DNA from: Macrostomum lignano
Taxonomy: Eukaryota
NCBI GenBank assembly: GCA_002269645.1
Contig: NIVC01001113.1
Coordinates: forward strand, 124,001-188,000
Length of the DNA stretch: 64,000 nucleotides
Direction of reading: 5' to 3'
The notes beneath the pieces were generated by a model. That model searched no databases. It was not told where the DNA came from and saw only the letters and a list, made by a program, of their open reading frames with translations. The position numbers and the translations under genes were made by a program. Numbering within the stretch: position 1 is the first letter of the stretch; every line of letters begins with the position of its first letter. Positions 1 through 64,000 of the stretch are shown here, one piece after another.

Positions 1-345
1 TTCTAGCACATTCACGATCCCTTCTAGCACATTCACGATCCCTTCTAGCATAGCACATTCACGATCCCTTCTAGAACATTCACGATCCCTTCTAGCACAT
101 TCACGATCCCTTCTAGCACATTCACAATCCCTTCTAGCACATTCACGATCTTTTTTAGTACATTCACGATCTCTTTTAGCACATTCACGATCCCTTCTAG
201 CATAGCACATTCACGATCCCTTCTAGAACATTCACGATCCCTTCTAGCACATTCACAATCCCTTCTAGCACATTCACGATCCCTTCTAGCACATTCACGA
301 TCCCTTCTAGTACATTCACTATCCCTTCTAGCACATTCACGATCC
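1..345. repeat. 21-bp minisatellite (TTCTAGCACATTCACGATCCC)n, cut by the window edge
   Basis: About 16 near-identical units read directly from the sequence. Confidence 0.95.
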
Positions 346-1250
346 CTTTACTATTAAGAACTCATTTAAAATTTACAAGCTTCTAACCTTAACTTCTAAA
401 TTAAAGACAAAGCATGAATTCAACATAAAAAAAGCATTTTCCCGCGACAAAATTAAAATTAATAATAATTTTATTTGTAAACGCAACAGCAGTGATGTTA
501 GCTACGTGCTAATTTGTTACTACGCACAGTATTATTAAAAAAAATTTAATTGTTATTTGACTAAATAAATAAAGTACATTTAGCACCTTGAGACTTGAGA
601 AACGCGCTTAGTACAAAATAATACAAAATTATAGAAAAATAGAGAAGCGGTTGTTGTGTTTTTTTAGCAAAAATGCACCAATTGGTAAATAATATTTAAA
701 TACACAAGCTGTTAATTATACTATTAATTTGGCATAGATTAAAAAACTCAGTTCACAAGCGCATTTGCCTACTTATTAGTAACATTATTAAGATAAACAA
801 AAAAGCTGAAAAAGCGAAACACATGCGAGTAGATAAAGTAAAAACGCACAGAATTAAAAAGTAAACAAAAATGACTGCACTGCTTAATAATATATAATAG
901 CGAAAACGCAACGTACATAATTGTACGTCTGATTAACAAAATATGGTTTACAATTGAGACTATTTGAGCAACACAAAAAATTAGAAAAATAACAGAAATA
1001 CACAACAGAAACGTTTGAACAATAATGCCGACTGAGTAATTAAATTGTCAGATAATTAACCAGGCTTGTCAAGGAGATTAAAGACTTATAAAAAGTTTCC
1101 TAATCATACTACTACAACCTAGACATTTGCTATGAGTAGTAGATAAATAATTTTAAGATTTTTTTTAATCTCCATGACAAACAAACCATAAATTGGTTAA
1201 TAGATTTATGAGAATAACGAGTTTGAATATTTTGTTATTGATTTGCGACT

Positions 1251-4200
1251 TCAATCGTCCACTGAATCCAGACTATCACGACGCTTCCTGCCGCCGCCGG
1301 CCATTTGGTTGTCATCGTCCTCTGAGCTGTCGTCGAACACGTACTTTGCTTTGGCGGCGGCTCCTCGACGTTCCGTTCGTTCGCGCGGCGGCGGCGGCGG
1401 CGAACCGGCGGCCTCGCCTCCCTCATCATCGTTGTCGGATGCTCCGACATTGTCGGAGTCGTTAGCGTCGCTAGAAGCTGAGGTATTGTCGTCATCGCTG
1501 CTACCCCACATTGCCTTCTTACTCTTCTTTGTCGCTTTTGGTTTCGACTTTTTCTTGTCATCTTTGTCGGCTTTCGGGGCCGCCGGCTTCTTCTGCCGCG
1601 GCTTCTTAGCGGCTGGCATGGCCGGCTCCGGCAAGGTGTTGGGGCCGAGCATTCGCTTCTTAGGCTTTGTAGTTGCCGCAGCAGTTCCGGCAGCGCCAGC
1701 CGATGATGAGGCGCCAGCGAATTGGGCCAGATCTGCGGCAGCCTCCGGCTTGGACAGGCTGACGCGTTTCCACAGCGGCAGCTTCACTTTCTCGTCAGTT
1801 TCGTCATTGTCGTCGCTGCTGCTGGCGAACGGATCGTCTGATTTCTTTGTCTTTTTGCTAGCTGCCGCCTGCTTGCCAACGCTGACGCCCATGTCGCTGA
1901 GCTTCAACTGCTTAGATGAGTCCTTCGGCTCTTTGGCGGCTTTTGGAGCCTTCGGCGCCCGCGGCTGCTTTGGTTTGGCCGGCTCCTCCATGGCCGGCTC
2001 GACCACAGTTGGCGACACTCGCGGCAGCTCGATAGCGGCTCCGGCGGCGCCTTTGCCAGCTTTCTTGCCGGCTGGCTTCTAGAAGAGAGTTGGGTGAGGA
2101 ATTGGTGACTAGCGACTCATATGCACATTGGGATATTTTATAGAGTTGCATTTTAGAGACGGTTTCGAATGAGCCTTTAGAATGGGATATTTTTTATTAA
2201 GGATTTTAAAATGGGAAATTTCTGATTGAGGATTTTTAAATGGGAGATTTCTGATTGGGGATTTTAAAAGGGAGATTTCTGATTGGGGATTTTAAATGGG
2301 AAATTTCTGATTGGGGATTTTTAAATGGGAGATTTCTGATTGGGGATTTTTGAATGGGAGATTTCTGATTGGGGATTTTTAAATGGGAAATTTCTGATTG
2401 GGGATTTTTAAATGGGAGATTTCTGATTGGGGATTTTTGAATGGGAGATTTCTGATTGGGGATTTTTAAATGGGAAATTTCTGATTGGGGATTTTTAAAT
2501 GGGAGATTTCAGATTGGGGATTTTTGAATGGGAGATTTCTGATTGGGGATTTTTAAATGGGAGATTTCTGATTGAGGATTTTTGAATGGGATCTTTCTGG
2601 TTGGAGATTTTAAAATGGGAAATTTCTGATTAAGTATTTTAAAATGGGATATTTCTGATTGGGGATTTTGAAATGGGAGATTTCTGATTGGGGATTTTGA
2701 AATTGGAAATTTCTGATTGGGGATTTTGAAATTGGAAATTTCTGATTGGGGATTTTGAAATGGGAAATTTCTGATTGGGGATTTTTAAATGGGAGATCTA
2801 TGATTGGGGTTTTTTCATAATGGGATATGTCTGAATGGGATATTTCTGATTGGGGATATTTGATAATGGGATATTTCGGAATTGTTATTTCATGCAAGCA
2901 ATCATCATTAACCTTCTTAGGCTTCTTCTTCTTGCCGTACTCCTCGCCGCTGTCGTCCCCATCCGACTCGAAGTCGTCATCGTCGGAACCGGCGCGTTTC
3001 GCTTTGCCTCGAGCGGCCTTGCGATCGGCCTTGGCCGTCTCCTCCCCGATCTGGCGCATTTTAGCTTCCAGCTCGTCCAGATCTTCACTCCAGAGATCCT
3101 TGGGCGTTTTAGCTCGCAGCAGGCGCATCTGCTCGGCCTTGTCGGCTCGATCTTTTAATAACTTCTCTTTCCGTTCGAGAGTCAGCGACCACAGCGGCAT
3201 GCGGAGGATGTAGTCGAAGTCGGCGATGGATTGGCCAGCATCCGCGGCTGCAGCTTCATCATCATCATCGTCAGCCTTGGCAGCGTCCTCGTCTGCGCCA
3301 GCCGCCCCGGTGCCGGCAGACTTAGCAATCTGCTGTAACTGCTGATAGTAGGGCTGCTGAGAGCGCCAGGCTTTCACCGGATCGGAATCGTAACCTCGCT
3401 CAACTAGGATGGCTACTATCTTCTTCTTCGCCACGTTCTCAATGCGGATCAGGTTGTCAATCTTCTCCTGGACGAACCTGGCTTGGTTGTCTAGCAGCAG
3501 GGACTCGGAGCCGAGGCGGCCCAGCAGGTAGGCTTTGCGCTTCTCGTACCATTCCAAGCGGAGGCTGTAGAACTCGCGCAGGATGTCCAGCACCGAGTCG
3601 TAGCTGGAGCGGCATTGGAAAGAATGGAAAAAATCTTGAATAAATTTTAATAATAAATTAGAAATCTCTCCATTACAAACTTAGCTCTTAAGTAAAATCC
3701 TCAATCAGAATTCTCCCCAATTACGAAATCTTTACATAAAAATCCCCAATCAGAAATCTCCCCTATTAAAAAATCTACCATAAAATCCCCAGAAATCCAT
3801 TAAAAAATCTACCATAAAATCCCCAAACCAGAAATCCCCCTCATTCCAAACTCACCGCTTCAGACAGCAGTTCCTATCGAACAGCACCATAGAGCTGGTG
3901 CTGAAGGTGCTCTGCAGCTTAAAGTACTTGTGCAGCCCGACCTGCCGGGCATTGGCCATCTGCTCAGGTTTCAGCTTAACCACCAATCGAACGTGAGTAT
4001 CCGAGCAATAATTATTGAAATCCTCAAGCAGCTGCTCGTTGGGCTTGCTCTCCTTCCTGTCCGTTTTCTTCTTGCCGCCGGCGCCTCCGCCAGCACCGTC
4101 GCCGCCTTCAACGCCGACTTTCAGCACCGAGTCCTGGTAGGGTTCGCTCCACACCTTCACTGGCAACTCGGTGATTTCAACAACGTTAGCGTCGCCGAAA

Positions 4201-7200
4201 GTTCGAACCTCGCCGTAGGAAACGTAGCGCTGGGCGTCTGTCTGCCTGATGATGCCAGTGAAGCCTCGATACGATGGCAGCATGTCGCGCGGCTCCTCAT
4301 CTCGCAGCATTCGACGCAGATTAGCAATGACGTCATCCACCGAATAGTTGGGGATTTTGGTGCTCCAGCCGGTGCCGATGCCGTCCGCTCCGTTGATGAG
4401 CACCATTGGGATGATGGGGATGTACCTGGGCGCAGGAATCGTAGATGGCTTTTTAAGGGTTATTAGAGGCAACCTTGTTGCTACAGTAACTAACCTGGTT
4501 GCTAGGGGGCTAATAACCTTGTTGCTAGGGCGCTAATAACCTTGTTGCTAGGGCGCTAATAACCTTGTTGCTAGGGCGCTAATAACCTTGTTGCTAGGGC
4601 GCTAATAACATTGTTACTAGGGCACTAATAACCTTGTTGCTAAGGCGTTAATAACCTTGTTGCTAGGGTGCTAGCTAACCTTGTTGCTGCGGTAAATAAC
4701 CTGGTTGCTAGGGCGCTAATAACCTTGTTGCTAGGGTGCTAATAACCTTGTTGCTAGGGCGCAAATAACCTTGTTGCTAGGGTGCTAAACTTGTTGCTAG
4801 GGTGCTTCTAAAATCAATTGATAAAGTGAAGAAGGATTGTTTGTTTTAAACCTTATTTCTATTTCTGGATGTTAACCTATTATAATATTCTTTTAAAGTA
4901 GATTCCAACCGCAAACGCATCTATCCAAGGAACTTACCAGACGGGCTCAACCCGTTGATTATCGTCCACATTGTACTCGAGCATCGGTTCGTCATTCGGA
5001 TTAAAAATAATCCTAGCCAAAGGCGACAGGCAGGTATGGATATAACGAGCCGCGGCGGCATCTTTGCCACCCTGGAGACGCGAACCGAACTGACCGTTCG
5101 GCATCAGCAGGTTGAGATTGTTGGAGCCGACAAAGTCTTGCGCTAAATTGATGATGGTGCCCACTAGAGAGGCTTCGCCGTGGTGATAGGCCGAGATCTC
5201 CGACACTGAGCCAGCTAGTTGAGCCACCTGGCGGGTTGTGTAACGAATGGGATATAGCATCTTAGTGTCTATATCTACCTGTTTTAGTGTCTGTATCTAC
5301 CTGTCTTAGTGTCTATGTCTACCTGTCTTAGTGTCTATGTCTACCTGTCTTAGTGTCTGTATCTACCTGTCTCAGTGTCTATGTCTACCTGTCTTAGTGT
5401 CTGTATCTACCTGTCTTAGTGTCTGTATCTACCTGTCTTAGTGACCATATCTACCTGTCTTAGTGTCTATATCTACCTGTCTTAGTGTCTATATCTACCT
5501 GTCTTAGTGTCTGTATCTACCTGTCTTAGTGTCTATATCTACCTGTCTTAGTGACCATATCTACCTGTCTTAGTGACCATATCTACCTGTCTTCTGTATC
5601 TACCTGTCTTAGTGTCTATATCTACCTGTCTTAGTGACCATATCTACCTGTCTTGGTGTCTATATCTACCTCGATAGGATCATTTTTAGTATATAGGATC
5701 TCACCTTAATCTCCTTGAGCAGATTGCGCTTAAAACAGGTGTACATGACCTTCCGCTGTCCAGGCTTCAGTCCGTCAACCAGAGACGGAATGGATCGCTC
5801 ATTATCGGCATTGGAGAATAGCACCAGCTCCTTGTGCACGAAATCGTTGTAGCTAATCTCTCTGGTTGTCTTCTCGTACAGGTAGGCCTCGGGCAGGCCA
5901 AGGTCGGCCCTGCGCTTCCGATCGTCCATGAACTTCAACAGCCAGTCTTTTCGCATGTCGGCGTTCTTGCCGAATGCCATCAGAATCGACTCCTCGTCGG
6001 TCTGATCTCGTCGTATAAATCGGACGCAGTGCCGACGCATGTCGCGAAAATATTCGCGGCCCTCTTTAGCCGTCGAGGTGCCCAAACCTTTGTAGTATTT
6101 CACGTGCCACTTGTGCCAGTCGGGCGTCTGGCCGCGCCATTCGTCAAATTCCGGCATGGAATAGAATGCTTTCACCTGGTCGCGCTTGGTCACCTTCACG
6201 ATTGGCGTGATGAACTCCTGCGGAGGGTTGCCATGGTTATTGATAGGCTTTACCGTGTAGGTTGGTGCGATTCTTAAGACAGTAATACGGATTTAGGGCG
6301 ATTCTCAGGGTGGATTTGGGGCGATTCTCAGGGTGGATTTGGGGCGATTCTCAGGGTGGATTTGGGGCGATTCTCAGGGTAGATTTGCGGCGATTCTCAG
6401 GGTAGATTAGAGGCGATTCTCAGGGTGGATTAGTGGCGATTCTCAGGGTGGATTAGTGGCGATTCTCAGGGTGGATTAGTGGCGATTCTCAGGGTGGATT
6501 AGTGGCGATTCTCAGGGTGGATTAGTGGCGATTCTCGGGGTGGATTAGAGGCGATTCTTAAAGTGGATTAGTGGCGATTCTCAGGGTGGATTAGTGGCGA
6601 TTCTCAGGGTGGATTAGTGGCGATTCTCGGGGTGGATTAGAGGCGATTCTTAAAGTGGATTAGTGGCGATTCTCAGGGTGGATTAGTGGCGATTCTCAGG
6701 GTGGATTAGTGGCGATTCTCAGGGTGGATTAGTGGCGATTCTCGGAGTGGATTAGGGAAGATACTAAAGGATGGATTAGGGATGATTCCTAAAACAGATT
6801 AGGGCCATTGTCAGGTTGGATTTAAGGGCTATTTCTAAGCGAGTGTAAATGCGGTTCAATACCGAATGAAAGTCAAACTACTCACCTGCAAGAAGTCGTG
6901 ACGCAGCAGCTCGGGCCAGAAGAAGTGAATAAAGTTAATGATGAGTCCTTTGATATGCGAGCCGTCCTGGTCCTGATCGGTCATGATCATAATATGCCGA
7001 TACCTGAGCGACTTCAAATCTTCCACTGTGTTGTACTTTTTGCCGTACTGCAAGTTCACAGCGTCCTGAATAACTTTGATCTCCTTGTTATTCATTAGCT
7101 GGTCCTTGCTAGCCTCGCGAACATTCAATAGTTTACCTTTCAGCGGGAACACGCCGAATCTGTCTCGGCCGTCCGGCAGGGAGCTGGCACCGGCCACGGC

Positions 7201-10200
7201 CAGGGACTTGGCCGAATCGCCCTCAGTCAGGATCAGAACGCACTCGCCTTTGCCAGCATTGTTAGCGTGGTCGAGTTTCTCGTGGAACGTCTTCTTACTG
7301 GCTTTGGTTCGCTGATTCAGAGCTTTGTTGGTCTTGAAGTCGGCGTACTCAAGGACGCACCGGACAATACCGCAGTCTTCGGACAGAAGCTTCTTAAAGA
7401 ATTTGTCGTCCAATTCTGGCGCGCTGCCAAATTTCTTCGCTTGCAAAGTCATGAACTCTTTAGTTTGCGAGTCGAAGCTGGGATTCTCAATTAGACAGTT
7501 GCAGAAGATCCACAGGTGATTTTTCACAAATGCCGGCTTGATGGAGCCTTTCAGATTCTTCTTGTCGGCTTTGCACTTGCCGTCGATTGCGTCGACAAGG
7601 CGTTTGAGCAGCAGGTCGCAGACAAAGTCAACGTGACGGCCGCCTTTGGTGGTGGCGATTGAGTTCACAAAGCTGACCTGTGGAGAAGTTGAAGGTTTCA
7701 AATACAAGTGGATCTCCGATATATATCGAAATTTATTTTCTTATTTTAGACAATTTTTCACGAAAGTCCCGGGTTCGATTCTGTGAATTGTGAACTCGCG
7801 CGTGCATCTTAACGAAAAAACTCTGCATGGATGTACACTGCGTACCTGCGTGCCCAGTAGCCAGCAGCATAATTTACCGTGTAATAATAACATTCTAAAG
7901 GCGATAATTAATATCTAATTAAACAGGTGCAACCATCTTCCACTTGGCCAGAAGTAATTATTACCGGCCTAATTAGAGGCGCGCACCCACCTCACGCTCA
8001 GAGGTAATAATTACCCTAATTAAAGCGGCGCACTCACCTGACGCTCAGAGGTGATAATTACCCTAATTAAAGCGGCGCACTCACCTGACGCTCAGAGGTG
8101 ATAATTACCTAATTAAAGCGCGCACCACCTGACGCTCAGAGGTGATAATTACCTAATTAGAGTAGCGCAACCACCTAACACTCACGGGTAATAATTACCC
8201 TAATTAAAGTGGCGCAACCAACTCAAGCTTAGAGGTGATAATTAGCCAATTAATAGAGGCCTACCCACCTCATGCTCAGAGGTGATAATTACCCTAATTA
8301 AAGTAGCGTAGCGTACTCACCTCATCCTCGGGTGATAATTAGGGTGCCCCTAATCACAAATCACAAACTAAATTACATTAACTTAGTATTAATGCTCAAA
8401 ACTTTACCTGCTTAAATCCGTCGTTGCTCAGACAAACAGCCAGCTCCCATCGGCCACTTTTAATAATAGCCACCTCTTTGTCCTCCTTCTCTGTGAGGTA
8501 CAATCTGTAATAGTCCTTAAACGAAGTGACCGGCAGTTTCTCGCCGTTGAGAAACACTCGAACGCCGCTGCAAGTGCCGGCAATGTCGAAAGCCCGACGG
8601 CTGAACAAGGCGATCGTGTCGTCATCGAGTTCGGTCATGCCGAATTTCGTGAGGTCCGGCTTAAAGCTCACCTGCAAATATTGCGATATAACTGATTAAT
8701 TTGACTGACAACGGACATTGTTTAATACCTTCATAATTTGCGATCGATAGGAGATCATCAATAAACTACAGGAGATTAAGAGACTATCCGATGCAAACGG
8801 TGCCTTGGCTAAGAAGCGTCACTGAGTCACTTGCGTCGCTCCATAGTCGTTGCGGGTAACACAGGTAAAAATGGGAAAGAAGTGACTTTATAAGTCGCCT
8901 AAGAATCAGTTTGAGGCGTCTGCGGCCGTAGAGTCATATCTGGGTCGCGCTAGAGTCGCTGTAGAATCGCTGAGTGGCGTCTAAAGCGCATCTGCATCAC
9001 TTTATAAATTGGAATCAAATTTTGCATTTTTAAAACTCTATTTAGTCTACTTGTAGTTAGTAGAAAGTTAAGCGCCTGAAATTGAGTTTGAAGTCCCTTT
9101 TTAGCGACTCAACAGTCGCCTCTCCGTCGCATTACAGTCGTTTCAGTCGCCTTAAAAGTCACAAAATTCGCCCCAGCCTCGTTATAGATTCACTAGTGAG
9201 TTGTTTGCAATGATTCTTTAGTGATTATTATCACGGTATCGTTTTTAAACAGGCTACTAAAACTTTCAAGGGACTTTGAAGAGATTATCATGAGATTATG
9301 TGTGACTATTCAGTGAGATTATCGAAACATTAGTAAGAATTAGAATGGATTATTATCGAAACTTAAAAAATAGACTTTCAAATGAAACTTATTCAGATAT
9401 CTGGGACTTTGAAGAGAGATTATCCTGATATCTGTGAGACTTTGAAGGGAGATTATCCAGATATCTGTGAGACTGAAGAGAGATTATCCAGATATCTGTG
9501 AGACTTTGAAGAGAGATTATCCAGATATCTGTGAGACTTTGAAGGGAGATTATCCAGATATCTGTGAGACTGAAGGGAGATTATCCAGATACCTGTGAGA
9601 CTTTGAAGGGAGATTATCCAGATATCTGTGAGACTTTGAATGAAGATTAATCCAGATACATGTGAGAATTTGAACGGAGATTATCCAGAGAGCAGAAAAT
9701 GCTTATCAAAGGTCATAAATTTGTCAGGTGGATTAACCTACCTTAGTATAATCTTCGGCGGCATTTTTCATAATCTTAGCTTCGCCAGCTTTGCCCATAT
9801 TGTCAGTCCAAGTCTGTTGGAACCGTTTTCCGGACTCTTTGCACGAGGTCTCAACAGTAAATTGGCTACTGTAGACGTTGCACAGTTTCGCTCCGTAGCC
9901 GTTTCGACCTCCCGTAGTTTTCTTCTCGCTGTCATTAAAATTGCTAGACGTCAATAAGTGACCAAAGATTAGCGTTGGAACATAGAGCTTCTCTTTCTTG
10001 TGCTCAACTACTGGGATGCCTTTGCCATTGTTCCACACTTCGATGAGATTGTCCTCCTTGCTGATGGTGATGCGAATGCAGGACATGCCGGGATCGCGCT
10101 GTTTATTATCCGCCGCATTGACCAGCACTTCGTCGAAGATTTTATAGAGGCCAGGCACGAACGTGATCTCGCGTTCAATCATGCGTTTAGCGGTGGAATC

Positions 10201-10401
10201 GTAGACCCACATGTTCTGGCGGACACTTTCTACTGAGCCAATATAGGTGTCCGGCCGGAGCAATATGTGCTCCAGCTGCGTCTTCTTCTGGTAGATTTTT
10301 TCTACTGACACTCGCTGCTTGCCGCTGCCGCCACCAAACCGATTGGCTGCATCGCTAAGTGGCGAAGCCAGCGGGCCAAGATTGTCTGTTTCGCTGCTCA
10401 T
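1251..10401 (-). CDS. TOP2: DNA topoisomerase II (type IIA), 8 coding exons, about 1535 aa
   Basis: Exons assembled by hand with frame-consistent GT-AG ends: 10401-9742, 8671-8408, 7677-6886, 6217-5705, 5227-4938, 4425-3856, 3603-2913, 2078-1251 (4608 nt). Motifs: EHILLRPDTYIGS; GHKL ATPase DEVLVNAADN and GGRNGYGAKL; TOPRIM TEGDSA, PLKGK and IMTDQDQDGSHI; YYKGLGTS; DGLKPGQRK; catalytic AARYI; LINGADGIGTGWST; Lys/Asp-rich C-terminal tail. The exon 7 donor (GTTAAT) is the least certain junction. Confidence 0.97.
2170..2880. repeat. About 29-bp minisatellite (TTTTAAATGGGAGATTTCTGATTGGGGA-like) in TOP2 intron 7
   Basis: Tandem units fill most of the intron and create the spurious PNQKFPISK-type ORF tail. 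Confidence 0.92.
3660..3845. repeat. Degenerate inverted copies of the intron 7 minisatellite in TOP2 intron 6
   Basis: AAAATCCCCAATCAGAAATCTCCCC is the reverse complement of the intron 7 unit. Confidence 0.75.
4470..4805. repeat. 23-bp minisatellite (TAATAACCTTGTTGCTAGGGCGC)n in TOP2 intron 5
   Basis: Direct reading of tandem units. Confidence 0.92.
5258..5670. repeat. 22-bp minisatellite (CTACCTGTCTTAGTGTCTATAT)n in TOP2 intron 4
   Basis: Direct reading; on the sense strand each unit contains CAGGTAG. Confidence 0.92.
6290..6790. repeat. 23-bp minisatellite (GCGATTCTCAGGGTGGATTAGTG)n in TOP2 intron 3
   Basis: Direct reading of tandem units. Confidence 0.92.
7960..8345. repeat. About 47-bp minisatellite in TOP2 intron 2
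   Basis: Units such as CACCTGACGCTCAGAGGTGATAATTACCCTAATTAAAGCGGCGCACT; the sense strand contains CAGGTGAGT. Confidence 0.85.
9400..9690. repeat. About 33-bp minisatellite (GAGATTATCCAGATATCTGTGAGACTTTGAAGG)n in TOP2 intron 1
   Basis: Direct reading of tandem units. Confidence 0.88.
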
Positions 10402-10552
10402 TTTTGCTGCTGGAAATGAAATATATATAACTACTAGTCAAATATAACATGTTTTCCCTTGCCATATTCACAGCATAAGGTATTTAAAAGGTTTTAGTGC
10501 TATAAAATGACAGTCTGAATGCCTATTCTAGAGAAAAAACTGGTCTCATTAC

Positions 10553-11028
10553 CATGCTTGGGCGCAACCTTGGGATTCACTCGGCCGTTTCTATTGGCAA
10601 CACACACGTGTAAGTCGCTATTGGACAGAATAGTAGTCACGTGACTGTCTCAGCCAATAGCAACTTACATGTATGTGTTGCCAATAGAAACGGCTGGGTG
10701 ATTCCCATACATGCGCAACCTCCAAAATTCGGTCGGCCATGCGACTAAGTTTTAACAAAAATGCGACGCAGTTTTTGGCCAAAAATGCGACTTACATGTA
10801 AAAAAACCCTAAAGCAAAATTAACGCAACTTTGGGTAAACGGCAGGAGTAACTATGACTGTCTTATAAAGTCAAAATGCCTCGTCAGCTACTTAGTACTA
10901 CTACTTGGGTGTTTTTTCGGGTGGGCATTTTTGCAACTTCCTTGGTTGGCCGCCAAATCGGTCGGCCGGATCGGCCGACTCGGCCGACTGTTGCGCATGT
11001 ATAGTGATTCCCAAAGTTGCACATGTAT
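10553..11028. mobile_element. Older palindromic MITE-like element upstream of TOP2, interrupted by a younger MITE
   Basis: Imperfect outer inverted ends (GCGCAACCTTGGGATTCAC versus GTGATTCCCAAAGTTGCAC) and an internal palindrome at about 10571-10707. Confidence 0.55.
10706..11003. mobile_element. 298-bp hAT-type MITE, copy 1
   Basis: TIR CATACATGCGCAAC...GTTGCGCATGTATA; 8-bp TSD GTGATTCC (10698-10705 and 11004-11011); close copy at 50882-51179. Confidence 0.88.
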
Positions 11029-12081
11029 GCTCATTACTCAAAAAACTTTTTACTAACCAATTTCTATTCCTGATATGTCACTTTTCAGCTTTTTTATCTC
11101 TTATCTTTTTATGCCAATAGCCCACGAAAGTTTCAAGCATTTTATAATGTCATTTTATACTATAACTTTCCATTTGGTTCATTTTTTAACATAAAGGGTT
11201 TTTTTGTAAACATCACAGTTTTTGCAACAAGTCTTTTCTATAAAAAAGATGACATATTCTAGCTTGATATCATTCTAATGAAATCCATTATCCATTATAT
11301 ATTAAACTTTTTCTCTGTCTTTTTTCTTTCTATTTTATATTTAATCTATCTAAATCCAAAATCCTATTTAAACTCTATTTTGGTAATAGTCACACAATTT
11401 GGCACCAAAAGCTTATCACAAAAATGGATGACCCCAAAGCAATTACCACCAATCTGACTATTATCAAAGTAATTATTACCAGATTATAATCTTTATTATA
11501 CTAGCTATGCTTAGAAAGGTAGTTGTTATATACTAGAAAGAAATTTTGACAATGGCTAATTGCATACCAATAGACACCATAAAAATTGCATGCCAGAATG
11601 ATCAAAAAAAGGTCCTTTGGATCAAAGTTCCTTAAAAAGTCATTCAAACAGAAGACTTTATTTGCATGCTAAAATGATAAAAGCAATATGTCTGCCAGGC
11701 AAAAAAGTTCTAAGAAAATTATGCTAGAAAATTCTAGCATGTTGGTCATAGGCTATATCTATATTTTCCTAAGCATGGCTTATTAATATTAGCTATGAAA
11801 ATTGCAGACTGTCCCAAAAGTAGTATTTTTATTATATTTCTCATTCTAATGATCTATTTTGAGAAAATCATTTTGCACAAACTTATAGCAGCAATTTTCT
11901 TCTTCATATTAAATTGAACAACCTTAAAACTAGCCAATTGAAACAAAAGTTATGAACAAAATGATTTTATTTGGATCATCAGAATGAGAGATAATATAAT
12001 AAAAAGTAATGACATTTAGGATAGCCCTTGTATTTTTAAGCTAATAAAAAGTAATGTTAAGACAAAGGCCTAAGCCTACTT

Positions 12082-12475
12082 CAGTGGCGGCGCAGGGGGG
12101 GGGGGGGGGGCTGCCCCCGGGTGACCACCCCTCACCACCCTTAGGGGGTGACCACCCACTACTTAAAAAAATTGGTACTTTACCATATTTTTTCAAAAGT
12201 GTGGTCACCCCATGGGGCATGGGGGTGGTCACCTGAGACCTCAGGGGGGTGGTCACCCGGTAGGGCCTGTAGGCTGTAAGGGTGGTCACCCTTTGAGGGC
12301 GAACCGCGAATTGGGCCTGGGCAATAACGAATCCTAACGATTTTGGAAAGCTGGAATGTAATTATTTTTGTGATAATTTTTTTTGATAATTTTTTCTGGG
12401 GGTAACCACCCAGCCAGGGGGGGTGACCACCCAACCACTGCCCCCCCCCCAGCTGGAGGTCCTGCGCCGCCACTG
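12082..12475. mobile_element. 394-bp hAT-type MITE
   Basis: TIR CAGTGGCGGCGCAGG...CCTGCGCCGCCACTG; 8-bp TSD GCCTACTT on both sides; internal GGTGACCACC and GGTGGTCACC subterminal motifs. Confidence 0.88.
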
Positions 12476-12995
12476 GCCTACTTCCAATTGTAGCTTATTT
12501 TATATTAGCTTAATAGCCTCTTTACAAATTCAAGTTTTTTTCTTATAATTAGGCTATAATCATATCTTGCTTAATACTTCTCTTTTAATTTTAAATTGCT
12601 ATTGTTTTAATATGGGCTCCATCATTTTAACAAACTAATTAGGCCTAAGTTAAATATTAAGTTAACTTAATTAGTATATTTAACTAATTAAGTTTAATTA
12701 GTTAAATATACATATTATATATATTACTATAAAAAATAATAGGCCCTAAGGCCTAAGCTTGATTAAAAACCAATAGAACTAAAACTTTTTTAAAATTTAA
12801 ATATAAAAATGTAAACAAACTGTTTTCTTATTCAACAATTCTTGGATGCAAGACATCTATATTCTATATCATTTCAAATTTAAAGTTGTTGGATACTAGG
12901 TCTCCCTTTCTAAAACTTTTCACACTAATAGAATGTCTAGGCCTATAAACTAGTATAGACTACATTGTTATAGGCCTAGGCCTATTCAAAGAGAC

Positions 12996-13559
12996 CCACA
13001 GCCAGGAAGACGGTAGAATCCTCGGAATTTTCCGGCGCAAATCAGCAATTTGCCGGCGCACGGCGCACACTTCACTGCGCCGCGCGCATGGGCTCGGCGC
13101 ATCGGCGCATGGCTCGGTGCATCGGTGCATGGCTCGGCGCATGGCGCACAAGGTACGTCAGTGTACGTGACAATATAATAATGAATAATAAAAAAACGTA
13201 TATTAAATGTCAATCAATCAATAAAATAAACGATAGTCGATACGATAGTCGTTATTTCCAATGTTGTTTCTATTTCAAATTTCATTAATCGACTTAACAA
13301 ACTTAACAAATTTGCGCCTTTCGCGGCTTTTGTTGCGTCTTTTTGCTTATATTTTGCAAATAGAAGCCATGATTGAACTGCTTGAACTTCCATTGATATT
13401 GATTCAATTTAGATACTTAATACTTGATGGTGCTTTCTCAAGTGTATTTTTCTCGGCGCATGGCGCACAAGTAATTTTTTTTTCTCGGCGCACGCGGCGC
13501 ACAGCAAAAATTTTGATGGATGTTATTCCGGCGCACACGCTGCACCTTCCTGACCATGG
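12996..13559. mobile_element. 564-bp hAT-type MITE
   Basis: Imperfect TIR (CCACAGCCAGGAAG versus CCATGGTCAGGAAG); 8-bp TSD AAAGAGAC (12988-12995 and 13560-13567); repeated GGCGCAC/GGCGCAT subterminal motifs. Confidence 0.75.
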
Positions 13560-14879
13560 AAAGAGACCAACCATTACAACATTTATCAATATCAACAAAG
13601 AGATTATTGGGCAGCTACCATCTCACTCTGCATTCCTACTTTTATTTCCTAGTACTAGTAGACAAACAGTTTTAGAAATAGAAAAGTTTTTATCTGCTAA
13701 GCAGATAAACTTTTAGTAAACAAAACAACTGGCAGTCCTGGCACCTATAAAATAATTCTAAAACCCTCAAATCATAACAAAAACCAGAATTCTAAGCCTA
13801 ATTAGGCCTATTCAAACTAAAATATACCTAGACTAGATGACTGGATCTCATTTCAATTGTCACTATCAAACTTAGCAACCTAGGCCCTTTATAACTTTAC
13901 TAATACATTTTTAGACACACCTTCCAACACTTTTTATAACACTTAAAATGTTGCAAAAAGTGTTTGAAAAAGTGTTATACAATTGACTTTTGCCAACATA
14001 TCTTCCAATATTTAAAATGTTGCTTAGAGCTAGGTCATGTACATATAATAACTAGTAATCTTATTAGGGTTACAAGGTCAGTATAGAATTAGAGATTAAG
14101 TATAGTTGGATGATTATGGACATTCATTCAAACATACAAACCTGTGCGTATGCCTAAGATTTAGTATATTTGGATATAGAACACGCCTCGACGTCGCTAT
14201 GAAGTCGCCATTGGTCGCCATCGTCGCGGGCAAATATTGGTTGCACTGTTTTAGTCGGGGCGACGTCATGAGAAGAGTAGTAAGAGTAGTAAGAGAATTT
14301 GGCTCAGGCAATTAGCCTGTTTGGCCAATATATTATAGAGCTATGTATTTGGAATTTTCGAATATAGAAGTTTATAGGGGCCTAAAGACGATTTGACGAC
14401 GATTTGCTGAGTTATTGTAAAAGATAAAGTATTTGAAAGCGACGTAGGCTTTTTTCAAAAATTATTTGATATGCTATAGAAGATCTTATATACTTACTTA
14501 AATCGGAATAACTTTTTTATGAATTTTTAAACTAGTTGAGCTGAACTATCCTTTATTTCTACACGAAGGTTATTTGCTCGTTTGTTATACGATGGATAGT
14601 AAAATTTTCTTGATCGAAGTAGCAAAATACGAACTGTTTCTTTTGACAATAAGTTAAATTTACTGATTAATAGTGACAGAAGTAGCTAAATAATTAATTC
14701 TGCATTTGATCTCTGTACCTTGTGTGGTATAATATTGTATGACCTTATATTTATAAGATGATAGAGGCCTGTGGTCAACTGTCTTTAACGATTATTCAAA
14801 TTTATCATTTTCTTTGTGCTGTCTACATCTTAACAAGCAAACCTAATTTTGCCTCAGCCTACCTACCTATAAATATTGT

Positions 14880-15450
14880 GTGCGGATCATGTACCCGTGT
14901 ACGCCGGAAAAAATTCGGGCGTCTAGGACTTTGTACGCCAGTGTACGCCAAAAACAAAAAGTTGCGCTAAAATGTACACCAAAAATTCCTAAAAAAAGGT
15001 CATTTGGTTTTCACGAGTAGAGTTTTCTAAGAAAGGCTTTTGTATGACAAATGTTTTTAAAATATTACGAATATTTTCAATTTAAACAAACCTAAATTAT
15101 ACTTACAAAAAATATGATGCAAAATTAATACTCTTAGCAAAAAAATACACTAATTTTATTTATTATTAATTTAAAAGAAGCTAAAAGTTTATCACTGACG
15201 ATTTAATTTTCTTTTACTTTACACAAAAACGTTAATTTACATTACAATTTTCATGCATGGCATGAATTTATTCACCAAAATTTGTACGCCAAAAAAGTAT
15301 GCGTGGCTGTGTTACTTGTGTACGCCAATAGTGTACGCCAACAAAGTGCGCCAGGGGTTGTGTACGCCGATTGTGTACGCCAAGGACTTAGGGTGGCCGT
15401 TTTGTACGCCGGAAAAGTTCCGGCGTACATGCATACCATCCGCAACCTGG
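14880..15450. mobile_element. Probable non-autonomous DNA transposon with TGTACGCC subterminal repeats
   Basis: Partial inverted ends (TGCGGAT...TGTACGCCGGA) and many TGTACGCC motifs; no TSD found. Confidence 0.45.
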
Positions 15451-18204
15451 GACCTAGGCTATCTAATAAGATTATAAGATATGATTTACAAAATTATTTA
15501 TATTTATAATGACATACATAATAGGCCTACATATTTATTATTAATGTTAAAAGTTAGGCCCTAACTTTGTTTAATCTAATCTTTGGCCAAAATTCATATT
15601 TTGAAAATTAGTCTAGTGTACTATTAATTAGGAATTTAAGAGGTTAGTTTATAGAATTTTTTTGCATTTTTAAGCCTATACTTTTATAATGACTATGTAT
15701 TGGGATTGCCATTAGGATTAGCATGCCATTGATTAGGCCCTATTTTGTCTATCTATTTTAAATTGCTTTATAATTTATGCTTTGAAAACTTAACCAATTT
15801 CTATGTCTAACTTGGCTTTTAGGTAAGCCTATTATTATTTTTTGCCTTTTATCCCTCAATTTATTGATAGAAAATAAAAAATTCTAATAAAATCTAATAA
15901 AATTATTAAATATCTAATCTTATTTTAATCTTTAATAATTATCTAATTATCTAATAAATTAATAATTAAATTAATGTAACTAACTAAAAAGGCCTATAAA
16001 TCTTTATACTAAATAATAGCTACCTATAGATTATTTAATATTGATTTTTATAAGCTTTTATTCTATGTATTTCCTTGAAAAAATATTCATTTTTTGTTTC
16101 TTATATACAAATAATATATTTTTATCAAATTTTGCATTGCAGATGGCATACTTTGCCCAAGAAGTTAAATGATGTCATGCTCCCATCATGTGCACCAGAT
16201 AAGGCAATTGCAGCTAATTACAGCAGAATACCAAAGAGATTATGTCAACACAAAGCCTGATGAACATTCATGAGCATTGAGCAGGTCCATCAGGACATCA
16301 GCAAGACAATAACTGGACAAGTGCAGGAACTTCCATTTCTATATTTCCTGATGCATCTGAGTCATGATGTGGAGGACCATGGCGAAGTTGGCTGCTTTCA
16401 GTGTCCCACCATTTCCTTTTAAGAATAGTGAGTATGCTTAATGCTTAAAGTCAGATATTTCAAGTTAGAAAAATGAAACTTAATTTCTTTCCTGTTGTAA
16501 AATGATAATGTTTAGCATTGTAGTCCAATTGTCACTAATGTAATGTACTGATAAATTTCATTGCAGCATAATTGCTTTGTCCACAAGCTGTGCATGCAGT
16601 GCAGTTCCGTCGCCGGCTCCAGGACCTAGTTCTCTGCAGTCTGAATCGAGGGGGACTTGATGTGAAGGAAATGGTTCGATTTAAGTAATAATTATGCTGC
16701 CAACATGTAAGGTTTAACTGGAAAATCTGGAGCAATTTCGTTTGACACTGTTTTTTATTGTCCCTTTGACCCTTCTCAGTGAGTAAAATATCTGCACTTC
16801 AAAATGCATTTGTAAATTCAAAATCATTTGTCTTTGAGTGTAACTGTGTAAAAATTACTTTTCTGATAATAATAACTAAATTAACCAACAAAAAAACCTT
16901 TTTAAATTGAATTATATTGAATAATTTATAAATTCAATCAAGATATTTAACCAGAGCAAGGTAGCTTATTAATCTTCGTTTAATTTCATCTATAATCTTA
17001 GTAAAAATTAATTGAATTATGATTTCGAGATTCGCACTATATTGAAGGTGCTAAGCAATCTGTAATATATGGTCGCCGTTTGGTCGCCAGTACGTGAAAT
17101 TCTGACGTCGCCTGGGGTCGTAATGGCGACGTCGCCGCGCGCGACAAAATGGCTGGTTTGGCGACGTTATTTTGCGACGTGTTAGCGACGTCGAGGCAAC
17201 GGCATTGCTTTGATTGGGCTATAATTTAATAAAATTTTTGGGCGCCTAATGGACGCCATTTCGCTAATCCCTGAACGGCCGACGCGTCGCCATGGGCATT
17301 GCGAGGCTGTTCTCTAAGCTGCGCTTGCACCATTGGTGCAATGGGCGGAGGATTGCGGCTCAGGAGAGAAAGCGCGGGCGAGCATTTTGCAATGAGCAAT
17401 CGAGGAAGTTCAAGAGGATGAGTGTGATTGCATGAAATTTGCTATTTCTGTTGCGTCTGGCATTTCCCTAAATTGCGTGCAGCGCTAAAACTTAAACCTT
17501 TTGTTATATGTTTGTTATTGTTACTTTTGTTTTTTAGCTTACATATACATGGCAATGAGGTTATAACAGTTCTTACTACTTCTCATGACTTTGCGCACGC
17601 ACCGTTTGAACAAATTAATTACAATGATAGCGCAGCATTCATCTGCAGCGTATCGTTAGATTGCGATACTGCAACGCCATCTAACTTACTTGAAATTTCG
17701 AAATCTAGCTTGTTCAGCCTTCAACGAAAGACACAAGAATGCAGTCAAACATTAGCAGCTGTGTTTTAACTCTGAATATAGTCTTGATTAAGTTATTTGA
17801 CTGCGCCAGAATCAATTTTTATAAGAATTCAAGTAAACTACAGAGGCAAAATTAGAAATTTCATGGGGTATTACTCCTCCAAAATGGGGTACTACTCAGA
17901 GGCTTGATACCCCAATTCGGGTACTAATCAATAGCGAAAAAAAAAACACTGATTCAGAGAGCTTTTAAAGGCTGTCTTGAGCTCAACTTTTACATTCAAC
18001 TTTGCGTTTAAAAAATCGCAGCTACTTATCAGCTTCACAACGTTATAGTAGTGCAAGCGCATTTATTTTCGCTTTCAATAGAGAACTGTGCCGATTCGCC
18101 ATTCTGTGTATATTCTGTGATTTAGGTATTTTGTTTTATTCTGTGTTTTAATTTACTGATTGATCAGTTTATATAACGATAAATATATTGGAGTGCTCTA
18201 TATA

Positions 18205-19553
18205 CGAGGGGCATCCCAAAAGTCCGTTCAGTCACTGAATAAAAACGCAACAGTGCAACAGGAAAGTTTAAAAACTTCATAGGCCTTCAAAATAACTTCC
18301 ATTGGCCGCAATCACACGCTGCCAGCGCTCTGGTAGTTTCTTGACTCCGTCAGTAGCGCCAGAATCACACAGGTGTTGAAGCACCTGGACGATGATGCTG
18401 AAGAGTTCGTCCAGGCAGTAGTAGCGGTGGCCTCGTAGCTGATTTTTTAGCTTTGGAAAGAGATCGAAGTCACAAGGACTCAGGTCGGGAGAATAGGCGG
18501 GATGAGGTAGGACTTCCCAGCCGTAGTTTGCCAGCAGCTCCTTGACAATCCAACCAGTGTGGGGGCTTGCGTTGTCATGCAGCAATAGGGGTCCATTCGA
18601 AAGTGTCAGTGCTCGCTTCTTCTGGAGCGCTGGTCGAAGATGGTAAATAATAAAGCGTCTGTAATACTGATTTACAGTCTGTCCCTCAGGCACTCTGTGT
18701 ACAAGAACCATACCAAAGTAATCATAGCAGACGATGAGCATCATCTTCTTGGACCCCTTGCTGCGCCTCAGGACTTCTGGCCGGGAAGACTGTGCGGCAG
18801 AACGGTCGCGCTGCTGCCATTCAGAATTCTGCGACTTTAGATTCGGTTCATATGAGCAGGCCCACGTCTCATCTAAAGTCACAATTCTCTGAAGAAATTT
18901 CTCTCCCTCCTTCCGAAAGCGCTGCAGCAGCTGCTGGGCAACAGTTCTCCGACGATCCTTCTGTGCATCATCCAGGTGGTGAGGCACCCATCGAGCTGTG
19001 ACCTTCTGCAAGCCCAGATCTTCTGTTAAAATTCGGTGCACACTAGTAGATGGAATTCCAGTCAGTTCCTCCAGTTCTTCACAAGTCCACCGACGATCGA
19101 TTTCGAGGATGCCCTTCACCAGCTCAACGTTGGCATCTGATCGAGACTCCCTTGGCCGTCCTGATTGCTGGCCATCCTCGATGTCGAATTGCCCATCTCT
19201 GAAGCGCGTATACCAATTGTACACAGATCTCTCAGTAAAGGCACGGTCTTTGAATGCTTCAACAAGTTGCCGGTGAACTTGCGCAGCTTTTGTTCCTCGC
19301 AAAAATTCGGCTTTGATGTACAAGCGTTGCTCGATATTGTTAACGTCCTCCATCAGTTAATCAGATCGGCCAAGTTTAAAATCACTAGACTGGTTAATTT
19401 ATTATAACACTTCGAATACTCGATATATAAGCTCAAAATTTTATAAAGTTAAAGAGGGGTTGCTCTAGTAAATAACTGTGAGTGGTTGAGCTCTTTACTC
19501 GTCGTTTATGGTAAAAACGGCACGTACTGAACGGACTTTTGGGATGCCCCTCG
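18205..19553 (-). mobile_element. Full-length mariner (Tc1/mariner, DD34D) DNA transposon, 1349 bp
   Basis: Perfect 28-bp TIR CGAGGGGCATCCCAAAAGTCCGTTCAGT (18205-18232 and 19526-19553) flanked by TA on both sides. Confidence 0.96.
18277..19353 (-). CDS. Mariner transposase, 358 aa, uninterrupted
   Basis: N-terminal HTH domains, WVPH and YSPDL motifs, catalytic TLDETW, LHDNASPH and SPCDF with D-34-D spacing. Confidence 0.95.
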   Translation of the reverse strand: MEDVNNIEQRLYIKAEFLRGTKAAQVHRQLVEAFKDRAFTERSVYNWYTRFRDGQFDIEDGQQSGRPRESRSDANVELVKGILEIDRRWTCEELEELTGIPSTSVHRILTEDLGLQKVTARWVPHHLDDAQKDRRRTVAQQLLQRFRKEGEKFLQRIVTLDETWACSYEPNLKSQNSEWQQRDRSAAQSSRPEVLRRSKGSKKMMLIVCYDYFGMVLVHRVPEGQTVNQYYRRFIIYHLRPALQKKRALTLSNGPLLLHDNASPHTGWIVKELLANYGWEVLPHPAYSPDLSPCDFDLFPKLKNQLRGHRYYCLDELFSIIVQVLQHLCDSGATDGVKKLPERWQRVIAANGSYFEGL

Positions 19554-19609
19554 TAGCTCACCTACTTTCTTCTCAACTGCAACTGCAATATACTCAAGTT
19601 AATTTGATC

Positions 19610-19950
19610 ATGGCTTCATCTGAGGTTTCTATGGCGCTTCACCTGGGGTTTTCATGGCGCTTCACTTGAGGTTTCCATGATGGCGCTTCACCTGCATGAG
19701 GTTTTCATGGCGCTTCACCTGCATGAGGTTTTCATGGCGCTTCACCTACATGAGGTTTTCATGGCGCTTCACCTGCATGAGGTTTCCATGGCGCTTCACC
19801 TGCATGAGGTTTCCATGGCGCTTCACCTGCATGAGGTTTCCATGGCGCTTCACCTGCATGAGGTTTTCATGGCGCTTCACCTGCATGAGGTTTCCATGGC
19901 TTTACCTGAGGTTTATATGGGATTATACCTAAGGTTTATATGGGATTATA
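19610..19950. repeat. 21-22-bp minisatellite (ACCTGCATGAGGTTTTCATGGCGCTTC / ACCTGAGGTTTCCATGG family), array 1
   Basis: Same family as the arrays at 27040-27535 and 27825-28620. Confidence 0.88.
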
Positions 19951-20142
19951 CCTGAGGTTTATATGGGGCCAAACGAATTGTGTTTCCGTGGCGCGATATA
20001 TACAAGAACCCGAGAGTCCTTAGGTTTTAGATATACCTGAGATTTGATTCGCTGCTAGCTATACTAAGTGATATATCCAATCATTTGATCATTCATGATA
20101 TTCTGCGCTATCTTTGGTGACAGCTTAGACAAGAATAGATAG

Positions 20143-20760
20143 TCATTCAAATGTGAGCCAATAATTTGCTGATTCTGTGTGACACACCAGCATGCATGAG
20201 CTCTGCCACTTCCAGCAATTTGAATTGGCGTTCCATCTCTCAGTGACAGCTCTGGTAACTGCTCTGCTTGGGGTGACTAAGCTGTCATCCCGCTTGCACT
20301 TCAGTCGCAGGAACTTCCAGGAAGCGTGTCCGTTGGAACTCCGTTGGATCAACGTACCCTTTTCCACTGGGTTTCTCTTCAGTTCCTGCTGGCACACCTC
20401 ACACTTGCACTCGGTTTTAAAGAAGCGGAACAGCAACCAACCGCCGACATATGCGCACTTCTCGTGATCTAAATCATCCGATGTAGCAAAGAGCTCATCA
20501 CCTGCTTCCGTGAGATCTGAGTCACAAGTGTTGCCCTGCATGTGGACTGGATCTGGAGCAATTCTTGGCTCACTGCAGCCTTGGATGCTCTCTGGCTGCT
20601 GAAAACCGGTGAAATCTTGCCCGGCGTAGTTGGGGCATCCGTATGCAGCTAGCGCACTGAAGCCTCGAAGCAGACGCAGTCATGCGAAAACAGTATCACA
20701 ATAAGCTGCGTATTCAAACTCTAGCAGATATGCCTTCGGTATTATCACTTTTGAAGCCAA
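20143..20760 (-). pseudogene. Degenerate P-element/THAP9-like transposase C-terminal remnant
   Basis: GNTCDSD followed by an acidic patch and AYVGGWLL...CKCEVC resembles the P-type transposase C-terminal region; stops upstream. Recognised by eye only. Confidence 0.45.
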
Positions 20761-21309
20761 ACCTAGCTTCAGCAGCACCAGCTTGGGCCATAGAGAATGC
20801 AATACAGCAGACAGGCTAGCGCGATCAATAATGCATTTGACCTACATTTGAATACATTTGGCATGCTTTCACGCCACGCGAGCTTGTGCTAGAACGCCCA
20901 AGGCATGCTGTCTATAGCACTAACTTAAAGCGCAGCAGAAGGCAGGGCCAGCCTTAAGGTAGTTTCTAAAAATCACAGTTCAGAAGGGGGGTGGGTTGGT
21001 TCTATCAAGCCTTCCTATATTCTGTGGGACAAACCCGCAATAAATGGCAGAGAATTGGTAAAGTGCCATTCAGCCTCCTTAGTTTTTCTTCACAACAAGA
21101 GTAGCCAAGTATAGAATATCATTCTTGTGCAAGAAATTTCTCAAAATGCGGGATTCGCCATTCTGTGTATATTCTCTGGTCTAAATTATACGGAACTTTT
21201 ATTTGATATAATCTACTGACAGTAGAAATATTAGGAAAACACGCTAAAATAACTTATAAAAATATGTCAATACATGTACTGTTTAACTAATTTAATATTT
21301 TAGATACTA

Positions 21310-23700
21310 CACAACATCTCCCCCCGATCACCAGCGGTCACCAGCTGTTGGATCTGGAACAGCTGTGCACCCCGAGAGACTTCCTCACTGGCGTCGCTGG
21401 TGATGGTGACGATCGTGTCCACGCTCGTGTGTCAATACCGATGGATTGCAGATTGCAGCCTTCAACCCCCGGAAAGCTTGCTCGCATTCGGTTGTCCACT
21501 CGTCCACTCGAACTCGGCGTCGCTCTTGAGCAGATGTCGATCAGAGGCAAATTGGGTTTGGGCACGAGGAAGTTGGCCGATCCCCAGGAACGCCTGCAGC
21601 TCCTTCTTCCTCCAGTCGCTTCAGCAGAGACTTGAGTCGGTGCTCAGTCTCCGTTGCTCGGTGAACAATGATGTCATCCAAGAAGTGCTCCATTCCGGGC
21701 AGGATACTACCAGGTCGTCCAGCATCCTCTCTGTAGGTTCCAGAAAATTTCGTCAATCTGTCATTTGGTAATTTAAAATGAAAGAAAAAATCGAGATCGA
21801 CTTACTTTGATGCCTTGCTGAAATAAGCCTACTGTGTCGAATAGGAACTTTACTTGTCGTTCAAGCGAAGTGTTTCTAAGAAAACCCACATACTTATAAC
21901 GTCAAAATAAAAAATTAAGAACTAAACGGGAAGTGTAAAATTAAAAGGAAAAAGCATAATTAATTTATAATGAATATTATATATGTAATCTGCAGATGAT
22001 CAAAACAATCTATTTAACACGGTTCCCATTAGTATTCGAATCAAGGAATACTCAAGTTGACTATTAAAGTGATTTACTAGAAACAATTAACTTTAAACAC
22101 AACAAGTGAAATCTCCTTTCGATTCTGACCTATTTTAGAAGTAAATTTGATTCAATTTTACTTTAAAATCACGCACAAATCTTCTTTGACGAAAAGTTTT
22201 TTGACGAAATGTCCGTCCACTCCTCCGGAAGGCCGCAGGCGCTGACGCTTGACCAACGGCACCTGGCGGTGTCGGTACAGGCCCTGCAAGGTACGTTATG
22301 AGTCGCATGATGACTCGTGCAGCCGCATTTGCCTGTAGCCCGCCATGAGGTCGATCTTGGAGAAGGCGCGGCCGCTGGCTGTCTTGATATTCGTCAAGAT
22401 CTCGCCCAACGGAGGCATCCCGTGCTGGTCAATGACGAGCGACTTGTGCACATCGATGCAGACTCGAATGTTGCCGTTCTTCTTGTTGGCGACCACCAGG
22501 TTGGAAATCCAGGGGCTGGAGTTCACTCGCTCGATGATGCCCGCTGCCTCCAGCTGGTCAAGCTCCTCGCCGATCTGTTGCTGCTTTGCTAGAGGCAGGT
22601 GGCACAGCGGCTGCTGTACTTTGCTTTGCAAAGTGTTGATCCTCGGCTGGTTTACCGCTCCTTTGCACAGCTCGATTGAGCCGTTGAAGACCGCTAAGAA
22701 TTCCTTTGCGATATCGACACTGGCAATTCCGGTATCGGCACCTGGAAGCTGCCCAGCTTTTCCACCAGGTCGCGGCCGATGAAGTTCTCGCCCGATCTCG
22801 TGATTTGGAAGACGTGTTGCAGCTGCCAACTCCGGTGCTGGATGTCTATCTGCTTGCCGACGTACAATCGTAGATGCACCGCCAAAGGTCTCAGTTGAAG
22901 GTCGCTAAGGCTTTTTGCCGTGAGGATGTTGAGCAGCTGGCCACCTTAGCACCGCAGTCGACCACCAAGCTATCGATCTTTCGAGCATTGCCCAGTCGCA
23001 GCTCGACTCGGATCTCGTCGTTACCATGCACCGAGTAGATTGTAACTGACTCCTCCGCGCCGCAACTGCAGAGCCTTGCTGCGGCAACATCAACTGAAAT
23101 GATTGAGCTTGCCGCAGTTTTTTTTCACTTTTGTCATGCCGCCGCGGGGGTCGTGACTCCGGCTGCATCGCTGACAGGGGCCGGCGGCAATTGATGCTGT
23201 CACTTCTGTAGCTTCTTTCTAGCCGGAGCGCCGCGGTGGCCTCGGGGCCCAGCATCATGCACAGCCTGGACGTTTCCCGATGAGCTGGCAGCCGCCATCG
23301 CTTTGCTGCCAGCCGCTGCCTCCCTAATAGCAGTCGCGATCACAATGGCCTAGCTAGTCCAAAGTCAACCTGGCAGCGTCCTCCGTCAGTAGACGCTCGC
23401 GAATCCGAGGGCTGCTGGTCTTCTGTGCCAGCTGGTCGCGAATCAACTCGTCACTCAGAGCTCCATAGTTGCAGGTGGCTGATGGCTCTTGCAGTGACAA
23501 AGTGACTAAGGTGACTGCGTCCTCTCCAGGCAACTGCTGTCGCTCCTGTTCACATCACGTTCACATTCGATGCATTTCGAGCCCTGGCGATCTGCTGCCC
23601 CTCGAAGAAGAGCAGGTGCAGCAGCAGGTTGCGGCACACCGTTGCAAGAGAGAGAACGTACTACTGCTTTTGAATACTCATCGCTGGTCTGCGACACTGT
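21310..23700 (-). mobile_element. Decayed Ty3/gypsy LTR retrotransposon (gag zinc knuckle, protease, RT N-terminus, 3-prime end)
   Basis: Broken zinc knuckle CQRCSRSH...NCGKLNHF; protease-like VVDCGA; RT motifs SPWISNLVVANKKNGNIRVCID and FSKIDLMAGYRQ (ORF 22296-22829); polypurine tract GGGGGGAGA followed by TGTTG near 21320; frameshifts, stops and internal deletions. Confidence 0.8.
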
Positions 23701-24659
23701 CGGGGTTTATTTTAGAAAATAAGCAGCCGTCGGAAGAGAAGGCCATAGGCGAACGTATGCTGGAGGAGACTCGATCTGTCCTATTCCAATCTGGACGAGC
23801 CCAATGTGTCGGAGAATGACGTCAACAACACTAAGATGTGGCTCAGGGTTAAGCTCGGTTTATATGTGCTTTATCTAATTTATCTAATACTCGATTTGGC
23901 GTTGTCTTTGTGATTCAATTGAAAAAATCTCAGCTGACCGCACTCTCAACTCTGAATCGTGAATACTGAACGTGGAATTATCAGACTCCGAGAAGTTAAG
24001 AAATTGAAGTACTGGAAGCAAAGAGTGAAAGTCGGCTATATCGAGAAGATTCGTCGACGGCTGCTCTGCATACAGAAGATTTTGCCATCAGCGAAAAGAG
24101 CTTCAAGCTGCATTGGATAGTGCATGCTGAGCAGACCAAGTTGCCGATCGGAAGGAACCGAGAACAGAGCCGCACAACGACCTGTTTGAGGGAGTTGCAC
24201 GTGAGTTGCTCTACAAAACTGCAAGTTTATTGTTTGTGTACAGGAACTGAGGCATCCCACAAGAGATCACTACCGACTGAGACCCAAAGTTGCTTCGTCT
24301 TCAAGGAGTCCGAGCTCTCTGTAGTTCTTAGGGAATTTTCCGGAGCAAAGTGTCTAAGACGTGTCAACAAAGAGAACTGGCGGAGTAGCATTCCACCCAG
24401 TCTGGAATAGTGCACCGTGTTCAGTGCTCAGTGCTTTAGAAACTCAATTGCATTTAATTCTGAAAGATCTTGTTAAACTTTACTGTGTATGCAAGAAAGA
24501 GTAAAATAGAAAATGCGGAGAAAACTCTTGAGAGTTGCCTGTTTGACTGATAGCTGTCATCAAACAAACAAATTCTGCATCATATTCATAGGCATGCAAG
24601 ACTGCAGTCTCTGCTCCGCTCTTCTCGCGTAAAAGCAGAAAAGTCAAACAACGTCGCTC

Positions 24660-24700
24660 CTTGGACCGGAAACACGTGCCAATCCGAAGCGCATAAATTC
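24660..24700 (+). promoter_or_regulatory. Putative core promoter of peptide gene copy A (CCGGAA, CACGTG, CCAAT, CATAAA)
   Basis: CCAAT at 24679-24683 and TATA-like CATAAA at 24692-24697, about 95 nt upstream of the ATG; CCGGAA, CCAAT and CATAAA are conserved in copy B, while the CACGTG hexamer there reads CACGTA. Confidence 0.45.
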
Positions 24701-24789
24701 GCAACTACCAGCTACTCAAGAATTCAATTTCAAATTCGACTTAATCTACACACAGATCCAAGACTCGACTCGACTGGACTCAAGCAATC

Positions 24790-24990
24790 ATGAAGTGGCA
24801 GCTCGCTCTCGGACTTTTGCTGTGCGCCGCCCTGGTCGTCGCCGTGCCCACCCAGGAGGAGAAGGCCATGGCCGAACGCGTGCTGGAGGAGACTCTGTCC
24901 AACATTGACGAGTCCAGCATGTCGAAGGAGAAGGCACTGGACCTGAAGAAGAAGATCTTCAGGGTTAGGGCCAGGATCCATATTGGTTAG
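24790..24990 (+). CDS. Secreted 66-aa prepropeptide, copy A (signal peptide, acidic spacer, KKK, IFRVRARIHI-Gly)
   Basis: Hydrophobic signal MKWQLALGLLLCAALVVA, GC-rich coding-like codon usage, ATCATGA start context, duplicated copy with only one amino-acid change. Confidence 0.8.
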   Translation: MKWQLALGLLLCAALVVAVPTQEEKAMAERVLEETLSNIDESSMSKEKALDLKKKIFRVRARIHIG

Positions 24991-26337
24991 ATCTGAGACT
25001 GGCAACTGACCGGACTCTGAACTGTGACTGTAAACCGTCCAAATCTCAATGTAGAGGGTTTAAATCTTCTAATATCTACCGATCAGTTTTGCCAAATATA
25101 TCAGCAGCAAAACAATATATCTTTGTCTTGTTTTTTCTGGAATACCGGACTGTATGTTGTGAATATCTCTTCATAATGAAGAAAGGAAGAATTTTGAACC
25201 AAAGGATTCAAAGGAAGAAATTTAGCAATCTGCCGTCCGTCAATTTTTTTTCGCAAACTAGACTGGTAAATTTTACGTATGCACACTTTTACAGTGCATT
25301 AATTCGCACCCGCCTACAACGCTGAGGCAGCTCAGCGGGAGACGCATCTGATTCGCATCGAACTACGAGAACCTAAAATATGAGCTTCGATTCCATGCGC
25401 AGCTTCTTTTTTGTTGCTCATAGACGAAAATCATCGGCAACGCCTGCCAGCAAGAGGTGTCGTGGTTCTTGAGACGGGCGGAGCCGTTTCACAGTGATCA
25501 GTCCCGTCATCTGATTCATACAGATGCTAGCTGTTCCATACAGATGTTATATACTTCACTTTCTGTTATTTATTGAACGTCTTCAAACTTTTTACATTCA
25601 TGTTATGCATGCAATTTATTCGGCTACACTTTACTCTGGACTGCAGCCTTGTACGTTTTGCCGTTTTTGTACTTATTTTGTGTTCTTTGTAGTATATTGT
25701 ACGTATAGCTAACGGTATGACTTTAGCGGCATATTGTGGCCATATTTTAATCATATACGTATATGAAACGTATATGAAACGTATTAAAATCAATTAATCA
25801 TTGATTTTAATTTTCATGATTACAAGCATTTCCACTCGATTTCTGGTGTGTAGCAGTTTTGTGAAAATCTGACTCCAGGAGATGAAACTGCAGGCAAGCT
25901 CCTACATGTAAATAAGCTAGAGATATCAAGAAGACTTATACGTAGAGTTGATCTCTAAGACTTTTTTCGCTTGAGTCGCCAGTTTTCTGTCCTTAGTATT
26001 GAGCAGTCCCTACCCAAATCTTTCTCATTTTGTCAACCTCACACACGCCAACGGACGTGACGTTTTACATGTATTACTTTAAGTAATAAATATCTACGCG
26101 GAGATGGGAACGCTCAGGTGAGATTCTATGAATAAAATATGTGTCAATGTTTTAATTTCTAATGTTTCATAAAGGAAAACAAGACGAAGCGTACAATGGG
26201 TTGCTGAAACAATGTTTTGCTGCTAATATATTTGGCAAAACTGGATCGGCAAATAGATATGGAAGAAGACCCTCTACATTGAGATTTGGGCGGTTTACAG
26301 TCACAGTTCAGAGTCCGGTCAGTTGCCAGTCTCAGAC

Positions 26338-26538
26338 CTAACCAATATGGATCCTGGCCCTAACCCTGAAGATCTTCTTCTTCAGGTCCAGTGCCTTCTC
26401 CTCCGACATGCTGGACTCGTCAATGTTGGACAGAGTCTCCTCCAGCACGCGTTCGGCCATGGCCTTCTCCTCCTGGGTGGGCACGGCGACGACCAGGGCG
26501 GCGCACAGCAAAAGTCCGAGAGCGAGCTGCCACTTCAT
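26338..26538 (-). CDS. Secreted 66-aa prepropeptide, copy B
   Basis: Identical to copy A except K46E in the acidic spacer; predicted mature peptide is unchanged. Confidence 0.8.
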   Translation of the reverse strand: MKWQLALGLLLCAALVVAVPTQEEKAMAERVLEETLSNIDESSMSEEKALDLKKKIFRVRARIHIG

Positions 26539-27039
26539 GATTGCTTGAGTCCAGTCGAGTCGAGTCTTGGATCTGTGTGTAGATTAAGTCGAATTTGAAA
26601 TTGAATTCTTGAGTAGCTGGTAGTTGCGAATTTATGCGCTTCGGATTGGTACGTGTTTCCGGTCCAAGGAGCGACGTTGTTTGACTTTTCTGCTTTTCCG
26701 TGAGAAGAGCGGAGCAGAGACTGCAGTCTTGCATGCCTATGAATATGATTCAGAATTTGTTTGTTTGATGACAGCTATCAGTCAAACAGGCAACTCTCAA
26801 GAGTTTTCTGCATGCAAGTGTATTCAATTCAGTGCGGTCTATTTGACTGCTCGCGTGCACAGTAAAGTTTAATAAGAACTTTCAGAAAATTCAGTGCAAT
26901 TCAGTTTCTAAAGCACTGAGCACTGATCACGGTGCACTATTAGAGACTCGCTGGAATGCTACTCCGCCTGCCCTTGTTGTTGACACTTCTCAGACACTTT
27001 ACTCTGGGAAACTCAGCTAGTCCTCCATGGATATTCCAT

Positions 27040-27535
27040 TGCTTTCCATTGAGGCTTCCATGGCTTTACCTGAGGTTTTCATGGCTTTACCTGAGGTTTC
27101 TATAGACATTTACCTGAGGTTTTCATGGCTCTTTACCTGAGGTTTCCATGGCCCTTTACCTGAGGCTTCCATGGCTTTACCTGAGGTTTCCATGGCTTTA
27201 CCTGAGGTTTCTATAGACCTTTACCTGAGGTTTTCATGGCTTTACCTGAGGTTTCTATAGACATTTACCTGAGGTTTTCATGGCTCTTTACCTGAGGTTT
27301 CCATGGCCCTTTACCTGAGGCTTCCATGGCTTTACCTGAGGTTTCCATGGCTTTTTACTTGAGGTTTTCATGGCCCTTTACCTGAGATTTACGTGGCGCT
27401 TTACCTGAGGTTTTCATGGCCCTTTACCTGAGGTTTACGTGGCGCTTTACCTGAGGTTTCCATGACCTTGACTGAAGTTTCCATAGCTTAACCTGAGATT
27501 TCCATGGCGCTTTGCCTGAGGTTTCCATGGGGCTA
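27040..27535. repeat. 21-22-bp minisatellite (ACCTGAGGTTTCCATGGCTTT)n, array 2
   Basis: Direct reading; inverted relative to array 3. Confidence 0.92.
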
Positions 27536-27584
27536 TACCTGAGCGTTGCACAGCGCTAGCTGATTTCATAGAACATTACACGCC

Positions 27585-27720
27585 TACACTGTACGCAGGC
27601 ACACACTCACACAGGGTGTATACAACGGCCCTGAGTTTTCTAATCGTCGGGCATGAACAGTCTGTGCCTTGGGGGGGGTCGGCTTTCATGGCAGCGAATC
27701 GCACGACAGCCCACCGGCTA
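27585..27720 (-). mobile_element. Diverged SINE body fragment
   Basis: Shares CGCAGGCACACACTCACACAGG...GGCCCT with the SINEs at 29520-29876 and 46530-47085. Confidence 0.55.
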
Positions 27721-27824
27721 ATTTTCGTGCACACAAGCGTACCAGGGAAAATTCTTCAAAGGAATGAAACATGTCCATAATTTTTATCGGAATAAGGCCG
27801 ATTGTGAATAGGGCCTCAGGTAAA

Positions 27825-28620
27825 GGGCCATGGAAACCTCAGGTAAAGGGCCATGGAAACCTCAGGTAAAGGGCCATGGAAACCTCAGGTAAAGGGCCAT
27901 GGAAACCTCAGGTAAAGGGCCATGGAAACCTCAGGTAAAGGGCCATGGAAACCTCAGGTAAAGGGCCATGGAAACCTCAGGTAAAGGGCCATGGAAACCT
28001 CAGGTAAAGGGCCATGGAAACCTCAGGTAAAGGGCCATGGAAACCTCAGGTAAAGGGCCATGGAAACCTCAGGTAAAGGGCCATGGAAACCTCAGGTAAA
28101 GGGCCATGGAAACCTCAGGTAAAGGGCCACGTAAACCTCAGGTAAAGGGCCATGAAAACCTCAGGTAAAGGGCCATGAAAACCTCAGGTAAAGGGCCACG
28201 TAAACCTCAGGTAAAGGGCCACGTAAACCTCAGGTAAAGGGCCATGGAAACCTCAGGTAAAGGGCCATGGAAGCCTCAGGTAAAGAGAAATGGAAACCTC
28301 AGGTAAAGAGAAATGGAAACCTCAGGTAAAGAGAAATGGAAACCTCAGGTAAAGAGAAATGGAAACCTCAGGTAAAGAGAAATGGAAACCTCAGGTAAAG
28401 GGCCATGGAAACCTCAGGTAAAGAAAAATGGAAACCTCAGGTAAAGGGCCATGAAAAATTCAGGTAAAAAGCCATGGAAACCTTAGGTAAAGGGCCATGG
28501 AAACCTCAGGTAAAGGGCCATGGAAACTTCAGGTAAAAATCCATGGAAACTTCAGGTAAAAATCCATGGAAACTTCAGGTAAAAATCCATGGAAACCTCA
28601 GGTAAGGCCATAGAAACTCA
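27825..28620. repeat. 22-bp minisatellite (GGAAACCTCAGGTAAAGGGCCAT-like)n, array 3
   Basis: Reverse complement of array 2; the first part is highly homogeneous. Confidence 0.94.
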
Positions 28621-29519
28621 AGTATAGCATTTCTTGACAAACACATTGACTCATTGAAAAATTTACACACCTCATTTATCTCAGAGATAGCAAAAATCTG
28701 TCTATAATTCGTTTACTACTTTCATATCTACAGATAGACCTATCTGACTGATTTTATACCCCTACCCCTGAGGACATACAGAGCTGATTGGATGGATGGC
28801 TAAAAGCAAAAAGGAGATTTTTCAAAACCATATAAGCCACCGGTATATGTCTGGTTTATACTATTCATGCAATAGATTTATTCATCATTTGTCGTATCAA
28901 CAGTCGATGTTTATCTAAGCTGCCGGATTAGCCTAATACATCAAGTTCGGCGCCAAAAATGTTGACGTATCGGCTAATTGCAAAGCAACATTTGTCTGGA
29001 AAGTTCTTTAGAGTCAGATTATGAATTATGACTATGTGTTAGATTGAATTGAGAGATTTCATGCTAACCACGGACTAATCATCGCACCTCATCATCTAAT
29101 TATCACATCTCATCATCTAATTATCGCACCTCATTATCTAATAATTATATATATTTTACAGTATTAGAATCAGCTGTGAAGGTTTTTAAAGACGCTTATA
29201 CGAGTAGATAGAGCAAGGACTTCTAGACTAACAGGACGTAAAACTCAAAGATCGTGCAATTTTTTGGAGGCCACGATTTCCTGGAAAAAATACACTGCGA
29301 AGATAGGAAAAAATCTGTTTTTCGTCACAAAATCTGTGATTGTATTTGATCTGGGGCAGTGAAGACTACCATTCTTTTAATTTAACATGCACAACATGTT
29401 ACTCTATTATATTTTCATATAGCTGTGTAATGAAGTTTTAATTTTCATATTGTTTTCACTTTATTTCATAAGCCCAAAGTTGCAAACTCACAAGTTGTCT
29501 AGAAGTCCTTGAGATAGAG

Positions 29520-29876
29520 TTTGATTAGTAGAGGCCGGGGCTGTGTGTATTTTAAGCGACATAGGCACACAACCGGCGAGAGGCATTACTGCCCATTCCG
29601 CCGACTCCTCTGAGCAGGCACACAAGCGCGTGGATACGTACGCAGTCATACGCACAGGCACACACTCACACAGGAGTGTACAGCGGCCCTAACTTTATTT
29701 ATCGTTAGGCATGTACACTTCACTGTGCCTTGGGGGTTGGCCCTCAGGGGCGTTAATTGCACGAGCAGAGCCAAGCCGAGATTCCAATTTTAGCCCCAAA
29801 TTAATCTGACTGCACTGGGAATCGAGCCTGGGCCGCTGGCACATCAGAGCCCTGCGCTAGACCACTAGGCCACGGC
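29520..29876 (-). mobile_element. tRNA-derived SINE
   Basis: Minus-strand head GTGGCCTAGTGGTCTAGCGC...GGCTCGATTCCC carries Pol III A and B boxes; the body is shared with other copies; 3-prime boundary approximate. Confidence 0.75.
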
Positions 29877-30107
29877 TTTGTACCCTGCGACTGATAAAAA
29901 TTGTCCTATCCAAAGATTATCCCCATTCCGATTGGCCCAGATTATCTCCTACGCATTGACCCAATAAGATTTTCCTGAAGAAAGAGACAGTAAGAGAGCT
30001 TTCTTCCGAGGAAAAAAGTCGGTTTCTTTAAGACATCATCTTAAAATTAGCATTACTTGGCGTATTCTCAACAGGCCCCAAAAACATCAGCAAACTATAA
30101 TTCAGAC

Positions 30108-32054
30108 ATGCTAGTAAAACTTAAAGTACAAATTGTACTGATTATCTTATTATCCGTTTGTCCGTTAGCATTCGGCAGTCGAGTCAGCACAGACGAACAG
30201 GAACTGCTGTCTTATCTAATGGCAGACTACGATTCGGCATCCAGGCCTACTATCAACGCCGCCAAAACTGTGGAAGTCCGCTTTCAAATAGCGCTGGTTC
30301 AAATTTCGCAACTGGTAGGTTATGATTTATTGATGTCACATCTGTATTTTTGTCCCGTAGTTTATGATTGAAGGAAGGAATGATGGAGCACCTTCTAGAT
30401 GATTACAAAACAGCTGTGAAACGGTGGTGGAGACTGGGACACATTTAGGTTACTGTAGCGAACATCAGGATATGGTACAGCTGATGGGAGACAGTAGAGT
30501 GACAGCTGGGATAGAGTGGAGTAACAGCTGGAATACAGTAGAGTGACAGCTGGATTACAGTGGAGTGACAGCTGGGATACAGTAGAGTGACAGCTGAGAT
30601 AGAGTGCAGTGACAGGGAACACAGTAGAGTGACGGGGAACACAGTGGAGTGACAGGGAACACAGCGGAGTGACAGGGAACACAGCGGAGTGACAGGGAAT
30701 ACAGTGGAGTGACAGGGAACACAGTAGAGTAACAGGGAACACAGTGGAGTGACGGGGAACACAGTGGAGTGACAGGGAACACAGTGGAGTGACAGGGAAC
30801 ACAGTGGAGTGACAGGGAACACAGTAGAGTGACAGGGAACACAGTGGAGTGACGGGGAACACAGTGGAGTGACAGCTGGGATACAGTGGAGTGACAGCTG
30901 GAATACAGTAGAGTGACGGGGAACACAGTGGAGTGACAGCTGGGATACAGTAGAGTGACAGGGAACACAGTGGAGTGACAGCTGGGATACAGTAGAGTGA
31001 CAGGGAACACAGTGGAGTGACAGGAAACACAGTGGAGTGACAGGGAACACAGTGGAGTGACAGGGAACACAGTAGAGTGACAGGGAACACAGTAGAGTAA
31101 CAGGGAACACAGTAGAGTGACAGGGAACACAGTGGAGTGACAGGGAACACAGTGGAGTGACAGGGAACACAGTGGAGTGACAGGGAACACAGTGGAGTGA
31201 CAGGGAACACAGTGGAGTGACGGGGAACACAGTGGAGTGACAGGGAACACAGTGGAGTGACAGGGAACACAGTGGAGTAACAGGGAACACAGTGGAGTGA
31301 CAGGAAACACAGTGGAGTGACAGGGAACACAGTGGAGTGACAGGGAACACAGTAGAGTGACAGGGAACACAGTAGAGTGACGGGGAACACAGTGGAGTGA
31401 CAGGGAACACAGTGGAGTGACAGGGAACACAGTGGAGTGACGTGGTAGAGGCAGGGCTTGGCAGGAGAGTCCTTGAGAATACTGAAACAATAAAATAGCA
31501 GTTTATTTTTTTCGGCGAGCCAAAGATTTATCGTTAAAGTTTGCAATCTAAAAGTTGATTGCTAAAAAGGAAGTCTTCCGCAGTCATTTCCTATCCGGAA
31601 AGCGAAATAAAAAATGCTTGCACAGCCAAAGCTGCCTGCCTAGAAATAGCTAAGCTTTCTGAAGAGCTGTCAGACACGTGTCAAGAGAAAAGCCACAATC
31701 TATAAAGACAAATTTGTTTTGCCAAAGTCAGCATTAAAATATTAAGCTGGTGGGATTAAGCTTCAAGCGGACACGCCCTCAACCGCGGATCTTCTTGTCT
31801 TATGTTGGGGATTAGGGGGGGGGGGCGCTGCGAAATTCACTGGAGGTCGGTTTAAATATTGTTTAAAGTAACGTAAATATTTTCAACAATATATTTATCT
31901 GGGTATAATAAATGCAAACTGGGTATTTGCAGGACGAGGTCAATCAAGTGCTAACAACCAATGTCTGGCTTGAGCAGGTGAGTCCTTACATGCTACAGGT
32001 GATGTGTCCATATTCACCTAGTTGGTTAGTTAGTTAGTTATTTAGTTAGTTAGC

Positions 32055-32099
<45 letters not shown>

Positions 32100-32185
32100 G
32101 GTTAGTTTGTTAGTTAGTTAGTTAGTTAGCTAGTTAGTTAGCTAATTAGTTAGTTAGTTAGTTAGTTAGTTATTTAGTTAGTTAA

Positions 32186-32221
<36 letters not shown>

Positions 32222-32274
32222 CTAGTTAGTTAGCTAGTTAGTTAGCTAGTTAGTTAGTTAGTTAGTTAGTTAGC

Positions 32275-32312
<38 letters not shown>

Positions 32313-32313
32313 A

Positions 32314-32349
<36 letters not shown>

Positions 32350-32411
32350 CTAGTTAGTTAGCTAGTTAGTTAGTTAGCTAATTAGTTAGTTAGTTAGTTA
32401 GTTAGTTAGTA

Positions 32412-32449
<38 letters not shown>

Positions 32450-32579
32450 CTAGTTAGTTAGCTAGTTAGTTAGTTAGTTAGTTAGTTAGTTATTTAGTTA
32501 GTTAATTAGTTAGTTAGTTAGTTAGTTAGTTAGCTAGCTAGTTAGTTAGTTAGTTAGCTAGTTAGTTAGTTAGTTAGTC

Positions 32580-32612
<33 letters not shown>

Positions 32613-32621
32613 TTTAGTCAT

Positions 32622-32660
<39 letters not shown>

Positions 32661-32706
32661 TTTAGTTAGTTAATTAGTTAGTTAGTTAGTTAGCTAGTTA
32701 GTTAGC

Positions 32707-32741
<35 letters not shown>

Positions 32742-35510
32742 CTAGTTAGTTAGTTAGTTAGTTAGTTAGCTAGTTAGTTAACTAGCTAGTTAGTCAGGCA
32801 GAACAAAATGTCAGAAAATCGCAAGTCAGACTTGTCACGCAGTCTACAGTCTTCAAGCAGAGAACTGGGCGACATGGAAGGCGGATCAAAGAACAAAAGC
32901 CATAAAAGTCAAGCCTGCAACTGGGCCAGTCTCCTTAATGCACTGACCACTCTGTATCTTTGCATGAGGCAGAAACATCTTCAGTATAAATAAGATGATA
33001 GGCAATAGTCTCTTTAGAGTTTTCAATATATATGTAAGGATTGAAAGCTTTTAATAAATGTACAACCAAAAGCCATCTTGGGTTTATTAGATAGATAAGC
33101 TACATGTAAATAGTCACCTGCACTTCTAGTAAGTAATTAAATGAAAATAGAAGCGGGCAATCAGAATGGCGCTGGGAAAAAAGGCATTTGAAATCATCAC
33201 TCAATTCAAATATTAAAAATTTCATCAGGAATGGCACGACGAACGGTTGCACTGGAGTCCGGAGAATTACAGCGGCCTTGCAGTGCTGAGAGTTCCCTGT
33301 CAGAAACTCTGGCTGCCAGATATTGTGCTGTATAACAGGTAAACTGGAGTGAGAACACATAAACCTTGGAGTGAAAACGGGTAAACTAGAGTAAGAACAG
33401 GTAAACTGGAGTGAGAACAGGTAAACTGGAGTGAGAACAGGTAAACTGGAGTGAGAACAGGTAAACTGGAGTGAGAACAGGTAAACTGGAGTGAGAACTG
33501 GTAAACTAGAGTAAGAACAGGTAAACTGGAGTGAGAAAAGATAACAGGTAAACCAGGAGTGAGAACAGGTAAACCAGGAGTGAGAACAGGTAAACCAGGA
33601 GTGAGAACAGGTAAACTGGAGTGGGAACAGGTAAACTGGAGTGGGAACAGGTAAACTGGAGTGAGAACAGGTAAACTGGAGTGAGAACAGATAACAGGTA
33701 AACCAGGAGTGAGAACAGGTAAACCAGGAGTGAGAACAGGTAAACTGGAGTGGGAACAGGTAAACTGGAGTGGGAACAGGTAAACTGGAGTGAGAACAGG
33801 TTTAAACTGGAGTGAGAACAGGTAAACTGGAGTGAGAACAGGTAAACTGGAGTGGGAACAGGTAAACTGGAGTGGGAACAGGTAAACTGGAGTGAGAACA
33901 GGTAAACTGGACTAAACTGCAGTAAAAATACTATCTGACTAAACATCCATTTGAACGGAAGAATTCACCTTGCCCTTCATCTCTGCTGCCTGACTATCCT
34001 GCCCCCCCCGCACGCAAAACGTTGACATGATTGACAGGTTTCAAGTAGCCACCATATGCCTGAAAAACTATATGAGATAAACAGGGGCAGTGATGTACGC
34101 GGAAGGGAGGAGGACCGTTGCCCCTCCTCTACCCCAATCAACCCACAGACATTGCACTCGTCTAAAAATTAAATCAACGTGGGTAACCCAGCTACTCGAA
34201 TGAAATGAGCTCAATTTTGCCGCCTCTTGGACATTGGCATCCACCGAGAGACAGGGGCGCCCACCAAGAGACAGGGGGCCAACGAAGAGACAGGGCCGCC
34301 CACCAAGAGACAGGGCCGCCCACCAAGAGACAGGGCCGCCCACCAAGAGACAGGGCCGCCCACCAAGAGACAGGGCCGCCCACCAAGAGACAGGGCCGCC
34401 CACCAAGAGACAGGGCCGCCCACCAAGAGACAGGGCCGCCCACCAAGAGACAGGGCCGCCCACCAAGAGACAGGGGTGCCCACAAAGAGACGGGGAAGCT
34501 GTCGTGTCACATTCCCTTGCATTGGGGTCTAACCACGGAGGAAAGAATAGAATGGAGTGCTAATCTGAGCCAGTTATTTTTATCTCGCTCGATTTTCGCT
34601 TTTAACATCCCTTTCCCCCCGTTCTTTCCTATCGGCTGAAAGCATATTTTAATGCGAGCTCGAACTATGCTGGGACAGACCTTTTAGAGGGAACGAAAGC
34701 GAAAGCGAGACGAAAAATACTTTGTCTATGGCAGTCACAAGCCAATAGGAAAGAACGGGGGGAAGGGATGTTAAAAGCGAAAATCGAGCGAGATAAAAAT
34801 AACTTGCTCAGATTAGCACTCCATTCTATTCTTTCCTCCATGGGTCTAACTTACGAGCGTATTCTAAAAATAGATTACCAATATTTCCATCACTGTTTCA
34901 TGCAAAATTTCAAAAAAAGTTGAGGTAAAATATGAATGTAATAAATTTATTGTCGATTTTGGGAATATCTAAGTTCGATATAGGCAGAGCATCGGTTACG
35001 CGGGAAAAACGCGATGCAGATAAGATAAGAGAATTCCCATAGTTAGACCTCGATTGCTTAGGTGCAGATTCTGTCAGATTATATCTGTTTAAAGAGAAGC
35101 GGTGCCGGGGTCAGCTGCAGGCCAAGCTGAAGCAGTGAAGGCCTGGGCGGAATTCGATACGCAGTGGCGTGCAGCGAAGATTTTGCGCCTCATAAAGTCA
35201 AGTGCCAACTTTGTGTTTCCTATAAGGGTGAAAATCTATTCAAGATTGATTGAGGGCCGGTAGAGCCACGTGACGGTACGGATAGGGAGACAAAATGAAC
35301 TGGTTGTTAAGGTCACGATGAAAAAGTTAAATGACAGAAAGTGACATTAAGAGTAAGGTCAGAGGAGCAGACAGACAGACAGACAGGCAGACACTAAGAC
35401 AGATAGACCGACACACAGACAGACAGACAGACAGACAGACGGACGGACAGACAGACAGACAGACAGACACTAAGACAGACAGACAGACAGACAGACGGAC
35501 AGACAGACAG

Positions 35511-35544
<34 letters not shown>

Positions 35545-35670
35545 GGACCGACAAACAGACAGACAGACACGCAGACGGACAGACAGACAGATAGATACAC
35601 AAACAGACAGACAGACAGGAAGACAGACAGACAGTCAGATAGATACACAGACAGACAGATATACAGACAG

Positions 35671-35713
<43 letters not shown>

Positions 35714-35724
35714 GGCAGACAGGC

Positions 35725-35765
<41 letters not shown>

Positions 35766-36935
35766 GGCAGACAGACGGACAGACAGAAAACAGAGAAAAG
35801 AGAGAAGGCAGAAAAGAGCAGAGAAGCGACACAAGCCTAGAGCGTGAGGGATCGCTACTTTGAAATATTCAAGAAGTTGAGAGCCAGAGTTTGCGAACCC
35901 CTGCTCTAATGCCAAACTGCACTTTATAAAACTGGATCTTCCGGATCCCCCATCCTGCAGCGCAGACGACTTCACCACGGGCTACATGCAGAGCAAGGCG
36001 ATGGTGGACTGCAACGGCACAGTGTTTTGGCCGCCCCCGGCAAAGCTACGATCGACCTGCAAAATCGATATCACGTATTTTCCGTTTGACGATCAGGTGT
36101 GCACAATGAAATTTGGCTCCTGGACCTACGATGGCTTTCAAGTGAATATAACTAAAAAGTGAGTTGAGCTTCTAGTTTCGAGCTCATGGGTTTTCAAGTT
36201 TTTGAATCTTCTAACTTGTGAATCTTCGAACTTGTGAATCTTCGAACTTGTGAATCTTCGAACTTGTGAATCGACGAACTTGTGAATCTTCGAACTTGTG
36301 AATCTTCGAACTTGTGAATCTTCTAACTTGTGAATCTTCTAACTTGTGAATCTTCGAACTTGTGAATCTTCGAACTTGTGAATCTTCGAACTTGTGAATC
36401 TTCGAACTTGTGAATCTTCGAACTTGTGAATCTTCGAGCTTGTGAAGCTTCGAACCTGTGAAGGCTCGAACTTGTGAAGCTTCGAGCTTGTGAAGCTTCG
36501 AACCTGTGAAGGCTCGAACTTGTGAAGCTTCGAGCTTGTGAAGCTTCGAACCTGTGAAGGCTCGAACTTGTGAAGCTATAGCCCTTCACGCATTTCGTCG
36601 AATCTCATGCAATATCTGGTTGGAATTTTGACGTTTAATTTTTAATTTATTGTTTTCAAACACCACGCAGACGAGAGGAGGTCGATTTCGAGAACTACGT
36701 TCAGAGCGGCGAGTGGAATCTCATACGGGTTGACGTTGAAAGACAAGAGGTCAGCAGTTGCTTACAGTTTCAAAACCAACTAACATGCACGTCAAGTATC
36801 ATTTTTAACTTTTTAGCAGCCAACTGAAAAAGTTCTTAACTTTGCCTACCAAAGACACAAAGGCAGACAACAAAGACAGACAAACAAACAGACAGACAGA
36901 CGACAGACAGACGACAGACAGACAGATACTAAGAC

Positions 36936-37007
<72 letters not shown>

Positions 37008-37075
37008 CGACAGGCAGGCAGGCAGGCAGGCAGACAGACAGGCAGGCAGGCAGGCAGACAGACAGGCAGACAGGC

Positions 37076-37108
<33 letters not shown>

Positions 37109-37186
37109 GGCAGACAGACAGGCAGGCAGGCAGGCAGGCAGGCAGACAGACAGGCAGGCAGGCAGGCAGACAGACAGACGGGCAAG

Positions 37187-37217
<31 letters not shown>

Positions 37218-39352
37218 ACAGACAGGCAGACAGGCAGGCAGGCAGGCAGGCAGACAGACAGGCAGGCAGACAGACAGGCAGACAGGCAGGCAGGCAGACA
37301 GGCAGGCAGACAGACAGACAGGCAGACAGGCAGGCAGGCAGGCAGACAGACAGGCAGGCAGGCAGGCAGACAGACAGACAGGCAGGCAGGCAGGCAGGCA
37401 GGCAGCAAGACAGGCAGGCAGGCAGGCAGGCAGACAGACAGGCAGGCAGGCAGACAGACAGACAGGCAGGCAGGCAGGCAGACAGACAGACAGGCAGGCA
37501 GACAGGCAGGCAGGCAGGCAGGCAGGCAGACAGACAGGCAGGCAGGCAGGCAGGCAGACAGACAGGCAGGCAGGCAGACAGACAGGCAAACAGGCAGGCA
37601 GACAGACAGGCAGACAGGCAGGCAGGCAGGCAGGCAGACAGTCAGACAGGCAGGCAGGCAGGCAGACAGGCAGACAGACAGGCAGGCAGACAGACAGGCA
37701 GGCAGACAGACAGGCAGACAGGCAGGCAGGCAGGCAGGCAGACAGACAGGCAGGCAGACAGACAGGCAGACAGGCAGGCAGGCAGGCAGGCAGGCAGACA
37801 GACAGTCAGACACAGAAAGTTCAAACCTGTACAATCAATTCAAATCCCGCAGACAGTCTATCCAATCAGCACAGTGCCATATCCGGACATCAAATTTCAT
37901 ATCGTTATTCAACGCAGAACGCTCTACTATCTGTTTAATATCATATTTCCATGCCTGTGGCTAACTGTGCTCAGCTTGCTCAGCTTCTGGTTGCCGCCAG
38001 ATTCTGGGGAGAAAATTACATTGGGCATCACTGTGCTGCTAGCCTTCTCAGTGTTCATGCTGCTTATTGCCGAGAATATGCCTGCGACTAGCGAGTTCGT
38101 GCCTCTCATTGGTAAGTGGCAAGGATCGCTGTGGGGGTAGGGGTGATCTGGAGGAGGGGTGCTGTGGGGGAAGGGTGCGTTGGGGGAATGCTGTGGGAGG
38201 AATGGGTGCTGTGGTGGGAAGGGGTGCTGTGGGGGGAAGGGGTGCTGTGGGGGAAGTGGTGCTGTGGGGGGAAGGGGTGCTGTGGGGGGAAGGGTGCTTT
38301 GGGGGGGGATGCTGTGGGGGGGAAGGGGTGCTGTGGGGGAAGGGGTGTTGTGGGGGAGGGGTGCTTTTGGGGGAAGGGGTGCTGTGGGGGAAGGGGTGCA
38401 GTTGTGGGGGGAAGGGGTGTTGTGGGGGCAAGGGTGCTGCGGGGGGAAGGGGTGCTGTGGGGGAAGGGGTGCTGTGGGGGAAGGGGTGTTGTGGGGGAAG
38501 GGGTGTTGTGGGGGCAAGGGTGCTGTGGGGGAATGGGTGCTGTGGGGGCAAGGGTGCTGTGGGGGGAAGGGGTGCTGTGGGGAAGGGGTGCTGTGGGGGC
38601 AAGGGTGCTGTGGGGGAAGGGGTGGTGTAAGGGGGAAGGGGTGCTGTGGGGGATTGGGTGCTCTAGGGAAAAAAGGGGTGCCGTTAGGGGGGGGGGAGGG
38701 GTGCACATGTGATTAACAGACGTGTTAACACTTTCTGCGAGCTTTTTGATATAGCAGATATGTACCTCATGCTACTTTACAATTGTACGGCACTAATGAT
38801 AGCTCCTCTGTACGCATTGCAGGAATCTACCTAACCGTCACAATGTCCACCACATCGCTGTCTATAGTCCTGACCGTGTTCGTGCTCCACCTGCACCACA
38901 TCGGCCCGAATGACAAGCCGGTGCCTCGCTGGCTGCGCCGGTTTCTATTCAAGCGCCTGGCGCCACTGCTCTGCATGACCTCAGTGGCGCGCTATCAGCG
39001 CAAGGCGCGTCGCAAGCGTCGAGAGTTGCGCCAACTCGACGATTCAGATCAGCCTGCAGTTGATGACATCACTGACGAGGCGGAAGACGAGTTAGAGACA
39101 GCGACGTGCACCACCACAGCGTCGACATTCAGGCAGCAGCATCAATTTCGACAGTCCATCCGTTTGGATCGGCATATCCGGCGACTGATGCGACAGCAAC
39201 TCGACGATGAAGCGGCCCAGCTGTTGATCAGCGACTGGCGCACAGTCGCCTACGTCATGGACCGGCTGCTATTCTGGCTGTTCTTAACTGCCGCGTTCAC
39301 GTCAACTCTGATCATACTGGTTGTCATGCCGCTGTTTAAGAAAGTTCTTTGA
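30108..39352 (+). CDS. Nicotinic acetylcholine receptor-family (Cys-loop) subunit, cation-selective type, no loop C vicinal cysteines; 7 exons, about 475 aa
   Basis: Exons 30108-30314, 31933-31977 (conserved 45 nt), 33229-33338 (conserved 110 nt), 35961-36158, 36671-36749, 37853-38111, 38823-39352 (1428 nt, in frame). Signal peptide; WLPDIVLYN; Cys-loop [15 protein letters not shown]; GSWTYDG; RRTLYY; [13 protein letters not shown]; M4 DRLLFWLF. Confidence 0.95.
30480..31445. repeat. 20-bp minisatellite (GACAGGGAACACAGTGGAGT)n in nAChR intron 1
   Basis: About 48 units; source of three long spurious minus-strand ORFs. Confidence 0.95.
32020..32792. repeat. (TTAG)n microsatellite in nAChR intron 2
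   Basis: About 770 bp of TTAG with CTAG variants. Confidence 0.97.
33330..33925 (+). repeat. 20-bp minisatellite (AACAGGTAAACTGGAGTGAG)n starting at the exon 3 donor
   Basis: The first unit is the genuine exon-intron junction TATAACAG|GTAAACTGGAGTGAG. Confidence 0.93.
34245..34490. repeat. 20-bp minisatellite (AGACAGGGCCGCCCACCAAG)n
   Basis: About 12 units. Confidence 0.92.
34533..34843. mobile_element. 311-bp MITE with about 105-bp inverted arms and an apparent 6-bp TSD
   Basis: Ends CCACGGAGGAAAG and CTTTCCTCCATGG; GTCTAA on both flanks. Confidence 0.75.
35365..35790. repeat. (GACA)n microsatellite
   Basis: Direct reading. Confidence 0.96.
36200..36580. repeat. 16-17-bp minisatellite (GAATCTTCGAACTTGT)n in nAChR intron 4
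   Basis: Direct reading. Confidence 0.92.
36875..37810. repeat. Compound (GACA)n/(GGCA)n microsatellite in nAChR intron 5
   Basis: Direct reading; it fuses a spurious [11 protein letters not shown] to real exon 6. Confidence 0.96.
38125..38700 (+). repeat. G-rich about 17-bp minisatellite (GGGGAAGGGGTGCTGTG)n in nAChR intron 6
   Basis: Dense G4-G7 tracts on the transcribed strand. Confidence 0.92.
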
Positions 39353-39396
39353 CAACACCATGGCAGGCGCGCTGAAGCACTATCGCTTTTGACGAT

Positions 39397-39762
39397 CTAA
39401 AATGGGAAAAAAGCCATTAAAAACGGGAATTCGCCCAATTTAATGTACTTTAAATTAAATCTCAGGGCCACTGGAATATTTAAAAGAGAACAAAGGGCCC
39501 GGAAACAAAACAAAAGTAACTCAGAACTTCTTGAGCGTAGATTTTCATCGAATTTCTCAACCAAGAATTCTCTTATTTTCTGATCGGCCTTGCACAATTC
39601 TTCTTTCTGACCACCGCGAGGAAGGGATTCCACTCTGCCATCGAGTCGAAAGTTGGCAAAGATTTGGAATGCGGTTGTTTTCTTGATTTGCAGGATTCTT
39701 GCAGCTCCTGCTATGGATGACCCTTGTTGAATTGCATCAATCACCCGCTTGCTTTTTCCCAT
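39397..39762 (-). pseudogene. Tc1/IS630-like transposase N-terminal HTH remnant
   Basis: QGSSIAGAARILQIKKTTAFQI...GRVESLPRGG resembles the paired-like HTH of Tc1-type transposases; no catalytic domain follows. Confidence 0.5.
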
Positions 39763-40549
39763 ATTGAATGTCCAAAGTTATAGTCTATGGCCAAGCCTCC
39801 CTCAGTGGGCTTTACTAAACTGCTTAAGTCCATGACTGGGATGTGATCTGCGGCTTGAATGTCTATGGCGTCCCGTTTTAATTGTTCAAAATAATAAAAA
39901 AGTTAATATAATAATTACTTCGGGTGTGTCATAAGTAATGTCACTGCAGGCTTCTGTCTAAAACCTTTATGTACATAACACTGGCCTGTTCACACGCGCT
40001 CCTTCGAATAAACTTTTTCTTGACCACATCATGGAGCTGAGATCCGCAGCTTTCATTTGAATCAAGTTACAATTGAAACGGACTGAAATTATGTCCGCTA
40101 GAAGACATCGTAGCAAGGGTTCCGGAACTTTTGACAGACAGTATATATCCAGTTCCGCTGGAAGACTGGCATGTGACATGTACAACCCACCAACTTTGTT
40201 GTCGTGGGCCAGAGGCTGATAATTCCGGTTGTCCAATTATCGGTGACTCATCCTGTCTGGAGTCCAGATCTGACCTGTGTATGATGTGCTTAGGAGTCAG
40301 CGCTGCTTGTGGGACGATGTCATTTATTTAACTACTTATTAGTAGTGCATTGTAAGTAGTATACGTGTAGGTCAAGAAATGCATCTTTTTTCTATTTTTT
40401 TTCTTATAATTGTGGTAATCTGTAAAAATGTAAAAAAATAATAATAGAGGCAGTTTCTTATAATTAATGATGGTGTTACTTTTAGAAAAAACTACGAGAA
40501 GTATGCGATATAGCGGCATTGTTGCAGTAAATAAATTGAGTCATATTCT

Positions 40550-42776
40550 TTACGAACCATCCAATTTATAGACTGCACAGTCAGTAAAATCAGTATTAGT
40601 CTCAGAGTTGAGCTGTTGAAACACGTCGCTCAGTTCCTTAGTCAGTAACTGGTGCAGTTTGGAACCATCGTGAGAGTAAGTCCACTCGCCACTGTCCGCA
40701 CTGTAATCAAATCGTTTCGGTCCTGAGGTTGGCGAAGACAGCCATATTTGCCGGTTCGGCGTCTGCTTGTTGATCACGTAGGTGCCGTGCTCACCGAGAC
40801 TCAAAGTGAGCACGCCGCTTGCCAGCGTGACGTCATAGTCGCTTGAGTCAGCTGATTTTGATAGAAGATCGTCAACTTTATCGGCGATTCGTTCCAGCAC
40901 TTCGTCTGTGACGTGTTCGAAATCTCCGAGAGACAGCTCGGCTGCGGGTCTGAGGGAAAAGATGGCAGGTTGTTCTGCAGTGGGTCTGAGGGCAGGGATG
41001 GCAGGCTGCTCGGCTGCGGGTCTGAGGCTGAGGACAGGTTGTTCAGTTGCGTGTCTGAGGCTAAGGGCAGGTTGTTCTGCAGTGGGTCTGAGGCTGAGGA
41101 CAGGTTGTTCTGCTGCGGGACTGAGGGCAGGCTGTTCTGCTGCGGGACTGAGGGCAGGCTGTTCTGCAGTGGGTCTGAGGGCAGGCTGTTCTGCAGTGGG
41201 ACTGAGGGCAGGCTGTTCTGCTGCGGGACTGAGGGCAGGCTGTTCTGCAGTGGGTCTGAGGGCAGGCTGTTCTGCAGTGGGTCTGAGGGCAGGCTGTTCT
41301 GCAGTGGGTCTGAGGGCAGGCTGTTCTGCAGTGGGTCTGAGGGCAGGCTGTTCTGCAGTGGGTCTGAGGGCAGGCTGTTCTGCAGTGGGTCTGAGGCTGA
41401 GGACAGGTTGTTCTGCTGCGGGACTGAGGGCAGGCTGTTCTGCTGCGGGACTGAGGGCAGGCTGTTCTGCAGTGGGTCTGAGGGCAGGCTGTTCTGCAGT
41501 GGGTCTGAGGGCAGGCTGTTCTGCAGTGGGTCTGAGGGCAGGCTGTTCTGCAGTGGGTCTGAGGGCAGGCTGTTCTGCAGTGGGTCTGAGGGCAGGCTGT
41601 TCTGCAGTGGGTCTGAGGGCAGGCTGTTCTGCAGTGGGTCTGAGGGCAGGCTGTTCTGCAGTGGGTCTGAGGGCAGGCTGTTCTGCAGTGGGTCTGAGGG
41701 CAGGCTGTTCTGCAGTGGGTCTGAGGGCAGGCTGTTCTGCAGTGGGTCTGAGGGCAGGCTGTTCTGCAGTGGGTCTGAGGGCAGGCTGTTCTGCAGTGGG
41801 TCTGAGGCTGAGGACAGGTTGTTCTGCTGCGGGACTGAGGGCAGGCTGTTCTGCTGCGGGACTGAGGGCAGGCTGTTCTGCAGTGGGTCTGAGGGCAGGC
41901 TGTTCTGCAGTGGGTCTGAGGGCAGGCTGTTCTGCAGTGGGTCTGAGGGCAGGCTGTTCTGCAGTGGGTCTGAGGGCAGGCTGTTCTGCAGTGGGTCTGA
42001 GGGCAGGCTGTTCTGCAGTGGGTCTGAGGGCAGGCTGTTCTGCAGTGGGTCTGAGGGCAGGCTGTTCTGCAGTGGGTCTGAGGGCAGGCTGTTCTGCAGT
42101 GGGTCTGAGGGCAGGCTGTTCTGCAGTGGGTCTGAGGGCAGGCTGTTCTGCAGTGGGTCTGAGGGCACGCTGTTCTGCAGTGGGTCTGAGGCTGAGGACA
42201 GGTTGTTCTGCTGCGGGACTGAGGGCAGGCTGTTCTGCAGTGGGTCTGAGGGCAGGCTGTTCTGCAGTGGGTCTGAGGGCAGGCTGTTCTGCAGTGGGTC
42301 TGAGGGCAGGCTGTTCTGCAGTGGGTCTGAGGGCAGCCTGTTCTGCAGTGGGTCTGAGGGCAGGCTGTTCTGCAGTGGGTCTGAGGGCAGGCTGTTCTGC
42401 AGTGGGTCTGAGGGCAGCCTGTTCTGCAGTGGGTCTGAGGGCAGGCTGTTCTGCAGTGGGTCTGAGGGCAGGCTGTTCTGCAGTGGGTCTGAGGGCAGGC
42501 TGTTCTGCAGTGGGTCTGAGGGCAGGCTATTCTGCTGCTAGCAGCAAGATCAACTTACGATTTAGCGGAACCACCGGACTCAGTTGAGCTGGCCAACAAT
42601 CGAATCGAACTCGGTACTACACCAATCGAATATCGAATAAGCGGGCTTAACGCTTGAACGCAACAAGCATAGCGAATGGATTTAGTGCCGATTTGATTGA
42701 CAGCTGTTGATGGGCTGCAGCTGGTCAGAGCTCTGCGAGAGAGCAAATATCGGATGGGAGGCTGAAAGCGATGCAT
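40550..42776 (-). CDS. FXN: Frataxin (CyaY family), 2 exons, about 205 aa
   Basis: Exon 1 42776-42559 encodes an Arg/Ser-rich, acid-poor mitochondrial-type presequence and ends at a GTAAGT donor in phase 2; exon 2 40949-40550 follows a TCTTTTCCCTCAG acceptor and encodes DVTLASGVLTL, YVINKQTPNRQIWLSSPTSGPKRFDY and LHQLLTKEL. Confidence 0.92.
40952..42530. repeat. 27-bp minisatellite filling the frataxin intron (sense unit CAGCCTGCCCTCAGACCCACTGCAGAA)
   Basis: About 55 units with periodic 33-nt variants (higher-order duplication); reading frames stay open through the array. Confidence 0.96.
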
Positions 42777-42814
42777 GCAAAAATTGGAGCAACAGTTTAG
42801 AATTATAATTGAAG

Positions 42815-43235
42815 CGAGAACTGGCATGAAAATGGCGCTTTCATTCTGAGGGACTGGCATGGAAATGGCGCTTTCATTCTGAGGGACTGGCATGGAAATG
42901 GCGCTCTTATTCTGAGGACTGGCGTGGAAATGGCGCTTTCATTCTGAGGACTGGCATGAAAATGGCGCGGCGCTTTCATTTTGAGGACTGTCAAAAAAAT
43001 TGGCGCTTTCATTCTGAGGACTGGCCTGAAAATGGCGCGGCGCTTTCATTCTGAGGACTGGCATAGAAATGGCGCTTTCATTCTGAGGACTGGCATGGAA
43101 ATGGCGCTTTCATTCTGAGGACTGGCCTGAAAATGGCGCGGCGCTTTCATTTTGGGGACTGGCATGAAAATGGCGCTTTCATTTTGAGGACTGGCATGGA
43201 AATGGCGCTTTCATTCTGAGGACTGGCATAGAAAT
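42815..43235. repeat. 32-bp minisatellite (ACTGGCATGGAAATGGCGCTTTCATTCTGAGG)n just upstream of frataxin
   Basis: Direct reading. Confidence 0.9.
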
Positions 43236-43629
43236 TACTCCTAGTTTTGATAAAAATTGATAAATTCTTATAAAATAAAGGTACTAATTTCCTGAACTCT
43301 AGAAATAAAAAATGATAACCATTTTCTCGCATTTTTACAATGACAATTAGAATTACTGGTGGTACACAGGAATAAGACAGACAAAATCTACCTGATAGAG
43401 AAAGACGACACAAAGAAAGATATAAAGTCGGTATTGGTATCGGTATCGGCATTAATGAAAAAAACTAAAAACTTTTTTGCTTACCGGCAAACAATTAAAA
43501 CAGCATACATTGTAAGTTTTTACGCAATTGACTAAAATGATCACAGACTACTGAATATAAAACCATTAGAAAAGGCTTGCCAGGATTACAGATAAAATCT
43601 TACAAAGGTTACAGTTGATTTATAGTCAT

Positions 43630-44210
43630 ACATACCTGTAATAGGTGACACCTGTCTAACAGGTGACACCCCTGTCTAACAGGTGACACCCCTGTCTAAC
43701 AGGCGACACCCGTCTAACAGGTGACACCACTCTCTAACAGGTGACACCCCTCTCTAACAGGTGACACCCCTGTCTAACAGGTGACACCCCTGTCTAACAG
43801 GCGACACCCCTGTCTAACAGGTGACACCCCTCTCTAACAGGTGACACCCCTCTCTAACAGGTGACACCCCTGTCGAACAGGTGACACCCCTGTCTAACAG
43901 GTGACACCCCTGTCTAACAGGCGACACCCCTGTCTAACAGGTGACACCCCTGTCTAACAGGCGACACTTCTGTCTAACAGGTGACACCCCTGTCTAACAG
44001 GTGACACCCCTGTCTAACAGGCGACACTTCTGTCGAACAGGTGACACCCCTGTCTAACAGGTGACACCCCTGTCTAACAGGCGACACCCCTGTCTAACAG
44101 GTGACACCCCTGTCTAACAGGCGACACTTCTGTCTAACAGATGACACCCCTGTCTAACAGGTGACACCCCTGTCTAACAAATGGCACTCTTGTCTAACAG
44201 GCGACACCCA
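43630..44210. repeat. 20-bp minisatellite (CTAACAGGTGACACCCCTGT)n
   Basis: Direct reading. Confidence 0.93.
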
Positions 44211-44549
44211 AAAGGTGATAACTATTATTGATTTACAATAAGTTAGAAAATTTTTTTAGAACTAGATGCATTAAATCTATTTGTATTAGAAAATAGTTTT
44301 AACACAAATTACATACTTGAAGTAGTAAAAAATAAAATCTGCATAGAAAATCTTCGATAACACACAAATAAAAAGTCATACACTAAATTAATAGGGTAAA
44401 CTAATAATTTGCATGAAATAGCAAAGCAGAGCTTGCAGAACAAATACTAGAATATTTGAGGAAAAATTCGTTGAGTCGTTTTTTTCTTACACTCGATTAC
44501 TCGATTATTACTTGTACTAAAACGCCTGAAATCGATTTAAACGTAAATC

Positions 44550-45160
44550 TTTCTTAGAAATTGAATGAACTAAACACGCTTACACAGATAGTAAACACGC
44601 CCAGACCGATTTTAAACACACTTAGACAGACATTAAACACAACTGAAAGATGTTAAACACACAGACTAATGTTAAACACACTTAGACACTAAACACATTC
44701 TGGCAGGTACTAAACACAACTGGACAGATATTAAACACACTCAGACAGATAGTAAACACAAACCGATGTTAAAAACACACACTTCGATGTTTTAAACACA
44801 CACAGGCCGATTTCAAACACAAACAAACCAATTTTAAACACACAGATACCAATTTTAAACACACACAGACTGATTTTAAAGACAAATAGACCGATTTTTT
44901 AACATAAACAGACCGATTTTAAACAAAAATAGACCGATTTTAAATACAAATAGACCGATGTTTTAAACACACACAGACTGATTTTAAACACAAACAGACC
45001 GATTTTAAACACAAACAGACTGATTTTAAACACAAATAGACCGATTTTAAACACACAAACTGATTTTAAACACAAACAGACTGATTTTAAACACAAATAG
45101 ACCGATTTTAAACACAAATAGACAGATTGTAAACACAAATAAACCAATGCTAAACACAAT
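44550..45160. repeat. Degenerate about 21-bp minisatellite (ACCGATTTTAAACACAAACAG)n
   Basis: Direct reading. Confidence 0.85.
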
Positions 45161-45240
45161 TGTTTTAACCGAAAGGAGCAGATAAAATTTTAAAAGTTTG
45201 TTTTTGAAGAGTTCAGCCTTGGAGACTCAGGGAGGGAAGA

Positions 45241-48200
45241 CTACCTCAGCCGACTGCCATTCAACTGATCAGCATTGGCCGAGTTGGCCGCGGCCAGTGC
45301 GGCAGCCCGACGATTCTCAGCATTCGAATAGGCGCTAAAAAAGATGTCGCACAGCTGCCTGAGACGGACAGTTCGATCAGCCAGCTGCTGAGGCTGCTGC
45401 TGCTGCTGGGGCTTCTGCAGATGCGGATACCAGCGCAGCATGGACAGATGCGGGTCCCGGCTAACGGAGTGCAGAAAGTGGAAGCAGTAGTGCAGCACGC
45501 ACTCGTCCTTCTGCATCCGGTCTGGCAGGCGGTGGCCTGCGAGCGTTAACGGCGATGTTAATATTATAGGGCCTGTATACACTCAGAAACAGTCAAAATT
45601 TCCACCCTCCAAATTGCGAAAACTTCACACTCACAATTCAACCCTCAAGTTACGCAACTAAGCCGCCGCGAGGAAGGGAAAGTTGATTGACTATCAATAC
45701 TCGTAGTAAAATCATAAATTTTTTATGCAATATTCAGTTAGACTCGCGATACGTGTCGGATCCCCTCGCACGTAGAAGTGCGACGACTCTGCGGGGCATC
45801 CCAATGATGAGGCGGCGCAGAAAGTCCTGGGGAAGCCGCTCCGAAGCGTTTTCAATGGCATGACGCAGAGCTCTCCGCAACATTCTATGGTGGATTCTCT
45901 TTTCGAATGCTACGTTTTAGGAAGTCCCAGACATGCTCGATGGGATTCATGTCTGGGGACCGGGAAGGCCAGCGCAGAGTGCGCAGCTGTAGCTGTTCCT
46001 TCAGTTGACTAACAGCATCGGCTTGGTGGGGCGGGGCGTTGTTCCTGGGCTTGGGTCTGCTTAGTGTCCAGGCCTAGCTGGACCATTAAGCAGACCCAAG
46101 CCATCCCCAAGCGGCAATAAGCTTTGCGCGTGCCGTAGGTTGCGTCACTCGCAATAAGTGAAAAAAATCATCTCGCTTAGTGGGTTAGTGGGTGGAACTT
46201 TTGACTGTTGCTGAGTATATTACACTATTCAGTGGCTACACCAGCAGATCTTTCCAATCGATAAGAGCAGACATACTGCTATGATTTTATTAAACTAATT
46301 AAAAGTTTATGACTAAGTTATAGACTCGTCTATTTATCTTATCTGATTGTCCATTCCACTGGCCCTCGCCACCAATAATAAATGTACATCATACTCTCTG
46401 CCCAATTGACCAACCAGTTCACCCACCCCATCTCTCGTCCAATCAAATCAAATTTGAAAGTGTGAAATAATAGGCCGCTCAAGTGTGTTAAAATAACCGG
46501 AAAAGTGTGGTAAATTGTAACAATGTGTTAAGTGCAGTCATACGCACAGGCACACACTCACACAGGAGTGTACAGTGGCTCTAACTTTATTTATCGTTAG
46601 GCATGTCCTTGGGGGATTCCTTGGGGGTTTGGCCCTCTAACTGGGCGTTAATTGCACGAGCAGAGCCAAGCCGAGATTCCACTTTTGCTCTAAATTAACA
46701 GTAGGAGTACAAAGTCATTTTTTGTTGCGCAACTTCTCAAACAAGAATTAAGTTGCCAGCCCTTCGGACCCTTAAGATATTCAATTCAACGATTCTACCA
46801 GGTTGGCTTTTTTTACATAAGCGCCAGTGTATTCAATACACCCCTGTGCACTAATCAACACTGCGCCTCACTGAAGCCTTTCAAAGCCTCTAAACTTCAT
46901 CAGTACGTCGACCACACGTGTCTGAATCAGCTCTGAATTTGTTGGTCACCGGCCTTAAGCTAGGCGGAGCTTCTCGACCTTAAGCAGGTGGCACCAGGTG
47001 ACTATGGACACACTCTAATGTGACTGCACTTGGAATCGAGCCCGGACCGCTGGTACATCAGAGCGCCGCGCTAGACCACTAGGCTATAAAACACTAGAAT
47101 GTCTATGGCCGACAACTTACCAAAGAGGAACCAATCATAAGCCAGGGTCAAATAGAGCAACTGCATTGCGCTCAGACTGGCATGGCACAGGCCTTCAGAC
47201 CAGAGCAGGCACCTCAGCAGGCTGATAAACATTGGCGTCCTGTCCCAGCCGCTTACGCAGTGCAGCATAATGCCGCCATCGTCTGGGAACTCAACCAGAT
47301 AGCCTAACAGCAGGCGCATGTAGTTAGCGGTCAGCCTGGTCAGGTCCCAGTCTCGATAGCGTTGCCAGTCGATGTCTACAGCGCACAATGGCAGCTGGTC
47401 ATCGAATCTTAACTGGGCGGTGACTGACGGGTTGTGCCAAGCGAAATGCACGCCGGACATCGATAGGCCGTGACCGATGGACCAGACGCGGAAGAATTCG
47501 CAGCCGGGATAAGGAATCACGCATAGCTTGTAGTCTCTGTAATGAGGGAGTTCAGTGAGAGCAATTAAGTTAGGGGGGAGTGCATGGGAATTTTCTTTAT
47601 GTACAGTCTGGGGTGGGTGCGGGGATTTCCCTACGGTACAGTCTGGGGTGGGTGTGGGGATTTTTTTCCTACCGAACAGTCTGGGGTAGGTGGGGGATTT
47701 CCCTACTGTACAGTCTGGTGTAGGTGGGGGGATTTCCCTACTGTACACTCTGGGTGGGTGGGGGATTTTCCTACTGTAGTCTGGGGTAGGTGGGTGATTT
47801 CCTACTGTACAGTCTGGTGTAGGTGGGGGATTTCCCTACTGTACACTCTGGGGTGGGTGGGCGGATTTTCCTACTGTAGTCTGGGTAGGTGGGGGATTTC
47901 CCTACTGTACAGTCTGGTGTAGGTGGGGGATTTCCCTACTGTACACTCTGGGGTGGGTGGGCGGATTTTCCTACTGTAGTCTGGGGGGGGGATTTCCCTA
48001 CTGTACAGTCTGGTGTAGGTGGGGGGATTTCCCTACTGTACACTCTGGGGTGGGTGGGCGTATTTTCCTACTGTACAGTCTGGTGTAGGTGGGGATTTCC
48101 CAATAAAGCTATTTCGCCTGTCAATGACATTAAAGTCACTAATACCAACTGTCTGTAATTATCACACAACACATTTAAAATAGAAACCACATAGACTTAC

Positions 48201-49468
48201 TTGTATCGTCCTCTCTTATCAATCTTCTCCGTCGACGATAATGGCAAGGGCACTCTGTACTTGTAGAACTTAGCCTCCACTGTTAAGTCGACAATTTGTC
48301 TGACACGCAAGCAGTCTAATAGGGCCATGTCCTTGCCCCTGGTCCGGTCAAAGAAGCTATTGCTGCTAATACCGGTTGCTGAGGCAACCGATTCGCTGTC
48401 AGCCGCCTCTGACTCGCCGGAGGTCGGCGCCATAGAATTGGGCGTGGATTTTCTACCGACGCTCATAGAAGAAAACCAGGACGACACCACCCCGATGGCG
48501 CTTCTGTTGGCAGAGGATGGTTTGGGAATGCTCTCCGTGATTCCCCACTCTGCCCTCTCTGTGATTCCCCACTCTGCTCTCTCTGATTCCCACTCTGCTC
48601 CCTGTGATTCCCCACTCTGCTTCCTGTGATTCCCCACTCTGCCCTCTCTGATTCCCCCACTCTGCCCTCTCTGTGATTCCCCACTCTGCCCTCTCTGTGA
48701 TTCCCCACTCTGCTCTCTCTGATTCCCACTCTGCTCCCTGTGATTCCCCACTCTGCTCCCTGTGATTCCCCACTCTGCTCCCTGTGATTCCCCACTCTGC
48801 CCTCCCTGTGATTCCCCACTCAGCTCTCTCTGATTCCCTACCCTGCTCTCTCTGATTCCCCACTCTGCTCTCTCTGATTCGCAGCTCTTGCTCCCTGTGA
48901 TTCCCACTCTGCTCTCTGTGATTCCCCACTCTGCCCTCCCTGTGATTCCCCACTCTGCTCTCTCTGATTCCCTCCTCAACACTGCACAATCCTACCTAGA
49001 ATAAGCTTCAGGCCAAGCACTCAGGGCTGAAGACCGGCACACCAGTTTGCCTTCAAACATGAGCGCAGGCGCCGGGAAGCGGCCTCGAACCCGGGCCTTA
49101 CTAGCAGATTTGCACACGGCATAGAAGTCATCCGGATATGCTAACTCCTGCTCAGGCCGGCGCCTCAAACAGCTGCTAGGCAAAAACAAATATGGCGGAT
49201 AAGTGTCGCACAACTGGCCATCGGTATTGTCTAAACAGCCGTGCAGTTTGTAGTCCAACTCAATCAGTTCCCGACAATTGCTGCTAGCTAGAAGTGCAGC
49301 GGCAGCTTCGGAGCCTCCCGAACCAGACAATGGCGATGAGTTTGGCAAGTCAGTAAGCAGACGGCTGGTGTAAGCTTTCTCAAGCATGAAACCCAACAGT
49401 CTGTGCAGTTCCGACTCTGTGACGTCATCGACTGGTTGGGAACGGGAGCGACGCCCAATATCGACCAT
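45241..49468 (-). CDS. MTMR14: Myotubularin-related protein 14-like PI3P phosphatase, 4 exons, about 495 aa
   Basis: Exons 49468-48996, 48503-48201, 47536-47121, 45536-45241 (1488 nt, in frame). YPPYLFLP, RVRGRFPAP, IPYPGCEFF, catalytic HCVSGWDRTPMFISLLR (intact CX5R), LAYDWFLFGH. The 3-prime end is uncertain. Confidence 0.87.
46530..47085 (-). mobile_element. tRNA-derived SINE copy with an extra internal segment of about 320 bp
   Basis: Head with A/B boxes at about 47020-47085 and body at 46530-46700 match the 29520-29876 copy. Confidence 0.7.
47590..48100. repeat. About 34-39-bp minisatellite in MTMR14 intron 2
   Basis: CCCTACTGTACAGTCTGGTGTAGGTGGGGGATTT-type units. Confidence 0.9.
48535..48975. 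repeat. About 22-bp minisatellite (GATTCCCCACTCTGCTCTCTGT)n in MTMR14 intron 1
   Basis: Direct reading. Confidence 0.9.
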
Positions 49469-50881
49469 TATCTGGCATGAATAAGATTGATTATGAATTT
49501 AGTTAGATTAGAATACACAATGGTGTTTTCTAGTTTGAATTCACGCCAGCATATACATACCAAACTTGAAATTAAAATCTACATCAGATATTTCTAGTGA
49601 GATTATTAGGTAAGACAGGCAGGTACAAATCATATTATGAATGGAGAACAACTGCTCTAATGGTTAAAACTATAGACAACACATCCTAATCATTTTTGTA
49701 TGTCACTTAGTCCAATTTATCATACTGGTCATTTTGGTGTACATGTGCAACCTGACATTACACTACCATGCAACTTAGTTTTGACCACAGATACTAAAAT
49801 AACTATATGGGCAACTCGGGCATATATACCTAGTAAAACAGCTTTCTACTTTCAGTTCAGTAGCAAAGAAGAATACATAAGCTATTTTATAAAAAAGGCA
49901 GCTAAAATTACTTTGATGAGTTTAGAAGCCTGAGCTTGTAGACAAAGAACTCACTAATTGGTTCAACAATAATGTACATTAGCCAGTCCTTTGAAATATA
50001 CAAGGCAACCTTAAGCTGGAATTCTGAGAAAGGCAAAAAAAGGGTAAGGGAGTAGTGTGGAAAGGTGTGGCTTGAGAGTTTAAGCTGGGGATAAGAGCCA
50101 ATAAATGAGCATTGGCTTTAAGAATACATTAAAATGCTTTTGTTTAACTTAATACTGAACTGAAGTAGTTTGCATGCAAGTGTTCTGAGTGGCCAATCTA
50201 GGTTATTTTAGTATCTGTGGTTTTGACTAAAAATCCAGCTTAGTTTTACAACTTAATCCTAAACTAAAGAAAGAAATGTTTACTTTGTCACCAATATTTG
50301 TCAAAAAAGTCATAAATTTTGTGACTTATACTTGGTCCAATATAATTTTTGCCACCTAGATTGGCTGGGTCAGCAAGCAGTTGCATATGTATTTTTTTGG
50401 TATGTCAATAGTATAGAAAATAGCAATAGTGACAGTAATAGTGAGTTGCAATTCAAGCTTTCAGTTTGTTTTATAAAAACATATGCATGCTTTTTGATTT
50501 ATTATAATTTTATAGCTATAGCAAACCACTCAATAGAGCAGTTATACCAGGAGTTGTGGCAAAACTTTTAGCTCATTTAAAGATATTCCTATCTAGAAAA
50601 AGCCTGGAAACTTTTGCATGAATATCTGTGAAACTTAAAAAATTAAATATTAAATAAATATTAAATAACTTTAATTTAAATATCTGCAAAACTCTAGTGA
50701 GAGTATAATAGCTAGCTTGACAAAAAAATAAAAACAAACTAAAAAACTTTAGTTCCTTATTAAAGCTACTATAATTTTTAGTGGCTTTGCTTTTAAATGC
50801 AATAACTTTGTTTAATTATAACAAGTGCAATACATTTTCAAATGAAATCATGCAAGTTTTTGATTTTTGGAACAAATAAAA

Positions 50882-51179
50882 CATACATGAGCAACCTCCG
50901 AAATTTGGTCGGCCATGCGACTTAGTTTCAACAAAAATGCGACGTAGTTTTTGGCCAAAAATGCGACTTACATGTAAAAAAACCCTAAAGCAAAATTAAC
51001 GCAACTTTGGGTAAACGGCAGGAGTAACTATGACTGTCTTATTAAGCCAAAATGCCTCGTCAGCTACTTAGTACTACTACTTGGTTATTTTTTCAGGTGG
51101 GCATTTTTGCGACTTCCTTGGTTGGCCGCCAGATCGGTCGGCCGGATCGGCCGACTCGGCCGACTGTTGCGCATGTATG
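50882..51179. mobile_element. 298-bp hAT-type MITE, copy 2
   Basis: TIR CATACATGAGCAAC...GTTGCGCATGTATG; 8-bp TSD AAATAAAA; same orientation as copy 1. Confidence 0.88.
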
Positions 51180-51999
51180 AAATAAAAGCTGCATGCACAT
51201 AAACATTTTAGTTGCACAAGCTTGCCAAAAATATGTGCACAAGAGTGTAAGTTTTTATGCATAGAATGAGTCCAGCCAGAAATTTGTACAAAAATTTCAT
51301 CTTTGATTTTTGATAGGATACTTTTATAGGCCCTAGGCTTATAGTATATCACCCAATAAAATGCAAAATCTGCAGAGGAATCAGAAAGGAATAGCTTATT
51401 AAAATGTGGAATCTGCAGCAGAGTGGTAAAATGTAAAATGAACCGCAGATTCCAATAACTTTAATTTAAATTATGCAAATGCAAGGTAGCTGAAGTGCAC
51501 TATAAACTATATATAATCTTTTTAACAATAAAGCCTTTGAAATTTGACCAAACTATTAGAGAGAAAGTTATAATAATATTTTCAATATCTATCAGTCATA
51601 TTATTTATGAGAGAACTTATATTTACTACTTTGAGTAGGCCTAATAGATGCTAGTTAATAGTTTAGTTTGCCTCACAATATAGAATTATACTAAAATTAT
51701 ATACAACAAGCTGTTGAAACCCGCGGATTTTGAACCCGGGGATTTCCAATCCCCAGAACTACTTTTGCATGTATTCTGAAATCTAAGACCATACACAAAC
51801 AAATTAATGTTAGTAGGATAGAGGTAGACATAAAATGGAGCACATTCGTGTAAAATTAGAGTTTGAGGCAAACGTTGATATTGTTTGCTGGGGTACTCCA
51901 CAGAATGCCAGGCAATGTCTGTCTGACTCTAAAACATGTATTGGCAAACTCTGGCCTCTCCCTGACTCTCCTATGTCCCTTGGATCCTTTAAAATTTCT

Positions 52000-52349
52000 A
52001 TCGTCTCTCTGTTTCCTTTCTTCTCTCTTATTCCTTGTCTCTCGTCTCTCCTCTCTCTTCTCTCCTCTCTTCTCTCGTATCTTCCCTCATCACTCCTCTC
52101 TTTCATCTCTCTTATCTCATCTCTTCCCTATTCTTTTCTCTCTCCTCTCCTCTCTCCTTTCTACTTTTCGTTTTCTCTCTGCTCTCCTCTCTCCTCTCTA
52201 CTCTTTCGTTTTCTCTCTCCTCTCCTCTCTCCTCTCTCCCATCTTCTTTCGTATATTACCTCATCTTTCTTCTCTTTCATATCTCTTATCTCATCTCTTC
52301 CCTCTTCTTTTCTCTCTTATCTCTTCTCGTTACTCTCTGCTCTGCGCTT

Positions 52350-52411
<62 letters not shown>

Positions 52412-53160
52412 CCCATCTTTCTTCTCTCTACTCTCTCCCCTCTTCATTCTCCTATTTCCTCTTGTCTCTCCCTGTCTCTCCTCTCTCATCTAGTCTCTGT
52501 AATCTCTTCTCTCTTATCTCTCCTCTGTTCTCTCTACTCTCCCATCTCTCGTCTGTTCATCTGCTCTCTCATCTGTCATCTTTACTCTCTTATACGTTCT
52601 CTAACTTATCTCCTCTGTACTCTTCTCTTTCACCTCTTCTGACTCCTCTCTTTCCTTACTCCTTTCTTCTTTTCTCTTCCCTCTTCTATACTCTCTCTCC
52701 TCTATTATCTTCTCTTATCTCTCTGCACTCTCCTCTCACCTTTTTCTCTCGTCTCTTCTTTCATCTGTCTCATCTCTAAAATCTCATCTCTTTCCTCTCT
52801 CCTCCTCTTTCCTTTACTCTCTCATCTCTCCTTTCTCCCCTCTTCTTTCACCACTCTCTTATCTCTATCTCTTCTCTTCTCACTCCTCTATCCCCCTCTT
52901 ATCTCCTCTCTTCTCTATCCTTTCTACTCTCTCCTCTCTAATCTCTCCTCTCCTCTTGACCCTCTGTCATATTCTTTCTGCTTTCTCATCTCTACTCTCT
53001 TCTCAATCTTCTCTACTCTCCTCTCTCATCGATCCTCTGTCTCATCTCTCGCCTCTTCTCACCTTTACTCTTTCCTCTCCTTCCTTTTCCCCTCCTCTCG
53101 CTTCTTCCTCCCTTCTTCTCTGCTCTCTCCTCACCACTTTTCCTTTTCACTCTCATCTGG
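52000..53160. repeat. CT-rich low-complexity tract with a pure (CT)n core
   Basis: Polypyrimidine tract of about 1.1 kb. Confidence 0.92.
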
Positions 53161-53739
53161 CCCGCAGCCATGAGCTGGATTCTTTATCTGGCCTTTGAGA
53201 TAAAAATCTGCCAATCCCTGCTTCGAAAGTACTATCATGGTTGTTATCATTTCTCATGCTTTGATCACGTCATCTTTCTGGCCAATTAGCAGCCCTGAGA
53301 GGAATTTGTGTATCTCCATTCTCCAGCTCCACCACCAGTCTGCAGCAGTCTAACAACCAAGGAAATACGCATTTCTTAGGAGGCCATTTAAATTTTAAAG
53401 TTACCTTATGCGAATCTTAATGTTAAAATTTTCATGGTGTAACTAATTTAGTAGGATTGCATTGTAATCAGTTATTCATTAAGATTAATTTTTCGCTATT
53501 TTTATAAACCATCCCATATCGCCTTGATTTGCCATCCCTGTTTAACTGCTGCGACTTGTCTATACAGAGGGCAGTAGTTTGAATCTCTCGCTAAACTCTC
53601 TCCTCTCTACGCCTCTCCACTCGCGGGGGTACAGAGAAAGCTATTAAAAAGTTATTCCAAAACACTGTACATTCGCTATGTACATTGAGCCCTATCGCCT
53701 GATCCTTCGTCTGGGGGAATGAGTTGGATGAGCGGCAAA

Positions 53740-54348
53740 CAACAGAAAAAGCAGACAAACTTCACATGCTTACAGTTTCTTTTTCGGTTGAGTTACAGAG
53801 TTGAAACTTTATATTTAGATAGAGAATGAGTCAATGAAGAATTGTGTCAAGTTTGAAGTCAATCGCTTTACGTGGAGCAAACTTATGGCAGCTGAAAGTT
53901 AGTCAATTTTGAAACCCCTTTTACACATCTGGGCCCAGATCGGGAAAGAGAGGCAAGCGGGCGGAGGTTGGGGTGGCTGCCTCGCTGAAAAAAATAGCCA
54001 AACTTTTAAAGTGCACAGCGGCTTTCAGGATTAACTTTGAGACTCGAAATTTTACACGATTGTGTCAAAATAGTTTAAAATTGTCTGTGTCAAATTTGAA
54101 GAGAATTGGTAGAAGTGGAGCGGCGCTATGGAGGATTTAGTGAAAAAATCGCGCATTTTGAGCAGTTTTTTGTACTTTTAGGTAGGAAGACTTGAGTCTA
54201 GGAAATTAAAAGGTAGCCTAAGACATTCTCTGTAGTAAGTTTAGGGTGGGTGTAAAGTTTGGTGTCATTTGGTTGAGCGGTTTGGGAGTCCATAGCGAAG
54301 TAATTTGTCCACAGACAGACAGAGTTTTGATTTTTATAGGTAGAGATT
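53740..54348 (+). mobile_element. Possible Helentron-associated (HINE/DINE-1-like) non-autonomous element
   Basis: Repeated AAGTTTGAAGTC-like subunits and a 3-prime end ACAGACAGACAGAG...TTTTATAGGTAGAGAT resembling that class; recognised by eye only. Confidence 0.4.
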
Positions 54349-54789
54349 ACACTGCTATTATAGGCATTAGTGGTATAGGCAAAGGGGGGATATAGGGATC
54401 TAACCCTCCCCCCCCCATGGGCCTGGTCGATGGGTATAAGAAATGGAAAGCATAGTGCATGCTAATACATGCTAATGCAAATCAAAAAACAATTTTTATT
54501 TACTAAAGCAAAGCAAGAATTTTTTCTATTTTTCCACTAAATTGTGAATTTGAGTAGGTACTAGCAATCTACGCCTCCCATTGGGGAGCCAAAGAAATGC
54601 AATACACATTTTTTTAATAAGCTACATGCATCCTTGAAATCTTAAAAAATCTCTTGTCAAACTTTGTAAGCCTTGACATGTCAGTAATTCCCCCCCCACA
54701 AGCTTTAACATATCAACTTCCCCCCCCCTTGACATCTCAGCAATGCCCCCAATAAGCCTTGGAAATCTAAAAATATCTGTCAACCTTCC

Positions 54790-55400
54790 CTACCCTACCC
54801 TACCCTAGCCTAACCCTAACCTTAATGCCCCCTTAATGCCCTCAGTTAAGGTTCTACGCTTAACTGATGAGCCCCAATAAGGGCGAAACCACAGTCTTAA
54901 GCTGACACCCTTGAAAAATTTATCCTATACCATGTCTGAATTCCTTGCTTCCCCTATCCCCTCCTTGAAATCAATCCCCTTTGAGGCAACTGATGGCCCT
55001 GGTCTCCAGGTTGTCTGGGGGTGCCCCCTAGGCTGGCTGGTTCCCCCTAGTCCCGTCGCCCTGTTCCGGTCTGGGTTGAGACCCCAGTACCCGAGGACAC
55101 TGTGGCAGAGGCCAGTGCCTCCTCCCCCTCCTCCTCCTCCTTCCCCCAGCCTCCCCTGGTGGTGCCCTGGATCTCCCACAGACCTGGGCCCCAGTTGCTT
55201 CAATTAGCAAAAGTATCCAACCTCACCTTACCCTAACCCTAACCCCTAACCCTAATCCCTTATCCTAACCCTAATCCTAACCCTTACCCTAACCCAATCT
55301 CCTTCTGCCTCTGGTCCCCTGGTATCTTAATCTGCCTATCCTGCAACCCCATACCATAAGTCCTAACCCTTAACCCTAACCCTAACCTAACCCTAAAGCA
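54790..55400 (+). repeat. Degenerate interstitial telomere-like (CCCTAA)n tracts
   Basis: CCCTAA, CCTAA and CCCTA runs at about 54790-54835 and 55220-55400. Confidence 0.7.
54858..54902 (+). ncRNA. Minimal type I hammerhead ribozyme
   Basis: GCTTAA (stem I), CTGATGA, GCCC-caataa-GGGC (stem II), GAAAC-caca-GTC, TTAAGC (stem I prime). Complete catalytic core; predicted cleavage after GUC at 54896. Confidence 0.82.
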
Positions 55401-56249
55401 TTGAAATTTCAGTAATAATTCTCTCTAAGAGTCATTATTGCACTACTATAGCATTATAGCGATTCCCTGCAAGCCTCAACATCGTAGGGATTCCCAAATA
55501 AATCTCTTAACTTCGACATGAAGCTTCTTTTATTTTTTACATTACGTTTTTTTTATCAGCAATCCCTCCCCTGAGGAGGCATCAAATAATGTAATAAAAA
55601 GTTTTCAATAAACTACATCTAGCTTCTGACTTTAGCCTTGAAATCTCATTTATACCCCCGTGAGCCTTGACATCTCAGCTATTCCCCCCGTAAGCCTTAA
55701 CATGTCAGCGATGGCCCCCATAAACTTTGAAATCTAAAAAATCCCCTGTTATTCTGTTAACCTTGAAACCCAATAAAATATAACCCTCAACCCATACCTG
55801 ACCTAAACCTAACTTTAATAACCCAACCTAAAGCCTTGAAATCTCAGCAATTCTTCTCCCCTAAGCCTTGACATTTTAGTGATTCCTTCTTTAAGAATCA
55901 CAGCACTATAACAATTTCCACCAAGCTTTGACATCGTAGCAATTCCCAAATGAATCTTTTAACTTTGACATGACTTTTCTTTTATGTATACATAGTGCTA
56001 CTTTTATTTTTTACATGACTCTTCTTCTATCAGCGCCCCCCCCTGTGGCGAGCCAACAAAGAATGCAATAAAAAATTGAGTAAAGTACATGAACTTTGAA
56101 GTAGCTTCTGACTTTTGCTTTGACATCTCAGAAACCCCCCCCCATAATCTCAGTTATTCTCTGAGAGCCCTGACGTCTCAGTTTTTCTCCCCAGCACAGC
56201 ATTATAGCTTCATTTAATTTTTACATGATACCCTTGCTTCTTAATTTTT

Positions 56250-59200
56250 TAAATGACACTTTCATTAGTTTTTAAATAAGGCTTCTATGATTGTTTATAT
56301 GACGCTTCTAAGATTTTTTAAATGATGCTTCTATGATTTTTTAAATGACGCTTCTATGATTTTTATATGACGCTTCTACAATTTTTTAGATGACGCTACT
56401 ATGAATTTTTACATGACGCTTCTATGATTGTTTACATGATGCCTCTATGATTGTTTACATGACGCTTCTATGATTTTTTCATGACGTTTCTATGATTGTT
56501 TACATGACGCTTTAATGATTTTTACATGACGCTTCTATGATTTTTTCATGATGCTTCTATGATTTTTTACATGACACTTCTATGCTTCTTACATGACGCT
56601 TCTATGATTGTTTACATGATGCTTCTATGATTGTTTACATGATGCTTCTATGATTGTTTACTTGTCGCTTCTATGATTGTTTACATGACGCTTCTATGAT
56701 TTTTACATGACGCTTTTATGATTGTTTACATCACGCTTCTATGATTGTTTACATGATGCTTTTATGATTGTTTACATGACACTTCTATGCTTTTTATATG
56801 ACACTTTTATGATTGTTTACATGACACTTCTATGATTGTTTACATGACGCTTTAATGATTGTTTACATGACGCTTTTATGCTTGTTTACATGACACTTCT
56901 ATGATTTTTTACATGACGCTTCTATGATTGTTTACATGATGCTTCTATGATTGTTTACATGATGCTTCTATGATTTTTTACATGACACTTCTATGATTTT
57001 TCACGTGACGCTTTTATGATTTTTTCACATGACGATTTTATGATTTTTATATGACGTTTCTGTAAGCACTGGAATTGCGCTTACATCGAAGCGAAAAAAC
57101 AACGGCCTCCTCTCGTCTCGACCGGTTCTATCCAGCCAGACCAGCTCTACACTAAAGGGCAGATAACAAAGCTGAGGTTTGAAGGCCAAGCCAGCAGCCT
57201 GCGAATGTATGACACAGTAGACTCGCAGCAATGCTTTGGGGGGGGGTGATATGGTTGCCTAACAATGGGACAGAGAAAAATGCTCGAGCGATAACCCTGC
57301 CCCACTCAAACTATGCATTGCTCTTCATTTTGTCAACTAAACCAGTTTGCTTGCTTGACTATAAAATACACTGTCTCACACTTTGAGCCTCACACTCATA
57401 ACAGGGCCCTCAGAGGCCAGTGTGTTAGAAAGTCTTTCTGACTTGTGAGCAGAAGATAACAGGAATAGAAACTGTTATATCTGGTTCCCTGAGAGTGAGT
57501 CACCCAGTTCCACCAACTTTGACTAAGGGTGATTGCAACAGGCCTTCTCCATTGCTAGATAACATCATCCTGCCATAGGTCAAAAAGAACGTGCTCGATC
57601 AAGGTCAGTGTAAAGTCAACAAGTCATCTCATCAAGCAAGCAAGAAGACCAAGTTGCAACGTGTTTCAACATCATCAGAAATCCGAGGCCCAATGCAATT
57701 AATTCGTCCTCAACTAACCAAGATTCTCAAGAGAGCCAAGAGACAATTATCGACGTGGTATGCTTGATGACATTAAGACGCGACTGTGACGCACCAAGCC
57801 GTTACAAATGTGCAGCCGCCACTCTACTTGATGCGTTAAATGGCAATCCAAGAGATATCAGTACAAAACCTATTTATCTTCTATGCGTGTAGTGCTTAAG
57901 TCGGTCAAGGCACAACTTTGGATCGAACAAAACATTTGGCAGTCATTTCTTCGAATTTTTGGCCTACGACTTGGCGTACACAACGGATCAATTGAACAAG
58001 TGAGAATTTAAACTCAATTAGTAACACTGCCAGATTGCGACACTAGACGTGCAACCAAGCAAGCCTGATGGAGTTCTGCAGTCACAGTATTTCAAGATAT
58101 CCGCGAATTGAAAATTGAGTAACTACTGACGACTACTTCGGGGGAAAAGAGCCCCATGAAAAACACAAACACAAACTGTACTGCAAACAGAAAAGACTTG
58201 CTGGTTTGTAACTTCTGACAAACGAACCCTGCCCAAACCGACTCAACTACGACGCACAACCAATCAGCCGACCAAGTAGCCCAGCCAGAAAACTAGTGAC
58301 GAATTCAAGTATGAAACTGCTTATTAGGACAAAGTCATATCAAGAAGAAGCAACACCTTTGTGTCAGACTGACACGAGTGTCAGTCTCCAAAAAGGAGAA
58401 GATATATAAGCACTGGAATTGTGCTTACATTGAAGCAAAAAAAACAACAGCCTCCTCTCGTCTCGACTGGTTCTATCCAGCCAGACCAGCTCTACACTGA
58501 AAGGCAGATAACAAAGCTGAGGTCCGAAGGCCAAGCCAGCAGCCTGCAAAGGCGTGACACAATAGACTCGCAGCAATGCTTTGGGGGGAGGTGATATGGT
58601 TGCCTAACAATGGGACAGAGAAAAATGCTCAAGCGATAACCCTGCCCCACTCAAACTATGCATTGCTCTTCATTTTGTCAACTAAACCAGTTTGCTTGCT
58701 TGACTATAAAATACACTGTCTTGAATAATTTGCGGTATAGAGAGATTCGGAGATGTGAGTCTCACACTCATAACAGGGCCCTCAGAGGCCAGTGTGTTAG
58801 AAAGTCTTTCTGACTTGTGAGCAGAAGATAACAGGAATAAAAACTGTTATAGCTTCTATGATTTTTTACATGACGCTTCTATGATTATTCATATGACACT
58901 TCTATGATTTTTTAAATGACGCTTCTATGATTTTTTATGACGCTTCTACAATTTTTTACATGACGCTTCTATGATTGTTTACATGACGCTTCTATGATTT
59001 TTTATATGACACTTCTATGATTGTTTACATGACGCTTCTAAGATTTTTTACATGATGCTTCTATGATTGTTTACATGACGCTTCTGTGATTGTTTACATG
59101 ACGCTTCTATGATTTTTTAAATGACGCTTCTATGATTTTTTATGACGCTTCTACAATTTTTTACATGACGCTTCTATGATTGTTTACATGACGCTTCTAT

Positions 59201-59510
59201 GATTTTTTATATGACGCTTCTATGATTGTTTACATGACGCTTCTAAGATTTTTTTACATGATGCTTCTATGATTGTTTACATGACGCTTCTGTGATTGTT
59301 TACATGACGCTTCTATGATTTTTTTATGATGCTTCTATGATTTTTTACATGACACTTCTATGATTTTTACATGACGCTTCTATGATTGTTTACATGAAAC
59401 TTCTATGACTGTTTACATGACGCTTCTATGATTGTTTACATGACGCTTCTATGATTGTCTACATGACGCTTTTATGATTTTTACATGACGCTTCTATGAT
59501 TTTTACATTA
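56250..59510. repeat. 23-bp minisatellite (ATGACGCTTCTATGATTGTTTAC)n split in two by an LTR element
   Basis: Arrays at about 56250-57060 and 58852-59510. Confidence 0.93.
57061..58851 (+). mobile_element. Non-autonomous LTR retrotransposon (TRIM/LARD-like), 1.8 kb
   Basis: LTRs 57061-57479 and 58405-58851; PBS TGGTTCCCTGA at 57482-57492 complementary to a tRNA-Glu 3-prime end; PPT AAAAAGGAGAAGA before the 3-prime LTR; 5-bp TSD GTTTC/GCTTC with one mismatch; no internal ORF. Confidence 0.85.
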
Positions 59511-60083
59511 TGCTTCTTTTTAAAAAATCTTTTAGTTTTCCTGACGTTGAAAAGCTTTAATTAAAAAAATTATACTGTATGAAAATTTGAACCATTGTTG
59601 CTGCATTTAGCAGTTCAGTTTGTTCACCTCTAGGCTAGCTCTCATTGTTTTGATAACATCAAATTTTGCACTTATATATTTCAACACTTTAAAATCCAAG
59701 CATAGAGTAAATCACACAAAGCAGTTATGACATAATCAGTTTCTCAGTCAGTCAGTATCAGTTAACAATATGGTTACGCAATTCTGGTGCTACGCTTCCA
59801 CACTGCATTTTCAATTCAAGTTGGAGCTACAATTCAGTTATGATGCAATCTATTTCAGAATCAAAATTCAACCAGTCAGTTTTTTCTCTAGCATTCTTAC
59901 AATGCATTTCAAGTCGAAAAGTTTGCTTGACCTTTGCAAAAAAGCATGTTTTCTGAATATTTAATGCCTTTAGCATCAAGCAATTTCTTAGCCACGATGC
60001 ATGTACCCTCATGGGAAAATTTCTGATCGAACAGTGCAAGTTCAAACAAAATTGATCCAGCAATTTTTTCTCTAATCGATCAT

Positions 60084-60084
<1 letters not shown>

Positions 60085-60136
<52 letters not shown>

Positions 60137-60140
60137 CATA
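60085..60140. repeat. (TAGA)n microsatellite
   Basis: Direct reading. Confidence 0.93.
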
Positions 60141-60922
60141 GACAGACCATTTTTAGTATATTGGATTTTCATCGAATTGGGAAACTTGACTAGCTATATA
60201 CCACCTATACCATAGTCCGGATCATGGCAGGTGTATGCTGGAATGAAAATGTTTTTTCAATTTTATGCCAATGTAAAACTAATAAAAAATTTTATGCGAA
60301 GCCCAAAATTGTTTATATGCCATTTTTAAAGAATTTATATTTTACAAATTTTAAAGTTTTACTAAACTTTAAAATGGCTGTTTTTTGCTACAAACTGATA
60401 TCCTTTGTTTTAATTTTGTTTTTTATGATTGCATTAATATTTTCTATTTTAGTTTCCAATTATTTTTAAAGAGCTCTCAACATTGGTTGATATATAATTA
60501 CACAATTACATTAGCCTTGAACTTGGCTATTTTTGTATACCAACTGTGTACACTACATGTTGAACCTGAAAATTCCATATGCCAAGTGTACACTAAGATT
60601 GTCAGTAAAAGCAAAAATATACTAGAAAATTCTGGCATAAAGGCCACCTTCCAGACTATGGCACCTATATATTTGATTTAGGCCCTATTTAATTTAATTT
60701 TCATGTGAATTGCCCATTGGGTCAGCAAGTACAAGTAATAGCAGCTAGTCATATCCCTATATCCACCCATAAGAAATTCCTGGCTAGGCCTGCCCTTGAT
60801 AGGCATAGATATATTTATATATTGAAAATTACATTTTTGATTCCTATATTTTATATTTTAATTTAAGTTAGTGGATTCCGCAGTTGATTCCACAATTTAC
60901 TAGATACCTTATAGTATATATT

Positions 60923-61953
60923 TATTCATCTAGTCACCGGACAAATAACAACTGACTTTAATTTTTAATTTAAAAACTCTCTATGCTATGCTATTGTGGT
61001 ATTGTCTGGAAATCCGCAGAAAAATGTTCATATTATTGAGTATAGACCAATTTATCCATAATCCTCAGATTTTTGTTGAATTTGCTAGGACAAATTTTAA
61101 TTTTGAGAGTATTATTTATTTTAAATTTTTTTATAATATCCCACATTTTGGAAGATTAATAGTACACTTGAAATTTTCAAATTATTATTGGATAGTTTAA
61201 CTGTTTTGACATACCACTTTTAGCTCAAGTAAATTTTTGGCATATCAACTTAAATAAATACAAAATTATATAGTGCTTAAAGTATATAACTTAAAATATA
61301 TAGATTATATATAGATACATGTACTATAGTATTATATATATATATATAGTCTATGTACATGTACATATTAAATAGTATTAATATATACTATAGTACATGT
61401 ATCTATATATAATCTATATATTTTAAGTTATATACTTTAAGCACTATATAATTTTGTACTATATTAATATATACTATAGTACATGTATCTATATATAATC
61501 TATATATTTTAAGTTATATACTTATATACAATAGTATATATTAATACTATAGTACATGTATCTATATATAATCTATATATTTTAAGTTATATACTTTAAG
61601 CACTATATAATTTTGTATTTATTTAAGTTGATATGCCAAAAATTTACTTGAGCTAAAAGTGGTATGTCAAAACAGTTAAACTATCCAATAATAATTTGAA
61701 AATTTCAAGTGTACTATTAATCTTCCAAAATGTGGGATATTATAAAAAAATTTAAAATAAATAATACTCTCAAAATTAAAATTTGTCTTAGCAAATTCAA
61801 CAAAAATCTGAGGATTATGGATAAATTGGTCTATACTCAATAATATGAACATTTTTCTGCGGATTTCCAGACAATACCACAATAGCATAGCATAGAGAGT
61901 TTTTAAATTAAAAATTAAAGTCAGTTGTTATTTGTCCGGTGACTAGATGAATA
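60923..61953. repeat. About 1-kb near-perfect palindrome (foldback-like element)
   Basis: Arms of about 410 bp are reverse complements with very few mismatches; the AT-rich centre has internal duplications. Confidence 0.93.
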
Positions 61954-64000
61954 GCAATGTGGTTGGTTATTTGTCCGGTTACTGGATAATGGCCATGCTT
62001 TCTCATTTGACATTCATCTGGTTAATACCAGACAAATAGGCTTTTTATTATTTGACCATTTAAATTGATAATGCTAAAATATCTATTTTATAGAAACTAC
62101 AAGGGTGAATAATCCTAGACTTCAAAGACGTCTTACTCGTATCTTGATTATTATGTTGTTATACTAGTGTAAGTCTTATACACCAAATTATGCCGAATTG
62201 AATACACTGCTTTCTTATATGTACACTAGTGTGACTAGTATACAACAAAATATTAATCAGTATATGTGAAAAGGTCTTATTAATCTAGAATATTCATCAC
62301 AAAACAAATAGCAATTTAAACAGTTAGCAATTTAAACAGACAAATAGTAAAAAGGCTATTCGTCCAGCCACCAGACAAATAACAACTGCCAAAATTAAAA
62401 TATGCCTGTTGCCTGCCTTATTGTCTAGTAACTAAGTAGGCAGTAGCTGTACTGTTGGCTTGCTTAAAATTTACTAGAGCATGCACCAGATAAAGCATTG
62501 TGCCTTTAGAATTTAGATCTATAGCAAATAGCTTAAAGAATATAGCCTGCTACTCAGCTATGCTGCTAGTGCTACTGACCTACTGACAGTGGTGGCGAGA
62601 ACTGAGGACAGTCTATTAGACTATTCAGATTTCAAAAGACAAAAATTTTAGTAGCACACCGAAAACATGTTGAGGCGGCCAAGAGTGATTGGCAATGCTA
62701 AATTCAACTCAACTTCGGGCAAAAATTTCAGGATTTTTTACACGGGGACTTTCGAAAATCATGTCTTAGAAAAAGGTGTTTTAAAACCCTACACAAAAGG
62801 CGTATAGAAAAACAAAACAAAAGCATAAGCTAACATAAAAACGACGTAAGTGGCTAGTATAATAAAATTTAACTGCTTAGCTAGAGTTCTTTTGATATTG
62901 TTTTAGCGATTTAAGTCGCTTATCATCACTTTATCCTGCCGACAATAGGGGCCATAACCCAACTAGTAATGTGAGGTGGGGGTGGAGAAAGAATTTTCTT
63001 CGAATGGGTTGATTTGAAATTTGCTGACACCAGTGAGGTGGGCGGATTCCTCGTTTGAATTGCCGCCGACGTTGAGTTAGCACGAGTAAAGCCGGAAATT
63101 CGCGCAGACGAATCACAACGTAATCTTTCTCCTTTTACTCCGACAGCCGGGTTCTCAAGTCCGGGGGGAGGGTAGTCGTGATCGTAGCGGAGCGGTCGTG
63201 TAACGGCGCGGTCGTTCAAAGCGATGAAACACCGGAGATTTAGACACCGTAAATCAATGTGTAGAGTTGCTGAGCTGGTTACTTTCAGTAGGGTAGAGCT
63301 GCCACCACCGTAATTTACGTATTACGGAACGGATAAGTCTCTGAGCTTTCTTTGAGCTGAGAAAACTTGGTTATTTTACGCCCCACGGGCAAAAGACTCA
63401 AGATAGGCTATGGCTTAATGTTAACGATAAAAGTATTATTAATAAATTGGTTTTGATTATTATTCTTATTTAGTTCAGGTTGAGCAGGATAACAACTGAA
63501 TTAATAAATACAATTATGACGAGGATGATTTCGGCGTGCCGCGGTGGGACGGCTAACTAAAATAAACAATCAAACTATACGCAACTATTTAGAGTAAAGC
63601 AGAAGGAGTATTCAAAATAAAAATGCAAACTAAACTAAAACCAAGTAAGACAGATTAAGACAAAAAGGCGAGGGGTGAGAGAGAGAGAGGGAGCGAGCGA
63701 GAGAGCGAGTGAGCGAGAGCAAAAAGTTACACGAACTCACACAACAATTTATAAGAAAAAGTAGGCAAAGTCTGCTACTGGACCAGAATAAGGAGAAGCA
63801 CATAACGCGTCTGGTCCAGTAGCTGCAGAACAAAAAGAAAACAAGAAATTAAATGAGGTATGCAACTAAACAAGCAAATGGAGAGCAAATTTTACGTAGC
63901 GGGAGACTAAAAATCCCATTGCGGGATGGGGTGCGTGACACTTTTGTCCCGGTGTGGCAGAGCAAAAATTGGCGGATTGGGAAAGCAATGCATTCACGTA

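Follow-up and report, generated by a model that had tools for sequence, protein, structure and literature searches.

The locus raises the question of what is specified by two short, near-identical open reading frames (ORFs) that lie in opposite orientations within the window, i.e., the whole 64,000-nucleotide stretch of Macrostomum lignano DNA that was analysed. The original prediction described two intronless ORFs of 66 aa, and both were found where it had placed them, at 24790-24990 on the plus strand and 26338-26538 on the minus strand; each is uninterrupted and has the C-terminal end IFRVRARIHI-G-stop. The coding sequences of 201 nt are one nucleotide apart, codon 46 being Lys in copy A and Glu in copy B (K46E). 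The two copies lie in the arms of an inverted duplication, which share 92% identity across 803 columns in a blastn self-comparison and include a 541-nt core (24519-25059) at 99%. The two ORFs are best explained as a recently duplicated, head-to-head pair of expressed M. lignano genes of the cluster Mlig010060. The pair and its surroundings comprise the following features:

About 23677-23880, plus strand: degenerate third copy, a pseudogene relic without signal peptide, with stops and a frameshift (tblastn and sequence)
24336-25114, plus strand: arm A of the inverted duplication, carrying copy A (blastn self-comparison against 27011-26213)
24790-24990, plus strand: copy A CDS, 66 aa and stop, single exon; the same ORF is found in L003 and L004 of GCA_002269645.1, where it is transcript-annotated
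25115-26212, no strand: unique spacer separating the arms, without family homology
26213-27011, minus strand: arm B of the inverted duplication, carrying copy B (blastn self-comparison)
26338-26538, minus strand: copy B CDS, 66 aa and stop, K46E relative to copy A; predicted mature peptide at 26344-26373

The relic at 23677-23880, which was absent from the original listing, has remnants readable as EEKAIGERMLEET ... SNLDEPNVSENDVNNTKMWLRVKLGLYV. It contains a 41-nt repeat (D5, 88% identity) and is also present in L003 and L004.

The product had been proposed to be a prepropeptide, and the parts of copy A are as follows:

24790-24843, plus strand: predicted signal peptide, residues 1-18 (MKWQLALGLLLCAALVVA), with a hydrophobic core, V at -3 and A at -1; dN/dS 0.27
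24844-24945, plus strand: acidic propiece, residues 19-52 (34 residues, net charge -5), with 9 D/E versus 4 K/R
24946-24954, plus strand: KKK, putative convertase site, of which the final two Lys are invariant
24955-24984, plus strand: predicted mature peptide IFRVRARIHI, of the pattern ΦΦ(BΦ)4, where Φ is hydrophobic and B is Arg or His; class kept through at least 35 substitutions
24985-24990, plus strand: Gly codon (putative amide donor) and stop, GGT-TAR in 20 of 20 intact close paralogues

Hydrophobicity is high over residues 5-19 (mean Kyte-Doolittle 2.98), and V at -3 together with A at -1 fits, by a heuristic rule, a predicted cleavage after A18, in agreement with the signal peptide of about 18 residues first suggested. 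The excess of acidic residues reported for the spacer of copy A also holds, with KKK following directly. The propiece is helical in prediction, at low confidence, and the AlphaFold2 model of the precursor is all-helix with a pLDDT of 65 and, at this low confidence, bears neither way on the β-strand idea. The hydrophobic moment of IFRVRARIHI has its maximum at 180 degrees, i.e., at β-strand periodicity, which is consistent with the amphipathic strand that had been predicted.

In GenBank, the window ORFs are annotated as 'hypothetical protein BOX15_Mlig010060', and the annotation is transcript-based: the models of this assembly were built from RNA-seq and transcriptome data with repeat-overlapping transcripts excluded (PMC5730564). 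Together with the intact family copies described below, this establishes that the two window genes are real and transcribed. An exact-sequence look-up of the 66-aa product gave no match because the deposited models carry extensions derived from the 5'UTR. The original prediction recognised no known family, and database and literature searches bear this out. A Pfam match to Lock_Gag1-like was rejected as chance (17.7 bits against a cut-off of 27), a PDB search returned no relative, and an Rfam search of the window gave no match. Homology to dermaseptin, cathelicidin and melittin was sought in Pfam, PDB and profile searches (for melittin, by alignment) and none was found. Database names are 'hypothetical protein' or 'uncharacterized protein' throughout, barring two domain-based UniRef labels, one on a model fused to a neighbouring receptor gene and the other a probable misnomer. 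A literature search with six peptide strings and 12 gene ids of the family found them in no paper, a search on M. lignano with antimicrobial peptide or neuropeptide returned nothing relevant, and the supplements of Grudniewska 2018, Mouton 2018 and a 2025 gut paper contained no match.

The search for paralogues by tblastn that had been proposed was carried out together with profile searches. The results comprise 20 intact copies (18 distinct CDS) from 10 other M. lignano loci and the window, and beyond them a wider superfamily; 3 decayed copies were also found among the loci. All close paralogues share the signal peptide, followed by an acidic propiece, an invariant KK, a ΦΦ(BΦ)n peptide with n=2-4, and a terminal Gly-stop. 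Across the 18 distinct CDS, dN/dS is 0.27 in the signal peptide, 0.88 in the propiece and 0.69 in the mature part, the last from an alignment which is ambiguous owing to dyad indels, while dS climbs from 0.11 to 0.56 along the gene. The signal peptide is thus the best-conserved part of the gene, and the mature part, with the highest dN and dS, the least conserved. There is no sign of positive selection, dN/dS being below 1 in all three regions. The KKK codons show neither a synonymous nor a non-synonymous difference among the 18 distinct CDS; K54 and K55 are invariant in the close-family alignment A1, and K55 also in the superfamily alignment A3.

The peptide itself is conserved in another sense. 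Over at least 35 nucleotide substitutions, the hydrophobic or basic class is kept at all 10 peptide positions (rough P ~1e-10, computed ignoring shared ancestry). The Arg codons in this region include AGG, AGA, CGT and CGC, and His derives from CGY. Differences in peptide length are 6-nt (dyad) indels which leave the alternation intact. Hence, the strict hydrophobic/basic alternation that was first noticed in two sequences survives throughout the close family. Other alternating sequences are IFRVRVRI, FVRVRVRL, FIHIHF, GFHVHFH, and FHLHLP. As judged from these alignments, selection acts on the physico-chemical class of the peptide residues and not on their identity.

Nucleotide homology among all paralogous loci begins at about 24518-24620 and ends near the stop codon, at about 24930-24973; it spans promoter, signal peptide and propiece, and stops at the peptide. 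Upstream of the pair, the following features were mapped:

24518-24789, plus strand: conserved upstream region of copy A (promoter and 5'UTR), by nucleotide homology to paralogous loci and alignment A2
24668-24698, plus strand: invariant promoter block GGAAACACGTGCCAATCCGAAGCGCATAAAT (ACGTG/E-box, CCAAT, TATA-like), by motif search and alignment A2
26630-26660, minus strand: promoter block of copy B, with G-to-A in the otherwise invariant ACGTG (plus-strand T at 26650; alignment A2)

The block (GGAAACACGTG) sits inside the upstream region 24518-24789, and the common core is only about 30 nt long. It precedes every intact copy, the version of copy B carrying the one change, and a motif search returned the block of copy A as the single match in the window, along with 24 matches in 12 loci, where 0 were expected by chance. 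In 15 of 15 matches checked against a mapped start codon it lies 92-125 nt upstream of the family ATG.

A sceptical reading would take the ORFs as non-functional, i.e., as chance frames, pseudogenes, or fragments borne by repeats or transposons. The neighbourhood is indeed repeat-rich, with 23-bp minisatellites and a mariner-type transposase nearby; the antisense frames are largely open, three copies have decayed, and the promoter block of copy B is mutated. Nevertheless, all 18 distinct CDS have an open sense frame, whereas the two antisense frames that are otherwise mostly open are interrupted in 2 and 5 of the 18. The synonymous turnover of Arg codons, the invariant core promoter, and an annotation which is based on transcripts and excludes repeats argue in the same direction. 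Moreover, the copies occupy different genomic contexts, without common flanks beyond the gene, so that the intact copies resemble neither transposon fragments nor pseudogenes: they keep the frame and the promoter block and share no repeat flanks. We regard the non-functional reading as extremely unlikely. One antisense ORF of 91 aa (24730-25005) was considered as a candidate gene and rejected, being broken in some paralogues; it stays open only because the sense codons avoid TTA, CTA, and TCA.

The finding is wider than the pair first described. Profile searches revealed about 70 gene models that form a superfamily, in which signal peptide, propiece and KK are held in common and the cationic tails are hypervariable. 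The signal peptide is nearly invariant superfamily-wide (alignment A3), while the tails differ radically, including Arg-rich sequences, Pro/Arg repeats (P0037), a Cys pair, and His-only 6-7-mers; they are 6-37 residues long and unrelated in sequence, one peptide per precursor. Some are rich in Tyr and Lys or Tyr and Arg, e.g., AVYKPNYYKD and the YRIYRHLPFP that closes P0053. The basic site and the terminal Gly, both of which the original prediction had read from two copies, extend through this larger set: among 30 tabulated members, 27 have KK before the peptide and 3 a single K, and 27 end in G, GK or GKR, which are canonical amidation signals. When searched with a profile, 1.84 billion representatives yielded M. 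lignano proteins and one Logan contig only, with no homologue outside Macrostomum-type sequences and none in other flatworms. On the sequences available, the superfamily is lineage-restricted and undescribed.

With the boundary between propiece and peptide set by the aligned KK site, the propiece charge (-4 to -16) offsets the tail charge (0 to +16), the Spearman coefficient being -0.80 for 30 members and -0.88 for 20 subtypes, computed ignoring shared ancestry. This relationship bears on the idea that the acidic N-terminal part is the functional product and that the cationic tail serves only for sorting or neutralisation, or is discarded. Superfamily-wide, conservation is higher in the propiece motif EALSN.DES.MSEE than in the tail, and the propiece is predicted to be helical, as such an idea would have it. 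In the close family, however, the propiece evolves near-neutrally (dN/dS 0.88), the tail retains its strict pattern and amidation signals, and the propiece charge tracks that of the tail and is not fixed. A functional acidic part is thus very unlikely.

We consider it highly probable that the window genes encode the precursor of a processed, secreted cationic peptide. The best reading of the superfamily as a whole is a new family of cationic peptides that are processed, amidated and active on membranes, for which we see the chances as evenly balanced; that the role is antimicrobial or defensive is a proposition at, or marginally short of, the same balance. Each precursor would probably release one short, positively charged, amidated peptide of the antimicrobial type, and the route to it, from signal cleavage to membrane activity, is one that we infer. 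The signal peptide (residues 1-18) would direct the precursor into the secretory pathway, and the 34-residue anionic propiece would neutralise the cationic tail in transport. Cleavage at the invariant KK, which is less common as a convertase site than KR or RR, would be carried out by a subtilisin-type convertase, and a peptidylglycine alpha-amidating enzyme would transform the terminal Gly to an amide. The product would be IFRVRARIHI-NH2, possibly with one or more extra N-terminal Lys. Flatworms are known to have PC2 and amidated peptides confirmed by mass spectrometry (PMC2953531). In the predicted β conformation, all the Arg and His residues would lie on one face of the strand and all the aliphatic residues on the other. 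The peptide would most likely bind and disrupt anionic membranes, with microbes as the presumed target, i.e., act as a host-defence effector, and it might be deployed in or around the germline as the candidate tissue.

The combination of a constant signal peptide and propiece with unrelated cationic tails is typical of antimicrobial and toxin families, such as the frog dermaseptin and temporin precursors and the cathelicidins. The frog precursors have a conserved signal and acidic propiece, a dibasic site, a hypervariable cationic C-terminal peptide ending in G or GK, and large multigene families; temporins are amides of 10-14 residues. The flatworm precursors share with those of frog skin this prepro layout, the hypervariable tail, the amidation signals and the multigene organisation. 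They are not related to them in sequence, have KK in place of KR, give products down to 6-10 residues, and have amphipathicity of the β type (i, i+2) as predicted, not helical; furthermore, the frog products come from skin glands, whereas the one localised flatworm paralogue was assigned to the gonads. Prepromelittin of the honeybee, which has about 70 aa and consists of a signal, an anionic propiece, a cationic peptide and a Gly-stop as amide donor, is almost identical to the window precursor in size and layout. No similarity was detectable in an alignment with the melittin precursor, and melittin is a 26-residue helix whose propiece is removed stepwise by dipeptidyl peptidase and not at a dibasic site. 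The anionic propiece offsets the charge of the cationic peptide, as it does in the precursors of alpha-defensins and cathelicidins; cathelicidins likewise attach a conserved pro-region to mature peptides that are unrelated to one another, some of them Pro/Arg-rich. The flatworm precursors, however, are much smaller and unrelated in sequence, with neither a cathelin nor a defensin fold, and the window peptides have no cysteines. Hydra periculin and arminin are also taxon-restricted, secreted, and composed of an anionic N-terminal and a cationic C-terminal part. Periculin, which is larger and cysteine-rich, is expressed in the female germline and protects the embryo, which parallels the gonad datum, although there is no homology to periculin or arminin.

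Several features sit less easily with defence. Peptides of 6-10 residues and charge +3 to +5 are near the lower limit of length for disrupting membranes, the His-only members are without any Arg or Lys, and the gonad datum is as compatible with a reproductive role as with an immune one, if not more so. That datum concerns the probe RNA815_1838.3 (Ramm et al. 2019), whose in situ hybridisation (ISH) is labelled 'gonads' in supplementary file 16 of Brand et al. 2020. The primers of this probe have exact matches in L012, at 5977 and 6320, and the amplicon of 364 bp covers the superfamily gene that starts at L012:6001 (88 aa). The promoter block is common to the window genes, this gene and the Logan contig, which makes co-expression plausible. 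The peptides might thus be reproductive, i.e., made in testes and ovaries and acting in or upon the gametes, the eggs or the mate, possibly as cationic components of granules or eggshell, as sperm-egg or partner-manipulating peptides, or as protectors of the egg; in the case of gamete or embryo protection, this and the antimicrobial reading coincide in part. Reproduction-related genes of the genus typically diverge fast and belong to expanded families (PMC7336406), and the superfamily may be linked to the orthogroups OG0000199 and OG0000223, of about 30 genes, labelled 'gonads' in Brand 2020. The tails rich in Tyr with Lys or Arg also point this way. Against it, the gene examined is the only localisation datum and belongs to a distant subfamily (about 50% identity), the complete ISH table of Brand et al. 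2020 has no window-type gene id, and the promoter core that links the two is only about 30 nt. A reproductive role is therefore possible, but rather unlikely.

The window precursor also has the attributes of a prohormone in the operational definition of Collins et al. 2010 (PMC2953531), namely a signal sequence (heuristic), a basic site flanking the peptide and a length below 200 aa (here 66 aa). The peptides are short with a terminal Gly, and a role as neuropeptides, hormones or pheromones acting on receptors has to be weighed. Small secreted precursors with a basic site, Gly and some -RF or -RL ends are shared with flatworm prohormones, i.e., those of FLPs and the myomodulin-like mpl-1 and mpl-2 (AVRLMRLa). 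Two paralogue types, IFRVHVRF-G and FVRVHVRF-G, would end in -RFamide, and the -RLamide ends recall the flatworm peptide AVRLMRLa. The window peptides, in contrast, end in -HI-G and so lack the C-terminal -RFamide hallmark of FLPs. Conservation is lowest in the mature peptide, where neuropeptide genes usually have it highest; the tails of the roughly 70 gene models are unrelated over 6-37 residues, at a single peptide copy per precursor; and no orthologue occurs in any other flatworm among the 1.84 billion representatives. In addition, the charge compensation suggests that the cationic product is harmful and has to be neutralised. A signalling function is accordingly improbable.

Chemists have independently reached the same alternating design rule for β-sheet antimicrobials, such as (IRIK)2-NH2 and (IRVK)n-NH2, and for zinc-binding catalytic amyloids of the Ac-IHIHIQI-NH2 and LHLHLRL types. 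The window subfamily shares with these designs the strict alternation of aliphatic residues with Arg/Lys or His, lengths of 6-12 residues and a C-terminal amide, which is predicted here. Unlike the synthetic peptides, the flatworm sequences are gene-encoded. It is conceivable, if a long shot, that the alternating mini-peptides are natural counterparts of the designed ones, acting as self-assembled cross-β structures and not as soluble ligands. The Arg type (IFRVRARIHI-NH2, FVRVRVRL-NH2) would then form Arg-ladder fibrils, and the His-only FIHIHF-NH2, GFHVHFH-NH2 and FHLHLP-NH2 would be metal-binding, possibly catalytic His/Zn amyloids. Secretory granules of the germline or egg envelope would store or release such assemblies, and the anionic propiece would serve as an anti-aggregation chaperone.

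To our knowledge, gene-encoded antimicrobial or effector peptides are almost unknown in flatworms, and the window subfamily provides the first set from nature of sequences, 6-10 residues long and with predicted amidation, in which aliphatic residues alternate strictly with Arg (or His). The superfamily combines one conserved export cassette and an invariant 30-nt promoter block with wildly different cationic tails. In M. lignano, a transgenic and RNAi-amenable model, its approximately 70 genes would offer a tractable system for the origin and diversification of new secreted peptide families. They bear also on the defence of the flatworm body and germline against microbes, and on the compact core promoter driving a whole family. 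Alternating amides of 6-10 residues are short and therefore cheap to synthesise and test; for IFRVRARIHI-NH2, the calculated monoisotopic mass is 1278.815, with [M+2H]2+ at 640.415 and [M+3H]3+ at 427.279.

The two 66-aa open reading frames that had been read from the sequence alone, each ending IFRVRARIHI-G-stop, were confirmed in the window. They lie head-to-head inside an inverted duplication whose arms are 92% identical overall (99% in a 541-nt core) and separated by about 1.1 kb, with a decayed third copy upstream:

~23677-23880, plus strand: decayed third family copy, without signal peptide, with stops and a frameshift
24336-25114 and 26213-27011: arms of the inverted duplication
24790-24990, plus strand: copy A, 66 aa, uninterrupted
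26338-26538, minus strand: copy B, 66 aa, uninterrupted

The translation of both copies is MKWQLALGLLLCAALVVA / VPTQEEKAMAERVLEETLSNIDESSMS(K/E)EKALDL / KKK / IFRVRARIHI / G-stop, with a single difference in 201 nt (K46E). The hydrophobic core, V at -3 and A at -1 are compatible with signal cleavage after A18 (heuristic, not SignalP), in agreement with the signal peptide of about 18 residues first proposed, and the earlier residue count for the copy A propiece (9 D/E, 4 K/R; net charge -5) is correct. The decayed copy retains the tail remnant MWLRVKLGLYV; two loci outside the window (L003 and L004) carry the same decayed copy at 8936-9127.

The protein search hit no species but Macrostomum lignano, and nearly every entry bears the name 'hypothetical protein BOX15_Mlig...'. 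The window ORFs correspond to cluster Mlig010060, and identical ORFs occur on two contigs of GCA_002269645.1. The GenBank annotation of this assembly was based on RNA-seq and a transcriptome, with repeat-overlapping transcripts removed (PMC5730564). A gene model in it therefore implies a transcript, the reads of which may map to several paralogues, and annotation of the window-type genes is thus transcript-based. Redundancy in the hidden-polyploid assembly inflates the family's copy number. The neighbours fit an ordinary, repeat-rich chromosomal region with many minisatellites:

1251-10401, minus strand: topoisomerase II gene, introns full of 20-47-bp minisatellite arrays (e.g., 2176-2839, 4491-4806, 5260-5671, 6293-6755, 7968-8303, 9389-9689)
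18277-19353, minus strand: intact mariner/Mos1-type transposase ORF (358 aa; HTH_48, DDE_3 and Transposase_1 matches)
19621-19967, 27034-27543 (plus) and 27814-28624 (inverted): 23-27-bp minisatellite (TGAGGTTTCCATGGC..TTTACC) on either side of the gene pair, its large inverted array immediately downstream of arm B
36842-39352 (plus) and 47071-49468 (minus): nicotinic-receptor-like channel exons and phosphatase-like gene

The candidate family proved to have paralogues. Twenty intact copies (18 distinct CDS) were found in 10 other loci and the window, together with three decayed copies, arranged in tandem or inverted clusters of 2-5 genes spaced about 3 kb apart. All intact copies have in common the signal peptide, the acidic propiece and an invariant AAG-AAG (KK), and all terminate in GGT-TAR; one subtype has an 8-codon insertion ahead of the final Gly (…RVRVGSRRRSRSG). 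The peptide following KK is ΦΦ(BΦ)n, where n is 2-4, Φ stands for I, F, V, L, W or A, and B for R or H, as in FIHIHF, IFRVRVRI, FVRVRVRL, FVRVHVRF, IFRVRARIHI and WLRVRARVRI. Length changes in 6-nt dyads, Arg is encoded by AGG, AGA, CGT and CGC, and His is derived from CGY. The strict hydrophobic/basic alternation first noticed in the window thus extends across the close family: in a KK-anchored alignment, residue class is kept at 10/10 peptide positions through at least 35 substitutions, the chance of which under random mutation is roughly P ~1e-10 by a statistic that ignores shared ancestry. The hydrophobic moment peaks at 180 degrees in 12/12 peptides. Antisense frames, often open because of codon usage, were rejected as genes; they are disrupted in some paralogues, but the sense frame never is.

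Pooled Nei-Gojobori estimates by region
Signal peptide: dN/dS 0.27, dS 0.11
Propiece: dN/dS 0.88, dS 0.23
Mature peptide: dN/dS 0.69, dS 0.56

By these estimates the export signal is under strong conservation and the tail is the fastest-changing part; its changes nevertheless stay within a physico-chemical template.

A superfamily in which one signal peptide, propiece and KK are combined with very different cationic tails emerged both from a profile search, covering 1.84 billion representative proteins, and from a second search that was word-indexed and used a diverse alignment. The tails include WRRRRRFRWRKAIRVAGKVAKAVL, FRIRIRWGRVARNVLRLL-GK, WLLRRIRIRWRRVLRVASRVYRIYRYLPI-GK, WRIKSACKIFRRLLHLARKCYAKK-G (with a Cys pair), LFFRRRRRRHYFVYHSRRRYYRRRYHRRHHVHIVAYH-G, the Pro/Arg repeat FLRVRLPRVRMPRVRLPRVRLPRLRVRFRWSKK, AVYKPNYYKD, and the His-only GFHVHFH-G and FHLHLP-GK. 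The superfamily comprises about 70 deposited models, a sum of cluster members inflated by assembly redundancy, and a G, GK or GKR terminus is present in 27/30 distinct members. The propiece carries a net charge of -4 to -16 that counterbalances a tail charge of 0 to +16; the Spearman coefficients, which ignore phylogeny, are -0.80 (n=30) and -0.88 (20 subtypes). Neither search matched any other flatworm or animal protein; beyond the M. lignano assembly they yielded one member, a 929-nt genomic Logan contig (L011; SRA run SRR31628392) that encodes a Pro/Arg repeat tail and also has the conserved promoter block. The AVYKPNYYKD proteins (P0040 and P0052; M. lignano Mlig020534 and Mlig023778) lack the Gly end, and their Tyr/Lys/Pro decapeptide tail recalls adhesive or eggshell motifs of the DOPA type.

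Homology among loci starts some 170-270 nt before the ATG and ends at the peptide. The shared promoter block, GGAAA(C/A)ACGTG(C/G)C-N8-14-GCATAAAT, is located 92-125 nt upstream of the ATG in 15/15 copies compared with mapped start codons, and has one match in the window and 24 in 12 loci (0 expected by chance).

26630-26660, minus strand: copy B promoter block, with a G-to-A change (plus-strand T at 26650)

The copy B block reads GGAAACACGTACC versus the otherwise invariant GGAAACACGTGCC, the sole intact copy so altered among those examined; copy B may therefore be the weaker of the two genes.

The original statement that no known family was recognizable stands: nothing in Pfam passed the cut-off, no relative turned up in the PDB, and prepromelittin, compared directly, showed no similarity. 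Frog-skin peptide precursors, prepromelittin and cathelicidins are alike in architecture, but the family belongs to none of them, homology having been looked for and not found. By sequence, then, the family appears new and its architecture of a known type, and the searchable literature yielded no description of its genes. The predicted products of the window subfamily share the alternating aliphatic/cationic rule with designed beta-sheet antimicrobials and designed His/Zn catalytic amyloids; to our knowledge, no natural gene-encoded family of this sort has been described. The His-only subfamilies (FIHIHF-G, GFHVHFH-G, FHLHLP-GK; L001 13065-13253; L006 2898-3086 and 6732-6920; proteins P0044, P0045 and P0059), with peptides free of Arg and Lys, closely resemble designed zinc-binding catalytic-amyloid heptapeptides.

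In the proposed processing, the signal peptide would be removed after A18, a convertase would cut at KK, and the residue preceding Gly would be amidated, giving IFRVRARIHI-NH2, perhaps K-extended, which would be amphipathic as a beta-strand. KK is an unusual convertase site. Flatworms have PC2, and their amidated peptides have been confirmed by MS (PMC2953531). The AlphaFold model predicted for the precursor is uninformative.

An export cassette that is conserved, cationic tails that are hypervariable, propieces matched to them in charge and restriction to one lineage together make up the known signature of host-defence or toxin peptide families. Neuropeptide genes show the reverse, with conservation in the mature peptide. 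The reading we favour is therefore a membrane-active peptide of defence, perhaps deployed at or near the germline. Its chief rival is a role in reproduction; signalling is a weaker one. The one expression datum comes from gonads. In Brand et al. 2020 (supplementary file 16; PMC7336406), in situ probe RNA815_1838.3 of Ramm et al. 2019 appears under 'gonads', a category distinct there from 'testes' and 'ovaries', and is assigned to Mlig001477.g4. The two probe primers match exactly in L012, a superfamily locus, and delimit 364 bp, the listed probe length; the stretch spans a superfamily gene encoding …KK-WLGRRRRVRIRWRKVLRLVYRIYRHMPL-GK. Although only about 50% identical to the window genes, this paralogue has the promoter block in common with them and suggests, with moderate strength, that the window genes too may be expressed in gonads. 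In supplementary file 8 of Brand et al. 2020, orthogroups OG0000199 and OG0000223 (each with about 30 genes, drawn from M. hystrix, M. lignano and M. spirale) carry the in situ label 'gonads', and OG0000223 is up-regulated in both social contrasts (PMC7336406); either could be the peptide superfamily.

L012 contains at least five family copies and fragments, and GenBank model Mlig001477g4 (P0053, 139 aa; L012 6001-33330), which joins the start of one family gene to a second copy 27 kb away, is mis-joined. In UniRef models taken from an older annotation (P0017 and P0015), the window peptide gene is fused with the adjoining receptor gene (1047 aa, 'Neur_chan_LBD domain-containing') and a 73-aa family member is labelled 'SERPIN domain-containing protein'; each of these names looks like an artefact of annotation. 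Long (AGAC)n and 17-bp repeats, which give lengthy spurious ORFs, break up the receptor-like exons (Neur_chan_memb match), and the phosphatase-like gene, without a Pfam match, contains the CX5R-type motif HCVSGWDRTP.

What the first reader, a model, noticed from the sequence alone, without database searches (positions are those of the whole stretch)
54790..55400. Hammerhead ribozyme embedded among telomere-like repeats: relic of a Penelope-like or retrozyme-type element
Seen: a complete core (CUGAUGA, stem II, GAAA, GUC) with a perfect 6-bp stem I and a very short stem III, flanked on the same strand by degenerate CCCTAA tracts and followed by about 300 nt of GC-rich unique sequence. Established: minimal type I hammerheads with weak stem III occur in Penelope-like pLTRs and metazoan retrozymes and often cleave as dimers; endonuclease-lacking Penelope-like elements carry C-rich telomeric repeats on their sense strand. 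Inference: a non-autonomous, telomere-repeat-associated self-cleaving retroelement inserted interstitially; no RT ORF is in this window.
Basis: partly seen in the sequence, partly recalled or inferred. Interest (0 to 1): 0.7.

Follow-up and report, generated by a model that had tools for sequence, protein, structure and literature searches.

The report
Lone hammerhead ribozyme retroelement relic
A real but solitary, probably inactive hammerhead self-cleaving RNA motif sits in a roughly 500-base GC-rich insert lodged in a telomere-like tract of an AT-rich tandem repeat; this is the usual leftover of a ribozyme-carrying retroelement in an animal genome.

Summary
A complete type I hammerhead lies at 54846-54920 (+), with cleavage predicted after C54896. 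It is the only Rfam match in the window at E<=0.01 (Hammerhead_HH9, 45.8 bits, E 1.4e-8), but it falls below the family gathering score of 52. Helix I is 6 bp, helix II is 4 bp, and the loop nucleotides match the canonical metazoan design. Helix III is only 2 bp, and its loop CACA is not palindromic, so neither monomer nor dimer cleavage looks favoured. CCCTAA-like tracts flank it on the same strand.

The motif lies in a ~510-nt insert of 55% GC. This insert makes one unit of a ~480-bp, 36% GC tandem repeat 994 nt long. It sits at a degenerate telomere-like tract that the repeat unit already carries. I found no second copy, no tandem arrangement and no reverse transcriptase.

Most likely this is a solo relic of a retrozyme or Penelope-derived non-autonomous element. 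The layout of endonuclease-lacking Penelope elements, where telomeric repeats directly follow the ribozyme, is not met. It is a known kind of element, of modest interest.

The parts
54440..54783 (+). Host sequence: AT-rich (36% GC) degenerate ~480-bp tandem repeat, left part of unit A, with 30-nt sub-repeats AGCCTTGAMATCTCAGC..CCCCC.
   Evidence: Positions 54515-54826 align with unit B at 55521-55819.
54784..54825 (+). Left telomere-like tract: (CCTAC)3 CCTAG CCTAA CCCTAA CCTTAA. It aligns with the native degenerate tract of repeat unit B, so it is most likely host sequence or a duplicated target.
54820..54841 (+). Perfect 11-nt tandem duplication CCTTAATGCCC x2, exactly at the left junction between host homology and insert.
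   Evidence: Read directly from the sequence. The left homology with unit B ends at 54826.
54846..54920 (+). Type I hammerhead ribozyme motif, whole Rfam HH9 model span. The outer stem is 54846-54851 with 54909-54914, and the internal loop 1 is UCUAC / UGACA.
   Evidence: 45.8 bits, E 1.4e-8 for the whole window.
54858..54863 (+). Helix I, 5' strand GCUUAA. It pairs with 54897-54902.
   Evidence: Three of its six pairs differ on both sides from the metagenome relatives while staying paired.
54864..54870 (+). Catalytic core C3-A9 (CUGAUGA).
54871..54884 (+). Helix II GCCC/GGGC with loop 2 CAAUAA. This stretch is identical in 8 metagenome contigs.
54885..54896 (+). G12 A13 A14, then helix III (A-U and C-G only, loop CACA), then the cleavage-site nucleotide C17 at 54896. 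Predicted scission is between 54896 and 54897.
   Evidence: Helix III adds +1.3 kcal/mol to the fold, and the dimer form is -0.3 kcal/mol.
54897..54902 (+). Helix I, 3' strand UUAAGC.
54921..55225 (+). Non-coding body of the insert, unique in the window. It contains a long imperfect hairpin (about 54980-55205, 68% GC in its core) that gives the RNA a rod-like fold.
   Evidence: MFE -129.4 kcal/mol, z = -3.06, 0 of 100 shuffles as stable; no other copy; no Pfam match for the ORFs on either strand.
55226..55295 (+). (CCCTAA)~11 tract, the least degenerate of the three (80% matches, two perfect CCCTAACCCTAA). It has no counterpart of this length in repeat unit B, so it was probably brought in or generated with the insert.
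55296..55336 (+). 41-nt non-telomeric spacer between the insert's tract and the host tract. Its origin is unexplained: it could be a PLE-type 'tail', filler DNA or a second tiny fragment.
   Evidence: Its similarity to the insert body is no better than chance (13% of shuffles score as well).
55337..55399 (+). Native telomere-like tract of host repeat unit A. It aligns along the whole of unit B's tract 55781-55830.
55400..56235 (+). Host tandem repeat continues: rest of unit A, unit B at 55620-56101 (482 nt), and the start of unit C. These units carry no hammerhead.

Best explanation
The segment of about 54827-55336 is a solitary copy of a small, non-coding, hammerhead-bearing retroelement. That element is of the metazoan non-LTR retrozyme type, which is itself thought to derive from Penelope-like pLTRs.

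In the parent element the ribozyme would cut multimeric transcripts after GUC. This gives unit-length RNAs with 5'-OH and 2',3'-cyclic phosphate ends. A tRNA ligase circularises these RNAs, and a reverse transcriptase supplied in trans copies them. These steps are inferred from the family, not shown here.

One such cDNA became fixed inside one unit of an AT-rich ~480-bp tandem repeat, at a degenerate telomere-like tract the unit already carried. The (CCCTAA)~11 tract at the insert's 3' side suggests that C-rich repeats on the RNA, or telomerase-like repeat synthesis, took part in priming or joining at the TTAGGG-like target. This is inference.

The copy present now is alone. Its helix III is 2 bp with a non-palindromic loop, and it has no partner ribozyme. 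It is therefore most likely catalytically weak and without function: a relic.
For: - Genuine hammerhead: it is the only Rfam match in 64 kb at E<=0.01 (HH9, 45.8 bits, E 1.4e-8, full-length alignment including the outer stem and loop 1).
- All core positions are intact.
- Eight metagenome contigs share the exact 26-nt core plus helix II. Two of them (L004, L006) reach the Hammerhead_1 gathering score.
- Against those relatives, helix I of the window copy keeps pairing through changes on both sides at 3 of 6 pairs. Overall 90% of cells are paired, against 20-44% when the partner columns are slid.
- Insert status: unit A of the host repeat is 994 nt and unit B is 482 nt. The flanks align with unit B up to 54826 and again from 55337.
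- The insert is 55% GC and the host repeat is 36-37% GC.
- Non-coding and structured: the ORFs have no Pfam match, and the fold z-score is -3.06.
- Architecture matches the published canonical metazoan hammerhead: helix I 6 bp, helix II 4 bp, helix III 1-2 bp with a 2-4 nt loop (PMC4209133).
- Solo monomer copies of retrozymes and their link to PLE pLTRs are described in bioRxiv 10.64898/2026.07.22.740005.
- Eukaryotic hammerheads are reported close to telomeric sequences (PMC4209133).
Against: - The score is below Rfam's gathering threshold for HH9 (45.8 against 52), and the gathering-score scan lists no family for the window.
- There is only one copy, with no tandem arrangement, which is the defining layout of non-LTR retrozymes.
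- At 55-57% GC the insert exceeds the <45-50% reported for metazoan retrozymes (PMC7229834).
- No other copy of the body sequence was found in the window or in the 8 related contigs.
- No RT was recognised in 29 ORFs scanned.
- The insert boundaries cannot be fixed to the base. The host units are only about 70-75% alike and the junctions lie in low-complexity sequence (one search gave several near-equal solutions).
- The 41-nt spacer 55296-55336 is unexplained.
- Insertion, as opposed to deletion in the other units, is inferred and not proven.
Confidence: 0.65

Rival explanations
1. The ancestral tandem-repeat unit was the long form (~994 nt) and carried the hammerhead in every unit, making it a satellite or retrozyme-like array. 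Units B and C then lost the segment by recombination between the flanking telomere-like tracts.
For: The segment is bracketed by similar tracts that could recombine. Unit B's tract aligns to both the left and the right tract of unit A. Hammerhead satellites with units of a few hundred bp are known (PMC7229834).
Against: - The segment is 55% GC and the rest of the unit is 36% GC.
- A deletion product should join the 5' part of the left tract to the 3' part of the right tract. Instead, the whole of unit B's tract, including its 5' signature CAACCCATACC, matches the right tract.
- No remnant of the segment is present in units B or C.
Confidence: 0.12
2. It is a 5'-truncated endonuclease-lacking Penelope-like element (Athena/Coprina type). 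That element was added to a chromosome end by priming on the G-rich overhang and capped by telomerase, and the site was later internalised or copied to this position.
For: C-rich telomeric repeats lie on the sense strand on both sides of a ribozyme-bearing fragment. This is the pattern described for telomere-associated PLE arrays (PMC8557442; PMC6431247).
Against: - In those elements the repeats lie immediately downstream of the ribozyme. Here they are 305 nt downstream.
- Sequence with genes (a phosphatase-like ORF, a Cys-loop receptor, topoisomerase II) extends 54 kb on the side where the chromosome end would have to be.
- The flanking tracts match a tract native to the host repeat.
- No RT remnant was found.
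Confidence: 0.12
3. It is a host-domesticated, functional hammerhead, as HH9 is in an amniote intron. It would process a host transcript.
For: The best Rfam match is to the HH9 model over its full length, with loop nucleotides conserved.
Against: - It lies in a repeat-rich stretch with no recognised exon nearby.
- Helix III is weak.
- The score is below the HH9 gathering score.
- The window's genes are far from any amniote, with topoisomerase II at most 58% identical to anything in the collection. HH9 orthology is therefore excluded, and the resemblance reflects shared type I architecture.
Confidence: 0.04
4. It is a chance match to the hammerhead consensus in low-complexity sequence.
For: The bare three-block motif is not rare: 2 found against 0.42 expected. 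The hit is also below the gathering score.
Against: - E is 1.4e-8 for the whole window against all 4227 families.
- Helix I, helix II, the outer stem and both loops all fit the model.
- The 26-nt core plus helix II is identical to those of hammerheads that pass Rfam's threshold.
Confidence: 0.01

Closest known systems
Metazoan non-LTR retrozymes: tandem repeats with canonical type I hammerheads, such as coral, mussel and axolotl repeats, newt satellite 2 and Schistosoma Sm-alpha (PMC7229834)
   Same: - Canonical type I hammerhead with 6-bp helix I, 4-bp helix II, short helix III and conserved loop 1/loop 2 nucleotides.
- Small non-coding body of a few hundred nt.
- Strongly structured RNA (z = -3.06).
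- Solo monomers are known.
   Different: - A single copy rather than a tandem array.
- 55-57% GC instead of <45-50%.
- The helix III loop is not palindromic.
- A telomere-like tract lies at the 3' side.
- Circular RNA and mobility are untested.
[quoted passage not shown]
   Same: Full-length alignment to the 77-nt model, including the outer stem, UAC / U-AC in loop 1 and CAAxAA in loop 2.
   Different: - 45.8 bits, below the gathering score of 52.
- Helix III is shorter (ACC..GGU in the model, AC..GU here).
- It is not intronic in a conserved gene, and the source is not an amniote. The resemblance is of architecture, not orthology.
Hammerheads of Penelope-like element pLTRs (min-HHR; PMC4209133)
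   Same: The hammerhead is associated with a retroelement. Most genomic copies are single motifs taken to be truncated elements. Some PLE clades have a bias for insertion into microsatellites (PMC8557442).
   Different: The min-HHR has helix II of 7-8 bp, helix I of 4-5 bp, and no helix III or loop contacts. This motif has the canonical design. No RT or GIY-YIG ORF and no second pLTR are present.
3' module of endonuclease-lacking PLEs and Terminons (Athena, Coprina): a hammerhead followed at once by reverse-complement telomeric repeats (PMC6431247, PMC8557442)
   Same: The hammerhead and the C-rich telomeric repeats are on the same strand within one short element. The element is bracketed by telomeric repeats.
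   Different: - The repeats are 305 nt downstream of the ribozyme, not adjacent.
- The location is interstitial.
- The repeat is CCCTAA rather than the rotifer ACACCC/TCACCC.
- No RT was found.
Hammerheads in metagenome contigs L004 and L006 (MKWU01030082.1, JGIcombinedJ30088_10031104), which pass the Rfam Hammerhead_1 threshold
   Same: Identical 26 nt, CUGAUGA-GCCCCAAUAAGGGC-GAAAC. Helix III has the same 2 bp. Each is solitary on its contig.
   Different: - Helix I is GCCACA/UGUGGC rather than GCUUAA/UUAAGC.
- The helix III loop is AGCU (palindromic) rather than CACA.
- The flanks are unrelated and carry no telomere-like tracts.

Membership tests
Hammerhead ribozyme, type I (Rfam clan CL00010) | Conserved core: C3 U4 G5 A6 N7 G8 A9, G12 A13 A14, A15.1-U16.1, and H17 at the cleavage site. 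| tested here: met
   All positions are present at 54864-54870 and 54885-54896, with C17 at 54896.
Hammerhead ribozyme, type I (Rfam clan CL00010) | Three helices around the core, with helices II and III capped and helix I open-ended. | tested here: met
   Helix I is 6 bp, helix II is 4 bp, and helix III is 2 bp with a 4-nt loop. Helix III is marginal, contributing +1.3 kcal/mol.
Hammerhead ribozyme, type I (Rfam clan CL00010) | Reaches a curated Rfam gathering score. | tested here: not met
   HH9 scores 45.8 bits against 52. The gathering-score scan lists no family for the window. E is nevertheless 1.4e-8.
Hammerhead ribozyme, type I (Rfam clan CL00010) | Stems kept by compensatory change among relatives. 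| tested here: met
   Three of six helix I pairs changed on both sides against four metagenome relatives. Of 500 shuffles, 10 reach the observed value, and slid controls give 20-44% paired against 90%. The sample is small (5 sequences), and helices II and III are invariant.
Hammerhead ribozyme, type I (Rfam clan CL00010) | Self-cleavage after H17. | not testable with these tools
   Needs in vitro transcription. The modelled dimer helix III is -0.3 kcal/mol, against -12.5 for the palindromic relatives.
Metazoan non-LTR retrozyme | Head-to-tail tandem repeats, each unit with a type I hammerhead (at least 2 units). | tested here: not met
   There is one hammerhead in 64 kb and no second copy of the body.
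Metazoan non-LTR retrozyme | Unit of about 170-400 nt, non-coding. | tested here: met
   The distance from leader to tract is 399 nt (54827-55225). The ORFs on both strands have no Pfam match. Unit ends cannot be defined from one copy.
Metazoan non-LTR retrozyme | Low GC content (<45-50%). | tested here: not met
   55-57% GC.
Metazoan non-LTR retrozyme | Expressed as linear and circular unit-length RNA. | not testable with these tools
   No transcriptome data are available.
Penelope-like element (fragment of pLTR) | Telomerase-like RT, with or without a GIY-YIG endonuclease ORF, flanked by pLTRs. | tested here: not met
   No RT or GIY-YIG Pfam match in 29 ORFs, including all those of 80 aa or more with non-trivial composition between 49.6 and 64 kb. 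Short or decayed remnants could have been missed.
Penelope-like element (fragment of pLTR) | Metazoan pLTR hammerhead of the minimal kind: long helix II, short helix I, no helix III. | tested here: not met
   Helix II is 4 bp, helix I is 6 bp, helix III is present and the loop motifs are conserved (compared with PMC4209133).
Penelope-like element (fragment of pLTR) | [quoted passage not shown] | tested here: inconclusive
   A 41-nt non-telomeric piece at 55296-55336 lies at the 3' side. With one copy its origin cannot be checked, and its similarity to the body is at chance level.
Endonuclease-lacking PLE / Terminon 3' module | Reverse-complement telomeric repeats on the sense strand immediately downstream of the hammerhead. 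| tested here: not met
   The strand is the same, but the downstream tract starts 305 nt after the motif. The adjacent tract is 20 nt upstream.
Endonuclease-lacking PLE / Terminon 3' module | Location at or next to a chromosome end. | tested here: not met
   54 kb of gene-bearing sequence lies on the side the telomere would occupy, and 8.6 kb lies on the other side. The wider chromosome position is unknown.

The most novel reading that the evidence does not exclude
The insert represents a small non-autonomous hammerhead element whose RNA carries its own (CCCUAA)n tract. It uses that tract to prime reverse transcription on TTAGGG-like 3' ends. It could then colonise both chromosome ends and interstitial telomere-like microsatellites. 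This would make it a retrozyme-sized partner of endonuclease-lacking Penelope-like elements, in an animal lineage where such elements have not been described.
Probability: 0.12. Interest if true: 0.55.

Novelty: new member of a known kind. Interest (0 to 1): 0.3.

Why it matters
Hammerhead-bearing retroelements (retrozymes, Penelope-like elements) are widespread in animals. Solitary decayed copies are their expected debris, so the finding mainly adds an annotation.

Two points give it modest value:
- The motif is a clear hammerhead that the default Rfam threshold misses, which is a reminder that solo copies with a short helix III go unannotated.
- It sits in a pre-existing telomere-like tract and carries a fresher CCCTAA run of its own. 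If this recurs at other copies in the source genome, it would link retrozyme-type elements to the telomere-repeat priming so far ascribed to endonuclease-lacking Penelope-like elements.

Tried and rejected
- Source organism: an exact look-up of the intact mariner transposase found nothing. A topoisomerase II exon found no relative above 58% identity. The organism and its genome are therefore not in the searchable collections, and genome-wide copies could not be counted.
- Further protein search: for the same reason I did not spend one on the spurious ORFs across the insert.
- Metagenome scan with the 26-nt core plus helix II: it gave 8 contigs with hammerheads of the same design, but the flanks are unrelated, with no telomeric tracts and no RT ORFs. 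These are useful for covariation only. L001 and L003 have a broken helix I.
- Thermodynamic test of the catalytic fold. The catalytic fold scores -13.2 kcal/mol against an MFE of -18.7. In longer context an alternative 9-bp hairpin, 54842-54850 with 54859-54867, is preferred at -20.3.
- I rejected that thermodynamic result as evidence of inactivity. The relatives that pass Rfam's threshold show the same gap between catalytic fold and MFE.
- Exact insert boundaries by scanning all deletions against unit B: several near-equal solutions, so the boundaries are not resolvable.
- Tail similarity to the insert body: at chance level.
- Delta-virus-like circular RNA fragment: rejected, because those agents carry extended type III hammerheads, not type I (PMC7936874).
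- Six-frame Pfam scan of 50-64 kb: the tool refuses translations that contain stop codons. It was replaced by scans of stop-to-stop ORFs.
- The second loose motif hit at 57647-57678 (minus strand) has no helix II and no Rfam support.
- Two papers could not be read because they are not held.

Full report
**Observation**

The sequence at 54846-54920 on the + strand contains a complete type I hammerhead. Its parts are:
- Helix I: GCUUAA (54858-54863) with UUAAGC (54897-54902), six perfect pairs.
- Core: CUGAUGA at 54864-54870.
- Helix II: GCCC/GGGC capped by CAAUAA, at 54871-54884.
- GAA at 54885-54887.
- Helix III: only A-U and C-G around the loop CACA, at 54888-54895.
- Cleavage-site nucleotide: C at 54896.
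- Beyond helix I: an internal loop (UCUAC on the 5' side, UGACA on the 3' side) and an outer stem, 54846-54851 with 54909-54914.

The default Rfam scan at gathering scores lists nothing in the window. A scan of all 64 kb at E<=0.01 lists exactly one match: Hammerhead_HH9 at this site, 45.8 bits against a gathering score of 52, E 1.4e-8, aligned over the whole 77-position model. The bare three-block motif alone is not significant (2 found, 0.42 expected). The evidence therefore lies in the full structure.

CCCTAA-like tracts lie on the same strand at 54784-54825, 55226-55295 and 55362-55396. CCCTAACCCTAA with up to one mismatch gives 12 matches against 0.24 expected, and 10 of those fall in 54808-55396. 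The 305 nt after the motif are unique in the window and GC-rich.

**Relatives and covariation**

A scan of the metagenome contigs for the 26-nt core plus helix II found eight contigs. Two of them (L004, L006) reach the Hammerhead_1 gathering score.
- They share helix II, loop 2 and the two helix III pairs with the window copy.
- Their helix I is GCCACA/UGUGGC, and their helix III loop is the palindromic AGCU.
- On the alignment, the window copy keeps helix I paired through changes on both sides at three of six pairs.
- 90% of cells pair, against 20-44% when partners are slid.

The sample is small, but together with the Rfam score it leaves chance as a negligible explanation. The flanks of those contigs are unrelated to the window and hold no telomere-like tracts and no RT ORFs. 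They therefore say nothing about the element that carried the window's ribozyme.

**Kind of hammerhead**

Published descriptions separate two designs.
- The canonical metazoan type I motif has helix I of 6 bp, helix II of 4 bp, interacting loops, and helix III of 1-2 bp with a small palindromic loop.
- The minimal motif of metazoan Penelope pLTRs has a long helix II, a short helix I, and no helix III or loop contacts (PMC4209133).

The window copy has the canonical design, which is the one carried by non-LTR retrozymes (PMC7229834). It departs in one respect: its helix III loop, CACA, is not palindromic. Motifs with a short helix III are reported to cleave well only as dimers that build a long helix III (PMC6155905; PMC7229834). 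Modelled that way, the window sequence gives -0.3 kcal/mol, against -12.5 for the AGCU relatives. There is also no second copy to pair with. I therefore expect weak or no cleavage, but this is a prediction.

A comparison of the catalytic fold with the minimum-energy fold looked unfavourable. I discarded it because hammerheads that pass Rfam's threshold show the same gap.

**Context**

Positions 54440-56235 form a degenerate tandem repeat of about 480 bp at 36% GC. It has 30-nt sub-repeats and leads into a 23-bp minisatellite.
- Unit B (55620-56101) is 482 nt. Unit A (54626-55619) is 994 nt.
- Unit A aligns with unit B up to 54826 and again from 55337.
- The roughly 510 nt in between are 55% GC and contain the hammerhead.
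- Unit B has its own degenerate telomere-like tract (55781-55830). That tract aligns fully with unit A's right tract (55337-55399) and partly with the left tract (54786-54826).

The simplest reading is an insertion at a telomere-like tract native to the repeat, with an apparent but poorly matching duplication of about 39 nt. The 70-nt (CCCTAA)~11 run at 55226-55295 is less degenerate than the host tract and has no counterpart in unit B, so it came with the insert or was made during insertion.

The exact boundaries cannot be fixed. A perfect 11-nt tandem duplication (CCTTAATGCCC x2, 54820-54841) marks the left junction. A 41-nt non-telomeric piece (55296-55336) at the right remains unexplained. 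Its similarity to the insert body is at chance level.

**The insert body**

The body RNA is significantly structured: MFE -129.4 kcal/mol, z = -3.06, with none of 100 shuffles as stable. This is due to a long imperfect hairpin spanning about 54980-55205. The open frames across it on both strands have no Pfam match.

**Partner genes**

No RT or endonuclease domain was found in 29 ORFs scanned. These include every ORF of at least 80 aa with non-trivial composition between 49.6 and 64 kb, and the ORFs of the transposon-rich stretch at 20-27 kb. The window otherwise holds topoisomerase II exons, an intact mariner transposase and a Cys-loop receptor exon, so the source is an animal. Its topoisomerase II is at most 58% identical to anything in the protein collection, and the mariner protein is not on record. 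The genome is therefore not available to these tools, and copy number could not be tested.

**Interpretation**

The best explanation (confidence 0.65) is a solo relic of a small, non-coding, hammerhead-bearing retroelement of the retrozyme kind. A recent preprint derives that kind from Penelope pLTRs and notes solo monomers (10.64898/2026.07.22.740005).

In the parent family the ribozyme trims multimeric transcripts to unit length. The units are circularised by a tRNA ligase and reverse-transcribed in trans (PMC7229834). None of these steps is shown for this copy.

The telomere-like target and the fresh CCCTAA run suggest that base pairing between C-rich repeats in the RNA and a TTAGGG-like 3' end helped priming, as proposed for endonuclease-lacking Penelope elements (PMC8557442). 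This is inference.

The specific layout of those elements places the repeats immediately downstream of the ribozyme at a chromosome end (PMC6431247). That layout is not met here. The downstream tract is 305 nt away, the near tract is upstream and looks like host sequence, and 54 kb of gene-bearing DNA lies where the chromosome end would be.

**Rivals**

- An ancestral long repeat unit with loss in the other units (0.12).
- An internalised terminal addition by an endonuclease-lacking element (0.12).
- A domesticated functional ribozyme (0.04).
- Chance (0.01).

**Verdict**

However, the motif is the canonical type rather than the minimal Penelope type. The dimer mechanism is not supported for this copy, the telomere-associated Penelope layout fails its defining test, and family membership beyond 'hammerhead' cannot be shown from one copy.

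It is a new member of a known kind, and interest is 0.3. The most novel reading still open is a telomere-tract-priming retrozyme. It has about 0.12 probability and would need recurrent junctions of the same kind elsewhere in the source genome.

Noticed in passing
window 60923-61334 and 61542-61953: Perfect (100%) 412-nt inverted repeat with a 207-nt spacer, in 26% GC sequence. It could be a foldback element or an assembly artefact.
   Followed up: no
window 56236-57061 and about 58865-59500: A 23-bp minisatellite GCTTCTATGATTTTTTAAATGAC (about 36 copies) recurs 2 kb further on. Its unit resembles part of the ~480-bp repeat unit at 55520-55545.
   Followed up: partly
window 57094-57482 and 58439-58854: A direct duplication of about 390 nt at 95-97% identity lies between the two minisatellite blocks, so the locus is a nested segmental repeat.
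   Followed up: no
window 18277-19353 (minus strand): Intact 358-aa mariner/Mos1-type transposase ORF (HTH_48, DDE_3). The exact protein is not on record in the public collection.
   Followed up: partly
window 2610-10401 (minus strand): Topoisomerase II is encoded in few, long exons. The best identity to any protein in the collection is 58%, so the source animal has no close sequenced relative there.
   Followed up: partly
window 35394-38716 and 38783-39352: A Cys-loop receptor transmembrane exon (Neur_chan_memb) is preceded by long (GACA)n-type and proline-rich low-complexity arrays that read open in several frames.
   Followed up: no
window 30395-31546 and 40801-42587: Two long tandem arrays with open frames on both strands (units translating as ...[20 protein letters not shown]... 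and ...PSDPLQNSL...). They are probably minisatellites rather than genes.
   Followed up: no
window 54842-54867: A 9-bp hairpin (UCAGUUAAG / CUUAACUGA) competes with helix I and sequesters C3-A6 of the core. Such alternative folds also occur in relatives that pass Rfam's threshold, so its meaning is unclear.
   Followed up: yes
L008 1484-1533 (also L002): These metagenome contigs carry two hammerhead cores in opposite orientation about 40 nt apart. That arrangement is reported for truncated Penelope-like insertions (PMC4209133).
   Followed up: no
window 24959-24970 (minus) and 26358-26369 (plus): CCCTAACCCTGA occurs once on each strand, 1.4 kb apart. These may be terminal inverted sequences of another element.
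   Followed up: no
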